A DNA stretch of 64,000 bases from Bacillales bacterium (GTDB lineage Bacteria > Bacillota_I > Bacilli_A > RF39 > UBA660). The stretch is taken from positions 1,115 to 65,114 of the forward strand of contig JAEEVN010000003.1 in assembly GCA_016290885.1 (NCBI GenBank). Direction: 5' to 3'. Positions 1-64,000 of the stretch are shown here, in pieces. Each line of letters opens with the position of its first letter. Positions within the stretch are counted from its first letter, which is position 1. Position numbers and translations under genes: made by a program. The notes under the pieces were generated by a model. That model was given only the letters and a program-made list of their open reading frames with translations. It searched no databases and was not told the DNA's origin.

Positions 1-940
1 TATTTTCTGTTCCACCATTAAGATTATATGTAATACCATAATCAATTACGCTATATTTTGCTTCTATTTCTATATCTTCAGTGATAGGTGTAGAGAAATC
101 AAATGCTGCTTCTTTGTTATACCAACCAACAAAATTATACCCAGGAACTGATATTGCATCTGGTTCTTGTATTGCTGTATTATATTGAACTAATCTTTCT
201 TCTTTATTACCATTTATATCAATAGTAACAAGTACTTTATCTTTTAATTTTACTTCACTATTAATACTAAAAATATAATTTAATGTTGCTGCTTTTGCTG
301 CAAATGGAATCATTACTAATAAAATTAATAATGATTTATTTATTTTCTTATTTTTAAGTAATAATATAAATCCAATTGATGATAAAGACATAAGTACTAT
401 ATAAAATACTAAATTATCCCCAGTTACTGGGTTAATTGGTATTGTCTTATCCTCTTCATTGCCATCTTCATCTACTAAAGTTATTTTAAAATCAACGCTA
501 TTATTTACTTCTCTATCATTTTTATTAGTAATTGATGTCTTATAAGTTGCTTTTATGTTAAGATCTAATTCTGCCCCAGAATTAAAATCTTCATTTTCAT
601 GTTTATCATATTCGTAAACTATATTTGGATTAGAGTTATTATCAGTTATTGTTTTAACAGTATATTTTTTAGAATCATTGTTTTTAATAGTTATTAAAAA
701 ATCTACATAGTCATTTACATTACGATAAATAACACTTGTTTCTAAACCATCTCTATTAAAATTTGTAATAGTTGCATCTGTTGTAGTAGATTTATTTACT
801 ATAGTAGCATTTGTTATAACTATATCATCAATACTTGCTAATGCTTTCCCAAAATTGAACGCAGAAAAAATAGACACTACAAATAAGCATGTCAACAATA
901 TTCTTTTAAAAACAAATTGTATATTCTTCTTATTCTTCAT
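1..940 (-). CDS. Secreted/cell-surface protein, 5' part only (gene runs off the window start)
   Basis: Hand translation from the ATG at 940; absent from the ORF track because there is no stop in the window. MKNKKNIQFVFKRILLTCLFVVSIFSAFNFGKALA looks like a signal peptide. I translated the first ~230 codons (940 down to ~241) with no stop; the rest to the window edge I read only quickly. Internal IPINPVTGDN is followed by a hydrophobic stretch and KNKKINK. Downstream VPGYNFVGWY resembles Listeria-Bacteroides (Flg_new-type) repeats. Confidence 0.6.
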   Translation of the reverse strand, partial: MKNKKNIQFVFKRILLTCLFVVSIFSAFNFGKALASIDDIVITNATIVNKSTTTDATITNFNRDGLETSVIYRNVNDYVDFLITIKNNDSKKYTVKTITDNNSNPNIVYEYDKHENEDFNSGAELDLNIKATYKTSITNKNDREVNNSVDFKITLVDEDGNEEDKTIPINPVTGDNLVFYIVLMSLSSIGFILLLKNKKINKSLLILLVMIPFAAKAATLNYIFSINSEVKLKDKVLVTIDINGNKEERLVQYNTAIQEPDAISVPGYNFVGWYNKEAAFDFSTPITEDIEIEAKYSVIDYGITYNLNGGTEN

Positions 941-1048
941 GATATCCTCTATCCTATCCTCTCATTATATTATTATATAATATAATGAATTTTTTTTCTA
1001 TACTATTTCCATTTTTTATCAAAAAAAAGATATCTTTAAGATATCTTT

Positions 1049-1552
1049 CTATTCTAAATCATAAATTTCATCTTGAACAAAATCTAAAGACTCTTCAATC
1101 GAATAATCCAAGATTTCATACTTCAAATCATACTTGTCACTGAAATCTATTGCTACTACAAATGTAGTTTTATAGTCATATTTCTTATCAGTTTGAACAC
1201 CTGATGCAGTTATACAAGAATTACCACTTACACAAGTAAATTTTTCAGTAATATAATATAACTTTTTCTCAGTATTTTTGAAAAATCCTCTATATGTTAT
1301 TTGATCAACGTCCCATAATACTATTTGATCTGGTTGAGCGAGATTACTTTTAGTTTGATAGTTCTTAAAATACTCGCCTAATTCCTTTTTAGTATAAGTA
1401 TGTTTATTTACTACTGGTTCTACTGGAGTAGGATCTTTTGTCTCTGGTGTTTTAGATATATTATAAAGTAATAATATATTAAATCCTAATGACAAAAATG
1501 CTATAAATATAGCAAAAGCATCAAATATTTTCCCTTTTTTCTTCTTATTCAT
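1049..1552 (-). CDS. Hypothetical membrane-anchored protein (N-terminal TM, Cys-containing ectodomain)
   Basis: 167-aa ORF starting 3 nt after the der stop. KKKKGK followed by a hydrophobic helix. No recognisable motif. Confidence 0.5.
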   Translation of the reverse strand: MNKKKKGKIFDAFAIFIAFLSLGFNILLLYNISKTPETKDPTPVEPVVNKHTYTKKELGEYFKNYQTKSNLAQPDQIVLWDVDQITYRGFFKNTEKKLYYITEKFTCVSGNSCITASGVQTDKKYDYKTTFVVAIDFSDKYDLKYEILDYSIEESLDFVQDEIYDLE

Positions 1553-1554
1553 AT

Positions 1555-2862
1555 CTATTCTCCACTTCTATTCTTAAAATTAAAATCTATTGGGCATCCT
1601 TCGAAATCGAAGCTCTCTCTTATTTTATTCTCTAAGTATCTTAAATATGAGAAATGTACTAAACCCTTATCATTAACAAACATATCAAATCTAATAGGTT
1701 CAGTAGATGTTTGTACTGCATAATATATCTTAAGTCTTTTCCCCTTGTAAGAAGGAGCTTTATTTAGATCATATGCATCATTAATTACTGCATTTAAAGT
1801 ACTTGTTTTAATCTCTTTTTTACTATTTTCATATACCTTAATAATTTCTGGCATTAAAGTATGTATTCTAGATCCAGTCTTTGCACTTAAGAATACTATT
1901 GGTACATAAGGTAAAAATTGGAATTCTGCTCTAACAAGTTTAGTATATTCTTTTATATCTTCATCCTTTTTAGTATCCCATTTATTTACTGCAATTACCA
2001 TTGCTTTACCAGCTTCTATAGCATAAGATGCAATATGTTTATCTTGTTCTATAATACCTTCTTCAGCATTAATAACAATTACACATACATTACTTCTTTC
2101 AATAGCTTTCATTGCTCTAAGTAAACTATATTTTTCTACATCCTCATATATTTTACCTTTTTTTCTCATACCTGCGGTATCTATAACAACATATTCCTTT
2201 TTATCATATTTAAGAACAGTATCTATAGAATCTCTAGTAGTTCCAGGTACATTACTAACTATTACTCTATCTTCTTTTACTAATGCATTTACTAAAGAAG
2301 ATTTACCTACATTTGGTCTTCCTATTAAACAAAATTTCATTCTTGGATCATCTTCTAAATCATCTTGTTTAGGGAAATCTTTAACTACTTCATTAAGTAA
2401 ATTATCCATTCCTTTACCATGTTCTGCAGATACTCCAATATAATGTTCAAATCCTAGTTCATAGAAATCCATAGAATTCTTTTTAAATTCATTAGAATCC
2501 ATTTTGTTAATAGCTACTATTACTTTTTTCTTTGATTTATATAGTAATTCACTTACTACTTTATCATTAGCATTTAATCCTTCTTTACCATCTACTACAA
2601 ATATAACTACATCTGCTTCATCAATAGCGATTTCTGCTTGTACTTTGATTTCTAGATTAAATTCTCCTGTGGAAATATCAATTCCGCCAGTATCAATTAA
2701 ATTAAATTTATAATCTTTATAATTTGCTACACCATATATTCTGTCTCTAGTTATACCTGGTGTATTTTCAATAATAGATATTTTTTTCTTTAACATTCTA
2801 TTAAATAAACTAGATTTACCTACATTTGGTCTTCCTACTAACGCAACTGTTGGAATTTTCAT
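1555..2862 (-). CDS. der: Ribosome-associated GTPase Der/EngA (tandem GTPase domains)
   Basis: Two G1 motifs, GRPNVGKSSLFN and GRPNVGKSSLVN; two DTGG/DTAG motifs; NKMD/NKWD; KH-like C-terminus. Start moved to the ATG at 2862 (MKIPTVALVG), preceded by AGAGGTGAG. Confidence 0.95.
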   Translation of the reverse strand: MKIPTVALVGRPNVGKSSLFNRMLKKKISIIENTPGITRDRIYGVANYKDYKFNLIDTGGIDISTGEFNLEIKVQAEIAIDEADVVIFVVDGKEGLNANDKVVSELLYKSKKKVIVAINKMDSNEFKKNSMDFYELGFEHYIGVSAEHGKGMDNLLNEVVKDFPKQDDLEDDPRMKFCLIGRPNVGKSSLVNALVKEDRVIVSNVPGTTRDSIDTVLKYDKKEYVVIDTAGMRKKGKIYEDVEKYSLLRAMKAIERSNVCVIVINAEEGIIEQDKHIASYAIEAGKAMVIAVNKWDTKKDEDIKEYTKLVRAEFQFLPYVPIVFLSAKTGSRIHTLMPEIIKVYENSKKEIKTSTLNAVINDAYDLNKAPSYKGKRLKIYYAVQTSTEPIRFDMFVNDKGLVHFSYLRYLENKIRESFDFEGCPIDFNFKNRSGE

Positions 2863-2920
2863 ATTTCTCACCTCTTTTTCTGTTTAAGTATTATATCATA
2901 AAGAATAAAAAAGAAGAAGA

Positions 2921-3517
2921 TTATTCTTCTTTTCCAAAAACTATTTTTTCAATCTCATTTTGTATTTCTATTTTACCTAGTTTAGTTTTAGAAGAGAATA
3001 ATACTAAATTATCTCCATCTTTTATATTTAATTCTTCATTAATCATTTTTACTTGTTTTTCTCTATCATTTTTACTTACTTTATCTACCTTAGTAGCAAT
3101 AATAGTTACTGGAAGATTATGATAATTTAAGAAATTATACATAAGTAAGTCATCTTGAGTAGGTTTAATTCTAAAATCTATTAATAAAAATACTCTTTCT
3201 AAGCAATCTCTATGTTCTAGGTATTCCTCGATCATTTTACCAAATTTTTGTCTTACTTCTTCACTTACAGTAGCATAACCATAACCTGGTACATCTACTA
3301 AATAGAAAGAATCATTAACATGATAAAAATTTAATGTTTGAGTTTTACCTGGATTAGATGATACTCTAGCTAAATCCTTACGTTCTATAATAGTATTTAT
3401 AAAACTACTCTTACCAACATTACTTCTTCCACATAATAAAAACTCTGGTTTATTATCCTCTGGATATTGACTTTGTCTTACCGCACTAATGGCGAGTTCA
3501 ACAGAATTAATTTTCAT
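2921..3517 (-). CDS. engB: Ribosome biogenesis GTPase EngB/YsxC (YihA)
   Basis: GRSNVGKSSFIN G1 motif, DVPGYGYA, TKVDK. The length and layout are typical of YsxC. Confidence 0.9.
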   Translation of the reverse strand: MKINSVELAISAVRQSQYPEDNKPEFLLCGRSNVGKSSFINTIIERKDLARVSSNPGKTQTLNFYHVNDSFYLVDVPGYGYATVSEEVRQKFGKMIEEYLEHRDCLERVFLLIDFRIKPTQDDLLMYNFLNYHNLPVTIIATKVDKVSKNDREKQVKMINEELNIKDGDNLVLFSSKTKLGKIEIQNEIEKIVFGKEE

Positions 3518-3546
3518 AAAAAATTCACCATTATAATTATAACAAA

Positions 3547-3572
3547 ATAAAAAAAATAAAGCAAATCGCTTT
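3547..3572 (-). terminator. Rho-independent terminator after the small-ORF pair
   Basis: Minus strand reads ATAAAGC-gattt-GCTTTAT followed by a T-run, immediately after the stop of the 47-aa ORF. Confidence 0.55.
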
Positions 3573-3714
3573 ATTTTTTCTTTTTTATATTTAAGCCCAC
3601 GATTAATATTATTGCTATTAAAACTACTCCTGCTACTACAGCTATTACTGTAGGATCAATAGTTATTCCAGTACTCTTTGGTACTTCTGGTCCAATATCA
3701 TCTAAAAAGAACAT
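3571..3714 (-). CDS. Unannotated 47-aa single-pass membrane peptide
   Basis: Hand translation: MFFLDDIGPEVPKSTGITIDPTVIAVVAGVVLIAIILIVGLNIKKKK. GGAGGAAAT sits directly upstream of the ATG. Paralog of the neighbouring 49-aa ORF. Below the ORF-track length cutoff. Confidence 0.55.
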   Translation of the reverse strand: MFFLDDIGPEVPKSTGITIDPTVIAVVAGVVLIAIILIVGLNIKKKK

Positions 3715-3722
3715 ATTTCCTC

Positions 3723-3872
3723 CTATTTCTTTTTTCTAATTACTACTGCTGTTACTAACACTGCAACTACTACAACTATTGCTATGCCAATAATAACTGC
3801 TGGAACAACATAATTAGTTGATTCAACTGGTGTTATTGGTGTATCAGGTGCAACTACATCTAAAAAGTTCAT
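3723..3872 (-). CDS. Unannotated 49-aa single-pass membrane peptide
   Basis: Hand translation: MNFLDVVAPDTPITPVESTNYVVPAVIIGIAIVVVVAVLVTAVVIRKKK. AGGAGGAATAAT lies upstream of the ATG and overlaps the stop of the 114-aa gene. Confidence 0.55.
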   Translation of the reverse strand: MNFLDVVAPDTPITPVESTNYVVPAVIIGIAIVVVVAVLVTAVVIRKKK

Positions 3873-3884
3873 ATTATTCCTCCT

Positions 3885-4229
3885 TTACAATAAACTTATT
3901 AATTTCCCTATAAATAACGATGATGCGTTTAATAATAATGATAATAAAAAGGGATTAATTGCATTATATTTTAATACTTTTTTATATATTAAACCTTCTA
4001 CGAATACTACTAGTATTTCCATGATTATTATACCTATAAGTTCTACGTTATAACCAAAATTTGCATATAAAATTAACTGCGTTGTTACTACTACTGGATT
4101 GGTTATAACATTAACAAGCATAATGTTTAATATATCTTTTTTATCTCTAACACTTAATATAAGTGCTGCTATAAGTTCTATTATTAATGTTAATGCTAAA
4201 CATTCTAATAATGTTAATGGTATATTCAT
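3885..4229 (-). CDS. Small polytopic membrane protein (about 4 TM), function unknown
   Basis: 114-aa hydrophobic ORF, co-directional and tightly linked with the two small peptides and the upstream MFS-like gene. Confidence 0.5.
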   Translation of the reverse strand: MNIPLTLLECLALTLIIELIAALILSVRDKKDILNIMLVNVITNPVVVTTQLILYANFGYNVELIGIIIMEILVVFVEGLIYKKVLKYNAINPFLLSLLLNASSLFIGKLISLL

Positions 4230-4331
4230 TTTTTTAACTCTTTTCTAACAAATATAACTGTTAATATAATTATTATTAACATTAATGCTACATATGACCA
4301 AAATAGTATTTCATTCCCTTGAATATACTCT

Positions 4332-5399
4332 TTAAAAAATATTAATTTCATTTTTTACCCCCTTTAATACATATCCTAATGCTATAGAACATAATACTGA
4401 AGTAATTATAATTACTATAATATTACCTATCATATTTAATCTTATAAAGAATATTGGGGCTGTTCCTAAGAATAATCCTATTGTTGTTAAACCAAATGCA
4501 AGTCCGGGAGTTTTCTTTAATAAGGAAACTAATATTCCTAAAGTAATAGCCATTGTCATTGAGAAGAACATTACTCCAATTAGTGAAATAAACATATTAT
4601 TATCACCAAAACATAGGAATGGTATTGCCAATAAGCATGATCCAATAGCAACTTTTCTAATACCTATCAAATCAGATAATATACCTCCTAAGGCTTTACC
4701 TAGACCCATAGTACAAAAGAATACAATTAACTGAAGAGTAGTTTTATTCCAAGAAGTTGGAATACCATACCCCATATATCCTCTTATTACTACTACTAAA
4801 ACTGCTATCAAAATAACTATTCCTGGAGTTAAATCATCTCTAACATAATTAAATTTATCCATATTACTCTTATTTGGAACACATTTTTTTGATATTAATA
4901 CACAAGGTATAATTGTTAAAATTGCTATTATTAAGAGCAATGGATTTAAACTTGTTCTAGCAAGTAATCTGCCTGTTACTACACCAAAAGAACCACCCGC
5001 AACGAATATAGCAGGAGTACTTAGTCTACCATTAGAAGTTCTTAATGTATCTTCTGCTCCAGCTACGTGTAAAAATGCATTTCCTAAGCAAATTATAATT
5101 AATGATATAGATAATGGTAAATTAGTTAATCCATAAATTAAGTATGAAATAACTAATAATATTACTCCAATTAAACCCATATTTATTTTAGGATATTTAT
5201 CAGAAATATATCCCATTATACTTTGTGGTACAAAGGCAAGACCATCATAAATAAATGGAAATACCCATGCTATCATAGAGTTATGTGTTATTTTAGACAT
5301 ATAGAAAAAGCATACTACTTCTACTATAAAATGGACATAAAAATATAAATATCCAGTCTTTAATTCTCTACTTTTCAATAACTTAAATATCTTAACCAC
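4332..5399 (-). CDS. MFS-like transporter
   Basis: 355 aa with ~10-12 predicted TM segments. GGILSDLIGIRKV resembles the MFS GxLxDRxGRK loop motif, with a first-half counterpart GYISDKYPK. Confidence 0.55.
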   Translation of the reverse strand: MVKIFKLLKSRELKTGYLYFYVHFIVEVVCFFYMSKITHNSMIAWVFPFIYDGLAFVPQSIMGYISDKYPKINMGLIGVILLVISYLIYGLTNLPLSISLIIICLGNAFLHVAGAEDTLRTSNGRLSTPAIFVAGGSFGVVTGRLLARTSLNPLLLIIAILTIIPCVLISKKCVPNKSNMDKFNYVRDDLTPGIVILIAVLVVVIRGYMGYGIPTSWNKTTLQLIVFFCTMGLGKALGGILSDLIGIRKVAIGSCLLAIPFLCFGDNNMFISLIGVMFFSMTMAITLGILVSLLKKTPGLAFGLTTIGLFLGTAPIFFIRLNMIGNIIVIIITSVLCSIALGYVLKGVKNEINIF

Positions 5400-5447
5400 C
5401 TACTTTAATTTAATTATAGCACAAAATAAAAAAATAGACTTAAAAGT

Positions 5448-6860
5448 CTATTTTATGTTTACGATTTTCATCAAATTAGTTGAGTGTGCCTCAAATGTTT
5501 CACCATTGAATCCACCAGTAATTACAACTAAATCTCCTTCATTAAGATTAAATCTTTCTTTAGCTACTTTAATAGAACTATCAATCATCTCATCTGTTGA
5601 TTTATAGAAATCAACTACCCATGTTTCTACACCATAGTATAGAACTAATGATCTTGCTATTTTAGCATCTGCACATGTAGCAAATATAATTGCATTTGGT
5701 TTCATGTTACTTAATTTTCTTGCTGTATAACCAGATAAAGTGCCTGTAACTATTAATTTTGCATCTAATTCATTAGCACATAAACATGCTGACTCTGCAA
5801 CCATTTCTACTATATTATTCTTTCTTATATAATTATAATTTGTATCATAATGTGTATATCCTTCTTGTCTTTCACAAATATTTGCCATAATTCTAACTGT
5901 TTCTACAGGATATTTACCTTGTGCAGTTTCTCCAGATAACATAACAGCATCTGTACCATCAACTATAGCATTAGCAACATCAGATACTTCTGCTCTTGTT
6001 GGTCTAGAGTTTTCTTTCATAGATTCAAGCATTTCTGTTGCAACTATAACGAATTTAGAATGTTCTCTTGCTTTTCTAATTATCATCTTTTGGTAATGTG
6101 GTAAATCTTCAAGAGATGCTTCAACACCAAGATCTCCTCTTGCTACCATTACACCATCTGCTTCATCTATTATTTCATCTATGTTTTTAATAGCCATAGT
6201 ATTTTCTATTTTAGCTATTATCTTCATATTAGAACCTTCATTTTTAATAATTTCTCTAATTTCCATTATATCTTCTTTACAAGATACGAATGAAGCTGCT
6301 AAGAAATCACCATCATTATGACAAGCAAATATAATATCGTTTCTATCTTGTTCACTAATAAATGGTACATTTAAATGTACTCCTGGAGCATTTAAACTCT
6401 TTTTATTTCCAAGAACTCCACCAGAAACTATTTTACATGTAACAGAATCAGAATCTTTTTCTATTACATCAATTTTCATTAAACCGTTTTCTAGTAGTAT
6501 TGAATTACCTACTTCTAAAGAATCAATAACCTCAGGATGGTTAACTGAGAATCTTTCTTCATTACCTATAACAGTTTCTTTAACTACTTTAATAGTATTA
6601 CCTTCAACTAAGTTAATACCACCTTCTTGTACTTCACCATTTCTGAATTCTGGCCCTTTAGTATCATATAAAATAGCTATATTCTTCTTAGCTCTTTTCT
6701 TTGCTTCTAAAACATTATCTACTGTTTCTCTAGCGCTTTCATAAGTAGCATGGCTAAAATTAATTCTAGCACAGTTCATACCTACATTAATCATTTTTTC
6801 TATAGTATCTACATTATTACTTGCAGGTCCTATACTACATATAATCTTTGTCTTTTTCAT
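5448..6860 (-). CDS. pyk: Pyruvate kinase
   Basis: MKKTKIICSIGPAS, MNCARINFSH, YDTKGPEFR, MVARGDLGVE and ATEMLESM motifs. Start moved to the ATG at 6860 (RBS AAAGGTGAT). Confidence 0.95.
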   Translation of the reverse strand: MKKTKIICSIGPASNNVDTIEKMINVGMNCARINFSHATYESARETVDNVLEAKKRAKKNIAILYDTKGPEFRNGEVQEGGINLVEGNTIKVVKETVIGNEERFSVNHPEVIDSLEVGNSILLENGLMKIDVIEKDSDSVTCKIVSGGVLGNKKSLNAPGVHLNVPFISEQDRNDIIFACHNDGDFLAASFVSCKEDIMEIREIIKNEGSNMKIIAKIENTMAIKNIDEIIDEADGVMVARGDLGVEASLEDLPHYQKMIIRKAREHSKFVIVATEMLESMKENSRPTRAEVSDVANAIVDGTDAVMLSGETAQGKYPVETVRIMANICERQEGYTHYDTNYNYIRKNNIVEMVAESACLCANELDAKLIVTGTLSGYTARKLSNMKPNAIIFATCADAKIARSLVLYYGVETWVVDFYKSTDEMIDSSIKVAKERFNLNEGDLVVITGGFNGETFEAHSTNLMKIVNIK

Positions 6861-6902
6861 AAATATCACCTTTACCAATTATAACAAATTTTGATAAAAG
6901 AA

Positions 6903-6925
6903 AAAAGTGGAAAAATCCACTTTTT
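6903..6925 (-). terminator. Hairpin terminator between hsp20 and pyk
   Basis: AAGTGGA-ttttt-TCCACTT flanked by A/T runs, so it could act in both directions. Confidence 0.55.
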
Positions 6926-7304
6926 ACTCTATATCTATATATTTTTTAGATGATTCTATCTTTTTCATAGGAAGAGTTACTGTTAATACTCCATCATTGA
7001 ATGAAGCTTTAATATTTTCTTCATCGATATCTCCTAAATAGAATGATCTAGAACATTTTTCATGTCTATGAATTTCTCTTCTGATATATTTCTTATCATC
7101 GGATTCTTTATTATCATAGTTCTTTTCAGCTTGGATTGTTAAAGTACCATCTTCACATTCAATCTTGATTTCATCCTTCTTAAATCCTGGAACTGAAGCT
7201 TCTACGATAGTGTTTCCATCCTTTTCATAGATATCACATTTCATTCTTCCTTCCATTTTTGGTTCATCAAACCAATCATCAAATATAAATCTACTTGGTA
7301 ACAT
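6924..7304 (-). CDS. Small heat-shock protein, Hsp20/alpha-crystallin family
   Basis: Alpha-crystallin-like core (DIYEKDGNTIVEASVPGFKKDEIKIE ... ASFNDGVLTVTLP). GGAG at 7314-7317 favours the ATG at 7304; 7310 is also possible. Confidence 0.85.
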   Translation of the reverse strand: MLPSRFIFDDWFDEPKMEGRMKCDIYEKDGNTIVEASVPGFKKDEIKIECEDGTLTIQAEKNYDNKESDDKKYIRREIHRHEKCSRSFYLGDIDEENIKASFNDGVLTVTLPMKKIESSKKYIDIE

Positions 7305-7354
7305 AAACATCACTCCTTTTTTTGTTACTAAGGGTTTTACACCTTACAAATATA

Positions 7355-7382
7355 ATTATACTCAAAAATTAGCACTTGTCAA
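7355..7382 (-). promoter_or_regulatory. SigA-type promoter of hsp20, embedded in the CIRCE operator
   Basis: Minus strand has TTGACA (7382-7377), a 16-nt spacer, then TATAAT (7360-7355). The -35 box lies inside the CIRCE spacer. Confidence 0.6.
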
Positions 7383-7395
7383 TAGAGAGTGCTAA
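7369..7395 (-). promoter_or_regulatory. CIRCE inverted repeat (HrcA operator)
   Basis: TTAGCACTT-gtcaataga-GAGTGCTAA, against the consensus TTAGCACTC-N9-GAGTGCTAA. Confidence 0.85.
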
Positions 7396-7408
7396 TTTTA
7401 CACATAAA

Positions 7409-7431
7409 AAAGAAAACTATTTCTAGTTTTC
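7409..7431 (-). terminator. Terminator closing the T4SS operon
   Basis: GAAAACTA-gaaa-TAGTTTTC plus a T-run on the minus strand, overlapping the coupling-protein stop codon. Confidence 0.55.
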
Positions 7432-9689
7432 TATTCATCAAAGAAATCATCAAAGAAGTCATCATAATCAGATTCATCTTTAACTGGTTTCTTCTCTTCT
7501 TTATCTTTTAACTCAAAATTTTCTAAGTTAATATCATTGCTTGGGATAATTTCAGAAACATTTGGTTCTTTTTCACTAAGTTTTTCCACAGGTTTATATG
7601 TTAGATCCTCTTTTGGCTCTGATTCTGGAGCTTTTGGAGGTTCAGAAACAGGTTTCTCAGTGTCCTTAAGTTCAGGTGTTGAAGCAGGTTCTTGTGTAAC
7701 GCTTGCTTGTGTTTCTTTTTGTTTCTCTTTTTCACGTCTTTCTTCCTCTTCAATAGCTGCAATTTGCTTATCTATGTTCTTAATTAATTCATCAATGTCT
7801 TGACTGCTACCAAATGAAGTGTTTGAATTATCCATTGGTGTTGGTGCAGTTGGTGTTGGTGCTGGAGTTGGACTTGATGGCATACCACCGAATCCTGGCA
7901 TACCTCCAAAACCTGGCATTCCACCAAATCCTGGTGCATTATTCATTCCAGGCCCCATTGCTTCGCTCTTTTTCTTTTTAACAAAATCTTTAACACTGAA
8001 TGTTTTTACTTCAGTCATTTGTCTTTCAGGATATTCAACATCTTGTCCATATAATGTTGCTCCTACTCCAAAACCGAAGTCTGTATTATAATCCATTCTT
8101 AGCTTTCCTTTATAAGGAGGGCATCTATGGCGAACTAATACATATTCATCAGGTTTCATTCTTTGAAGCTCTGATATAGTAACAAGAGGTCTTGTTTCTT
8201 CTTTTTTATCTTTACCTACTCTAACTATCTTATCACCACATAATTTACTTATTTCTTCTAAGGCACTTAATTCTCCTGTTAATAAGTAAATAGTATTTAT
8301 ACAGTTACCTCTGATAGTTTGAGCATCTTCTTTACCATATGTTTTATCTAATTGGGCAAAGTTTTGGATTATAAATGTAAATTTAATATGACGAGATCTT
8401 GCTGCAGTAACCATAGTAGCAATATCCTTTATTTTAGGCATATTTGCAAACTCATCTAGTAAGAAGTTAGTTCTTACTGGAAGAGCTCCACCATGTTTAT
8501 ATGCAGTAGATATTAAACATTCATAACATTGCTTAATAAATATAGTTGCTAAGCTATGATATGTTGTTTTTTCATCTTGAATTATCATAAATAATGCTGT
8601 TGGTCTTTCACCAATAGAAGCCATATCAAAATCGTTTTTAGAAAGCATTTCTGATAAGTTTCTAGTAACAGCTAGTGTTTTAACTTTTTGTTGTAATACA
8701 GTCATGATACCTGCTTTAGTTTCATCTGCTGTTGTAACAGTACCTGCCATATTAATTGCAACAGGACTAGTTGGATCTTGCATCTTATAATATTCTTTCA
8801 TATAAGTAGATGCTCCATATCTTTCTTCACCTTGATTAATCATTAAGTTAATACTATTAATGTTAACTTCTTCAAGTGGTGCATCTTGGAATAATGCAAG
8901 TCCTAAACCAGTTAAATAATCTGCTGCTGCATTTTGCCAGAATGGATCTTGACCATGTCCATCAACAACTATATTAGTAGATAAGTCATTTAAAAGCTCA
9001 TTAGCTTTATCATAATTACCTTCTTTTTGATATTTATAAGGAAGATCATAAGGATTCCAACAGCTACCTCTTTGAGGTTCACGGAAGTTTAATACTATTA
9101 TTTGATATCCTGCATCCTTTAATATCTTATAATTATCTTCATATATTTCACCCTTAGGGTCTGTAATAACAATTGATTCTTTTGCTTTAATTAAATGTTT
9201 CATTGTAGGATTAACAATACCTGCAGTTTTACCAGAACCAGTAGCACCTATAACAAGAGTATGCATATTAGAATTATCTACGTAAGCACTATCCTTATCA
9301 TATATAATAGGAGTTCCACCTACGCTAGCAGTTTTATCAGCAAAAGGAATTCTAACTACTTCTTTAGCAGTCATTATTTCTTTATCTTTTGCCCATCTAG
9401 AATAGCCATTTTCTTTAGGTAAATCAGTAAACCCAAATCCTTTATCTCTTTCAAAGAAATAAGAAGTTGTAGATCCAAAAACAGTACCTACTACAGCAAG
9501 CCAAATTACTACTGTCAATGCAAATGAACTACCATTTAATTCCTTAAAAAAATTTAATCCTGATGGAACACCATCATGTAATATTGATAATACGTTGGAA
9601 ACACATAATGCTATTATTAAAAATACAAAAATCGCCATAATTACAAAAGCAACTACATCTTTCTTTTCTGCACGAAATTTTAATTTCAT
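7431..9689 (-). CDS. Type IV coupling protein (VirD4/TraG family) with a long low-complexity C-terminal tail
   Basis: Two N-terminal TM helices, Walker A VIGATGSGKTAG, Walker B-like FLLDEFANMP. The C-terminal ~200 aa are Pro/Glu/Lys-rich, contain a GFGGMP x3 repeat, and end in DYDDFFDDFFDE. Confidence 0.9.
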   Translation of the reverse strand: MKLKFRAEKKDVVAFVIMAIFVFLIIALCVSNVLSILHDGVPSGLNFFKELNGSSFALTVVIWLAVVGTVFGSTTSYFFERDKGFGFTDLPKENGYSRWAKDKEIMTAKEVVRIPFADKTASVGGTPIIYDKDSAYVDNSNMHTLVIGATGSGKTAGIVNPTMKHLIKAKESIVITDPKGEIYEDNYKILKDAGYQIIVLNFREPQRGSCWNPYDLPYKYQKEGNYDKANELLNDLSTNIVVDGHGQDPFWQNAAADYLTGLGLALFQDAPLEEVNINSINLMINQGEERYGASTYMKEYYKMQDPTSPVAINMAGTVTTADETKAGIMTVLQQKVKTLAVTRNLSEMLSKNDFDMASIGERPTALFMIIQDEKTTYHSLATIFIKQCYECLISTAYKHGGALPVRTNFLLDEFANMPKIKDIATMVTAARSRHIKFTFIIQNFAQLDKTYGKEDAQTIRGNCINTIYLLTGELSALEEISKLCGDKIVRVGKDKKEETRPLVTISELQRMKPDEYVLVRHRCPPYKGKLRMDYNTDFGFGVGATLYGQDVEYPERQMTEVKTFSVKDFVKKKKSEAMGPGMNNAPGFGGMPGFGGMPGFGGMPSSPTPAPTPTAPTPMDNSNTSFGSSQDIDELIKNIDKQIAAIEEEERREKEKQKETQASVTQEPASTPELKDTEKPVSEPPKAPESEPKEDLTYKPVEKLSEKEPNVSEIIPSNDINLENFELKDKEEKKPVKDESDYDDFFDDFFDE
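7879..7932 (-). repeat. 18-nt imperfect tandem repeat x3 (encodes GFGGMP x3)
   Basis: ggcataccaccgaatcct / ggcatacctccaaaacct / ggcattccaccaaatcct. Confidence 0.8.
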
Positions 9690-9726
9690 TTTATCATCTC
9701 CATAATATATTTATTATATCAAAAAA

Positions 9727-9750
9727 AAGGTATTTTTTAAATACCTTTAT
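9727..9750 (-). terminator. Internal hairpin/terminator between the wall-remodelling gene and the T4CP gene
   Basis: AAAGGTATTT-aaaa-AATACCTTT plus a T-run on the minus strand. TATAAT and GGAG signals follow it, before the T4CP ATG. Confidence 0.5.
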
Positions 9751-9753
9751 TAA

Positions 9754-12700
9754 TTATTGAGTCGCAGATCCACAATTAGATATGGAAATAACTTTTTGAT
9801 TAGTATTCCAATCTTGTTTTACTTGGGTTGCACTTGTTAATCCTTTATATAAGTAGTCATTATCAAATTCAAACTCTATTACACTTAAGGATTTACCGCT
9901 TAAATGTCCATAACAAGCAGGATCTGTTGCTTTAGAACTCATACATAATTCTTTATTATCAACAGGGCTCCCATTATTAGTATTTAGATAATCTTTTTCA
10001 TCAGCTACTATTAAAGGTAATGATGTACCATCTTCTAAATTAGCATATACTAAATCTCCGATTGTACCAAAATTCTTAGTTATTGCAGCCAAATATCTAT
10101 CAGCACCATTAACTTTAACAACAGCTATACCATTCTTATAACGTGCTCCGTCTTCTAACCATAGTTTATGTACTTTTTTCTGTGGAGAACTTCCATCTAT
10201 ACCTAAACTACCAAATCCTCTTTTATCATAGAAAGTAACAGTATAGTTTATCTGAGGCATTTCAAATATACTACTTGGAAGTGCTAATGTTGTTCCTTTT
10301 CCACCATCAAGTTTACAATCCGCAGTGGCAGTCGCTCTACAAGTGATAAACATATTAACTGGGTTTAAGAACGAATGATTCTTTGAATCATATATTCCAA
10401 AGTGAAGTGATGCTTTTTCACCATCTTCTGATGCATATACATCCCCAATATGCCCAATAACTTGGCCTTTTGTAACTACATCTCCTGTTTTTAATGTTAA
10501 ATCGTCCGGTTTTAAACCACCATAATATACTCTGATTTTTGAGATTTTATTCTTAAATAGACTACTAATAATTCCTTTTCCTGCAGCACTATTAGTATAT
10601 TGGACCATATAATCTATTACAACCCAGCCACCATCTACAGCTTTATCACTGTATGTACCATCTACAGTTGACTGATATACTTTTCCATCATATATAGAAT
10701 AGACATTAGCACCCTCAGTTACTCCAACGCTATCTGCATTTAAATCTACACCGTTATGCATTTTTCCTATAAACAAGCCATAATTTTCTCGAGCATTAAA
10801 TGTAACAGTTTGCCCAATTGTTAGATCAACAGGTGGAGTTAACTCCGCTAATAAATCTAGATTAATATCTCCAATACAATCAGTATAATCTTGCGCAGAT
10901 TCATCAGTTTTATAAATAGTATCAAACATTTCCTTAGTCAATCTTATTTCAGTAGCAATGCGCTTTACTTTTTCCTCTAATTCATCACCTGTTAGTTTAT
11001 TACCACTACTATCAAGTAGTAACGGATTAAACTCAGGCATTTTTCTTATATAATCATTTACTAGATATTCTTCATATTTTTCTTCATCGAATTTATATTC
11101 ATAATATTTTACAGTAATAGAATCTAATAATTTTTTACCATAACTTATAATATCGTTTGTCCCAACATCGCTATTGTCATCATCTTCATCACTACTAAAA
11201 AGTTCAAAAATTGTTCCTGTTAGTTTATCTATATCAATTTCAATACTCTTTACTTCATAAAAACAATTAATGAATGTTATCAATAAATTACTTAATGCAA
11301 GTCCAACTTCATCATTTTTGCCATTTTGGAAAGCTAACTGTAATGAATTCCAGTTTTCAGTACCGGAAAAAACATCAAGCATATCATTATATAATTGATA
11401 TTCTGAAACCAAGGTCTCAAATAATGGCCCAAAACCGGTCATATGTGCAACGCAATAAGCAATCAATAATGGAATAATATCTTTTATATTATTCATTTCA
11501 TTATTTATCCTTTTAACGCACATTTCTATATACTCTGTTAACGTTATTTCCTTTGTTTGCTTCTTCCCTAGGAATTGGTGTTTAGCAAGATCACGTAGTC
11601 TATAAAGTTTATTCGCAGAATAAACTAATCCACCACCACCTGTAGTAGTTTTTGATTCTTTTAGCCACATTTTTGCTAAATTAATTCCAACTTTGACTGC
11701 ATCACAGTACTTTGAATCACTTTCTTCATCAATATTCAATGAAGCACAAACTTTACTATTATCCGCAGTATAGATTCCTAAATCCCCATAAAATATATCT
11801 GTATAATATAGTGTTGCCATAATATAAGGAAAGTCAATTTCTTCGCCATAATGTGTATTTAAATAATTAACTTCATCATAAAATGCTTCTTCACTATCTT
11901 TAAATCCTAATCCTGATATAAAGTTATTAACTTTTTCTGTATTATCAGGATCTAATACTTCATTCATGAAAAACATTGGAGATAAAATATATGACACTAT
12001 TAATGTTCCAATTGTAAGGAATAATAAAACAAGTACTCCGAATACTTTAGGATCAAAAATTTTAAAAATTGCCTTTAAAGCTTCTTTTCCCTTACCAAGT
12101 TTATCCGCTGCGTCATTAAAAAACTTATCGGAATCAAACTTTTTGGACAAATCTTGTATTCTTTTTCCTCTAGCTTGATTAAGTTTCCCTCTTTCTCTAA
12201 GTTTATCAGCAAATGATTTATCAGTAGTTTTCTTTGCGGCATTTGTCGCAGTTTTATTTGCTTTTGCAGCATTTTTTGCCGCCCTCAAAGCTTCTTTTTC
12301 AGCCTTAGCTTCTGCTTTGGCAGCATCCGCAGTTGCCTTTGCAGTAGCTGCTCCGCTTTCTGCAGCTATAGAGGCTGCCTTTTGCCCTTCTGCTAGACCT
12401 TTATGAACTCCTGCCACGGTTTGACCAGTAGCACTTATTGCAGCTCCAGCATAAGGTATACTAGCTGCTTTCTGAGCTGCCGCCTTTTCTGCGTCTGCAG
12501 CCCTACTCGATGCTTGAGCAATATTCTTCGAAGTTGCTGCTGCTTTTTTAGTAGCTGCAGCAGATTTAGAGGCTACGTCAGCTGCTTTCTCTCTTGCTGC
12601 TGCTGCTTTTTCTGCTGCTGCTGTCCCTGATTCAGCGATTGAAGAAGCAGTGCTGCCAACGTTGGCAGCTGTCTTAGTGGCTTTTTCACCACCATCAAGC

Positions 12701-12873
12701 ATATCTGCAAATTTTTCTTCGCCTTTACCTATTGTCTCTATAGTTTTTCCAACATCATTCATGCCTTGTTGGACATTATCAAATTTTTCACCTAAGGTTT
12801 GTTTCTTTCGTTGAGGTGTCTCAACTTGCTGTTCCTCTTGTTGTGACGAAACTACTGCTTCTTCATCGTTCAT
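9754..12873 (-). CDS. T4SS-associated bitopic cell-wall-remodelling protein with a degenerate M23/LytM domain
   Basis: 1039 aa. An Ala/Lys-rich N-terminal ~290 aa is followed by one TM (VFGVLVLLFLTIGTLIVSYIL) and a large ectodomain. The M23 core has HNGVDL (HxxxD), but YGGL replaces YxHL and SLHFG replaces HLHFG. A further ~230-aa Cys-containing C-terminal domain follows. Confidence 0.7.
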   Translation of the reverse strand: MNDEEAVVSSQQEEQQVETPQRKKQTLGEKFDNVQQGMNDVGKTIETIGKGEEKFADMLDGGEKATKTAANVGSTASSIAESGTAAAEKAAAAREKAADVASKSAAATKKAAATSKNIAQASSRAADAEKAAAQKAASIPYAGAAISATGQTVAGVHKGLAEGQKAASIAAESGAATAKATADAAKAEAKAEKEALRAAKNAAKANKTATNAAKKTTDKSFADKLRERGKLNQARGKRIQDLSKKFDSDKFFNDAADKLGKGKEALKAIFKIFDPKVFGVLVLLFLTIGTLIVSYILSPMFFMNEVLDPDNTEKVNNFISGLGFKDSEEAFYDEVNYLNTHYGEEIDFPYIMATLYYTDIFYGDLGIYTADNSKVCASLNIDEESDSKYCDAVKVGINLAKMWLKESKTTTGGGGLVYSANKLYRLRDLAKHQFLGKKQTKEITLTEYIEMCVKRINNEMNNIKDIIPLLIAYCVAHMTGFGPLFETLVSEYQLYNDMLDVFSGTENWNSLQLAFQNGKNDEVGLALSNLLITFINCFYEVKSIEIDIDKLTGTIFELFSSDEDDDNSDVGTNDIISYGKKLLDSITVKYYEYKFDEEKYEEYLVNDYIRKMPEFNPLLLDSSGNKLTGDELEEKVKRIATEIRLTKEMFDTIYKTDESAQDYTDCIGDINLDLLAELTPPVDLTIGQTVTFNARENYGLFIGKMHNGVDLNADSVGVTEGANVYSIYDGKVYQSTVDGTYSDKAVDGGWVVIDYMVQYTNSAAGKGIISSLFKNKISKIRVYYGGLKPDDLTLKTGDVVTKGQVIGHIGDVYASEDGEKASLHFGIYDSKNHSFLNPVNMFITCRATATADCKLDGGKGTTLALPSSIFEMPQINYTVTFYDKRGFGSLGIDGSSPQKKVHKLWLEDGARYKNGIAVVKVNGADRYLAAITKNFGTIGDLVYANLEDGTSLPLIVADEKDYLNTNNGSPVDNKELCMSSKATDPACYGHLSGKSLSVIEFEFDNDYLYKGLTSATQVKQDWNTNQKVISISNCGSATQ

Positions 12874-12909
12874 TCTATCACCCGATTCTTTTTTAGTTTA
12901 TTTTAAATA

Positions 12910-14700
12910 TTATAATCCACCTTTACTTCCGAAAGAATCTAATTCTGCTTGAGTAGCAACTACAGAAATTTGTAATTTCTTGTTACCACAAATAAATAAT
13001 CCTTCCCCTTGATTATAACGTTTAATATTTTCTTTTTCATTATCATTTAAGTCAATTAAGTTACTTAAATCTTCAACAGCTTGTTTCTTCAAATTCATTA
13101 CTAAATAGTAAGATGAGTTATCAAAAATAGCTTTACCTTGTTGTAAAACTGCTGGAGCAGAGAAATCACTTGGTTCTTGTGTAATAATAATTGTACCAGT
13201 GTTATATTTTCTTGCTCTTCTTTGAACATTAGCTAAGAAATTAGCACCTAATTGGTTATTATTACCAAGCAACATATGTGCTTCATCTACTTCTAGAATT
13301 GAGTTTATCTTAGTATCTAGGCATAAACTCCAAGCATGTTTTAATATATTGAAGAATAATGCATTTCTAACATTTTCTTCAGCATTCATTATTTCTCTAA
13401 TATTAAATACTATAAAATTAGATTTTGGAGTAATTGTAGTCTTACCATCAAAGTAATGTTCTAATCCTCCATATGTTAATGGTCTAATCTTTAATTCAAG
13501 TCTTTCCATTAAATCTCTTTCTTTAGTAGCTTCACCATAAGAAAGAATTCTTCCTCTAATAGTTTTATAAACATCACTAAAAGTAGGATAATCTTCTGAT
13601 TTTAATGTACTAAAATCTGTATTAACATTTATATTAAATCTTTGATATGTTTCTATTACGACTTCATTAAATAAGTTTAATAGGTCTTCTTCTAATGATG
13701 GATCATAATACATCATAAATGTTTTTAATGTTTGAATAGCGCTTACAAAAACAGCTTTACCTACTTCTGCTCCCGCTTCTTCTTTATCAACATCTATAAC
13801 TATTTCAAGTGGGTTAATCATTCCATATTCTCCACCTAAACCTAAGTTAATAAAATCTCCATCATATAACTTAGTCATATCTTCAAGTTCACCTTCTGGG
13901 TCAATTGCTACTATCTTATATTCATTTCTAATATGAGTTCTAAGTAATAATTTAGCAGCAGTTGATTTACCTGAACCTGAAGTACCAAGTAATATCATAT
14001 TGGCATTATTTCTATTATGTTCCTTCTTTATTTGGTATAAGAATTGGTTAAATAATATAATACCACCAGAGAAATCTACACCAAGTAAACAAGATAATCC
14101 TGGGTCTTTAACACAGTCAAATACGAAAGGATACATAGCAGCAAGAGTTGGAGATGGAATTGGAGTGCCAATTCTATCTTCAAGATCTTGCTTATCAAAT
14201 ATAGGCAAACAAGACTTGAATACTTTTTCTTGTTCAAATCTTAAAGGAATTGCTCTCATTTGCATTCCTTCTAATGTATCTTTTATTTCTACTTTCTTTC
14301 TCTCTAATTCCTCTTTTGTTTTTGCAGTAACCATTATATGTAGTTGGAAATCAAAAACTCTTGATTGATTATTAGTAATTGTAGTTACAAAATCATTCAA
14401 TGAATCATAATCTTGCCTTAATTTTTCTTGAACAGTAACATCATTTTCTCTTTGATATCTGTCTTGAATATCTGCTAGTTGTCTATTAAGCATTTTAGCA
14501 AGAACACTGAATGCTATAGGAATATGCTTAGCAACAATTTTTACGCCAGACATGCCTGATATTAATGATGCTAAGTATCCAGGAAAAATATTTGGTGGAT
14601 AAGATATAACTGTTAAAATAGTTGCATAACTATCACTAATAAAGAAATCATTTGCATTAAATGTAATCCCCTTTGGGGCAATCTCTTTTCTTAAACTCAT
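12910..14700 (-). CDS. VirB4-family T4SS ATPase, ATPase-containing C-terminal ~3/4
   Basis: Walker A LLGTSGSGKST, Walker B ILEVDEAHMLL. Position next to a PrgI-like gene. The ATG at 14700 overlaps the upstream stop (ATGA). Confidence 0.85.
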   Translation of the reverse strand: MSLRKEIAPKGITFNANDFFISDSYATILTVISYPPNIFPGYLASLISGMSGVKIVAKHIPIAFSVLAKMLNRQLADIQDRYQRENDVTVQEKLRQDYDSLNDFVTTITNNQSRVFDFQLHIMVTAKTKEELERKKVEIKDTLEGMQMRAIPLRFEQEKVFKSCLPIFDKQDLEDRIGTPIPSPTLAAMYPFVFDCVKDPGLSCLLGVDFSGGIILFNQFLYQIKKEHNRNNANMILLGTSGSGKSTAAKLLLRTHIRNEYKIVAIDPEGELEDMTKLYDGDFINLGLGGEYGMINPLEIVIDVDKEEAGAEVGKAVFVSAIQTLKTFMMYYDPSLEEDLLNLFNEVVIETYQRFNINVNTDFSTLKSEDYPTFSDVYKTIRGRILSYGEATKERDLMERLELKIRPLTYGGLEHYFDGKTTITPKSNFIVFNIREIMNAEENVRNALFFNILKHAWSLCLDTKINSILEVDEAHMLLGNNNQLGANFLANVQRRARKYNTGTIIITQEPSDFSAPAVLQQGKAIFDNSSYYLVMNLKKQAVEDLSNLIDLNDNEKENIKRYNQGEGLFICGNKKLQISVVATQAELDSFGSKGGL

Positions 14701-15239
14701 TCTGTAGTCACTGTCCTTTCTGTAAATGTTTTTCCATCATTTAAGAAATTATCTAGTAACATTCTTAAATCTTCATTTGATACTTGAGCACCTATTAAAC
14801 CTGACTGTGCAAGGTTACTTATAAGCCCTCTTACATTTTTTGTAATTTCTTCTTGAGTATCTGCTTTAAATAACACAAAATATTCTGTATCAACAACATC
14901 GTTTTGAACAAAGCCATCAGCTTTAGCTATATCATCGATGATTAATTTTCTAATCGCAGGTCTACTAACATTGTTTAATTGTAATTCTAATTGTGAAACA
15001 TATAAATCTATGTTTGTAGGTCTATCCGCTACTATTAACCAAAATTCAAAATCAATTTGGTTATAAAATTTTCTTAATTCATCAATAACACGGTTTTGTG
15101 ATAATTCATCCATAATAAAGATATTTTTAGGTAATACCTTTATTCCAGAAACTAACTTTTTATTATCTAAAACGATAACATTGTTATTAATTTCTTTAAC
15201 TGTTATCCAGTTTTCAGTACTTGAACTATTCTGATTCAT
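14697..15239 (-). CDS. Stand-alone VirB4 N-terminal-domain-like protein (split VirB4)
   Basis: 180 aa. The WITVKEINNNVIVLDNKKLVSGIKVLPKNIFIMDELSQNRVIDELRKFY pattern resembles the N-terminal domain of Firmicutes VirB4 proteins (from memory of the family). 180 + 596 aa is close to the usual full-length size. Confidence 0.55.
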   Translation of the reverse strand: MNQNSSSTENWITVKEINNNVIVLDNKKLVSGIKVLPKNIFIMDELSQNRVIDELRKFYNQIDFEFWLIVADRPTNIDLYVSQLELQLNNVSRPAIRKLIIDDIAKADGFVQNDVVDTEYFVLFKADTQEEITKNVRGLISNLAQSGLIGAQVSNEDLRMLLDNFLNDGKTFTERTVTTE

Positions 15240-15537
15240 CTTCCTTCACACTCCATCCTTCCCATTTATAATTCCTTCTGTTTGAAAAAAATCTTATTGT
15301 TTCTTGTATAACCACCAATACATTATGATAATTTGGTATTGGTATAACAAGGAATGCGCATATTAGTAATGGTGCTAAAGCTATTACTAAACCTTGTAAT
15401 GTTTTTGGTGCAGCTATTAATATAATTAATACTGACACAACCAATCCTGAACTTGCTAATATTAAATCAAATGGTCTAAATATATTAAATATTAATTTAC
15501 CACTTTTAGGATTAGCAGGTATTATATATAAATTCAT
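15226..15537 (-). CDS. PrgI/VirB3-like small two-TM T4SS protein
   Basis: 103 aa with two TM helices, sitting directly upstream of VirB4 with a 14-nt overlap. Confidence 0.55.
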   Translation of the reverse strand: MNLYIIPANPKSGKLIFNIFRPFDLILASSGLVVSVLIILIAAPKTLQGLVIALAPLLICAFLVIPIPNYHNVLVVIQETIRFFSNRRNYKWEGWSVKEDESE

Positions 15538-15555
15538 CTAATATCACACTCCTTT

Positions 15556-23822: not shown

Positions 23823-24905
23823 CTACTTAATTATTATATTTAAATATTTTGATTCCATACCAATCATTATTGATTCATAATCTAAATCTAGTTCTACTAT
23901 GTCTCCTACTTTATAATCGATATCTGATTCATCAACGTCGATTATAGTATGATCTGATGATCCACCTAATATAAATGATTTCTTATCATGTGGATAAAGT
24001 TGTAGATATCCTCCGATATCACATTTACCTAATGCTACTATAATTCTCTTTTTATTTCCTCTATCTTCGTATTCAATCTTATTACCAAATCCATCTACTA
24101 CTATTTCTCCAATAGGATATGTTGGTTTAGTATTTGATTCTATTACTTCTGCTTCTACAGTAAATACATTTCTTAATCCTGGTAAATAATTCTTCCATAC
24201 TTTAAATTCTTTAATGTATTCAGGAGTAGTGAATAAACCTCCTACTCTTAAATGATTAATTTCTTTTGGCATATTACCATCGATTAATAATTCAACTGAA
24301 GTAGTAGCACCACCAGAAACAACTTCTAGTGTTTCACCTATTTTTTCTTCTATCATATGTTTAGTTTCGATTAATTTACTTAAATTAGTAACAGTAGGTC
24401 TAATTGAACCATAACATGTTAAATTAGTTCCTATTCCTTTAATATGAATATTCTTTAGATTAGTTTTTATATAATCTGCTAATGAAACTAAATCATTTTG
24501 ATCTAATATTCCTTCTCTTAAATCCCCTAAATCTTCCATAAGTATAACATCTTGAATTTTGTTATATTTACTAGCAACTTCGTTCAACTTATCTAGTGTA
24601 TCACGTTCTGAAATTAATGTTGTATCAACATATTTAATAACTTCCTCTAATTCACTAATCATAGGAATTCTAATTAGTAATGTTTTATCTTCTGGATAAA
24701 GATTCTTTATGTTTTTTAAATGTACTACTCTTGAAGATGCATATTCATTTATACCTTCTTCATGAAGAATAGTTATTAATTCTGGCATTGCGTGATATAC
24801 TTTTACAACTGCACATAAACTAACATTATTATCATTACAAATTTTTTTTATAATTCTAGCATTATTTCTGAATGCTTCTTTATCTATTATTAATTTTGGA
24901 TACAT
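23823..24905 (-). CDS. Alanine/ornithine racemase family PLP-dependent enzyme
   Basis: MYPKLIIDKEAFRNNARIIKKICNDNNVSLCAVVKVYHAMPEL resembles the ornithine-racemase-type N-terminus, with the PLP lysine in VVK. 360 aa. Confidence 0.7.
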   Translation of the reverse strand: MYPKLIIDKEAFRNNARIIKKICNDNNVSLCAVVKVYHAMPELITILHEEGINEYASSRVVHLKNIKNLYPEDKTLLIRIPMISELEEVIKYVDTTLISERDTLDKLNEVASKYNKIQDVILMEDLGDLREGILDQNDLVSLADYIKTNLKNIHIKGIGTNLTCYGSIRPTVTNLSKLIETKHMIEEKIGETLEVVSGGATTSVELLIDGNMPKEINHLRVGGLFTTPEYIKEFKVWKNYLPGLRNVFTVEAEVIESNTKPTYPIGEIVVDGFGNKIEYEDRGNKKRIIVALGKCDIGGYLQLYPHDKKSFILGGSSDHTIIDVDESDIDYKVGDIVELDLDYESIMIGMESKYLNIIIK

Positions 24906-24913
24906 AATTCCTC

Positions 24914-25630
24914 CTATCCATGATCTCCCATGACAAATCTAGTTCCAGGTTTTTTAAAGTGAGCTACTCTTTCTTTGTAAGCCTTTATTAAATCTTCTTC
25001 ATATATTAATTCATCTTTTAAACCTAGCTCTTTTAATAAAAATTTAGTAAATTTAGGATTTATTATTAAGAATGGTCCAAGTAAATAAGTTCCATAAAAG
25101 TTTTTATAATGAATTCCTTCGTTAGGATTCTTTATATCACTACTATAACCATCTTTAGTATCAATAAAACCATTTTCTATATTTTTGCATATAGAATAAT
25201 GGTTTTTATGACCTATTATTTCTATATTTTTATAATTTCCTATATACCAAGATACATATTTATGATTCATATCTTTTTCTATATAATAATTAAATAACCC
25301 TAATCCATTAAATTTATTATTATTTTCTACTATATATGATGAGAATATTTCTATTGCATTACCTGTTATTAAGAAAAATACATTTTCTTCTAATAATTCT
25401 TTTATTTTATCTTTATATTTAGTTAATTTTTCTATACTTGGTATTATTTTACTATCAGGCATAGAACCCATATATATCATATCTACTTTATTTTTTACAA
25501 AATATGGTTCTTTTCCGTATGAAGTATAAACCACTTTTATATCTTTATTGCATCTTTTAAAAAACTCTATTTGAAATAAATCTGCATATACATTTTGAAA
25601 TTCAGGATAAATAACTTCAATAGTCTTCAT
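24914..25630 (-). CDS. GatD-like (CobQ-type amidotransferase fold) protein lacking the catalytic Cys and His
   Basis: GLGLFNYY and EGIHYKNFYGTYLLGP blocks match GatD. ITGNA stands where the (I/L)CGG nucleophile elbow is expected, and YLLGP stands where YLHGP is expected. 1-nt overlap with the MurT-like gene. Confidence 0.7.
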   Translation of the reverse strand: MKTIEVIYPEFQNVYADLFQIEFFKRCNKDIKVVYTSYGKEPYFVKNKVDMIYMGSMPDSKIIPSIEKLTKYKDKIKELLEENVFFLITGNAIEIFSSYIVENNNKFNGLGLFNYYIEKDMNHKYVSWYIGNYKNIEIIGHKNHYSICKNIENGFIDTKDGYSSDIKNPNEGIHYKNFYGTYLLGPFLIINPKFTKFLLKELGLKDELIYEEDLIKAYKERVAHFKKPGTRFVMGDHG

Positions 25631-26979
25631 TATTCCACCTCATTTCTTATACGTTCTTTAAGAGATTCTACTACTTCTCTACTCATTGGTCTTTCTTCTA
25701 CTTCATAAAGAACATATATATCAGATTTCTTATCTAGATTTAATAATTTATAAGCCTCTTTATAATCTTTAGATACTTCTATTTTTTCTTCTGGTACTCC
25801 AGCTAATTTAAGTCTTACTATATAGTCTAAATATCTAGGTCCAGTTACTACTATTTTTTCTAGATTTAGTTTATTTAATAATTCAAAATCACTATCATAA
25901 AGCCATGTGATAGTTTCTGATGAATATGGATTATCATATACTTCATCAAGTAATAAAACTATTTGTTTTTTATTATTTAATTTAGTTAAATTTTCTAATA
26001 CTGTGGATAAAGCACTAGAATTTTGTCCTTTAGCCATTTGAGAATATATATTTATTCCTTTTTCTACTTCTAAATTTTCTCTAGATTTAGGAATAAAAGA
26101 TTTCTTTAATTCTTCTTGAATAAATTTAAAGTCATATCCTAATTGTTTTAATAATACTATTACTAAAGATTCATTATATATATTAAATAAGTTCTCTGAT
26201 AATTTAGGATATTCCACTCCATTTAAAACAAATGATTTATCATCAATCTTTGTTACTCTATAATCACCTTTAAATGATTCTAATTTACAATTAGGACATT
26301 TAAATTTACCAATATGTCTATAATGTTTATATTCATAATTAACTACTGTATTACATTTTGGACACACTATAAAATCTGGTGAAATATTGTTATATACTTC
26401 ATCATTATTTATTTTATCAATTGATACAAATATCTTTTTATTATCTTTTCCTAAAAAACTACTTATAGGATCATCTGCATTTAATATTAATACTGAGTCC
26501 TTAGTCTTATTAACACCTTTATTTATTTTATCAAATATAAATTCCGGATAAGAATTTCTTCTTATAGAATCGCGACATATATTTGTTACTATTACATAAT
26601 TAGGTTTTATTTCTGGAAAAGTAGTATCACTAGTCATTTCATCGCATTCAAGTATTGCAACATCTTTATTTGGTTTGTTAAATATATTAACTGAATCAAT
26701 CAAACATCTTATATGTCCTGCTCTTGTATTTGCATTCCATATATTAAACCCAATCTTTTTACCATCATTTTTTAATATATTATATATTAGATGAGTTACA
26801 GTAGTCTTACCATTTGTACCAGTTACTGCTATTACAGTTTTAGGTTTATTTACTTTTGATAATACTTCTGGGCATATTCTTGCTGCTAATAATCCTGCTC
26901 TATCGCTATTTGCTTGTCCAAATATTTTTGATATGAATAAATAAAATTTACTAGCCCATAACGCTAAATAAAATTTCAT
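25630..26979 (-). CDS. MurT-like Mur ligase family protein
   Basis: GTNGKTT P-loop, LNADDP, a Cys4 ribbon CPKCN...CPNC, and a C-terminal TWLYDSDFE block as in the MurT DUF1727 domain. Confidence 0.75.
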   Translation of the reverse strand: MKFYLALWASKFYLFISKIFGQANSDRAGLLAARICPEVLSKVNKPKTVIAVTGTNGKTTVTHLIYNILKNDGKKIGFNIWNANTRAGHIRCLIDSVNIFNKPNKDVAILECDEMTSDTTFPEIKPNYVIVTNICRDSIRRNSYPEFIFDKINKGVNKTKDSVLILNADDPISSFLGKDNKKIFVSIDKINNDEVYNNISPDFIVCPKCNTVVNYEYKHYRHIGKFKCPNCKLESFKGDYRVTKIDDKSFVLNGVEYPKLSENLFNIYNESLVIVLLKQLGYDFKFIQEELKKSFIPKSRENLEVEKGINIYSQMAKGQNSSALSTVLENLTKLNNKKQIVLLLDEVYDNPYSSETITWLYDSDFELLNKLNLEKIVVTGPRYLDYIVRLKLAGVPEEKIEVSKDYKEAYKLLNLDKKSDIYVLYEVEERPMSREVVESLKERIRNEVE

Positions 26980-26987
26980 AAAACCTC

Positions 26988-28241
26988 CTAAAGATTTTTA
27001 ACTTCAATTATAGATTCTTTAATTATATTAAGACCCTTTACTAAAGTTTCTTTATCTATTGTAAGTGCTGGTAATATTTTAAGAACTGAATCTCCTCTAC
27101 CTGCTAATTCTATTACTAAGCCTTTTTCAAAGCATTTATCTAATACTGCTCTAGATAATTTACCATCTTTAAACTCGATACCCCAAATTAAACCTATACC
27201 TCTATAAGTTTCACCTTCATCAAGTAATGGTTTAATTTCTCTTTCTAAGTATTCTTTAACTAATCCTTCTTTTTCTTTTACTTGTCCATCAACATTTTGC
27301 ATTTTATTTAATTCTAGTCCTGCTTTAGCAGCTACTATAGATACTTGTGATCCTCTAAATGTTCCGTTATGTTCACCTGGTCCAAATTTATCATATTCAG
27401 GTTTAATTAAAGTAAGTGCAAATGGAAGACCATATCCTCCAATAGATTTACTCATACATACCATATCAGGTACTATATTAGCTCTTTCAAATGAGAAGAA
27501 AGTACCTGTTCTAGAACATCCAACTTGTACGTCATCTACTATTAATAATATTCCAAAATCATCGCATAATTTTCTTAATCCTTGTAAGAATTCCACGCTA
27601 AATACATTTATTCCACCTTCAGCTTGTACTGTTTCTACTATTATAGCTGCTGGCTTTTCTACACCAGAATGATCATCTTCTAATAAAGTTCTCATATACT
27701 TAATAGTATCAAATCCAGGAATATAATCTGGAGTTGGAATATGAGTAACATTATTAAGTGATACTCCAGCTCCTCCTCTAGCATAACTTTCTGTAGTTAA
27801 TGCAAGTGTACCAAGAGTCATACCATGGAATGCACCCATTAATGCCCAAATCTCACTTCTTCCAGTTACTTTTCTAGCTAGCTTTAATGCTGCTTCAACA
27901 GCATTAGTACCAGTTGGTCCAGTAAACATAATTCTATAATCTAATCCTTTTGGAATTAAATATTCTTCTTCAAAATATTTAATAAATTCTTCTTTTGCTA
28001 TTGCAAACATATCAAGTGAATGTGTAATACCATCATTTGAAATATATTCTAATATTCTTTCTTTTATATAATCTGGATTATGCCCATAGTTAAGAGCACC
28101 TGCTCCATCAAAAAAATCTATATATCTATTACCATCAACGTCTGTGTAATAACTTCCTTTTGCTGATTTCATTACTACTGGCCATTTTCTACAGTAGCTT
28201 CTTACATTTGATTCATATTTTTCAAATACTTCTTTACCCAT
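26988..28241 (-). CDS. Diaminobutyrate--2-oxoglutarate transaminase-like class III aminotransferase (EctB/Dat-like)
   Basis: FEKYESNVRSYCRKWPVV, YIDFFDGAGALNYGHN, GITHSLDM, TGPTGTNAVEAALKLAR, and the PLP lysine context CMSKSIGG. Confidence 0.75.
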   Translation of the reverse strand: MGKEVFEKYESNVRSYCRKWPVVMKSAKGSYYTDVDGNRYIDFFDGAGALNYGHNPDYIKERILEYISNDGITHSLDMFAIAKEEFIKYFEEEYLIPKGLDYRIMFTGPTGTNAVEAALKLARKVTGRSEIWALMGAFHGMTLGTLALTTESYARGGAGVSLNNVTHIPTPDYIPGFDTIKYMRTLLEDDHSGVEKPAAIIVETVQAEGGINVFSVEFLQGLRKLCDDFGILLIVDDVQVGCSRTGTFFSFERANIVPDMVCMSKSIGGYGLPFALTLIKPEYDKFGPGEHNGTFRGSQVSIVAAKAGLELNKMQNVDGQVKEKEGLVKEYLEREIKPLLDEGETYRGIGLIWGIEFKDGKLSRAVLDKCFEKGLVIELAGRGDSVLKILPALTIDKETLVKGLNIIKESIIEVKNL

Positions 28242-28330
28242 AAATTATACCTACTTTCATACCTATAATTATACTACAAAATCACTTATTAGAAAACAAT
28301 AAAAAGATATGTATATACATATCTTTCTTA

Positions 28331-28783
28331 TTATTTATGATAAGATTCATTATTTGATATTTTAAATGATCTATATAATTGTTCTAATAGAATTACTCTA
28401 AATAATTGATGTGGAAAAGTTAATCTAGAAAAAGATAGTTTATAATTACTTCTTTTCTTGATATCTTCATGTAATCCATATGATCCTCCAATTATAAAAG
28501 TAATATTACTATTATTATTTTGAATATCTTCTAATTTCTTAGATAATGAAACTGAATCTAATTCATTTCCCTCTATTTCTAATGTAATTACATAATCTTT
28601 ATCATCAATATATTTCATTATACTTTCTTTTTCTTTTAAAAGAGTTTTAGATATATCAAAGTCTTCATCTTTTACTTCGATTAAATTAATTTTAGTATAT
28701 TTAGATAATCTCTTTAAATATTCATTTACTGCATCAGTATAATATTTTTCTTTTATTTTTCCAACAGTTATTATTTTTATCAT
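28331..28783 (-). CDS. rlmH: 23S rRNA (pseudouridine1915-N3)-methyltransferase RlmH
   Basis: 150-aa SPOUT protein: MIKIITVGKIKEKYY..., IGGSYG, and C-terminal FPHQLFRVILLEQLYRSF. Confidence 0.9.
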   Translation of the reverse strand: MIKIITVGKIKEKYYTDAVNEYLKRLSKYTKINLIEVKDEDFDISKTLLKEKESIMKYIDDKDYVITLEIEGNELDSVSLSKKLEDIQNNNSNITFIIGGSYGLHEDIKKRSNYKLSFSRLTFPHQLFRVILLEQLYRSFKISNNESYHK

Positions 28784-29547
28784 ATTTCTATTACCTCAGT
28801 AGGTTCATTTTGTTTACCTAATATATATTTAGTAAATTTAATATTATTTTCTACCATCTTTTCATTAAACATTTCTATTACTTTTTCAGGAGTATTATTC
28901 TTTTCAGATAGGTGTGCAAATACTACCATTTTAGTATTTTTACCTATCCATTCACATAAGTAATTAGAAGCTTGTTCATTAGATAAATGTCCCTTATCTC
29001 CTACTACTCTTTGTTGAAGAAAGTAAGGATAAGGTCCATTTTTTAACATATATACATCATGATTACTTTCTAGTATATATAGATTCTTATTAGATAATCT
29101 TTCAAAATATCTTCTATTGATATAACCAGTATCTGTTATATATACTAAGGACTTTTTACCTTCATTAATAATAAATCCAATAGATCCTTCTGCATCATGA
29201 CTAGTTTTTATATAATTAATCTCTAAATCATTTATAATAGCTTTCTTATCTTGATATAATTCATAATCAAAAGAACCAATTTCTTTTTCAAGTAATTCTT
29301 TTAATGTTTCTGTTACATATATCTTTGTATGATATTTCTTTATAAATGTTTTTATACCACTTATATGATCAACATGAGTATGTGTTATAAGAATTGCATC
29401 GATTTCTTTAGGATTAATACCTAATTTATCCAGTTCATTACAAACATACTGACTTGTTGTTCCTAAATCTATTAATATTTTTGTATTATCGGTACATACT
29501 AGACAACTATTCCCTTTACTTCCACTAGATAATAAACATACTTTCAT
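28780..29547 (-). CDS. MBL-fold metallo-hydrolase (YycJ/WalJ-like)
   Basis: LSSGSKGNS and ITHTHVDHISG motifs. Adjacent to rlmH as in Bacillus. 4-nt overlap with rlmH. Confidence 0.8.
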   Translation of the reverse strand: MKVCLLSSGSKGNSCLVCTDNTKILIDLGTTSQYVCNELDKLGINPKEIDAILITHTHVDHISGIKTFIKKYHTKIYVTETLKELLEKEIGSFDYELYQDKKAIINDLEINYIKTSHDAEGSIGFIINEGKKSLVYITDTGYINRRYFERLSNKNLYILESNHDVYMLKNGPYPYFLQQRVVGDKGHLSNEQASNYLCEWIGKNTKMVVFAHLSEKNNTPEKVIEMFNEKMVENNIKFTKYILGKQNEPTEVIEI

Positions 29548-31085
29548 CGGTATAAACTAAACGGGTCAAACGATTGTCCTCCATCCGCTTGTGTTCCACC
29601 ATACCAAGTACCAAAGTGTAAGTGTGTTCCTGTTGAAGAACCACTGTTACCCATGTAACCAATTATTTGTCCTTTAGTTACTTGTTGACCTGGATAAACT
29701 AATATATTGTTCATCATATGTGCATATACTATATAAACGTTATCTGGATGTGCTATCCAAATCATGTTTCCATATCCATGACCACATGTACTACCATACC
29801 AACCATCATTATCACAAGATGTATATGTAGAAAGTACAGTTCCGCTTTCTGCAGCGAATATTGGAGATCCAAAACCAGTACCTGATATATCTATACCTGC
29901 ATGAAGTCTACCCCATCTCCACTCATAATAACTTGTTATTATGTATGGATAAACAGTAGGCCATCCCCAAGATCCTGAAGATAAAGCTGGAGTAAATGAT
30001 CCACTATATGCTCTCTTTGTTCCTTTAATTACTACTTTATCTACTGGAGTTTTTATAATCTCTGGATTAGGTAAGATATATGCTGTTAATGGTTCGCCAT
30101 TAACATATTTAACTTTTTCAGTTACTCTTTGGATACCTGCAACACCCTCAACTTCAGTCTTTGTTACACCCCAATCTAGAGTATCATCTTCTTTTTCTAT
30201 AGTTTCAAATGGTTTTTCTACATCCTCTACTATTTCTTTTTCAACTACTATTTCTAGAACTGGTGCAATTAATGCAACGTTTACTTTTTGTCCAGGAATT
30301 AATAAATTATCTTTACTAGTAAACTCCGGATTAACTATTAAGAATTCATCTGTTGATAATTTATTATTAAATGCAACTGTTTCAATAGTATCTCCTAATT
30401 GAATAGTATATTCTTCTTCAGAACTATTTCCACCGAATAATAAATACTTAGTTAAATCATTAACATTAGTAAATATATCTTCATCAGTTGAAATAAATGC
30501 TTGTTTAATATTAACTTCTTGACTTAAATATATATTTTCTATAATACTACCTGTAGTGGTAATTTCTTTTTGTGTATTATTTGCATAGTTCTTACTATCT
30601 TCTTCTGCAACAAACGCATTTAATACTCTTTTAACCGATTGATCAAATAAATCTTTTTTAGTTAAATATATTTTAATATCATCTTTCTTTTCTACTTCTT
30701 CATTTTCTAAATCTTCTTCATTTTGAGAAATAGTTACAACATAACCTTTTATAGTAAAACTCTTATTTTGTTTTATTTTTTTGTATATTGCCTTTTCAGA
30801 CATTAATTTACCTTTATAAGTTATTGCTTTTTTAATATCTATACCATTTGGTACATATACTTTTTTTACATCATATTCCTCTTTTAAAGTTTTTTGTTCA
30901 CTGTCTATATAATTTTCTAATGCTCTTTTTGATCTAATAGCTCCTACAAATTCACCATCTAAGTATACTTTATATACTTCTTTTGGATTCTTATTTGAGG
31001 TTTGAGTTGTTTGGCAAAAGAATATTATAGCTGCAGATATTAACAATGCTATTATAACAGGAATATAAGTTTTAATATTCTTCAC
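29544..31085 (-). CDS. Membrane-anchored M23 peptidase with LysM-like and G5-like regions
   Basis: N-terminal TM. YTIQLGDTIETVAFNNKLS is LysM-like. VTKTEVEGVAGIQRVTEKVKYVNG is G5-like. The M23 core is intact (HAGIDISG, YAHM, THLHFG). Confidence 0.75.
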   Translation of the reverse strand: MKNIKTYIPVIIALLISAAIIFFCQTTQTSNKNPKEVYKVYLDGEFVGAIRSKRALENYIDSEQKTLKEEYDVKKVYVPNGIDIKKAITYKGKLMSEKAIYKKIKQNKSFTIKGYVVTISQNEEDLENEEVEKKDDIKIYLTKKDLFDQSVKRVLNAFVAEEDSKNYANNTQKEITTTGSIIENIYLSQEVNIKQAFISTDEDIFTNVNDLTKYLLFGGNSSEEEYTIQLGDTIETVAFNNKLSTDEFLIVNPEFTSKDNLLIPGQKVNVALIAPVLEIVVEKEIVEDVEKPFETIEKEDDTLDWGVTKTEVEGVAGIQRVTEKVKYVNGEPLTAYILPNPEIIKTPVDKVVIKGTKRAYSGSFTPALSSGSWGWPTVYPYIITSYYEWRWGRLHAGIDISGTGFGSPIFAAESGTVLSTYTSCDNDGWYGSTCGHGYGNMIWIAHPDNVYIVYAHMMNNILVYPGQQVTKGQIIGYMGNSGSSTGTHLHFGTWYGGTQADGGQSFDPFSLYR

Positions 31086-31097
31086 GAATATCCCTCC

Positions 31098-32444
31098 CTA
31101 TTCTTTTTGATAATTAGTGAAAGTAACAGTACTTCCTTTAAATATAAATTCTATATCTTTAGTAGGACCATTTCTGTTTTTACCTATAATAAATTCTGTA
31201 ATACTTGCTTCAGGGTTAGCAACTTCTTTACCCATAGCTTCTTTATTATAAACATCATCTCTATATAAGAAACCTATAAGGTCGGCATCTTGTTCTATAG
31301 AGCCTGATTCTCTTAAGTCACTCATCATTGGTCTTTTATTTGGTCTTTGTTCAACAGCACGAGATAATTGTGCAAGTGCTATTACTGGGCAATGTAATTC
31401 CATAGCCATCATTTTTAGACCTCTAGAAATTTCTGCTACTTCTTGTTGTCTATTTGCTTGGTTCTTAGCTGATCCTGTAATCAATTGTAAGTAGTCGATT
31501 ACTACAAGTCCAAGTCCTTCATCTTTAGAAGCAAGTCTTCTACATTTACTTCTAATATCAGAAATAGTTGCACCTGGAGTATCATCAATCTTTATATTAG
31601 TATCAGCTAGTATACTAACTGCTTCACTTAATCTCTTCCAATCATTATTATCAAAATTACCATTTCTGAATTTAGCAAAGTTAATTTGACCTATTGAACT
31701 AAGCATACGATTAACTAATTGCTCTGCACTCATTTCAAAGTTGAATATTGCTACATTCTTTTTAGTATTTCTAGCTACATAAGTTGCTATATTTAATGCA
31801 AATGCAGTTTTACCCATACCAGGACGAGCTGCAATAATGTATAGTTCGTTTTCATGTAATCCACTAGTTAATTTATCATATTCATAATAACCTGTTGCAA
31901 GTCCTGTTATTTCACTTTTGTTTTCACTTAGTTTTTCTAAGTCTGATTGTGCTTTAAATACAACATCTTGAATATTTCTAAATTCAGACGTTTTTCTTTT
32001 TTGTACAACATTAAATATTTTTGATTCTGCACTATCCAAAATTTCATTTACTGGGGAATTTTCAGTATATGAAGCATTAGATATTTCATTAGAAGCATTT
32101 ATTAATTTTCTAAGTACTGATTTATCATGAACAATACCTATATAATAGTCTATATTAGCTGCACTAGGTACAAAATTAGCTATTTCTACTAAGTATTCTA
32201 TATTACCAACAGATGATAATTCTTTAGCACTTTCTAATCTATCAGTAACTATAGTTATATCTACAGGAATACCTTCACTATTTAAGTCTGCTAATACTCT
32301 ATATATTTTTTGGTTAGCTTCTAAATAAAAATCTTCTTCAGTTAATTCATCACATATTTTTTGAAGAGCATCTTTAGATAAAAATGCTGATCCTAATACT
32401 GATTGTTCTGCTTCCTTGCTATATGGAATATTTCTTTTATCCAT
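31098..32444 (-). CDS. dnaB: Replicative DNA helicase DnaB
   Basis: PYSKEAEQSVLGS, Walker A AARPGMGKTAF, IDYLQL, SGSIEQDAD. Confidence 0.95.
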   Translation of the reverse strand: MDKRNIPYSKEAEQSVLGSAFLSKDALQKICDELTEEDFYLEANQKIYRVLADLNSEGIPVDITIVTDRLESAKELSSVGNIEYLVEIANFVPSAANIDYYIGIVHDKSVLRKLINASNEISNASYTENSPVNEILDSAESKIFNVVQKRKTSEFRNIQDVVFKAQSDLEKLSENKSEITGLATGYYEYDKLTSGLHENELYIIAARPGMGKTAFALNIATYVARNTKKNVAIFNFEMSAEQLVNRMLSSIGQINFAKFRNGNFDNNDWKRLSEAVSILADTNIKIDDTPGATISDIRSKCRRLASKDEGLGLVVIDYLQLITGSAKNQANRQQEVAEISRGLKMMAMELHCPVIALAQLSRAVEQRPNKRPMMSDLRESGSIEQDADLIGFLYRDDVYNKEAMGKEVANPEASITEFIIGKNRNGPTKDIEFIFKGSTVTFTNYQKE

Positions 32445-32452
32445 AGATCCTC

Positions 32453-32893
32453 CTATTTTTCTAATTTAACATCTATATTTGCTATTACTTTTGGATGAAG
32501 AATAACTTCTACTTTATGATATCCTAGAGTAGTTAAACTTCCATCTAATACTATTTTCTTTTTATCTACTTTAAACCCATTTTTATTTAATTCTTCTTCT
32601 ATTTGTTTTGAAGAAACTGATCCAAACACTTTATCTTCTTTACCTGTCTTTACTTTAAAAGTATACGTCTTCTTTTCCATTTCTTCTTTTATTTTATTAC
32701 ATTTACTTATTAATTCTTTTTCATTTTCATTTCTTACTTCAATTTGATTATCTAGTATCTCTTTACTTCTAGTAGTATATTTAATTGCATATCCATTTTT
32801 TATTAGAAAGTTCTCTGCATATCCATCTTTAACTTCTTTGATTTCATCTTTCTTTCCTTGACCCTTTAAATCCTTTAGAAATATTACTTTCAT
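32453..32893 (-). CDS. rplI: 50S ribosomal protein L9
   Basis: [30 protein letters not shown]. Start moved to the internal ATG at 32893. Confidence 0.9.
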
Positions 32894-32973
32894 AGACATA
32901 CCTTCTTTCACTAATAGTAATAATATTATACTATATTTTGAGCATAAAAAAAAGAAATAAAGTTATTTATTTC

Positions 32974-33192
32974 TTATTTTGTGAATGGTAAAACAGCCAT
33001 CATTCTAGCTCTTTTTACTTCTCTAGCTACTACTCTTTGGTGTTCTGCACATGTTCCTGTAGCTCTTCTTGGTAATATTTTACCTTTTTCATTTATATAT
33101 TGGCTCATTTCTTCAGCGTCTAAGAAATTTAATTTCTTTCCTTCACAAAGAGCACAAACTTTTTTTCTTCTTCTTGGTTTGAATTCTCCCAT
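32974..33192 (-). CDS. rpsR: 30S ribosomal protein S18
   Basis: KILPRRATGTCAEHQRVVAREVKRARMMA. Lies in rpsF-ssb-rpsR synteny. Confidence 0.95.
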   Translation of the reverse strand: MGEFKPRRRKKVCALCEGKKLNFLDAEEMSQYINEKGKILPRRATGTCAEHQRVVAREVKRARMMAVLPFTK

Positions 33193-33213
33193 AATTTCCT
33201 CCTTATTTAAATT

Positions 33214-33678
33214 TTAAAATGCAATATCGTCATCACTAATTTCTACTGAATCGCCAAAATTAGCAAACACTTCATCAGACATATCTGATTCTTTAACTTC
33301 TTGATTTACAAAATCTGCTGGAGATAAATCACTGCCTTCTGAACTCATTCTATTTTCACTTTGAGCTTTACTTTCTAAGAATTGAACTGAATCCGCTACA
33401 ACATCAGTTGTATAAACTCTTTGTCCATCTTTTTCATAACTACCAGTTTGAATTCTTCCTTCAACAGCAACTAAGCTACCTTTAGTACAATATTTTTTAA
33501 CATTTTCTGCTTGTTTTCTCCAAACAACTACATTTATAAAATCTGTACCTTGTTCTCCATTTTGACTTTGAAATGGTCTATTAACTGCTAATGTAAATCT
33601 AGTAGTAGCAATATTACTACCTGTATATCTAAGTTCTGGATCTCTAGTTAATCTACCTATTAATTCTACTCTATTCAT
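33214..33678 (-). CDS. ssb: Single-stranded DNA-binding protein
   Basis: [21 protein letters not shown] fold and the acidic C-terminal tip DDDIAF. Confidence 0.95.
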
Positions 33679-33687
33679 ATTTTCTCC

Positions 33688-33969
33688 TTATAATTTGATA
33701 ATTATATGTCTTAAAACTTTTTCATCTAAAGTTGCTAAACGATCAAATTCGTTTATAGCAGCATCATTTGCTTCTACATTAATTAAGTAATAATAACCAG
33801 TCTTTTGACCCTTTATAGTATAAGCTAATTCTTTTTGGCCTAATTCTTTAGAACTTAATACTTTTGCTTTATGATTAACTAATACTTTTTCATAACTTTT
33901 AGCTAATTTTTCAACTGCATCCTTTTCTAAATCAGGTCTTACTATAAATGAAATTTCATAATTTTTCAT
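33688..33969 (-). CDS. rpsF: 30S ribosomal protein S6
   Basis: MKNYEISFIVRPDL... Synteny with ssb and rpsR. Confidence 0.95.
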   Translation of the reverse strand: MKNYEISFIVRPDLEKDAVEKLAKSYEKVLVNHKAKVLSSKELGQKELAYTIKGQKTGYYYLINVEANDAAINEFDRLATLDEKVLRHIIIKL

Positions 33970-34119
33970 TCTCTACACCTCCCTTTGGACTAATGGTCTA
34001 TATAAATAGACAGAGAGTAATTAAATACTCGCGATAGTATTATAACAAAATGTCCTAAAAATGTAAACATATATTTGATTTAATTTACAAAAAATGGTAT
34101 ACTTTTTTTGGGTGGTTTT

Positions 34120-34422
34120 ATGGTAAAAAAAGCATTAGTTGTTTCAGCAACATTAATAACAATTATCGTAATTATTAGTATCATAATATCTATAATTAAT
34201 CTTAAAACTGCTAAACCTGCAGTATTTAGGAGTGTTGTATCATATGATTCAGAGGTAAATACCATAGTAATTGCACCTCAAAACAGTGGAACTGATAACA
34301 ACAATATTCCACTAATATCAAATATGTTAAGATATGAAAGTACTATTACAATTTCAACAGTTATATTAGTTATAATATTCTTGTTATTATTTTATGGAAC
34401 TAAAAGAAGTAAAGGTTGGTAA
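34120..34422 (+). CDS. Hypothetical membrane protein (TM at both ends)
   Basis: TTGATT-17 nt-TATACT lies at 34075-34103, with a weak GGGTGG RBS. Preferred over the overlapping minus-strand ORF, but weakly supported. Confidence 0.4.
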   Translation: MVKKALVVSATLITIIVIISIIISIINLKTAKPAVFRSVVSYDSEVNTIVIAPQNSGTDNNNIPLISNMLRYESTITISTVILVIIFLLLFYGTKRSKGW

Positions 34423-34426
34423 TCCT

Positions 34427-35779
34427 TTACTTCTTTTTTAGTTTTAATTCTTGTATATAATTTATACCTAAAGTAGCGAGTGCAAATACTGATACATGTA
34501 CAAAGTATAAATATCTTGGTTGAATCTCTATAAATAAGTATATTCCAAATGTTATTAATATCATTATAAGTAGGAATAACACTTCATTTTTAATATTCTT
34601 TCTATTAATAAATAATCCTAATAACATTAAAGTTAATATTATTATATTTATTCCTTTATTTAAGATAATAGCCATATCTTTAATTCTAGAGAATTTAATA
34701 TTTATACCAAGTATATTAAAACTTTTGTCATTAAAGCTTCCCATTTCATCTTCTAATCCTGAAGATAACCAGAATCTATCTACTTTGCATACCATTAGTT
34801 TCCCAGTTCTAATTGGATCTTCTAATGCTCTTCTTTTTATTTCATTCATTTCTATTTCTTTAGATACTTGGAATCTAGCATCATCTTCTACATAATATCC
34901 ACAAGATTCATAATTAAATCCTAATAAGAATTTCCATAATGGATCTTTATTTTGAAGTCCTGATGGATTAATATTACTAACTTTTACTAGGAATGATGCA
35001 CCATTACATAGAATAAAATATGATGATAAGAATATTAATAGAGATATTATAATCTTTTTAATATTCTCTTTTTTTAGTGTAATTAGTTTATAAATAATTA
35101 CTGTTAATACTATTATTATCCCTTCTGGTCTTATTAAATTACCAAGTGCAATAAGTATTCCTCCAAACAAATAATCTTTATATTTGGGTTCTTCTTTTAA
35201 TAAGAAGAATATACCTATATAACTAAGTAATGTTGCTAAATGTGAATTTAATAATACAGAGTTTAAGAATAAATAGAACGGGAAAATCATATATAGCATT
35301 GATACTATTCTAGAGGATTTTTCATTCTTGCTTATCTTTAAACCTAATTTATATACTATTACTACTATTAATGAAGAATATATAACATTTAATAGTTTCA
35401 ATATAAATATACTATTAAATAGTTTTAATAATACTCCTTGATATATAACAAATGCTGTTTGATATCCCCAAGTATGAAAATGATACCAAGTATTAAAACT
35501 ATAATCTCCTTTCGCAAACATTTTTGATGCTTCAAGTAATGTCTTAAAGTCATATACCTGTTCAAAATTAGCAATCATTATAAATATTAGTCTTATTATT
35601 AAACTAACAGCAAATAGTATAAGACCAAAGTGTTTTATTTTTCTAGTAGATATAAATATAGATATTATACCTGCTAATATTAATAAGATTATATTGTTTG
35701 AAAATAAATATAAGAGTAATAACAATGATAGTATTACTATACCAATATAAGTTAATATTTTAGACAATTTTTCATTCAT
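34427..35779 (-). CDS. Polytopic membrane protein, GT-C (ArnT/PMT-like) glycosyltransferase fold suspected
   Basis: 450 aa with ~12 TM segments and one larger loop. The call is from architecture only. Confidence 0.4.
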   Translation of the reverse strand: MNEKLSKILTYIGIVILSLLLLLYLFSNNIILLILAGIISIFISTRKIKHFGLILFAVSLIIRLIFIMIANFEQVYDFKTLLEASKMFAKGDYSFNTWYHFHTWGYQTAFVIYQGVLLKLFNSIFILKLLNVIYSSLIVVIVYKLGLKISKNEKSSRIVSMLYMIFPFYLFLNSVLLNSHLATLLSYIGIFFLLKEEPKYKDYLFGGILIALGNLIRPEGIIIVLTVIIYKLITLKKENIKKIIISLLIFLSSYFILCNGASFLVKVSNINPSGLQNKDPLWKFLLGFNYESCGYYVEDDARFQVSKEIEMNEIKRRALEDPIRTGKLMVCKVDRFWLSSGLEDEMGSFNDKSFNILGINIKFSRIKDMAIILNKGINIIILTLMLLGLFINRKNIKNEVLFLLIMILITFGIYLFIEIQPRYLYFVHVSVFALATLGINYIQELKLKKK

Positions 35780-35787
35780 AAATACTC

Positions 35788-36885
35788 CTATACATTAAAT
35801 CTAAAGAAAACTATATCTCCGTCTTGCATTAAATATTCTTTACCCTCTAATCTCATTCTTCCATTTTCTTTAGCACCTTTTTCTCCACCGAATTCCTTAT
35901 AATCTTCAAAAGAAGTTACTTCTGCTCTAATAAAACCTTTTTCAAAGTCAGAATGGATAATTCCTGCGCATTCTGGTGCTTTCATACCTTTTCTAAATGT
36001 CCATGCCTTGCATTCATCTTTACCTGCAGTAAAGAATGTTGCTAATCCTAATAAATCATATGTTGCTCTTATTAATTTATCTAATCCTGATTCTTCAATA
36101 CCTAAATCTTCTAAGAATAAATCTCTATCTTCATCAGATAATTCACTTAATTCACTTTCTACTTTAGCACTTAACATAACTACTTTAGCATTTTCTTTAG
36201 AAGCATGTTCTTTAACCATTTCTACATATTCATTGCCAGTCTTTATATCTTCTTCAGATACATTAGCCATATATATAATAGGTTTTTTAGTTAATAAATT
36301 AAAGTTTTTAAGTATTTTATCTTCATCTTCAGTATATTCTAGTCTTCTTGCTGGTATATTTTGTTCAAGAACATATTTTACTTTTCTTAAAGCACTTACT
36401 TCCTCTAAAGCCTCTTTATCTTTTGAAGTAACTGCCTTCTTCTCTATTTTATCTAATCTATTATTAACTATATCTAAATCACTTATAATTAATTCTAAGT
36501 CAATTATTTCAATATCTCTTATTGGATCAATATCTCCCTCAACATGAGTTATATTTGGATCTTTAAAACATCTAACTACTTCACAAATAGCATCAACTTC
36601 TCTAATATGAGATAAAAATTTATTCCCTAAACCTTCGCCTTTAGATGCTCCTTTAACTAATCCTGCTATATCAATAAATTCATAAGCTGTTGGTATAACT
36701 CTTTCTGGTGATTCTTGTTCTGCTAAGTATTCTAATCTTTCATCCTTTACTGTAACTATACCTACATTTGGTTCAATTGTTGCAAAAGGATAGTTAGCTG
36801 CTAATATATTCTTTTTTGTTATTGCATTAAATAGTGTAGATTTTCCAACATTTGGAAGTCCAACTATTCCGGCTGTTAATCCCAT
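35788..36885 (-). CDS. ychF: Redox-regulated ATPase YchF
   Basis: GIVGLPNVGKSTLFNA, and a C-terminal TGS-like region with KAWTFRKG and FIRAEV. Confidence 0.95.
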   Translation of the reverse strand: MGLTAGIVGLPNVGKSTLFNAITKKNILAANYPFATIEPNVGIVTVKDERLEYLAEQESPERVIPTAYEFIDIAGLVKGASKGEGLGNKFLSHIREVDAICEVVRCFKDPNITHVEGDIDPIRDIEIIDLELIISDLDIVNNRLDKIEKKAVTSKDKEALEEVSALRKVKYVLEQNIPARRLEYTEDEDKILKNFNLLTKKPIIYMANVSEEDIKTGNEYVEMVKEHASKENAKVVMLSAKVESELSELSDEDRDLFLEDLGIEESGLDKLIRATYDLLGLATFFTAGKDECKAWTFRKGMKAPECAGIIHSDFEKGFIRAEVTSFEDYKEFGGEKGAKENGRMRLEGKEYLMQDGDIVFFRFNV

Positions 36886-36950
36886 TATGTATCCCTCATT
36901 TCTCTATATCAAGTATATCATTAAACAAACAAAAAAGCATCAATTGATGC

Positions 36951-38465
36951 TTAAATTGTTGGATTAATTTTAGGTCCTATAGGAGCTCCTAAAATATACC
37001 ATGCCATTACTATAAATAAGAATAGTATTGCTATACCTATAAGATATGGCATTAATAAACTATAACATTTTTTAATACTAAAATCATTCTTATTATATAA
37101 TCCCATATATCCTACATATATTGCAAAATAAGGAAATACTGGTGTTACAATATTTGAAATACCAGATGCTAATCTAAATATTCCTCCAACAAATGCTGGT
37201 GTTATATTAGATTTCATAAATTGAGTCATCATTGCTGGTGCAAACATACCCCATTTGTCTGCGAATGATGATAAGAATAATCCAGATAATGCTATTGCTA
37301 TAAATGAGAATATAATTAGTAATACAAACGAGAAGTTAGCACTTCTTAATATACTAAATAACATCGCTACTATTACTTCGCCAATTTTACTATATTTAAA
37401 TAATGCTATCCAAAGTGAAGCAAAGAATATAATTAATAATAATTCTCCAATATTATTTAAATTGCTAGTTAAAATCTTAATTATGTCTTTATCTGATTGA
37501 ATTTGTTTTGTTATATATCCATATACTACTGAAGCAATTAATCCAGTAAATGAAATAATAAATAATATACCATTTACAAACGGAGAATTAGCTCCAAATA
37601 GTTTATTAACATATAATTCTTGTTTATTATCTAGTAATGCTCCAGATAATGGTAAATTAGGAATAATAGCATATATAGATAATACTGCTACTATAGCAAC
37701 TACTATAATTGCATATTTTAAACCTTTTTTCTTTAGTTTTGGATCTAGTTCTACTTCATCTTCACTTATTCTAACTGGTTTTTTTCTAGAAATGAATTCA
37801 GTTATTACTGCGATTAATAATGCAAGTAATAAACTAGATACTACTATTAAGAATAAATCTCCACTATATCCATAAGAATAGTCCATATTTATAGTTTTAA
37901 CACTATTTCTAGCAAGTTCTACTATACTGTAATCAAGTGATGTTATAAATAAATTAATATTTGCCCCTGCAGCTACTGATACAAAAGCCATTGTCATACC
38001 AATAACTTGGCTTCTTTTATATTCAGTAAATAGTGCAAATGCTATAGGAATCATAATAACAAATGCTAGATCTTGTGAGAATCCCATTACTATACATAAT
38101 AATGAGAATATAAAGAACATAACTACTCTTGGTACATATCTAGATATTTTACTAAATACTTCTTTAAGTAATCCTGTCTTTATTAATGATCCCATTCCTA
38201 TTAAACCTACTATTACAGTTCCAAGTGGTACAAATTTCAAGAAATTATTAATAGTTTCTCCTAAAATAAATTTTAATCCACTTAATGTTAATAAAGATCT
38301 AACAGTTAATATAGTAGTAGTTACTGTACCACTTTGATTAACTTGATATTCTACACCTTGTAAGTTTATTAATGAGAATATAAAACTCAAGAATATAACT
38401 ATACCACTAAGTAATATAAAGAACCAAACGGGATGTAATCCTCTTTTTTTCTTTATTTCTTCCAT
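36951..38465 (-). CDS. AbgT family transporter
   Basis: The HPVWFFILL start region and SLLTLSGLKFILGETINNFLKFVPLGTVIVGLIG match AbgT-family N-termini. Start moved to the ATG at 38465 (GGAGGAA RBS). Confidence 0.65.
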   Translation of the reverse strand: MEEIKKKRGLHPVWFFILLSGIVIFLSFIFSLINLQGVEYQVNQSGTVTTTILTVRSLLTLSGLKFILGETINNFLKFVPLGTVIVGLIGMGSLIKTGLLKEVFSKISRYVPRVVMFFIFSLLCIVMGFSQDLAFVIMIPIAFALFTEYKRSQVIGMTMAFVSVAAGANINLFITSLDYSIVELARNSVKTINMDYSYGYSGDLFLIVVSSLLLALLIAVITEFISRKKPVRISEDEVELDPKLKKKGLKYAIIVVAIVAVLSIYAIIPNLPLSGALLDNKQELYVNKLFGANSPFVNGILFIISFTGLIASVVYGYITKQIQSDKDIIKILTSNLNNIGELLLIIFFASLWIALFKYSKIGEVIVAMLFSILRSANFSFVLLIIFSFIAIALSGLFLSSFADKWGMFAPAMMTQFMKSNITPAFVGGIFRLASGISNIVTPVFPYFAIYVGYMGLYNKNDFSIKKCYSLLMPYLIGIAILFLFIVMAWYILGAPIGPKINPTI

Positions 38466-38466
38466 A

Positions 38467-38652
38467 CTATTCCTCCACAACCTTTTTAATCTTTTTATTA
38501 AATTCAACTCTTGGAAGCATTATAGTTCTTCCACAGTTAACACATTTTATTTTAATATCTACCCCAACTCTAACTACTTCAAATAGATTAGTTTTACAAG
38601 GGTGTTCTTTTTTCATTATTACTTTAGAACCTAATTTATAATTATTTTGCAT
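38467..38652 (-). CDS. DUF951 family protein (YyzM-like)
   Basis: MKKEHPC...VGVDIKIKCVNCGRTIMLPRVEFNKKIKK. Conserved position near ychF and parB. Confidence 0.7.
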   Translation of the reverse strand: MQNNYKLGSKVIMKKEHPCKTNLFEVVRVGVDIKIKCVNCGRTIMLPRVEFNKKIKKVVEE

Positions 38653-39445
38653 TGTGCACCTCTATTTGTGTATATGGAATATTTATATTATTCTTATCAA
38701 AAGTAATTTTTATTTCCTTTAATATCTTTCTTTTAGCAGTAAATTTATCTTTAATACTAATAATTGCACTTATTCTATAAACTACTGAAGAAGAAGATAA
38801 TTCTTCTATACCAGGAGCTAATACTATTTCATCAAACATTTCATCTTTACTAAGATTTTTAACTATTTCTTTTAAAACAGATTCTATAGTTTCATATTTT
38901 TCTTCATATGGAGCATTAACATTTATTAGTAACATAATCTTATTTAAACTATAATTAGTTACTTCTGTTATATTCCTATTAGATATAATTCTAACTTCAT
39001 TAGTTAATGATTTTAATCTAGTAGATTTAAAATTAAAATTAACTACTTCTCCTTTAAAACCATTTATTTCAACATAATCTCCTAAAGAGAATGTATCCTC
39101 CATAATTATAGATATACCTACTAAAATATCTTTTAATAGATCTTGAAATACTAAACCTATAACTACTGATAAAGCTCCAATACTTGTTATTAAAGCAGTA
39201 GTATTAACATGCCATATAGCAAGTAAACTAATACAAGCAATAGTTATTATTACGTATTTAGATACATTTTTTAATAATACTAATACAGTCTTTCTTCTAT
39301 TTTTTTCATGTTTGTTCTTTTCTGATTTAACATTAACTATTCTTTTGATTATTGATTTAATTATAATGTATAAAACAAATGCTGCTAATATTATTATTAA
39401 ACTTTGTATTACTTCTGATGGAATCTTTTTATCAAATATTTCCAT
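38642..39445 (-). CDS. Small-conductance mechanosensitive channel (MscS family)
   Basis: Three TM helices, then GDYVEINGFKGEVVNFNFKSTRLKS...IISN. Confidence 0.8.
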   Translation of the reverse strand: MEIFDKKIPSEVIQSLIIILAAFVLYIIIKSIIKRIVNVKSEKNKHEKNRRKTVLVLLKNVSKYVIITIACISLLAIWHVNTTALITSIGALSVVIGLVFQDLLKDILVGISIIMEDTFSLGDYVEINGFKGEVVNFNFKSTRLKSLTNEVRIISNRNITEVTNYSLNKIMLLINVNAPYEEKYETIESVLKEIVKNLSKDEMFDEIVLAPGIEELSSSSVVYRISAIISIKDKFTAKRKILKEIKITFDKNNINIPYTQIEVHNAK

Positions 39446-39455
39446 AACTCACCTT

Positions 39456-40343
39456 CTATTCATCTATATCAAAATTCATTATTTCTAGTATTCTATTTAG
39501 ATCTTGTACATTTTCAAAACTAATAGTAATTTTTTTATCACTAATTTTTACTTTAGTACCTAATTTTTCTTTTAGTTTTCTCTCTAAAACATCATACTTT
39601 CCATCTTTTGGTTTTCTTATAACAGGTGATGATTTTTTAATATCTGTATTAGAAGATATTTCTTCAAGTTCCCTAACACTTAAATCTTGTCTTATAACTT
39701 GATCTGCTAATTCATTTATTTTATCAATATTTTCTAATTTACTAAGTACTCTAGCATGTCCCATACTAATTTTATTATAAAGTACTAAATCTTGAACATT
39801 AGTAGGTAATTTTAATAGACCTAACATATTAGTTATATGACTTCTACTCTTACCAACTCTCCTAGCTAGTTCATCTTGAGTAATATTAGATGCATCAATT
39901 ATAGATTTATAAGCTTTTGCTTCTTCTATAGCAGTTAAATCTTCTCTTTGAAGATTTTCTAGTAAGCTTATTTGCATCATTTCATCATCTGAGAAATCTT
40001 CTATAATTGCAGGGATAGTAGTTAATCCAGCTTTTTTAGATGCTCTAAATCTTCTTTCTCCTGCTACTATATCATAACCTTTAACAGTCTTTTTAACTAT
40101 AATTGGTTGAAATACACCATGTTCTTTAATAGAAGCAGCTAATTCATTTAATGCTTCTTCATCAAATTTCTTTCTAGGTTGGTAAGGATTTGGTCTTAAA
40201 TCACTTAAATTAAGTTCTACTATAGAATTATTTTGTCTTGCATTATCAACTATATCATTTTCAATATCTTCAAATGTATTGATATTTTCATCACTAAATA
40301 ATTGTTCTAGTCCTCTACCTAGTGCCTTTCTCTTCTCTTGCAT
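39456..40343 (-). CDS. parB: Chromosome partitioning protein ParB/Spo0J
   Basis: ALGRGLEQLF, NPYQPRK, IVAGERRFRA, and the HTH region. The start is ambiguous (ATG 40343 or TTG 40352). Confidence 0.9.
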   Translation of the reverse strand: MQEKRKALGRGLEQLFSDENINTFEDIENDIVDNARQNNSIVELNLSDLRPNPYQPRKKFDEEALNELAASIKEHGVFQPIIVKKTVKGYDIVAGERRFRASKKAGLTTIPAIIEDFSDDEMMQISLLENLQREDLTAIEEAKAYKSIIDASNITQDELARRVGKSRSHITNMLGLLKLPTNVQDLVLYNKISMGHARVLSKLENIDKINELADQVIRQDLSVRELEEISSNTDIKKSSPVIRKPKDGKYDVLERKLKEKLGTKVKISDKKITISFENVQDLNRILEIMNFDIDE

Positions 40344-41118
40344 TTCTATCAATTACCTCCTTTGCTAAATTAATATACGCAGTAGATCCTTTACTCTTTG
40401 AGTTATAGTATGATATTGGTTTACCATGACTTGGAGCTTCTGCTAGTACTATTAATCTTGGTACTATTGTATCATAAACTTTTTCTTTAAAGAAACTTCT
40501 TATATTCTCTACTACATCAAGACCAAGAATAGTTCTTGAATCTAACATAGTAAGAACAACTCCCTCTATTTCAAGATTAGGATTAACTTTCTTTCTAGCA
40601 ACTTGTATTGTATTTAATAATTGCATAATTCCTTCTAGTGCAAAGAATTCACATTGTACTGGAATCATTACTGAATTAGATGCTGTTAATGCATTTGTAG
40701 TTATTGTTCCTAAACTTGGAGGACAATCTATTAATATATAGTCATAATTATCTTTAATTTCATCTAATACTCTTTTTAATTGAGCACCTTTTACTAGAGT
40801 TGGATCTTCTTTTTGCATATTATTTAGTTCCATATCTAGTACTGCTAGATTTATACTAGCAGGCATAATATCTAAATTTTTAAACTTAGTTTTTACTATT
40901 ACTTCACTAGCTGTTTTCTTATTTATTAAAGCTTCATTAATACTAGCTGTTAAAGTACCTTTTTCTACTCCTACGCCTGTAGTAGCATTACCTTGTGGAT
41001 CTATATCTACTAATAGAACCTTTTTATCTAATAGTCCTAATGATGCTGCTAAATTTATACTAGTAGTAGTTTTCCCAACTCCACCTTTTTGATTTACTAA
41101 AGATATTATTTTGCCCAT
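40315..41118 (-). CDS. soj: ParA/Soj partitioning ATPase
   Basis: Deviant Walker A NQKGGVGKTTT, plus DCPPSLG. Confidence 0.9.
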   Translation of the reverse strand: MGKIISLVNQKGGVGKTTTSINLAASLGLLDKKVLLVDIDPQGNATTGVGVEKGTLTASINEALINKKTASEVIVKTKFKNLDIMPASINLAVLDMELNNMQKEDPTLVKGAQLKRVLDEIKDNYDYILIDCPPSLGTITTNALTASNSVMIPVQCEFFALEGIMQLLNTIQVARKKVNPNLEIEGVVLTMLDSRTILGLDVVENIRSFFKEKVYDTIVPRLIVLAEAPSHGKPISYYNSKSKGSTAYINLAKEVIDRNAREEKGTR

Positions 41119-41213
41119 ATTAACACCTACTTTATCTCTTTAATGACTAATATATATTTTATCAAATAATGACTTTTTTTTAAATGCTTTTATAATAAAA
41201 AAATAAAAAAAGA

Positions 41214-42008
41214 CTATGGCCTAGTCTTTTTAAATGCATATATTTTATTATTAACATTAACCCCATGGTCTCTAGCATCTTTTACCATTTCACTCATAGT
41301 TCTTATATGCATAACCCACTTATTATTTTTATTAGCAAAAATTCCTTCAGTTTTTTCTTCTATTTCTTTATCAGTCATAGAAATTTGTTTGCAATCATCT
41401 AATAAATGATATGCTCTAAATAAATATGCTATTACTGCATTAACTTCACAACCACAGTTTTTACAATGTTTTTCATAATACTCTGTTAATTGTTCAATTA
41501 GAATTTCGAAGAATTTTTCTCTTGATTCATAATTAATCCAATCTCTACCAAGGTTTTGAGAAAATTTTTGAATAAATTCATCAATACCTTTTGAAACATG
41601 TAAGTTTGACTTAACAAATTCACCTAAATCTTTATCTTGTTCAGAAATAGATTTAATTATATATTCATTTGGTTTATCATTTATAAAAGAATGATAACTA
41701 GGATATTCTTCATGAATTCTAGCTGTTACATCTTGTCTTACTGTTAATGCTTCATTAGCCATTCTTGTTGCAAAATATTCTAAACAAGTTTCATGATCTT
41801 TATAGTTTGCTACAAAATAATTAAATCCCATAGTTTTGCTTGGATCTTTAACTCCTCTAAGAGCATTTTCTTTTTCTTCGTTATATACGCCATTTATAAT
41901 TATCTCAGCAATTTTTCTTTTTTCTTTGCTTTCTGTTGTTGCATATATAGTTAAATTTTTTTCTAAAAATCTTTGCATTCTTATATCGTTGTTATTTATT
42001 GTAGTCAT
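41214..42008 (-). CDS. Hypothetical protein
   Basis: 264-aa ORF with no motif recognised. Confidence 0.5.
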   Translation of the reverse strand: MTTINNNDIRMQRFLEKNLTIYATTESKEKRKIAEIIINGVYNEEKENALRGVKDPSKTMGFNYFVANYKDHETCLEYFATRMANEALTVRQDVTARIHEEYPSYHSFINDKPNEYIIKSISEQDKDLGEFVKSNLHVSKGIDEFIQKFSQNLGRDWINYESREKFFEILIEQLTEYYEKHCKNCGCEVNAVIAYLFRAYHLLDDCKQISMTDKEIEEKTEGIFANKNNKWVMHIRTMSEMVKDARDHGVNVNNKIYAFKKTRP

Positions 42009-42106
42009 TTCTCTTACCTCTCGTGTAAGTAATAGGTTAACACCAAAATATAATTAAGTCAATTGATATATACTTATTTTTTGTAATATGTTAAAATATT
42101 TATACA

Positions 42107-42226
42107 TCTTATAAAGAGAGACGGAGGGACTAGCCCTATGAAGTCTCACCAACCTATTAAGTTAGGTGGTAATGCTAGATCTATAAGATATCTTTAAAGG
42201 CTCAGATATCTGAGTCTTTTTCTTTT
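42107..42226 (+). promoter_or_regulatory. S-box (SAM-I-type) riboswitch with intrinsic terminator
   Basis: TCTTATAAAGAGAGACGGAGGGACTAGCCCTATGAAGTCTCACCAACC...AGGTGGTAATGC...TATAAGA matches the S-box core (P1 TCTTATA/TATAAGA, GGAGGGA...GCCC, GAGAC/GTCTC). P4 looks very short. The terminator is GGCTCAG-atat-CTGAGTC plus TTTTTCTTTT at 42199-42226. Confidence 0.7.
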
Positions 42227-42251
42227 CTAGCAAGATGTAGAAAGGAGTTTT

Positions 42252-42419
42252 ATGAATAAGACGGTGGAAAACAAAATAAGGAATGCCTCTATTGAAGAAT
42301 TAGATAAATGGATAGATAGTCTGCCAAGAACTTTTATGAAGGCAATATTATATCAACAAATAAAATCCGTTAGACCAGACTATGTACCGAAACATAAAAG
42401 AAAAAAACTAGTTATTTAA
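42252..42419 (+). CDS. Unannotated 55-aa ORF downstream of the SAM riboswitch
   Basis: AAAGGAG RBS 5 nt upstream. Translation: MNKTVENKIRNASIEELDKWIDSLPRTFMKAILYQQIKSVRPDYVPKHKRKKLVI. Converges on def with an 8-nt overlap. No similarity recognised. Confidence 0.45.
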   Translation: MNKTVENKIRNASIEELDKWIDSLPRTFMKAILYQQIKSVRPDYVPKHKRKKLVI

Positions 42420-42432
42420 CTAGTTTTTTTGG
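42402..42432. terminator. Bidirectional hairpin between the small ORF and def
   Basis: AAAAAAACTAGTTA-tt-TAACTAGTTTTTTT, palindromic with A/T runs on both sides. Confidence 0.55.
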
Positions 42433-43011
42433 TTTATATTCACAATCCTCAGAAATTACATTATACTTATGAGCAGCTCTATATTCTCTCATTTCAGTTA
42501 ATGTCATCTTTGAAGATTCATCAATTCTATCCATATGTAATATACCATCTAAATGGTCATATTCATGGCAGAAAACTGTTACTTCAAAGTCTTTTATAGT
42601 TTTGCTTTGTCTTTTACCTTCAATATCAGTATATTCTATATCTATTTTATATGGTCTATCTACAACACCAACGATATAATTACCATCAGCATCAATACAA
42701 CTTTCACATCCTTCTAGGAATTGTGTATGACCATATGCCTTCTTTATTACAGGATTTATATATATAATACTTTCATTATGACTACCATCATAATTTTTTG
42801 ACATATCAGAAGATGTATTTCTTATATATATTAATCTTTTTGGAATACCTATTTGAACTGGAGACAACGCATAAACTACATTTGTTTCACAATATTCTTT
42901 TAGTTTACTTATATATTCTTTATAATCATCTTTTTCAAAATCAACTTCAGTTGATCTTTGTTTTAGATAATCATATCCTTTTTTTGTTACTATTGTAATT
43001 CTTTGTCCCAT
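42412..43011 (-). CDS. def: Peptide deformylase (divergent)
   Basis: EGCES (EGCLS-type motif) and HEYDHLDG (HExxH). Motif 1 is divergent (LSPVQIG). Confidence 0.75.
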   Translation of the reverse strand: MGQRITIVTKKGYDYLKQRSTEVDFEKDDYKEYISKLKEYCETNVVYALSPVQIGIPKRLIYIRNTSSDMSKNYDGSHNESIIYINPVIKKAYGHTQFLEGCESCIDADGNYIVGVVDRPYKIDIEYTDIEGKRQSKTIKDFEVTVFCHEYDHLDGILHMDRIDESSKMTLTEMREYRAAHKYNVISEDCEYKPKKLVK

Positions 43012-43021
43012 ATTACCCTCT

Positions 43022-43507
43022 TTAAATTATATTTTCATATACTTTTGGTTTTCTTCTTTGTGCTTTTTTAAAATAATCCTCTAATTCTTCCATAGAGAAT
43101 GCAGAATGTAATTCTAAATTATTTGTTGAATCTTGCATACCAAGAAGTATTTGTTCTGTATCCGCGCCTTGTATTGTAGCAATTAAACCTGTACTCATAA
43201 TCTCTGTTGCGATTGTTTCACCATCGGTTTCTATCTTATCAAAACATGTCTTAATAACACTTCTTTGTTCTTCTCCCCAACCTCTAATTGTTGAGTGACA
43301 AACTAAAGCATGATATGTTTTTCCTTTAGCTTTTTTAGTGATTACATCTCCTAGTTCATGCTTTCCTGTATGATATAATTCAGGCCAAACCTTATTTACT
43401 ATAGAATAAGTCATTTTAGAATCTACAAAACCTTCTACATTTATAGGAAAAGCTATATGCTTAGCTTCGGTATCAAAAATTTTATCTTTAACACTATTTA
43501 CTATCAT
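43022..43507 (-). CDS. Hypothetical protein
   Basis: Start moved to the internal ATG at 43507 (MIVNSVKDK...). Any macro-domain-like impression is too weak to call. Confidence 0.45.
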   Translation of the reverse strand: MIVNSVKDKIFDTEAKHIAFPINVEGFVDSKMTYSIVNKVWPELYHTGKHELGDVITKKAKGKTYHALVCHSTIRGWGEEQRSVIKTCFDKIETDGETIATEIMSTGLIATIQGADTEQILLGMQDSTNNLELHSAFSMEELEDYFKKAQRRKPKVYENII

Positions 43508-43573
43508 AAAAACTCCGTTCTTAATGTCCTGAATTATAACATAGCAAATAAAAAATGTCAAAGACTGACATTC

Positions 43574-44350
43574 TTATTTTACATTATTTTTCAACACTTC
43601 TAGTGTTTCATCATGAACAATACCGTTACTAATTACCGCACCTTTAATACTTTGATCATATCTTTGATCATTTCCAAATAAATCTGTAACTTTTCCACCG
43701 GCTTCTTCTACTATTACTTTAGCAGCAGCTATATCACAGTTTTTATGTTTAGTTCCAGGGAATATTGCTAAATTAAAATCTCCATTAGCAACACACATAC
43801 ATGCTCTAATAACACTACCAATACTAACAAAATACGTTTTCTTTCCTAATTCTTTAATAAAATCATATAGATTGTATTCTGCTTCAGGCCACATATCAAA
43901 ATTAGATACACTTCTCATATCATCTAATTTAATATCATTAACTGATATTCTAATATCATTTTTATATGCCCCTTCACCTTTAACTGCCGTATATAAATTA
44001 TCAGTAAACACATCATAAACTACACCTACAGTAGATACACCATCAATTACTAATGCTAGTGAAAATACTGCTACTGGTATATGTCTTGCATACATTGCAG
44101 TACCATCAACTGGATCGCATACCCATACATAATCGCTCTTACCAAATTGTTCTTCTTCTCCATCTACTGAATGATCAGGAAAAGTAGATTTAACTCTTTC
44201 TATAAGTAAACCATTTATTTCAGTATCTGCCTTTGTAACAATAGTTTGATCAAATTTATAATTAGCACCATTATCTTCAGTAAAATACTTTTTCATTATT
44301 TTTCCGGCATCTAATGCCATTTCTTTTGCAAATTCTAAATACTTATCCAT
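43574..44350 (-). CDS. Inositol monophosphatase family protein
   Basis: WVCDPVDGT and DGEEE metal-binding motifs, plus C-terminal AAAKVIVEEAGG. Confidence 0.85.
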   Translation of the reverse strand: MDKYLEFAKEMALDAGKIMKKYFTEDNGANYKFDQTIVTKADTEINGLLIERVKSTFPDHSVDGEEEQFGKSDYVWVCDPVDGTAMYARHIPVAVFSLALVIDGVSTVGVVYDVFTDNLYTAVKGEGAYKNDIRISVNDIKLDDMRSVSNFDMWPEAEYNLYDFIKELGKKTYFVSIGSVIRACMCVANGDFNLAIFPGTKHKNCDIAAAKVIVEEAGGKVTDLFGNDQRYDQSIKGAVISNGIVHDETLEVLKNNVK

Positions 44351-44366
44351 TAATTACTCCATTTTA

Positions 44367-44792
44367 TTATTCGTATATTATTCCTTTTTTATATTTTAAT
44401 ATACATTTTCTACTTGGTTCGTATAGATTTTCTGGTAGTTCTTCCATATCGAACCATTTCCATTCTAATATTGTTTCTGGTTCCATAGCTTTTGGTTCAC
44501 CCTCATATTCTCTTGCAATGAATCCTACTGTAACATAATGTGCTGTTTCAGTCATATCATCATTAACACATAATAATTCTAATTTAACAGCATCTAAATC
44601 TGTTTCTTCTTTTAATTCTCTTTTAGCAGCATCTTCTAGTCTTTCCATAAATTCAACTTTACCACCAGGCATTGTCCAAGTTCCTTGGCCTTGTAATTCA
44701 CTACTAGCCTTTACTTTATCAGGATTTCTTAATCCTAATAATATTTTATTATCTTTTAATATCATTACTCCTACGCCTAATCCAGGTTTCAT
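44367..44792 (-). CDS. NUDIX hydrolase
   Basis: Nudix box GGKVEFMERLEDAAKRELKEETDL. Confidence 0.85.
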   Translation of the reverse strand: MKPGLGVGVMILKDNKILLGLRNPDKVKASSELQGQGTWTMPGGKVEFMERLEDAAKRELKEETDLDAVKLELLCVNDDMTETAHYVTVGFIAREYEGEPKAMEPETILEWKWFDMEELPENLYEPSRKCILKYKKGIIYE

Positions 44793-44804
44793 AAAATCAT
44801 CTCC

Positions 44805-45368
44805 TTAAATATGTTTTAATAATTCTTTAAATTCACTATAATTTGATTCTGCATTTAGGTGTCCTCCACCAGGAATGCAATACTCTGTAGTAGCAATTGC
44901 ATCAGCAAATTCTTTTTCTACATCATATTTTACATATGGATCATTATCTGAATAGTAACAAATAATATCATCACAATATTCTTTAACATCTTCTAAGTTA
45001 TCAAAATACATACTTTCATTTACTGAATCATAGTCTTTATCTATACCTAAATAATTATTAAATCCACAAACAAATACTAATCTTTTTACTTTAATTTTAT
45101 TTTCAACTAAAAACTTACATACAAATATTGGTGCTATTGAATGAGCATAAATAACTGTATTTTCATTGACTATTCCTGCCTCAACATAAACCTTTAATAA
45201 TTTAGACCAATTATCATAATTTTGATATCCAACTCCTGTTGGAAAATCTGGTGTATATACTTCTAAATTCTCTTTTTCTAATTCACTTCTTAACCATGGA
45301 AGCCAGTTTGAAAATGGGCTTGAAAAACTTCCATGTACTAATAAATAGTTATTCTTCATTAATTTCAT
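44805..45368 (-). CDS. Alpha/beta hydrolase (YdeN/serine-hydrolase-like)
   Basis: LLVHGSFSSPFSNWLPWL and the AHSIA nucleophile-elbow variant. 187 aa. Confidence 0.6.
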   Translation of the reverse strand: MKLMKNNYLLVHGSFSSPFSNWLPWLRSELEKENLEVYTPDFPTGVGYQNYDNWSKLLKVYVEAGIVNENTVIYAHSIAPIFVCKFLVENKIKVKRLVFVCGFNNYLGIDKDYDSVNESMYFDNLEDVKEYCDDIICYYSDNDPYVKYDVEKEFADAIATTEYCIPGGGHLNAESNYSEFKELLKHI

Positions 45369-45411
45369 CTCCTAAATAAATTATATCACAAAAAAACAGT
45401 CATTAGACTGT

Positions 45412-45753
45412 TTATATTAATTCTATTCTTATTCCTACTACACCATATTCTTTTTGTTTTTCTTTAGTGTAGAAAGTTTCTAAATCCTTCATTAAATCTT
45501 CTTTAGTTATAGATTTATCTGCTAATACTGATATATCAAAATCTTTAAACATATCTTCAAAACTATCATATCTTAATAAATCTACTACTTTTACTTCAAA
45601 AGATTCTTCTAATTCTGGCTCTTTTAAAAATTTAATAGTATCTCCTATTTTTATGATTCTTCTTTTTTCATCAAATAATCTTATTTCTATTCTTTTAGAA
45701 CCGTTAAGTATAAAATTATAATACTTTGGTTGTAATTTTAATTCATGAATCAT
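45412..45753 (-). CDS. ASCH domain protein
   Basis: HELKLQPKYYNFILNGSKRIEIRLFDEKRRIIKIGDTIKF is a typical ASCH N-terminal pattern. Confidence 0.7.
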   Translation of the reverse strand: MIHELKLQPKYYNFILNGSKRIEIRLFDEKRRIIKIGDTIKFLKEPELEESFEVKVVDLLRYDSFEDMFKDFDISVLADKSITKEDLMKDLETFYTKEKQKEYGVVGIRIELI

Positions 45754-46292
45754 AATTCATGACTCCTTTTTTTAGAAACCGGATAGCTTTCTAAGTCAAT
45801 TGATCCAAGTGTTTCTATAAATGTGTCTAATTTTGATGTGTCTATTAAAAAACATTCTGTTTCTCCGTTTGTACCATCATCTTTTTTTATAACATCTGGA
45901 AAAACAACATTATATTTTGCTTTAACATCTAAATTTATTGCGCCATAATCATGATATAGTTGTTTTTTAAATGTTGTAAAATCTAATTTACTTAGTTTTT
46001 CTTCATCTAAGAAACCATTAAAGAATTCATAATCTGTTATTAAATGGAAATATCTTCCTTTGTTATAATCTGAATCTAAAGAATTTTCTTTTAAGAATTC
46101 ATTTAGTTGAACCTTACCTTCTAAATATTTCAATAAATCAGATGTATCTCTAGTCTTAGTATAGTGACTCTTAAATTTATCTTCAGCTATATCAACAGAT
46201 ATTACACCCATTAAAAATTCTTCTCTATTTTTAATATCATGTTTTTTTAAATATACATTAGCTGCTGCTAAATGTATTGCAGAACTTGCCAT
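45750..46292 (-). CDS. Hypothetical protein (His-containing motifs, possible metal-dependent hydrolase)
   Basis: 180-aa ORF with a 4-nt overlap with the ASCH gene. AIHL, HLITDY and YHDY are only suggestive. Confidence 0.45.
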   Translation of the reverse strand: MASSAIHLAAANVYLKKHDIKNREEFLMGVISVDIAEDKFKSHYTKTRDTSDLLKYLEGKVQLNEFLKENSLDSDYNKGRYFHLITDYEFFNGFLDEEKLSKLDFTTFKKQLYHDYGAINLDVKAKYNVVFPDVIKKDDGTNGETECFLIDTSKLDTFIETLGSIDLESYPVSKKRSHEL

Positions 46293-46329
46293 AATATCAT
46301 CCCTTCACACGATGTATTATACCACAAAG

Positions 46330-46358
46330 TTGAAAAAAATCGTAAAATATGGTATTAT
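46330..46358 (+). promoter_or_regulatory. SigA-type promoter of the GNAT gene
   Basis: TTGAAA (46330-46335), a 17-nt spacer ending in TGG, then TATTAT (46353-46358). Confidence 0.55.
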
Positions 46359-46379
46359 ATATCGCAATTTGGAGGGAAT

Positions 46380-47006
46380 ATGAGCATAAAATTTACTGGT
46401 AAATTTGGGAAATATGAAGTTATAAGTTTAAGAGATGAACTTATATACGCTGAATGGCATGCAAAACATGATATAGATAGAATTTTTAAATTAACAAAGC
46501 CATTATGTGAAGATTATCCAAAACATGAAGAATGGTTCTATAAAAAACATGTTGCTAATGTTTTATCTGCATATATGCCAGATGAATATAGAGATGTATT
46601 ATTCATTCATGAACCAACTGATTATATTCCAGATAGTCTAAATGTTATTGGTGCAGTTTGCTTAAAGAAAGCACCACACGAAAAGAAAATATGTTGTTTA
46701 TATGTTGATGAACAATGGAGGAACAAAGGTGTAGGAACAACACTTCTTCGATGTGCATTTACATGGCTAGGTACAAGTAAACCATTGATTACATTCCCTG
46801 AAAAAAATTTAGATGCAATGAAAGAATTTGTAAGAATGTATGATTGGAAACTAGAAGAAACAGTAGATGATCCATATGGTACTGGACAAAAAGAATTATG
46901 TTTTAATGGTAAATTAGTTAAAGATCCAGGACCAAAGCATAAACAAATAACAATTGAACAAATTTTAAAACCATCAAATGACCAAAATATAAAAAGCACT
47001 GATTAA
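46380..47006 (+). CDS. GNAT family N-acetyltransferase
   Basis: Acetyl-CoA motif A, YVDEQWRNKGVGTTLL. Start moved to the ATG at 46380, behind GGAGGG. The ORF-track start at 46272 lies upstream of the predicted promoter. Confidence 0.75.
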   Translation: MSIKFTGKFGKYEVISLRDELIYAEWHAKHDIDRIFKLTKPLCEDYPKHEEWFYKKHVANVLSAYMPDEYRDVLFIHEPTDYIPDSLNVIGAVCLKKAPHEKKICCLYVDEQWRNKGVGTTLLRCAFTWLGTSKPLITFPEKNLDAMKEFVRMYDWKLEETVDDPYGTGQKELCFNGKLVKDPGPKHKQITIEQILKPSNDQNIKSTD

Positions 47007-47026
47007 GTGCTTTTTTTAGTCACAAA

Positions 47027-47048
47027 AAAACTCGCATTTGCGAGTTTT
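47027..47048. terminator. Bidirectional terminator between the GNAT gene and rpsI
   Basis: AAAACTCGC-attt-GCGAGTTTT. Confidence 0.6.
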
Positions 47049-47059
47049 GAAACACAATA

Positions 47060-47476
47060 TTATCTCTTTGAGAATTGTGGTGCTTTTCTTGCTTTCTTTA
47101 ATCCTGGTTTCTTTCTTTCTTTAACTCTTGAATCTCTAGTTATTAAACCTTTTGCTTTAAGAATTCTTCTGAAAGAACCTTCAGATGTTGGATCAGTATT
47201 AATATCATATTCTAGTAAAGCTTTTACTATACCTAATCTAGTAGCTCCAGCTTGTCCTGAGAATCCACCACCACTAACTACTACAGTAATATCGAATTTA
47301 TCTTCAGTATTAGTATAAGTTAATGGTTGTTTTAAATCCATTACTAATGTAGGAAATGGAAAATATTCATTAACATCTCTTCCATTAACAGTGATTTTTC
47401 CTTTTCCAGAAACCATTGTTACTTTAGCGATAGAAGATTTACGATGTCCAGTACCTGTATATATCTTATTTGCCAT
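47060..47476 (-). CDS. rpsI: 30S ribosomal protein S9
   Basis: [10 protein letters not shown]...[10 protein letters not shown]...C-terminal KAPQFSKR. Confidence 0.95.
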
Positions 47477-47485
47477 ACTTTCCTC

Positions 47486-47911
47486 CTATTTTAATTCCTT
47501 AGGTTGTTGAGCTTGTTGTTTATGTTCGCTACCAGCATAAACAAATAATTTCTTAATCATAGCTCTACCTAATCTTCCTTTTGGAAGCATTCCTTTAACT
47601 GCTCTAGTAATCATTTCTTCAGAGTAATTAGTTCTCATTTCTTTAGCTGTTCTTAATCTTACTCCTCCTGGATAATCACTGTGGTTAAAATAAACTTTAT
47701 CTTCAAGTTTATTTCCAGTTAAATTAACTTTTGAAGCATTGATTACGATTACGTAATCACCACAATCTACATTTGGTGTATAAATTGCTTTGTGTTTTCC
47801 ACGTAAAACTGTTGCTACTTTTGAAGCTAAACGACCTAAATTTTGACCTTCAGCGTCAATAACAAACCATTCACGTTTTACATCTGACTCTTTTGCCATA
47901 AATGTATTCAT
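47486..47911 (-). CDS. rplM: 50S ribosomal protein L13
   Basis: [18 protein letters not shown]...VVINA...HSDYPGG. Confidence 0.95.
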
Positions 47912-47933
47912 TTTCTTTTTCCCTTTCTTTATC

Positions 47934-47962
47934 GGAATTAATATTTCCCGGGTACTAATTCC
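47934..47962 (-). promoter_or_regulatory. Hairpin in the rplM 5' leader (possible L13-type autoregulatory leader)
   Basis: GGAATTA-N15-TAATTCC sits ~25 nt upstream of the rplM start. The functional assignment is speculative. Confidence 0.3.
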
Positions 47963-48104
47963 TTTTGTGGGGTTTTTTAAATGTACCAGTTAAAATAATA
48001 CTAAATTTTAGTAAAATAGTCAATATAATTATGTAAAATATTGCCATTTTTACTTGATTATACATTGAAAACAAGTTATAATTATTCTTGTTCGGAGGTA
48101 TTAA

Positions 48105-48233
48105 ATGAGAGTAATAAAAGCAAATTTACCAGATGGTGTTAGAAAAAGATTCGAAAAAAGAATAGGTAAAAAAGTAAAAGTAGTTAATAAAAAGTATTGT
48201 AAAAAGAAAAATACTTCTAAAAAAGAAAAATAA
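48105..48233 (+). CDS. Unannotated 42-aa lysine-rich protein
   Basis: TTGATT (48054-48059), 17 nt, TATAAT (48077-48082); RBS GGAGGT; translation MRVIKANLPDGVRKRFEKRIGKKVKVVNKKYCKKKNTSKKEK; followed by the hairpin AATCTC-gaaa-GAGATT plus a T-run. Confidence 0.5.
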   Translation: MRVIKANLPDGVRKRFEKRIGKKVKVVNKKYCKKKNTSKKEK

Positions 48234-48245
48234 TCTCGAAAGAGA

Positions 48246-49652
48246 TTATTTTTTTATTATTATAACTTTTACTGTTGATATATCTGGTTCATATATGACT
48301 TTGTTATCATTTCCAACTACTTTAACTTTAACATCATGAGTACCTTCTTCATAACCTTTTAAGTCTACATATGCTTCTATATCACTAGCTTTAATATTTT
48401 CTAGATTTGATTGTGTTCCTTTTATTGTAACAGGTATTTCATTAACACTATCATTTGATACTTGTACAACATAATCATTTCCTAAGTTTCTAGCACTTAA
48501 TCTAACTCCAGAAACCTTTGATTGTGATTCATCTCCTAGAGTTACATCAATATTTACTGTAGAAACAGATAATTTTCTAATATTCTTTGGTTTCTTTAAT
48601 GTTTCGGTGAATTTTTTATTACCATTTAAATTAGTTACATCTATTTCAACTTCTATATTATTAATCTTATCTAATGCATCTTGTTTACCATATATAGTAA
48701 CTGTTTCAGCACTTTGAGATATCTTTTCTATTGATTTACCAAATACTATATTATTAATTCCCTTTGGTACTACTACTATTGGGACTTCTTTACTTGGTGA
48801 TTCAATATTAACTACTGCTCTTACAGTAGATGGAACTAGTTCAACATCTAATCTTTTACCATTTGAATCAAATGCTACTATTGGGACTTCATTAGCTCCT
48901 CTAAGTAGATTTTCTCCAACTTGTGGATCAGTTAATTTATTTACATCTACTAATGCTTTAACTGATGCTACTTGATTAATAGTTTCTTCTTTACCTTTAA
49001 CGATTACTTCGTTAATAGTAATTCTATCTTCTGCATTTTCTTTAGTACCAGTTTCTTCTTCACTAGTTTTTAATTTATATAATTGTACTGATTTTACTGA
49101 TAATTCAGAGTTTAAGTCTGTTAGATTCATTACTTCTTCAGTTACAGTCATAGTTCTAGATTTCTTAGGACTTATTGTTACTCTTACTGTAGATGGATCA
49201 AGTTTATATTGAACTGATGTAATTGCTTGTTTATATTTCAAATCAACATCATATGATCCTACTCCTAAATCACTTAAATCTACGACTACTGTTTGAGTAG
49301 GTAATTGGTTTGCTAAATAGATATTAGCTTTATTACCTATCATTGTAATATCAACAGTTTCAGGAATACCTTCAACTACATATTCCTCTTCATTATAATT
49401 TGCAATAACTGGTTGATCATATAATACTTTAGCATTAGTTTCTAATAATGAATTACTTCTACCTTGTATATAATAACAAATTGCTACTGCTAAAATTAAT
49501 GAAATAATTATAATACCTTTTTTTGATTTAGATACCATTTCTAATGGTTTTCCTATATTTTTAATCTTTTCTCCTATATTGACGAAGAACTTAGTTATAG
49601 GAACTATAATTTTTTTATCAAAAAACTTATATATACCCTTAATTAATTTCAT
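48246..49652 (-). CDS. cdaR: YbbR-domain protein CdaR (regulator of diadenylate cyclase)
   Basis: N-terminal TM plus repeated YbbR-like beta-rich modules. 14-nt overlap with cdaA. Confidence 0.8.
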   Translation of the reverse strand: MKLIKGIYKFFDKKIIVPITKFFVNIGEKIKNIGKPLEMVSKSKKGIIIISLILAVAICYYIQGRSNSLLETNAKVLYDQPVIANYNEEEYVVEGIPETVDITMIGNKANIYLANQLPTQTVVVDLSDLGVGSYDVDLKYKQAITSVQYKLDPSTVRVTISPKKSRTMTVTEEVMNLTDLNSELSVKSVQLYKLKTSEEETGTKENAEDRITINEVIVKGKEETINQVASVKALVDVNKLTDPQVGENLLRGANEVPIVAFDSNGKRLDVELVPSTVRAVVNIESPSKEVPIVVVPKGINNIVFGKSIEKISQSAETVTIYGKQDALDKINNIEVEIDVTNLNGNKKFTETLKKPKNIRKLSVSTVNIDVTLGDESQSKVSGVRLSARNLGNDYVVQVSNDSVNEIPVTIKGTQSNLENIKASDIEAYVDLKGYEEGTHDVKVKVVGNDNKVIYEPDISTVKVIIIKK

Positions 49653-50463
49653 CTATATCATCCTCCTCATTCTCTTTTTCTACAATGAATGTTTCAGATT
49701 TTGGCATTAATTCATCTAATATAATTAATTTAACTTCATCTACAGATAAATTATAATTCAATTTACCACCTACAGCTACTGAAATTCTACCTGTTTCTTC
49801 AGAAACAATAATAGCAATGGCATCACTTTCTTCAGATATACCTATAGCAGCTCTATGTCTTGTGCCTAATCTCTTGCTAAATTTCATATCTACTGTAGTA
49901 GGGAATACTGCTCCAGCACATGTGATTTTATCTCCTTGGATAATTACACCACCATCATGTAGTGGATTATCTGGGAAGAATATAGCGCATAATAATTCAT
50001 TTGAAAAATCAGCATATATCTTTTTAGCCTTCTCAATATAATTAGATAAACTAGTATCTCTTTCAAATACTATTAATGCTCCTATTCTATTTTTTCTTAA
50101 ATAATCAAGAGTAATACCTAATTCTGTTATTATTTTTTCTCTTTCTGTTACTGATAATGTTTTGTGTCTTCCTAATAAATTAGTTTTTCCTAATTGCTCT
50201 AATGTATTACGAATTTCTGGTTGAAATATAATAATTATAGCTAAAGGTCCCCAAGTTATTAAGTATTCAAATAATAATCCTATAGTAACTAAACCAAAGT
50301 AATCACTTATTAATTTAATAATTACTACTACTATTATTCCTTTTACTAACATTGATAATTTAACATTTTTTCTTATACTTCTTAATAGATAATATAATAT
50401 TACCCATACTATACATATATCAATAATCTTTTTTACAATTGATAAAACTGAATCTAATGACAT
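49639..50463 (-). CDS. cdaA: Diadenylate cyclase CdaA
   Basis: Three N-terminal TM helices, GALIVFERD, DGGVII, LGTRHRAAIGISEESDAIAIIVSEETG. Confidence 0.9.
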   Translation of the reverse strand: MSLDSVLSIVKKIIDICIVWVILYYLLRSIRKNVKLSMLVKGIIVVVIIKLISDYFGLVTIGLLFEYLITWGPLAIIIIFQPEIRNTLEQLGKTNLLGRHKTLSVTEREKIITELGITLDYLRKNRIGALIVFERDTSLSNYIEKAKKIYADFSNELLCAIFFPDNPLHDGGVIIQGDKITCAGAVFPTTVDMKFSKRLGTRHRAAIGISEESDAIAIIVSEETGRISVAVGGKLNYNLSVDEVKLIILDELMPKSETFIVEKENEEDDIDEIN

Positions 50464-50473
50464 AATTTCCTCC

Positions 50474-51172
50474 TTACATTATATTATTCTTTTTATTACG
50501 ACTATATACTATCAATACAATTATAAGTACTATTACTGCAATTCCTGCAATTAATAAGAACGTATAACTAACATTTATTTCTAAGAATCCTAAATCAAAT
50601 CTTCTTGATGTATTAGTTTCTTTTGTATTGAAAGTTATTTTTATATCTTTTAATTCACCATTTTTTTCTATATTCCAAGTATATGTATTTCCCTTTACTG
50701 AATCTGCATTATTTTTTGTTACTTTAAAAGGAACATCAATATTAACTGCAATTCTATCATATATTAAACTTCTACTTGCATAATCATCTAATGGAACATC
50801 TTGTTTATATTCTATTGTAATATAACTATCTTTCTTTGTTATATTAGCTTCTTTTACAATATCACTTTTAAAGCGATTTTCATAATCTTCTAATGATTTA
50901 TAAGATGTTGTTGCATATGATTTAGTGTCTGCATCTCCAACTACTGTTGAGAATTTATATTTCACTCCATCATTTTTATAATATTCATATAATGAATTAG
51001 CAGCAGTCTTTGGATCTTGCCCTGTTCTTGTTTTTAGAACATTCTTACTTTCTGAGGCAACTACCTTTTCATTTACTGTTAAATCTTCATTAACAGTCAA
51101 ATTATATTCGACTGAACAGCCACTAAATAAAATAATTACTAGTATTAATAAAATAAATTTCTTATTTTTCAT
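50474..51172 (-). CDS. Lipoprotein with C-terminal TM anchor, function unknown
   Basis: Lipobox LFSGC after a signal peptide. C-terminal hydrophobic helix plus RNKKNN. Confidence 0.6.
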   Translation of the reverse strand: MKNKKFILLILVIILFSGCSVEYNLTVNEDLTVNEKVVASESKNVLKTRTGQDPKTAANSLYEYYKNDGVKYKFSTVVGDADTKSYATTSYKSLEDYENRFKSDIVKEANITKKDSYITIEYKQDVPLDDYASRSLIYDRIAVNIDVPFKVTKNNADSVKGNTYTWNIEKNGELKDIKITFNTKETNTSRRFDLGFLEINVSYTFLLIAGIAVIVLIIVLIVYSRNKKNNIM

Positions 51173-51261
51173 ATATCTCTCCTAGTACTATAAAATTATA
51201 ACATAATTTTTGATTTTTATATAGTTTAAATTAGAAAAAAATAAAGTAATCTTAGATTACT

Positions 51262-52914
51262 TTATTTGTCCTTATTCTTCTTACCAATTCTAAATTTTGA
51301 TAATATTTTCTTTAGTATATCTTGCCCCAAAACCTCATTTATTAGACCAGTTTGATTAGATATAAGAAGATACATTCCTATACCAAATAATCCTATTAAA
51401 CCTAATTCTCCAATTAATAATAAACGATGTATTTCTGTAACAAATATAAATTTCTTAACAAAGAATAATACTATTACCATAATTGCAGTAGCAAATAGAG
51501 ATTTAAGCATAGTTATAATTATTGACTTATACTTAAATTTAAATTGTTTTCTTAATACTATTGCTATAATTAATTCTGATATGAATAAACCTATATTAGT
51601 AGCAATTAATGTTCCTAAATATGGAGGTAATATACCTGTTTTATTAAATAATAGTATCATAGGTATATCTAATAATATATTTATAAATAAACCTACTACT
51701 GTATTAATATATACTAATTTAAAATTCTTCATTCCTTGTAATATCATATTAATTACTAATTGTAATGAGAATAATATACTAGTTATAGCCATAACACATA
51801 GAACATATTTTCCTTCTGTTGAAGCACCATAGAATATTCTATATACCCCATCAGAGAACAGAATAATGAATGCTGATAAAGGAATGCTAACAGTTAATAT
51901 AATATTAATTGCTTGATTAAATTTCTTATTTAATTCATCATATTTCTTTTCAGTAAAACTAGTAACTATAAATGGTATAACACTTGTACATAGACCAATT
52001 GCTAATGCATTTATAATCATGCATATTTTAGGAGTCCATGTAACTACTATACTAGCTAGATATTCACTTTTAGCAGCAGAATATCCAATCATATATAAAC
52101 CTTTAATAATAAGTTTCATATCTGCGATATTGTATAGATCTTGTGTTATAGATACTATTATTATAGGAATAGAATATTTAATTATTTTTCCTACTATTGT
52201 TTTATCACTTTCAGTAGATTCCTTTAAAGAAGTTACACCTTCTTTTAATTGTAATCTTGATTTATATAATTTATATCTTAAGTATAAGAATGCTGCTATT
52301 CCACCTAGTACTGTTCCTGATAAAGCAACTGCTACTCCAGTAGGAACATCATAGTGTAATAGATTAATTGCAACATATGATCCAACTAATACTACTATTA
52401 TTCTAACTATTTGTTCTATTAATTGGCTTTGTGAAGGTGCATTTAAATACTTATTTCCTTGTAAATAACCTCTAAGTACACTTAAGAAAGGAATAATTAA
52501 TAAACAGAAAGATATAGTTCTAATAACTAAAACTATGCTATTAACATCTGTTCCATCTTTTAATTCACCAACAAAGAATAATCCTATGTACTTAGCAAAT
52601 ATAAACATTAATAAGAAACTTATTATCGCTAATACACCAATTATTTTATTAGCTAGACTAAATGCTTTTTCTCTATCATTAAATTTCTTTAATGCATTGT
52701 ATTCTGCAATTATAATAGCTACTGCAGTAGGTATACCACTAATAGATATATTTAAGAATAAATTATATGCATTATAAGCATAAGAGTATAAAACTCCTCC
52801 GTCAGTTCCAATAATATTATAGAAAGGTATAACATATATTGCTCCTAATATTTTAGTAATTAGAATCAATATATATGCTACAACTGTTCCTTCGACAAAA
52901 CTATTTTTTCTCAT
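51262..52914 (-). CDS. MOP-superfamily flippase (MurJ/YtgP/SpoVB-like)
   Basis: 550 aa with ~14 TM segments. The N-terminal FVEGTVVAYILILITKILGAIYVIPF pattern is typical of polysaccharide/lipid II flippases. Confidence 0.7.
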   Translation of the reverse strand: MRKNSFVEGTVVAYILILITKILGAIYVIPFYNIIGTDGGVLYSYAYNAYNLFLNISISGIPTAVAIIIAEYNALKKFNDREKAFSLANKIIGVLAIISFLLMFIFAKYIGLFFVGELKDGTDVNSIVLVIRTISFCLLIIPFLSVLRGYLQGNKYLNAPSQSQLIEQIVRIIVVLVGSYVAINLLHYDVPTGVAVALSGTVLGGIAAFLYLRYKLYKSRLQLKEGVTSLKESTESDKTIVGKIIKYSIPIIIVSITQDLYNIADMKLIIKGLYMIGYSAAKSEYLASIVVTWTPKICMIINALAIGLCTSVIPFIVTSFTEKKYDELNKKFNQAINIILTVSIPLSAFIILFSDGVYRIFYGASTEGKYVLCVMAITSILFSLQLVINMILQGMKNFKLVYINTVVGLFINILLDIPMILLFNKTGILPPYLGTLIATNIGLFISELIIAIVLRKQFKFKYKSIIITMLKSLFATAIMVIVLFFVKKFIFVTEIHRLLLIGELGLIGLFGIGMYLLISNQTGLINEVLGQDILKKILSKFRIGKKNKDK

Positions 52915-52980
52915 ATTTTCACCATCTTAATTATATCAAAAAAAAGATATAAAAACTAGGTTTTATATCTTTATTTTTTA

Positions 52981-54168
52981 TTACCATCCACAAGGATTTG
53001 AATAATAACCACTATAATATGATGTTCTATCATAATAATATGTATTATTCGGAGGGAAGTTAATGTATGCTCCTGGGTCAGTTGTTTCCCATCTACTTAC
53101 ACATGAAGTTAATCCAATACATAGATTTAAGTGTAAGTGTGATCCATAACTGTTTCCAGTGTTACCAACAAATCCTATTACTGAATCTTTAGTAACTATA
53201 TCTCCTACATTAACATTTATAGAACTTAAATGTCCATATAATGATGTATAGTTTTGGCCATTAATATAATGTTGAACCACTATTTTATTACCATAACCAC
53301 CATTATAACCATATTCTGCAAATACTACTTTACCATCAGATATAGAGTAGATTGGTGTCCCTGTAGGTGCTCCTATGTCTACTCCAGCATGGCTTCTACA
53401 AGAACCTCCTGGATAATCCCACCAGTCTGAATACCAAGTACTTGTCATATAACCTGATTCTAGAGGTCTCCAAAATCTAGTACCTACTGGTAATTGTTCA
53501 TTAGCACATACTGATATATCATCACTTTCATCACAACCAGAATCAATATAAAATTGAATGATTGCTTTAGAAGCCTCAATATCTTTTATTATTGAATCTT
53601 CTTCTTCAGATAAACTTTCTGCTTCTAATTGAAGAACTGATAATTTTGCTCTTAATTCTTCTTGTAATTTCTTTAGATTGTCTTCTTTTTCATGTAATGA
53701 AGCAATGGCCTTCTTACTTTCTAGAATTAATTCATGCATTTCAGTAATTAAGTTTGAATTATATCTACTTAATTGCTCTGTAACAGTTGCTCTATATATA
53801 AAATCTGTTATAGATTTTGCACTAAATAAATATTCTAATAATTCTGATTCGCCATTAGAAACTTGATAATATTTAATAACTGCTTTTATTTGCTTATTTT
53901 TTTCATCAATCTTCTTATTTAATTCTGCGATTTTATCATTTAATTCTTTTATTTCTTCTTCTGCTGCAGCAATTTCTCCATATATTTCATCTATTCTTGC
54001 ATTAGTATTGTTTTGTTCATTTTCATTTTCTTTTATTTCATTTTCTTTTTCTATATATGCTTGTTCTAAAGCATCATATTCAGCTTTTAAATCTCCTAAT
54101 GTTTTTGCACTTGCACTGATAGGAATTAAAAGTGCTATTAGGAATACAAATATCTTCTTAAATTTCAT
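52981..54168 (-). CDS. Coiled-coil M23 peptidase (EnvC/PcsB-style FtsEX partner)
   Basis: Signal peptide, ~200-aa coiled coil, and an intact M23 core (SHAGVDIGA, YGHL, SHLHLN). The start overlaps the ftsX stop (TAATG). Confidence 0.8.
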   Translation of the reverse strand: MKFKKIFVFLIALLIPISASAKTLGDLKAEYDALEQAYIEKENEIKENENEQNNTNARIDEIYGEIAAAEEEIKELNDKIAELNKKIDEKNKQIKAVIKYYQVSNGESELLEYLFSAKSITDFIYRATVTEQLSRYNSNLITEMHELILESKKAIASLHEKEDNLKKLQEELRAKLSVLQLEAESLSEEEDSIIKDIEASKAIIQFYIDSGCDESDDISVCANEQLPVGTRFWRPLESGYMTSTWYSDWWDYPGGSCRSHAGVDIGAPTGTPIYSISDGKVVFAEYGYNGGYGNKIVVQHYINGQNYTSLYGHLSSINVNVGDIVTKDSVIGFVGNTGNSYGSHLHLNLCIGLTSCVSRWETTDPGAYINFPPNNTYYYDRTSYYSGYYSNPCGW

Positions 54169-55091
54169 TATATTTTTAAGTATTTTCTTACTGCCCTGTT
54201 ACTACCTATCATACCAACAACGGCACCAATAATTAATAATACTATTGATATATTAAGAACAAATGGGAAAGGTTTAACTAATCTTATAAATTGTGAGAAT
54301 ATTTTTCCACCTGTTTTTTCGTATAAGAATGAATATCCATAAATTGTTGCAAGTATTGGAATTATAGAACCTAATATACCTATTATTAAACCTTCTATTG
54401 CAAAAGGTTGTTTAATAGATAAATTAGATGCACCAACCAATCTCTTTATTTCTATTTCTTCCTGTCTACTAAATATTGTTATCTTAATAGTATTAGTTAT
54501 TAAGAATGCAGTAACTATTACTAATCCTGCTACTATAACTATTAATATCTTTTTAATAATATCAAATATAGATACCATGGAATCAACCATTCCTTCACCA
54601 TATTTAACTATTTCTATACCATCGATTTTCTTTATTTTTTCTGCTGTTTTTTCGATCTTATCTAGATCTTTTACTTTAATTGAGTATGTATCACTAAGAG
54701 GATTTTCATCTTCATTCCAAGATGAGATAATGCTATTAAATGTTTCTGAAGATTCTTTCATTTCTTTAGCTACATCTTTTTTACTTGTATAAGTAATTGT
54801 ATCTATGTTAGATAATTTTTTAATTTCTTTTAATATTTTTTCTTCTTTTTCTTCATCTGCTTTATTTTCTATGAAAGCTACTATTGTAAAATCATCACTA
54901 ATTAGTTTAGTAAAGTTTTCTACATTTAATGACCCAATTATTGCTACTGAAACTAATAATAAAGTTACAGTAATACACGAAATTGAAGCTACTGATAAGC
55001 TTAAATTTCTAAATACATTTTTAAAACCATCTCTTATATTTCTTAATAATATTCTAATATTTTTCATTCTTATCGTAAGTTCCTTTCGCAT
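54168..55091 (-). CDS. ftsX: Cell division permease-like protein FtsX
   Basis: Four TM helices with a large extracellular loop after TM1, immediately downstream of ftsE. The start could be the internal ATG at 55067. Confidence 0.85.
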   Translation of the reverse strand: MRKELTIRMKNIRILLRNIRDGFKNVFRNLSLSVASISCITVTLLLVSVAIIGSLNVENFTKLISDDFTIVAFIENKADEEKEEKILKEIKKLSNIDTITYTSKKDVAKEMKESSETFNSIISSWNEDENPLSDTYSIKVKDLDKIEKTAEKIKKIDGIEIVKYGEGMVDSMVSIFDIIKKILIVIVAGLVIVTAFLITNTIKITIFSRQEEIEIKRLVGASNLSIKQPFAIEGLIIGILGSIIPILATIYGYSFLYEKTGGKIFSQFIRLVKPFPFVLNISIVLLIIGAVVGMIGSNRAVRKYLKI

Positions 55092-55752
55092 AATCTTTTT
55101 TAAGAGTTCCCTTATCTAAAAGAATAACTCTCTTCTTCATCTTATTAACAACATCTCTATCATGTGTAACAACTAATACTGTAGTACCTAAATCATTAAT
55201 AACTTCTAGTACTTTCATTATTTCAAGAGATGTATCTGGGTCTAAGTTTCCAGTAGGTTCGTCACAGATTAATAATTTTGGAGAATTTACTATAGCTCTT
55301 GCTATAGATACTCTTTGTTGTTCTCCTCCAGATAATTCACCTGGATAGCTTTTTGCTTTTTCTTTTAATCCTACCAAATCTAGTGCTTTTAGAGTTTTTG
55401 CTCTTATTTCTTCCTTAGGTAATCCATACATTTCAAGAGCAAATGCTACGTTTTCATATGCTGTTAATTTTGGTAATAATTTAAAGTCTTGGAAAACTAT
55501 ACCTAGTTTTCTTCTTAATTTATATACTTTTCTATTTCTTAATTTACCTACATTAACTCCACCTATTATTATTTCTCCTTTAGTAGGTTTTTCTTCTCTA
55601 TAAAGCATCTTTATAAGAGTAGATTTACCACTACCAGAAGCACCAATAATAAATGCAAAATCACCTTTTTTTATTTCAAGATTTAAATTATATACTGCAG
55701 TTACTCCTGTTTTATATACTTTTTCTACATTAGTAAATTTTATAAATTCCAT
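55054..55752 (-). CDS. ftsE: Cell division ATP-binding protein FtsE
   Basis: GASGSGKST, LSGGEQQRVSIARA, LICDEPTGNLD. Start moved to the ATG at 55752 (AAGGAAGGAAAG RBS). Confidence 0.9.
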   Translation of the reverse strand: MEFIKFTNVEKVYKTGVTAVYNLNLEIKKGDFAFIIGASGSGKSTLIKMLYREEKPTKGEIIIGGVNVGKLRNRKVYKLRRKLGIVFQDFKLLPKLTAYENVAFALEMYGLPKEEIRAKTLKALDLVGLKEKAKSYPGELSGGEQQRVSIARAIVNSPKLLICDEPTGNLDPDTSLEIMKVLEVINDLGTTVLVVTHDRDVVNKMKKRVILLDKGTLKKDYAKGTYDKNEKY

Positions 55753-55753
55753 A

Positions 55754-56644
55754 TTACTTTCCTTCCTTCTTTCTTCTATGTTTATTTTCACCATATACTT
55801 GATATGAATCTGTTATTGTAATAAATGCTTCTGGATCAATTGCAAGTATACCTTCTCTAGTTTTATAGAATTCTAGAGTTGGTACTACTACCATTAACAT
55901 ATCTTGTTTATTATTTGAATATCCACCGATTGAATCTAAAACTGTTACACCTTTTGATAAAGTATCTATAAGATATTCTTTTACTTCATCAACTTTATCT
56001 GTAACAACGAAGAATGTTTTATTACTAGAAATACCAAGCATTACTTTATCAGTTAATATACTAATTATATATAAATCTATTAATGCATATAAAGCAATTC
56101 TATATCCATAAACAAATGCACCACATATTATAATTGCACCATTTATAAATGCATATAATGTACCATGTGATATTTGAAGTTTTTTAGAGATAATATGAAT
56201 TATTGTATCTACTCCACCAGTACTTAAACCTGATTTACTAGATAAACCATTCGCAATACCTATTAAAACTCCACCACATATAACAACAAGCATTATGTCA
56301 TCAGTAGGTATACTAATCTTAATATTCTTAGTTAATTCAACAAATAATGGGCTTAGTACTGATCCTACTATTGAATTAATAGTAAATCTCTTTCCCATAA
56401 AGATTGCACTTAATATTAAACTAAATATACAGAAAACTAATATTGTTAAAGATGGGGTAAAGAACTTCTTTAAAAGTATTGCAATACCTCCAGTACCTCC
56501 AAGAATTAAATCTGTATTAACAAAGAACAAATTATAAGTAATTGCGTATAAAAGTACTGCAAATATTAACATAATATATCTTCTTATTAAGTCTTTGTTT
56601 TCAATTCTATTTAAAAGATTATTAATATCAATCTTTTCTTTCAT
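55754..56644 (-). CDS. YitT family membrane protein (DUF2179 C-terminal domain)
   Basis: GGTGGIAILL motif, five TM helices, and a C-terminal soluble domain. Confidence 0.75.
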   Translation of the reverse strand: MKEKIDINNLLNRIENKDLIRRYIMLIFAVLLYAITYNLFFVNTDLILGGTGGIAILLKKFFTPSLTILVFCIFSLILSAIFMGKRFTINSIVGSVLSPLFVELTKNIKISIPTDDIMLVVICGGVLIGIANGLSSKSGLSTGGVDTIIHIISKKLQISHGTLYAFINGAIIICGAFVYGYRIALYALIDLYIISILTDKVMLGISSNKTFFVVTDKVDEVKEYLIDTLSKGVTVLDSIGGYSNNKQDMLMVVVPTLEFYKTREGILAIDPEAFITITDSYQVYGENKHRRKKEGK

Positions 56645-56645
56645 A

Positions 56646-57717
56646 TTATTCCCCTTTCTTTAGATATTCTTCTATAAATTCATCTATATAACCATCCAAT
56701 ACTTTATTAACATCTACTTTTTCATAATTTGTTCTATGATCTTTTACTAAAGTATATGGACACATTATATAACTTCTTATTTGTGAACCAAAGTTAATAT
56801 CACTTTGTGTTCCTAATTCTTTTTCTTTTTCTATTCTTTTTTTCTCTTCTTCTAAGGCAATTAATTTACCTTTTAATACTTTTAATGCTATTTCTTTATT
56901 TTTTAATTGACTTCTTTCATTTTGACAAGTAACTACTATTCCAGTAGGAATATGAGTAATTCTAACAGCACTATCTGTTGTATTTACTCCTTGTCCTCCA
57001 GCTCCTGTAGATCTATATACATCTATTCTTAAATCTGATTCTTTAATCTCAATATTTATTGAATCATCAAGTTCAGGTGTTACTTCTACTGAAGCAAAAG
57101 ATGTATGTCTTCTTTTATTTGAATCAAATGGTGAAATTCTAACTAAGCGGTGAACTCCTCTTTCTCCTTTTAAATAACCATATGCATTTAATCCTTTAAC
57201 TAATATAGTCACTTTTTTTAATCCTGCTTCTTCGCCAGGAAGTTCATCTATAACTTCTACTTTATAATTATTTCTTTCTGCATATCTTTCATACATTCTA
57301 AGTAACATTGATACCCAGTCACAAGCTTCAGTACCACCTGCTCCTGAATGAAGTTCTAAGAATGCATTGTTTGAATCATACTCCCCAGACAACTTAGTTT
57401 CTAGCTCTAATCTATCAACATCTTTAGATAACTCTTCTAGTGTATCATGTATATCTTCTTTATATGATTCATCTATTTCTATTAATTCTTTATATGCTTG
57501 TAATTCTTCTTTAATTCTTTCAATCTCTGAAATAGATTTTTTTAAATCTCCAAGTTTTTTAACTATATCATTAGAGTCTTCTCTACTCCAAAAATTATCA
57601 CTTATTGTTTCTTTTTCTAGTTTTTCTATTTCGATTTTCTTTGAATCGACGTCAAAGTAACCTCCATATTGTATCTACCTTAAGTAATAATTCTTCTAGA
57701 ATTTTATTTTCTACCAT
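56646..57717 (-). CDS. prfB: Peptide chain release factor 2 with programmed +1 frameshift; join(57717..57655, 57653..56646)
   Basis: Frame 0 reads MVENKILEELLLKVDTIWRLL, then TGA. The +1 frame continues DVDSKKIEIEKLE...SPF...GGQGVNTTDSAVRITH (SPF and GGQ motifs). The ORF-track start at 57392 is an artefact. Confidence 0.9.
57651..57665 (-). promoter_or_regulatory. RF2 autoregulatory frameshift site
   Basis: Minus strand reads GGAGG-TTA-CTT-TGA-C, an internal Shine-Dalgarno 3 nt upstream of the slippery CTT TGA C. Confidence 0.85.
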
Positions 57718-57781
57718 ATTATTCACCATAAAAAATTATAACACATTTTAGCAATAAAAAAAAGAGACGATTTGTCTCTTT

Positions 57782-58672
57782 TTAAAATTCTATTAATTCA
57801 TAGTCAGTAGAACCAAGTCCTAATTCTTCTGCATATTCGGTTATATGTCTACCTAGTCTTGAATCTATTCTTTCTTTAATATCAGGGGTACCTTTTTCAT
57901 TAGTTTTCCATATAGCATCAAGGAATGCTTGATCATTTGCTACTGGATCAAGTGATGCAAATATACCTATATCATTAATTACTGGATCATCTTGATCGGA
58001 GGCGCAATCACAAAGTAAACTAATATCATTTGCTACAGTTATATATACTATTTGTCTATTTGTTTCTTTTATATAGTCACTAACTGCATTAGCAGCTTCT
58101 GCCATAGATTCAATAAAATCTTTTTGTTCTATCTTAGTTAACCAACATAATCTTGGACTTTTTGTTTTTCCACAGGAATGTATATATGCTTTACCATTTC
58201 TTGAGGCAAAACCAATTGATTGATTCTTTAAATTAGCACCAAATCCACCTGCAATATGCCCTTTCCCGTGAGCTAAATTAACAAACGAATCATAATGTTC
58301 AAATCCTTTACCTATTAAATCAAATTTAAGATGTTTCCCTTTATTAACAGGTATCTTAAATTCCCCAATACCATCCATTATTTCAATACCTTGTCCCATA
58401 TCAACAAATCCATGTTCTTTAGCTACTTTCATATGATCTATAGCGTTATTTCTTTCTCCTGGATATGCAGTATTACACTCTATAATAGTCCCATTTAATT
58501 TTTCTACAAATGGTTTTATTAATTTTGCTTTTAAATATCCTTTAGATCCTGCTTCTCCTGTGGAAACTTTGATACCAATGTTTCCTTTTAATTCTACCCC
58601 TAGTTTTTCATAGATTTCTATTAATTTTTCTGGAGTTATCTCCTTAGTAAAATATACTATACTTTTTTCCAT
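57782..58672 (-). CDS. DUF362 domain protein
   Basis: VYFTKEITPEKLIEIYEKLG...IKVSTGEAG...ECNTAY...AHGKGHIAGGFGANLKNQSIG parallels DUF362 family members (from memory). Confidence 0.6.
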   Translation of the reverse strand: MEKSIVYFTKEITPEKLIEIYEKLGVELKGNIGIKVSTGEAGSKGYLKAKLIKPFVEKLNGTIIECNTAYPGERNNAIDHMKVAKEHGFVDMGQGIEIMDGIGEFKIPVNKGKHLKFDLIGKGFEHYDSFVNLAHGKGHIAGGFGANLKNQSIGFASRNGKAYIHSCGKTKSPRLCWLTKIEQKDFIESMAEAANAVSDYIKETNRQIVYITVANDISLLCDCASDQDDPVINDIGIFASLDPVANDQAFLDAIWKTNEKGTPDIKERIDSRLGRHITEYAEELGLGSTDYELIEF

Positions 58673-58727
58673 ATTATCACCTAATTAAATTATAACATAA
58701 AAAAAGAGACTAATGTCTCATTTTTTA

Positions 58728-59096
58728 TTAAGCTAATTCTACAGTAGCTCCAAGTTCTTCTAATTGTTTTTTGATATCTTCTGCTTCTTCTTTAGAAATA
58801 TTTTCTTTAACAGCACCGCCGTTATCAGCTATATCTTTAGCTTCTTTTAATCCTAAACCAGTTATATCTCTGATTAATTTGATTACTGGGATTTTTTGTC
58901 CACCAGCTGAAGTTAAGTTAACTGTAACTGTAGATGGTTCATCTGATCCAGCACCAGCAGCAGGAGCTGCAGCTACTGCAACAGCAGTAGGATCAATACC
59001 ATATTCTTCTTTCATAGCGTCTACTAATTCTTTAATTTCTAATAAACTCATTTCGTTTAAAGCAGCGATAAAATCTTTAGCGTTTAATTTAGCCAT
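58728..59096 (-). CDS. rplL: 50S ribosomal protein L7/L12
   Basis: Ala-rich hinge and KLIRDITGLGLKEAKD. Confidence 0.95.
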   Translation of the reverse strand: MAKLNAKDFIAALNEMSLLEIKELVDAMKEEYGIDPTAVAVAAAPAAGAGSDEPSTVTVNLTSAGGQKIPVIKLIRDITGLGLKEAKDIADNGGAVKENISKEEAEDIKKQLEELGATVELA

Positions 59097-59118
59097 ATTA
59101 TTTTCTCCTCCTATTTTC

Positions 59119-59616
59119 TTATTTACTTTCTTCTTTTTGTTCGCTAAGTAAATTTAAAGCGATTGATAAATCTTTGACTGTACCAATAAGTCCAGTAGCA
59201 AGCATAGTAAGTAATCCTTCTCTTGATGGTAGAGCTGCTAACTTCTTGATAGTTTCAAGATCTGTAACTTCTCCATCAACGATTCCTCCCTTTATTTCAA
59301 GTGCTTTATGATCTTTTGCAAAATCACTAAGTGTCTTGATTGGAGCAACTGAATCATTTGAATATGCCATAGCACTAGGACCTTCTAGGCAATCGTCAAG
59401 ATTGTAGTTTAGACTATCTAATGCTCTTTTTGTTAAAGTGTTCTTCCAAACTTTATACTTAGCACCATTATCTCTAAGAGCTTTTCTAAGTTCAGCAGTT
59501 TCTTCAGCAGTAAGACCACGATAATCAAACAAGATAAATGAAGCTGATGATTTAGCAACTTCAGCGATTTCATCAATTACTGTTTGCTTTGCTTCAAGTA
59601 TTTTTACGTTTGCCAC
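59119..59616 (-). CDS. rplJ: 50S ribosomal protein L10
   Basis: DYRGLTAEETAELRKALR...VWKNTL. A GTG start at 59616, 4 nt after AAGGAGGAAA, is preferred over the ORF-track ATG. Confidence 0.9.
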   Translation of the reverse strand: MANVKILEAKQTVIDEIAEVAKSSASFILFDYRGLTAEETAELRKALRDNGAKYKVWKNTLTKRALDSLNYNLDDCLEGPSAMAYSNDSVAPIKTLSDFAKDHKALEIKGGIVDGEVTDLETIKKLAALPSREGLLTMLATGLIGTVKDLSIALNLLSEQKEESK

Positions 59617-59639
59617 TTGCTTTCCTCCTTGCTTATTTA

Positions 59640-59760
59640 TATTAAAAAAGTCTTTGCGAAACGGCAAAGACTTATATTTTATAAGTATAAGATTTTGCCC
59701 TCGGTAAGAAATTAAGTTCTAAGAACACTTACTGTCTTCGGTTCAAACTTTTTTAATAAC
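59640..59760 (-). promoter_or_regulatory. rplJ 5' leader with attenuator-type terminator (L10-leader-like)
   Basis: Minus strand contains CCGAAGACAGTAAG...CTTACCGAGGGC pairing, then the AAGTCTTTGC-cgtttc-GCAAAGACTT hairpin with a T-run (59644-59672) just upstream of the RBS. Confidence 0.5.
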
Positions 59761-59783
59761 GTAATTATTATAATAAACTAATA

Positions 59784-60482
59784 TTAGTTTGTCAATGTAT
59801 TTAGGTCAATTTTTATTCCAGGCCCCATTGTTGAAGATACTGAAACATTTTTAATAAATTGTCCTTTAACTGTAGTTGGTTTAGATTTGATAATTACATT
59901 CATGAATACATCTAAGTTTTCTACTAACTTAGCAGCATCAAATGATACTTTACCAATGATAGCATGTACATTACCATAACTATCTGTTCTAAATTCAATT
60001 CTACCTTTTTTAACATCTTCGATTGCTTTAGCAACGTCAGTTGTTACAGTACCAGTTTTAGGATTTGGCATTAAACCTCTAGGTCCTAATAACTTACCGA
60101 TTTTACCTAGTAAAGGCATCATTTCTGGAGTAGCTATAATAACATCGAAATCTAACCAGTTTTCTTTAGCTATCTTATCGATTAAATCTTCTCCTCCAAC
60201 AAATTCAGCACCTGCATCTTTAGCAGCTTTACTTTGTGCATCGTTCTTAGTTAATACTAATACTCTTTTAGCTTTACCAGTTCCATTTGGAAGAACTAAA
60301 GCTCCTCTAACTTGTTGATCAGTTTTTTTAGTATCTACGTTTAATCTTACTGCTATTTCAACAGAACCATCAAAATTAGAAGTACTAGTCTTTTGAACTA
60401 ATTCTATAGCTTCTTGTTTAGTATAAGCATGATGCTTTTCTACTAATTCCATAGCTTTTATATATTTTTTACCTTTCTTCAT
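59784..60482 (-). CDS. rplA: 50S ribosomal protein L1
   Basis: KFDGSVEIAVRLNVD and GPRGLMPNPKTGTVT. Confidence 0.95.
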   Translation of the reverse strand: MKKGKKYIKAMELVEKHHAYTKQEAIELVQKTSTSNFDGSVEIAVRLNVDTKKTDQQVRGALVLPNGTGKAKRVLVLTKNDAQSKAAKDAGAEFVGGEDLIDKIAKENWLDFDVIIATPEMMPLLGKIGKLLGPRGLMPNPKTGTVTTDVAKAIEDVKKGRIEFRTDSYGNVHAIIGKVSFDAAKLVENLDVFMNVIIKSKPTTVKGQFIKNVSVSSTMGPGIKIDLNTLTN

Positions 60483-60527
60483 ATTTACCTCCTTGTGGTA
60501 TTAACGATTTCTCTCCCACTTATTTTA

Positions 60528-60953
60528 TTAATCTTTAATTTCGATACCCATGTTTTTAGCAGTACCTTCAATTATCTTCATAGCAGCATCGATGTCATAA
60601 GCATTTAAATCTTCCATCTTAGTTTCTGCTATTTGACGTAATTGATCTCTAGTTATAGATCCAGCAATATCTTTAGATCCAGTAGCTGATGCTTTTTTAA
60701 CATTAGCAGCTTTCTTGATTAAGAATGCAGCTGGTGAAGTCTTAACTTTGAAATCAAATGATCTATCATCATAGATGTATACTTCTACAGGAACGATATC
60801 TCCCATTTTATCTTTTGTAGCATCATTAAATCTTGTACAAAAGTCTGGAAGAGCTATACCGAATGGTCCTAAAGCAGTTCCAACTGGTGGAGCAGCTGTA
60901 GCTTTTCCTGCAGGTATTTGAAGTTTTACCTTATTTAATAATTCCTTTGCCAC
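60528..60953 (-). CDS. rplK: 50S ribosomal protein L11
   Basis: KLQIPAGKATAAPPVGTALGP. A GTG at 60953, 9 nt after AGGAGG, is preferred; the ORF-track GTG abuts the RBS. Confidence 0.95.
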   Translation of the reverse strand: MAKELLNKVKLQIPAGKATAAPPVGTALGPFGIALPDFCTRFNDATKDKMGDIVPVEVYIYDDRSFDFKVKTSPAAFLIKKAANVKKASATGSKDIAGSITRDQLRQIAETKMEDLNAYDIDAAMKIIEGTAKNMGIEIKD

Positions 60954-61079
60954 GAAAAACACCTCCTATTAAAATTTTTTCGCGAGTGGTACAAATGACT
61001 ATATGCCTCCCACTTCATCTATATATAAAATACATAGTTGCCAATATAATATACCATTATTTTAATGGTTTTGCAATAA

Positions 61080-61619
61080 CTATTTATCAAGTTCTATTTG
61101 AGTTAACTCTGCTTCTACAGTAGTTTCTTGTCCAAATAGATCGATTGATAATTTAGCCATATTATTTTCTTTATCTATCTCTATTACTTTACCAGTCATT
61201 AACTTGAATGGACCATCGATAAGTTTAATCTTATCTCCTTCTTTTAAGTCAACTACAACTGGCTTATCAGTAACACCAATAGTCTTAAGAATATTATCTA
61301 CTTCATGCTTATATAATGGGAATGGTTTAGCTCCTTTACCAGATGATCCAAGGAAACCTGTAACACCTGGAGTATTTCTAACCACATACCATGCTTCATC
61401 AGTCATAATCATTTCTACAAGTACATAACCTGGAAATAATTTTTTAACTTTTTCCTTTTTAACACCATCTTTTATTTCGATTTCAGTCTTTTCAGGAACG
61501 ATTACTCTAAATATATAATCTTGCATGTTCATAGATTGAATACGCATATCTAATTTTTCTTTAACTTTATTCTCATGTCCAGAATAAGTATTAACTACAT
61601 ACCATTGTTTTTCTTCCAT
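61080..61619 (-). CDS. nusG: Transcription termination/antitermination factor NusG
   Basis: WYVVNTYSGHENKV, and the C-terminal KOW region GDKIKLIDGPFKLMTGKV. Start moved to the ATG at 61619. Confidence 0.95.
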   Translation of the reverse strand: MEEKQWYVVNTYSGHENKVKEKLDMRIQSMNMQDYIFRVIVPEKTEIEIKDGVKKEKVKKLFPGYVLVEMIMTDEAWYVVRNTPGVTGFLGSSGKGAKPFPLYKHEVDNILKTIGVTDKPVVVDLKEGDKIKLIDGPFKLMTGKVIEIDKENNMAKLSIDLFGQETTVEAELTQIELDK

Positions 61620-61621
61620 AA

Positions 61622-61834
61622 TTAAAACCACCCTTTAATAGCGTCTACTATAGATTTAAAATCAATCATTTTAACTAGAACAACGATATATTGGATTAAC
61701 ATAAAGAATAATGCAAAGAATATTATTGTTACAATTGTAATTAAAACATTCTTCCATAGTTCTTTACCTTTACACCATCTTATTCTTTTAATTTCTGATT
61801 TCATATCAGAGAAAAAATCTTTAACTTTTTCCAT
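61622..61834 (-). CDS. secE: Preprotein translocase subunit SecE
   Basis: SEIKRIRWCKGKELWKNVLITIVTIIFFALFFMLI. Start moved to the ATG at 61834 (AAAGGTGAAAG RBS). Synteny with nusG. Confidence 0.8.
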   Translation of the reverse strand: MEKVKDFFSDMKSEIKRIRWCKGKELWKNVLITIVTIIFFALFFMLIQYIVVLVKMIDFKSIVDAIKGWF

Positions 61835-61938
61835 ACTTTCACCTTTTATTTCAAAATAAAAAACACTTTTCTCGTGCTTCTGCATATAATTTAACATAAA
61901 TTATATGTTTAGTCAATAGAAATAAGTGTTTTTTTACT

Positions 61939-63552
61939 TTAATTTATCATATCTATAAATTCATCTAAAGTAGTTGAATCATATATGTGATATCTAGGTA
62001 TTTTATACTTGTGATCATCTCTACTAGCTTTATATCCTCCACCAGTGAATGCTACCTTATATCCCATTTCTTGTAAAGCTTCAATAACTTTGTCATTATA
62101 TACATACATTGGATAACAGAAAGCATTATCTGTACCAATTTCATATTTAGATGTAGCTAAATCTGCTTTTATTTCTTCTTTTGAAGAACAAAGTAGTTTA
62201 GATCCTCTTTCTTCAGTAGAACAGTATCCACCTTCATGCATATTATATGTATGAGATTCAACATCTAGATTAGGCGATATATAGTTTTGATATTTATGCC
62301 ATCCTGCTATTAAGAATAATGTTGCATGTAGATCATATTTTTCAAGTAATGGCATTAATTTATTACCATTATCTAATCCTGTACCCATAGCACCATCATC
62401 TACTGTAAGAAGAACGCTTCTATTAGGTAGTTCTATTTCTCCATACATCCATTTAATAAATTCATCCATTGTAAGAGTTTTCCACCCATTTTCTTTTAAA
62501 TAGTATAATTCTTGTTCAAAATCTTTTACATCCATACAATTGCCTTCTCCACAGTATTCTCCTAGAGATGAATCATAGAAGAAATGGTAATTAAGTACTG
62601 CTATAGATGTAGCATTACCTTCTTCACTTCTTATGGTGTGACCATAATACTGATTAGTTAAATCAATAGATACAATTGGTTCTCCATCAAGTATTTTCTT
62701 TAATGTTTCAGTATTAGTATTAGCATTTATTTTATACATAGATACACCACTTGTAGAACCTTTTTTACAACTTGCATTATCACTTCTATAAGCATAGTCT
62801 CCATAATTCTTTTCTACATATATACCATATTCTTTTGCTTTATTAATAACTGCATCATTATTAGATAATACAAGTATTGCTCTATTGTTAAGATTAATAT
62901 TATCATTAAACCATAAAGTAAAATCTTCTATAGTTATACCAAAATAACCATCTTCTTTTAAATATTTAAATTGTGCATCCATATTATCATTAGCATCTTC
63001 ATAATATAATACACTCACATATTCTTTTTTTATTAATTTAATTGGTTTTACTTCTTTTACATCATCTTTTTTAACACCATATAGATTATTTAATAATTTA
63101 AAATAATAATAGTTATCATCCTTAGAAATTACTTCATATGTATTACCTTTATTAAGTTTTATATTAGCTTTATCTTTAATATATAACTTAGTATTATCTT
63201 TTAAAGTAATATTTTCTCCAATAGAAACATAATAATCTTTTATATTATTATCTTGTTTCTTTGTTTTTTTAACATCAGAATAATAAATATAATATTCAGA
63301 ATCTTTTATTTTATAATATTTTCCATTTTTATATTTATCTAATTCAAAATAAGAATTTTTATATATTTTACCTATACTTTTATTTTTAGAATCATATAAA
63401 TTTGTATCTTTAGTTATTAATACATATTTGCTATAGTTCTCTTTAGCTTTATTTCCATTTAAGAATATAACTGCTAAAAAAACTAATATTAATACAAATA
63501 TTATTCCTAATAACACTTTGGTTAAATTCTTTTTATTAATTCTTCTCTTCAT
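61939..63552 (-). CDS. Membrane-anchored polysaccharide deacetylase (NodB/CE4 family)
   Basis: N-terminal TM. The C-terminal half has LLTVDDGAMG (TFDDG-type motif), ATLFLIAGW and ESHTYNMH. Confidence 0.7.
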   Translation of the reverse strand: MKRRINKKNLTKVLLGIIFVLILVFLAVIFLNGNKAKENYSKYVLITKDTNLYDSKNKSIGKIYKNSYFELDKYKNGKYYKIKDSEYYIYYSDVKKTKKQDNNIKDYYVSIGENITLKDNTKLYIKDKANIKLNKGNTYEVISKDDNYYYFKLLNNLYGVKKDDVKEVKPIKLIKKEYVSVLYYEDANDNMDAQFKYLKEDGYFGITIEDFTLWFNDNINLNNRAILVLSNNDAVINKAKEYGIYVEKNYGDYAYRSDNASCKKGSTSGVSMYKINANTNTETLKKILDGEPIVSIDLTNQYYGHTIRSEEGNATSIAVLNYHFFYDSSLGEYCGEGNCMDVKDFEQELYYLKENGWKTLTMDEFIKWMYGEIELPNRSVLLTVDDGAMGTGLDNGNKLMPLLEKYDLHATLFLIAGWHKYQNYISPNLDVESHTYNMHEGGYCSTEERGSKLLCSSKEEIKADLATSKYEIGTDNAFCYPMYVYNDKVIEALQEMGYKVAFTGGGYKASRDDHKYKIPRYHIYDSTTLDEFIDMIN

Positions 63553-63560
63553 ATTACCTC

Positions 63561-64000: not shown

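Follow-up and report, generated by a model that had tools for sequence, protein, structure and literature searches.

The GatD-like protein encoded in the 64-kb stretch of DNA analysed here (the window) belongs to a large clade in which the catalytic triad and oxyanion hole of the MurT/GatD amidotransferase are systematically replaced, with the ligase intact. In Gram-positive pathogens MurT/GatD performs an essential, drug-targeted cell-wall step by a mechanism built on a Cys-His-Asp triad split over both subunits. The protein, here termed pseudo-GatD, is predicted from its sequence to be unable to make ammonia from glutamine, and its MurT-like partner is proposed to be an active ATP-dependent Mur-type ligase. 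Our preferred reading, tentative and with a little less than even confidence, has the pair joining a non-ammonia amine, in the window probably 2,4-diaminobutyrate, to a stem-peptide carboxylate, with pseudo-GatD as an obligatory non-catalytic partner. Features of the locus are listed in Table 1.

Table 1. Features of the pseudo-GatD operon in order of transcription, with coordinates in the window
Feature	Coordinates	Strand	Basis and comment
Diaminobutyrate--2-oxoglutarate transaminase (EctB type), first operon gene	26988..28241	-	NCBIfam; predicted L-2,4-diaminobutyrate source
MurT-like ATP-dependent ligase, 449 aa (Mur_ligase_M, Cys4 Zn ribbon, MurT_C)	25630..26979	-	Pfam, homology
P-loop GTNGKT of MurT-like ligase, ATP site intact	26803..26820	-	Alignment to S. 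aureus MurT, family conservation
E355-T356 at S. aureus R348-D349 (third triad residue lost)	25912..25917	-	Alignment
Translational coupling	25628..25641	-	MurT-like stop TAA (25632-25630) overlaps pseudo-GatD start ATG (25630-25628) as TAATG
Pseudo-GatD, 238 aa, class I (CobQ-type) glutamine-amidotransferase fold without catalytic residues	24914..25630	-	Pfam, NCBIfam, AF2, Foldseek
G55-S56-M57 where GatD has the GGG oxyanion hole	25460..25468	-	Alignment; family pattern G-[STPAC]-[ML]
Former nucleophile elbow I88-T-G-N-A-I-E94 (S. aureus ICGGYQF), without Cys	25349..25369	-	Alignments, AF2
T181-Y-L-L184-G-P186; L184 at catalytic H189, G-P of MurT-contact motif retained	25073..25090	-	Alignments
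PLP racemase related to ornithine racemase Orr	23823..24905	-	Pfam Ala_racemase_N, racem_Orr; predicted D-diamino acid producer
ATP-grasp ligase (ATPgrasp_ST family), last operon gene, second amide-bond-forming enzyme	22807..23814	-	Pfam PF14397, 170 bits

Loss of glutaminase residues from a retained GatD fold

Pfam GATase_3 matched pseudo-GatD with 31.3 bits (cutoff 27), and its nearest solved relatives were the GatD proteins of S. aureus, S. pyogenes and S. pneumoniae (E 2e-15 with the sequence alone and 1e-25 with the family profile). The blocks GLGLFNYY and EGIHYKNFYGTYLLGP, quoted in a preliminary description of this DNA, were present in the translation of the open reading frame. An AF2 model (pLDDT 92.8) gave S. 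aureus GatD as its top Foldseek matches (6h5e_A and 5n9m_A, TM 0.82). Identity to canonical GatD was only 22-28%, and scores were below the NCBIfam GatD equivalog cutoffs (62.9 vs 450 bits for NF052463 and 36.9 vs 400 bits for NF045636). Homologues for comparison comprised 160 distinct sequences from about 160 fetched loci in species-representative genomes, plus 268 database proteins.

C94 and H189 of GatD are needed for glutaminase activity and D349 of MurT for lipid II amidation (PMC6113224, PMC6085368, PMC3266927), with the GGG sequence of GatD forming the oxyanion hole (PMC6085368). Alignment against characterised GatD, set beforehand as a possible refutation of the preliminary description, placed no Cys/His pair at the catalytic positions of pseudo-GatD, and the combination was present in 0/268 database proteins. 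The YLLGP sequence aligned with S. aureus YLHGP by phmmer, MAFFT and hmmsearch/hmmalign, putting L184 at H189 in agreement with the His to Leu replacement described earlier. This column contained Leu, Ile or Val in 160/160 homologues (81, 75 and 4, respectively), and the interface motif HGP was kept as LGP, G and P each being found in 159/160. The change of GGG to GSM is a loss additional to those named previously. The residues standing in for His and for the third oxyanion Gly are hydrophobic, Leu/Ile and Met, respectively. C27 and C148 are, as described, the only cysteines of pseudo-GatD and both lie outside the elbow; with four alignment methods concordant, a catalytic Cys/His pair concealed by misalignment was ruled out. 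The designation as a pseudo-glutaminase was upheld, with the nucleophile Cys, the catalytic His, the oxyanion hole and the triad Asp of the MurT partner all replaced.

Across the family the elbow has the motif T-G-N-[AS]-x-E (T in 151, G in 155, N in 151 and E in 157 of the 160 sequences), and in the profile register Cys occupied the nucleophile column in 0/160 distinct homologues from genome loci. Together with the His column, this consistency greatly exceeds what chance would give. The aligned elbow is without the nucleophile Cys in either of two registers. The further claim that this Cys has become Thr is probably correct but register-dependent: pairwise phmmer placed T89 at C94, as did the ungapped count back from the GLG block, whereas in the profile alignment and with MAFFT the one-residue indel fell on the opposite side, with G90 at C94 and T89 at position -1. 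In the AF2 model a strand spans residues 85-88, T89 lies at the strand-helix junction and a helix spans 90-96, borders which favour the register of the preliminary description.

Catalysis through other residues, for example T89 together with a conserved Glu in a hydrolase or transferase reaction with glutamine or a different amide as substrate, was considered and is very improbable. Family conservation is among the highest at T89, G90, N91 and E94, and Thr nucleophiles do occur in other amidohydrolase families; against this, no general base is left once His, the Asp of MurT and the oxyanion glycines have gone, the Thr position is Ile, Val or Ser in about 5% of members, and no class I amidotransferase using Thr as nucleophile is known to us. 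The glutamine-capturing Arg of GatD (R142 in S. pneumoniae) is retained in 148/160 sequences (92%) and is Lys in the window protein, and new near-invariant Glu residues are present in both pseudo-GatD and the MurT-like protein.

Loss of the catalytic residues is not decay, pseudo-GatD being under purifying selection. Its dN/dS was 0.13 (against the orthologue at locus L001), similar to that of the neighbouring genes, and an orthologous operon in an Erysipelotrichaceae MAG was 81-87% identical; these values and the intact reading frame ruled out a pseudogene or an assembly artefact. No canonical GatD/MurT pair was present besides the pseudo pair within the window.

An intact MurT-like ligase as partner

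The MurT-like protein matched S. aureus MurT (E 2.5e-39) and Pfam MurT_C and Mur_ligase_M (85.6 and 53 bits), with scores of 160.4 and 152.1 bits against the NCBIfam MurT equivalog cutoff of 800. The central Mur-ligase domain with its P-loop and Mg/ATP residues, the Cys4 Zn ribbon and MurT_C were all present. Residues conserved with S. aureus MurT included the P-loop, N85, E108, D110, E111, N130, D134, R138, N267, R298, K315 and N316, and ligase residues were 90-100% conserved across 90 MurT-like family members. N85 of MurT has been proposed to bind the acceptor carboxylate (PMC6085368). Relative to S. aureus MurT, R348 is changed to Glu, F139 to Asn and Q135 to Ser. Exchange of the triad Asp had not been seen in the preliminary description; counts listed for the D349 column among the 90 members were T 52, N 22, V 5, A 4 and S 2, with no Asp listed, and the R348 column contained Glu in 92%. 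The DNAAD-GRD loop of canonical MurT is replaced in the family by variable, subfamily-specific loops.

The preliminary description inferred that pseudo-GatD has been kept as a structural partner for the MurT-like ligase, and several observations bear this out. In addition to the conserved LGP motif and the low dN/dS, the two genes overlap as TAATG, with a Shine-Dalgarno sequence GAGGTGG at 25641-25635 ahead of the pseudo-GatD start; they lie side by side in nearly all fetched loci having both, and four natural MurT-like::pseudo-GatD fusion proteins were found. S. aureus MurT likewise depends on GatD, being inactive without it even with ammonia supplied (PMC3266927). From these gene-level data the two proteins are predicted to form a complex.

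Occurrence of the family

The pseudo-pair clade comprised 286 clusters at 50% identity (E <= 1e-30), and species-representative genomes, scanned three times, yielded overlapping sets of 175, 389 and 82 confirmed stretches. The pair was found in hundreds of gut, rumen and oral anaerobes, all retrieved carriers being host-associated anaerobes, with no Negativicutes or Microbacteriaceae among them. Cultured carriers are Mogibacterium timidum, Lentihominibacter hominis, Brotomerdimonas butyrica, Pseudoruminococcus massiliensis, Collinsella species and Lancefieldella parvula/rimae. MAGs titled Bacteroides, Muribaculaceae and Flexilinea probably represent mis-binned contigs and were left out of the taxonomy.

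Operon context and the acceptor

The transaminase, MurT-like, pseudo-GatD, racemase and ATP-grasp genes form one five-gene operon (28241-22807, minus strand), with 8-nt gaps between the transaminase and MurT-like genes and on both sides of the racemase gene. The transaminase scored above NCBIfam cutoffs (PRK09264 585.4 vs 438 bits, TIGR02407 565.1 vs 552.2 bits), and no ectoine or decarboxylase gene was present in the operon. The racemase, with 344.8 bits against a racem_Orr cutoff of 480, is a relative rather than an equivalog, and neither it nor the ATP-grasp ligase had solved relatives by sequence.

An EctB-type transaminase gene adjoined 12 distinct pairs in about 5 sequence groups. Racemase genes adjoined the pair in the window, at the orthologue locus L001 (= L012), at L053, where an Orr-like gene is directly upstream, and at four loci with an Alr-like gene. 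The transaminase accompanies only about 8% of pairs and racemases fewer, frequencies that weigh against the amine reading. At loci L143, L141 and L075 the transaminase gene and the pair are surrounded by unrelated housekeeping genes, and the adjoining 5-7 kb contain no other ligase. No residue signature common to all transaminase-linked pairs was found, which also weighs against the amine reading; enriched columns were dismissed as specificity determinants, as they trace to one clade. An ATP-grasp gene was within three genes of the pair in 68/160 distinct pairs, a SpoVB/MurJ-like flippase gene was directly upstream in 17 loci, and two diverged pseudo pairs occurred in tandem at L018, L023, L054, L056, L068, L098, L112 and L119, mostly with an ATP-grasp gene between or beside them. 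An AsnB-type amidotransferase gene adjoins the pair in Pseudoruminococcus massiliensis (L002). Remaining recurrent neighbours were housekeeping genes.

The same chemistry, with ammonia or an amine as nucleophile, might be directed at another acceptor. Candidates would be meso-DAP (epsilon-carboxyl), a D-Asp bridge (alpha-carboxyl), the C-terminus of the stem and a surface polymer other than peptidoglycan. The MurT equivalog score far under cutoff would fit such an acceptor, as would tandem paralogous pairs suggesting more than one target, the tie of ATPgrasp_ST to sugar transfer in its Pfam description and the AsnB-type neighbour. It is nevertheless unlikely: N85 and the other central-domain residues common with S. 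aureus MurT are conserved, glycosyltransferase or polymer genes do not recur near the pair, and lipid II flippase-like genes do.

The nucleophile

Under the preferred reading the operon would tailor a peptidoglycan precursor. The MurT-like ligase would phosphorylate a stem-peptide carboxylate, by homology with MurT the alpha-carboxyl of D-Glu of lipid II, and pseudo-GatD, with fold and MurT interface retained, would be required for the complex without hydrolysing glutamine. A glutaminase-dead pseudo-GatD implies a nucleophile other than glutamine-derived ammonia; in the window operon the attacking amino group may belong to 2,4-diaminobutyrate, which the EctB-type transaminase would supply and the Orr-like racemase would probably turn into its D-form. 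This would yield a D-Glu(alpha)->diamino-acid branch of the kind known from group B peptidoglycans or from stems substituted at the alpha-carboxyl, and the ATP-grasp enzyme would add one further residue. The former glutamine pocket, which retains the capturing Arg/Lys and has gained conserved Glu residues, may bind the amine donor. Tandem diverged pairs and subfamily-specific loops can be read as signs of diversified specificity, and the upstream flippase genes as a link between the pair and peptidoglycan.

In the scheme of Schleifer & Kandler diamino acids are said to occupy the D-Glu alpha-carboxyl position in group B peptidoglycan, and we know of no gene assigned to these bridges or to attachment of cadaverine or putrescine. 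Known products of this kind, with a non-NH3 amine on the position-2 carboxyl, are exemplified by cadaverine and putrescine attached to D-Glu in Selenomonas and Veillonella (PMC12826042) and by the group B scheme drawn in PMC11382707; neither paper names a responsible gene. Unlike those walls, the family is found outside Negativicutes and Microbacteriaceae in the genomes retrieved. It is possible, though more doubtful than the reading for the window, that the pairs are the missing enzymes attaching amino acids or diamines to the D-Glu alpha-carboxyl of the lipid-linked precursor, with D-/L-2,4-diaminobutyrate as donor in the window, ornithine, lysine or other amines elsewhere, and the glutamine pocket reused for the donor.

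The main alternative, possible but given somewhat less weight than the preferred reading, is the ordinary MurT reaction (D-Glu to D-isoGln) with free NH3/NH4+ of the ammonia-rich gut, rumen and oral habitat, GatD being a scaffold only and the transaminase, racemase and ATP-grasp enzyme of the window forming a separate cross-bridge module. Such a module has a parallel in Enterococcus faecium, where the ATP-grasp D-aspartate ligase Asl(fm) is encoded beside Rac(fm), a racemase supplying the D-amino acid for the peptidoglycan side chain. The window similarly has an Orr-like racemase gene followed by an ATP-grasp gene, differing in ATP-grasp family (ATPgrasp_ST) and racemase fold; an Asl/Rac-type module using diaminobutyrate beside a pair that merely amidates would count against the amine reading. 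Carbamoyl-phosphate synthetase I, the classic ammonia-using enzyme with an inactive GATase-like domain, also favours free ammonia. There the nucleophile Cys is lost and the glutaminase module persists in a non-catalytic role, a feature which pseudo-GatD has by alignment, AF2 and Foldseek; unlike the pseudo pair it is a eukaryotic, unrelated synthase, and its nitrogen source is known to be free ammonia. A4alpha walls normally carry isoGln, which again counts for ammonia. The family occurs in Lancefieldella, formerly Atopobium. A review assigns Atopobium peptidoglycan to A4alpha rather than group B (PMC11382707), which speaks against tying the family to group B walls in general and against the amine reading. 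No peptidoglycan chemotype was found in the literature for Erysipelotrichaceae, Mogibacterium or Collinsella.

Experimental precedent for free ammonia comes from S. aureus GatD-C94G/MurT (Munch et al. 2012, PMC3266927), in which a glutaminase-dead GatD is still required by MurT, itself inactive alone; the complex is without glutamine-dependent activity but keeps NH3-dependent activity at pH 8.5 (PMC3266927, PMC6085368). That this mutant already works with free ammonia weighs against the amine reading, and the mutant Gly compares with the Gly (profile register) or Thr of the natural family at C94. The mutant, which uses NH3 only, retains H189, GGG and MurT D349, whereas in the natural family all three are exchanged for new conserved residues under purifying selection. 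The S. aureus enzyme did not use NH4Cl at pH 7.5 (PMC3266927), which tells against ammonia. Host association of all carriers fits the ammonia alternative, and the hydrophobic replacements (H to L/I, G to M) may reflect a pocket that has been filled and not given a new use; a relaxed DNAAD loop would be expected if no triad is needed, and the new acidic residues could recruit NH4+. Free ammonia does not explain why, in about 5 independent groups, an EctB-type transaminase is the direct operon neighbour and other ligases are absent from the vicinity, and does not readily explain two diverged tandem pairs or conservation of the glutamine-capturing Arg in 92% of sequences. The different amine donor suggested in the preliminary description would be consistent with the operon ties to a transaminase, racemases and a second ligase, free ammonia being an equally simple nitrogen source.

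Relation to known systems and implications

Like MurT/GatD of S. aureus (6gs2/6h5e), S. pneumoniae (6fqb) and S. pyogenes (9sq9), the pseudo pair is encoded by two overlapping genes, murT then gatD, and has the GatD fold together with the central Mur-ligase domain, Cys4 Zn ribbon and MurT_C; the G-P interface motif, an N-x-Y-x-D motif and the EGIHYKN block are retained in pseudo-GatD. It differs in having none of GatD C94, H189 and GGG or MurT D349, in the non-conserved DNAAD loop and in being often flanked by ATP-grasp ligase, diaminobutyrate transaminase and racemase genes. MurC-F and the pseudomurein pMur ligases belong to the same superfamily and employ ATP, an acyl-phosphate intermediate and amine attack with amino acids as nucleophiles, the kind of activity suggested for the pseudo pair; unlike it they have no GATase partner or Zn ribbon, their N-terminal domain binds UDP, and their substrates are soluble nucleotide precursors.

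If free ammonia is the nucleophile, the pair would be an essential enzyme in a naturally glutamine-independent form, with a pseudoenzyme serving as scaffold. Should it be an amino acid or diamine, a long-unassigned ligase for D-Glu alpha-carboxyl substituents and bridges would be identified, and among Firmicutes and Coriobacteriia many abundant species of the gut, rumen and mouth would have a chemically undescribed position-2-branched or group-B-like peptidoglycan, with altered muramyl-dipeptide and iE-DAP motifs, sensed by NOD2 and NOD1, respectively, bearing on innate immune sensing. The cultured carriers make the nucleophile question directly testable.

No published description or curated model of the pseudo-GatD/MurT-like family was found; the name 'MurT-like' in pseudomurein papers refers to an archaeal protein without a GatD partner and not to the present family. 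Database names of family members were only 'CobQ-like glutamine amidotransferase family enzyme' and 'hypothetical protein', the former being misleading for pseudo-GatD proteins.

Active site of the GatD-like/MurT-like pair

The window is chromosomal DNA of a Firmicute with 25% GC, and the GatD-like protein is encoded there by gene three of a compact minus-strand operon of five genes. Intergenic gaps measure 8 nt; the stop codon of the MurT-like gene overlaps the GatD-like start codon (TAATG), a Shine-Dalgarno sequence (GAGGTGG) precedes the overlap, and no terminator-like sites were found within the operon. The best-matching relatives of known structure are the GatD proteins of S. aureus, S. 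pyogenes and S. pneumoniae, and an AlphaFold2 model (pLDDT 92.8) matched S. aureus GatD with a TM of 0.82. The preliminary description had proposed replacement of the catalytic histidine by leucine and of the nucleophile cysteine by threonine. YLLGP falls on YLHGP in every alignment, confirming Leu184 at the histidine position, and the elbow is devoid of cysteine in all alignments, both cysteines being located elsewhere as described. The assignment of threonine holds in only one of two registers differing by one residue: phmmer and an ungapped count from the GLG block equate C94 (S. aureus numbering) with T89, whereas profile and MAFFT alignments give G90. In the model T89 lies between strand 85-88 and helix 90-96, in agreement with the former register. 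The GGG oxyanion hole of GatD (PMC6085368) is replaced by GSM, and the protein differs from GatD in lacking Cys, His and oxyanion hole and in scoring below the equivalog cutoff.

In S. aureus a complete triad is formed by MurT D349 with GatD C94 and H189 (PMC6113224), and activity is lost or greatly diminished when these residues are mutated (PMC6113224; PMC6085368; PMC3266927). The D349 position is T356 in the window MurT-like protein, with Glu rather than Arg just before. Among 90 family members the counts listed for this column include T/N/V/A/S and not Asp, and 92% have Glu immediately before it. Subfamily-specific loops stand where MurT has the conserved DNAAD loop; this loop with Asp349 is one defining MurT feature absent from the window protein. 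Judged from sequence, neither subunit retains its part of the glutaminase site, and with the C94/H189/D349 equivalents replaced it is established at this level that the complex is unable to derive ammonia from glutamine via the known mechanism, as had been claimed. The ligase side appears alike in MurT/GatD and the pseudo pair (MurT-like ligase plus pseudo-GatD). The P-loop, E108, D110, E111, N130, D134, R138, N267, R298, K315, N316, all four Zn-ribbon cysteines and N85, a proposed binder of the acceptor carboxylate (PMC6085368), are 90-100% conserved (n=90) and the same as in S. aureus MurT, so the MurT-like ligase is expected to be active; that it uses a different acceptor is improbable.

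Features of the window and of homologous loci
Sequence	Feature	Position	Strand	Remarks
Window	EctB-type diaminobutyrate--2-oxoglutarate transaminase	26988-28241	-	NCBIfam PRK09264 585 vs cutoff 438; TIGR02407 565 vs 552
Window	MurT-like ligase	25630-26979	-	Pfam MurT_C, Mur_ligase_M
Window	GatD-like protein	24914-25630	-	238 aa; Pfam GATase_3, 31 bits
Window	PLP racemase, ornithine racemase relative	23823-24905	-	345 bits vs cutoff 480
Window	ATP-grasp ligase, ATPgrasp_ST family	22807-23814	-	
Window	Higher-GC block	7431-20795	-	GC 0.30-0.35 vs about 0.25
Window	VirD4/TraG-type coupling protein	7431-9689	-	
Window	Protein with M23 peptidase domain	9754-12873	-	1039 aa
Window	VirB4/TraG-like P-loop ATPase	12910-14700	-	
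Window	Longer small membrane paralogue	19449-20321	-	No Pfam match
Window	Shorter small membrane paralogue	20427-20795	-	No Pfam match
Window	dnaB	31098-32444	-	
Window	parA/parB	39456-41118	-	
Window	SAM riboswitch	42106-42189	+	68.5 bits vs gathering score 44.4
Window	ORF	42252-42419	+	55 aa
Window	Peptide deformylase	42412-43011	-	
Window	Ribosomal protein L10 leader	59633-59759	-	
L054	Tandem pseudo pairs	7586-13248		
L170	Fused MurT-like/pseudo-GatD	544-3768		
L174	Fused MurT-like/pseudo-GatD	6001-8391		Collinsella provencensis
L019	Lachnospiraceae-type cluster	2797-9900		
L006	255-aa protein	2485-3252		
L008	255-aa protein	5837-6610		
L003	255-aa protein	10079-10846		
L002	AsnB-type amidotransferase	4410-6281	-	Pseudoruminococcus massiliensis

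Distribution of the family

A first homology search gave 120 homologues among the matches listed, down to 38% identity and all without the catalytic His. In species-representative genomes, 175, 389 and 82 matching stretches were confirmed by three scans, the sets of which overlap. In 160 distinct sequences from fetched loci the elbow consensus is T-G-N-[AS]-x-E (T in 151, G in 155, N in 151 and E in 157), and the catalytic-His column is L/I/V without exception, with G-[STPAC]-[ML] as the oxyanion motif. The G-P interface and N-x-Y-x-D motifs are retained, and 148 of the 160 also keep the Arg corresponding to S. pneumoniae GatD R142; the window protein has Lys there. When 1.84 billion cluster representatives were searched exhaustively with a profile, 286 clusters reached E <= 1e-30, and Cys and His occurred together in none of 148 new sequences examined from this search. 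Residual catalysis by other residues of the GatD-like subunit is very improbable. Pseudo-GatD is a family trait, not an accident.

Its retention as a partner, also proposed previously, is borne out by gene adjacency in nearly all loci where both genes were found, by natural MurT-like::pseudo-GatD fusions (four hits of the profile search, one type occurring in Collinsella) and by a dN/dS of 0.13 (neighbouring genes 0.10-0.18) against the orthologue in the closest genome, an uncultured rumen Erysipelotrichaceae MAG in which the operon recurs at 76-87% protein identity. The carrier organisms are anaerobes from gut, rumen and mouth: Erysipelotrichaceae and 'Tenericutes'-labelled Bacilli MAGs, Oscillospirales including Pseudoruminococcus massiliensis, Lachnospiraceae, Anaerovoracaceae (Mogibacterium timidum, M. 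diversum, Lentihominibacter hominis, Brotomerdimonas butyrica) and Coriobacteriia, with an unfused pair in Lancefieldella parvula and L. rimae. NCBIfam has no curated model for the pair, whose scores fall well short of the cutoffs for GatD and MurT; Pfam recognition of pseudo-GatD is limited to a marginal GATase_3 match, database names are generic, and literature searches found no published description of the family. Its function is directly testable in cultured carriers.

Genomic context and candidate nucleophiles

An ATPgrasp_ST ligase gene lies within three genes of 68 of the 160 distinct pairs and an EctB-type transaminase gene within three genes of 12, the latter representing about five sequence groups. 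In L143, L141 and L075 the pair and transaminase form a trio surrounded by housekeeping genes of unrelated function, and these three loci have no further ligase close by. Racemase genes adjoin the pair in several loci, and a SpoVB/MurJ-like flippase gene is directly upstream in 17. Two diverged pairs occur in tandem in Anaerovoracaceae and some other lineages (L018, L023, L054, L056, L068, L098, L112, L119), both GatD-like copies lacking Cys and His; in most such loci an ATP-grasp ligase gene lies between or beside them, giving three ATP-dependent ligases in a row.

For the window operon we tentatively favour an amine other than ammonia as nucleophile, at somewhat short of even probability. 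The EctB-type transaminase would make 2,4-diaminobutyrate as amine donor, the Orr-like racemase would probably racemise it, and ligation onto the D-Glu alpha-carboxyl would yield a branch at position 2 like those of group B peptidoglycan or of polyamine-substituted walls (PMC12826042). A donor of this kind accounts best for the repeated linkage to transaminase and racemase genes, for the tandem paralogues and subfamily-specific loops, and for the retained Arg and new Glu residues. Use of free ammonia is plausible but somewhat less probable: S. aureus GatD-C94G/MurT can still amidate with NH3 at pH 8.5, and MurT by itself has no activity (PMC3266927), carrier habitats are ammonia-rich, the hydrophobic replacements may merely fill the pocket, and Atopobium, the former genus of L. 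parvula and L. rimae, is given as A4alpha, not group B (PMC11382707). The family may be heterogeneous, with donors differing between subfamilies.

Further neighbours were observed in particular lineages. The Collinsella fusion protein is approximately 750 aa, and in metagenome contigs its gene precedes one of the F420-0:gamma-glutamyl ligase (CofE, PF01996) family, another amide-forming ligase; to our knowledge cofactor F420 is not expected in this lineage. In Lachnospiraceae-type clusters (L019-L022, L025, L071) the pair and ATP-grasp gene lie next to genes for a VanR-like response regulator, an esterase/lipase-like protein and two proteins that match no known family, suggesting an inducible cell-wall modification locus. 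In seven MAG loci labelled 'Bacilli/Tenericutes' the pair has as its immediate neighbour a 255-aa protein without Pfam or NCBIfam match; three of these loci (L006, L040, L045) also contain an Alr-like racemase gene. In P. massiliensis a divergent glutamine-dependent AsnB-type amidotransferase gene adjoins the MurT-like/pseudo-GatD/ATP-grasp genes; such enzymes are responsible in other bacteria for amidating meso-DAP or D-Asp.

Other features of the window

The higher-GC block, which also contains several ORFs without Pfam match, looks like an integrated conjugative element whose end is some 2 kb away from the operon. Within it, two neighbouring small membrane proteins are paralogues with a common, conserved N-terminal region of approximately 100 aa, the longer having an additional Ser/Gly-rich linker and Cys-rich C-terminal domain; they are candidate pilin-like or surface components of the element. 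A SAM riboswitch has the opposite orientation to nearly all window genes and no methionine or cysteine gene downstream; it is followed only by a short ORF, past which transcription would enter the peptide deformylase gene antisense. The L10 leader, dnaB and parA/parB are ordinary chromosomal landmarks.
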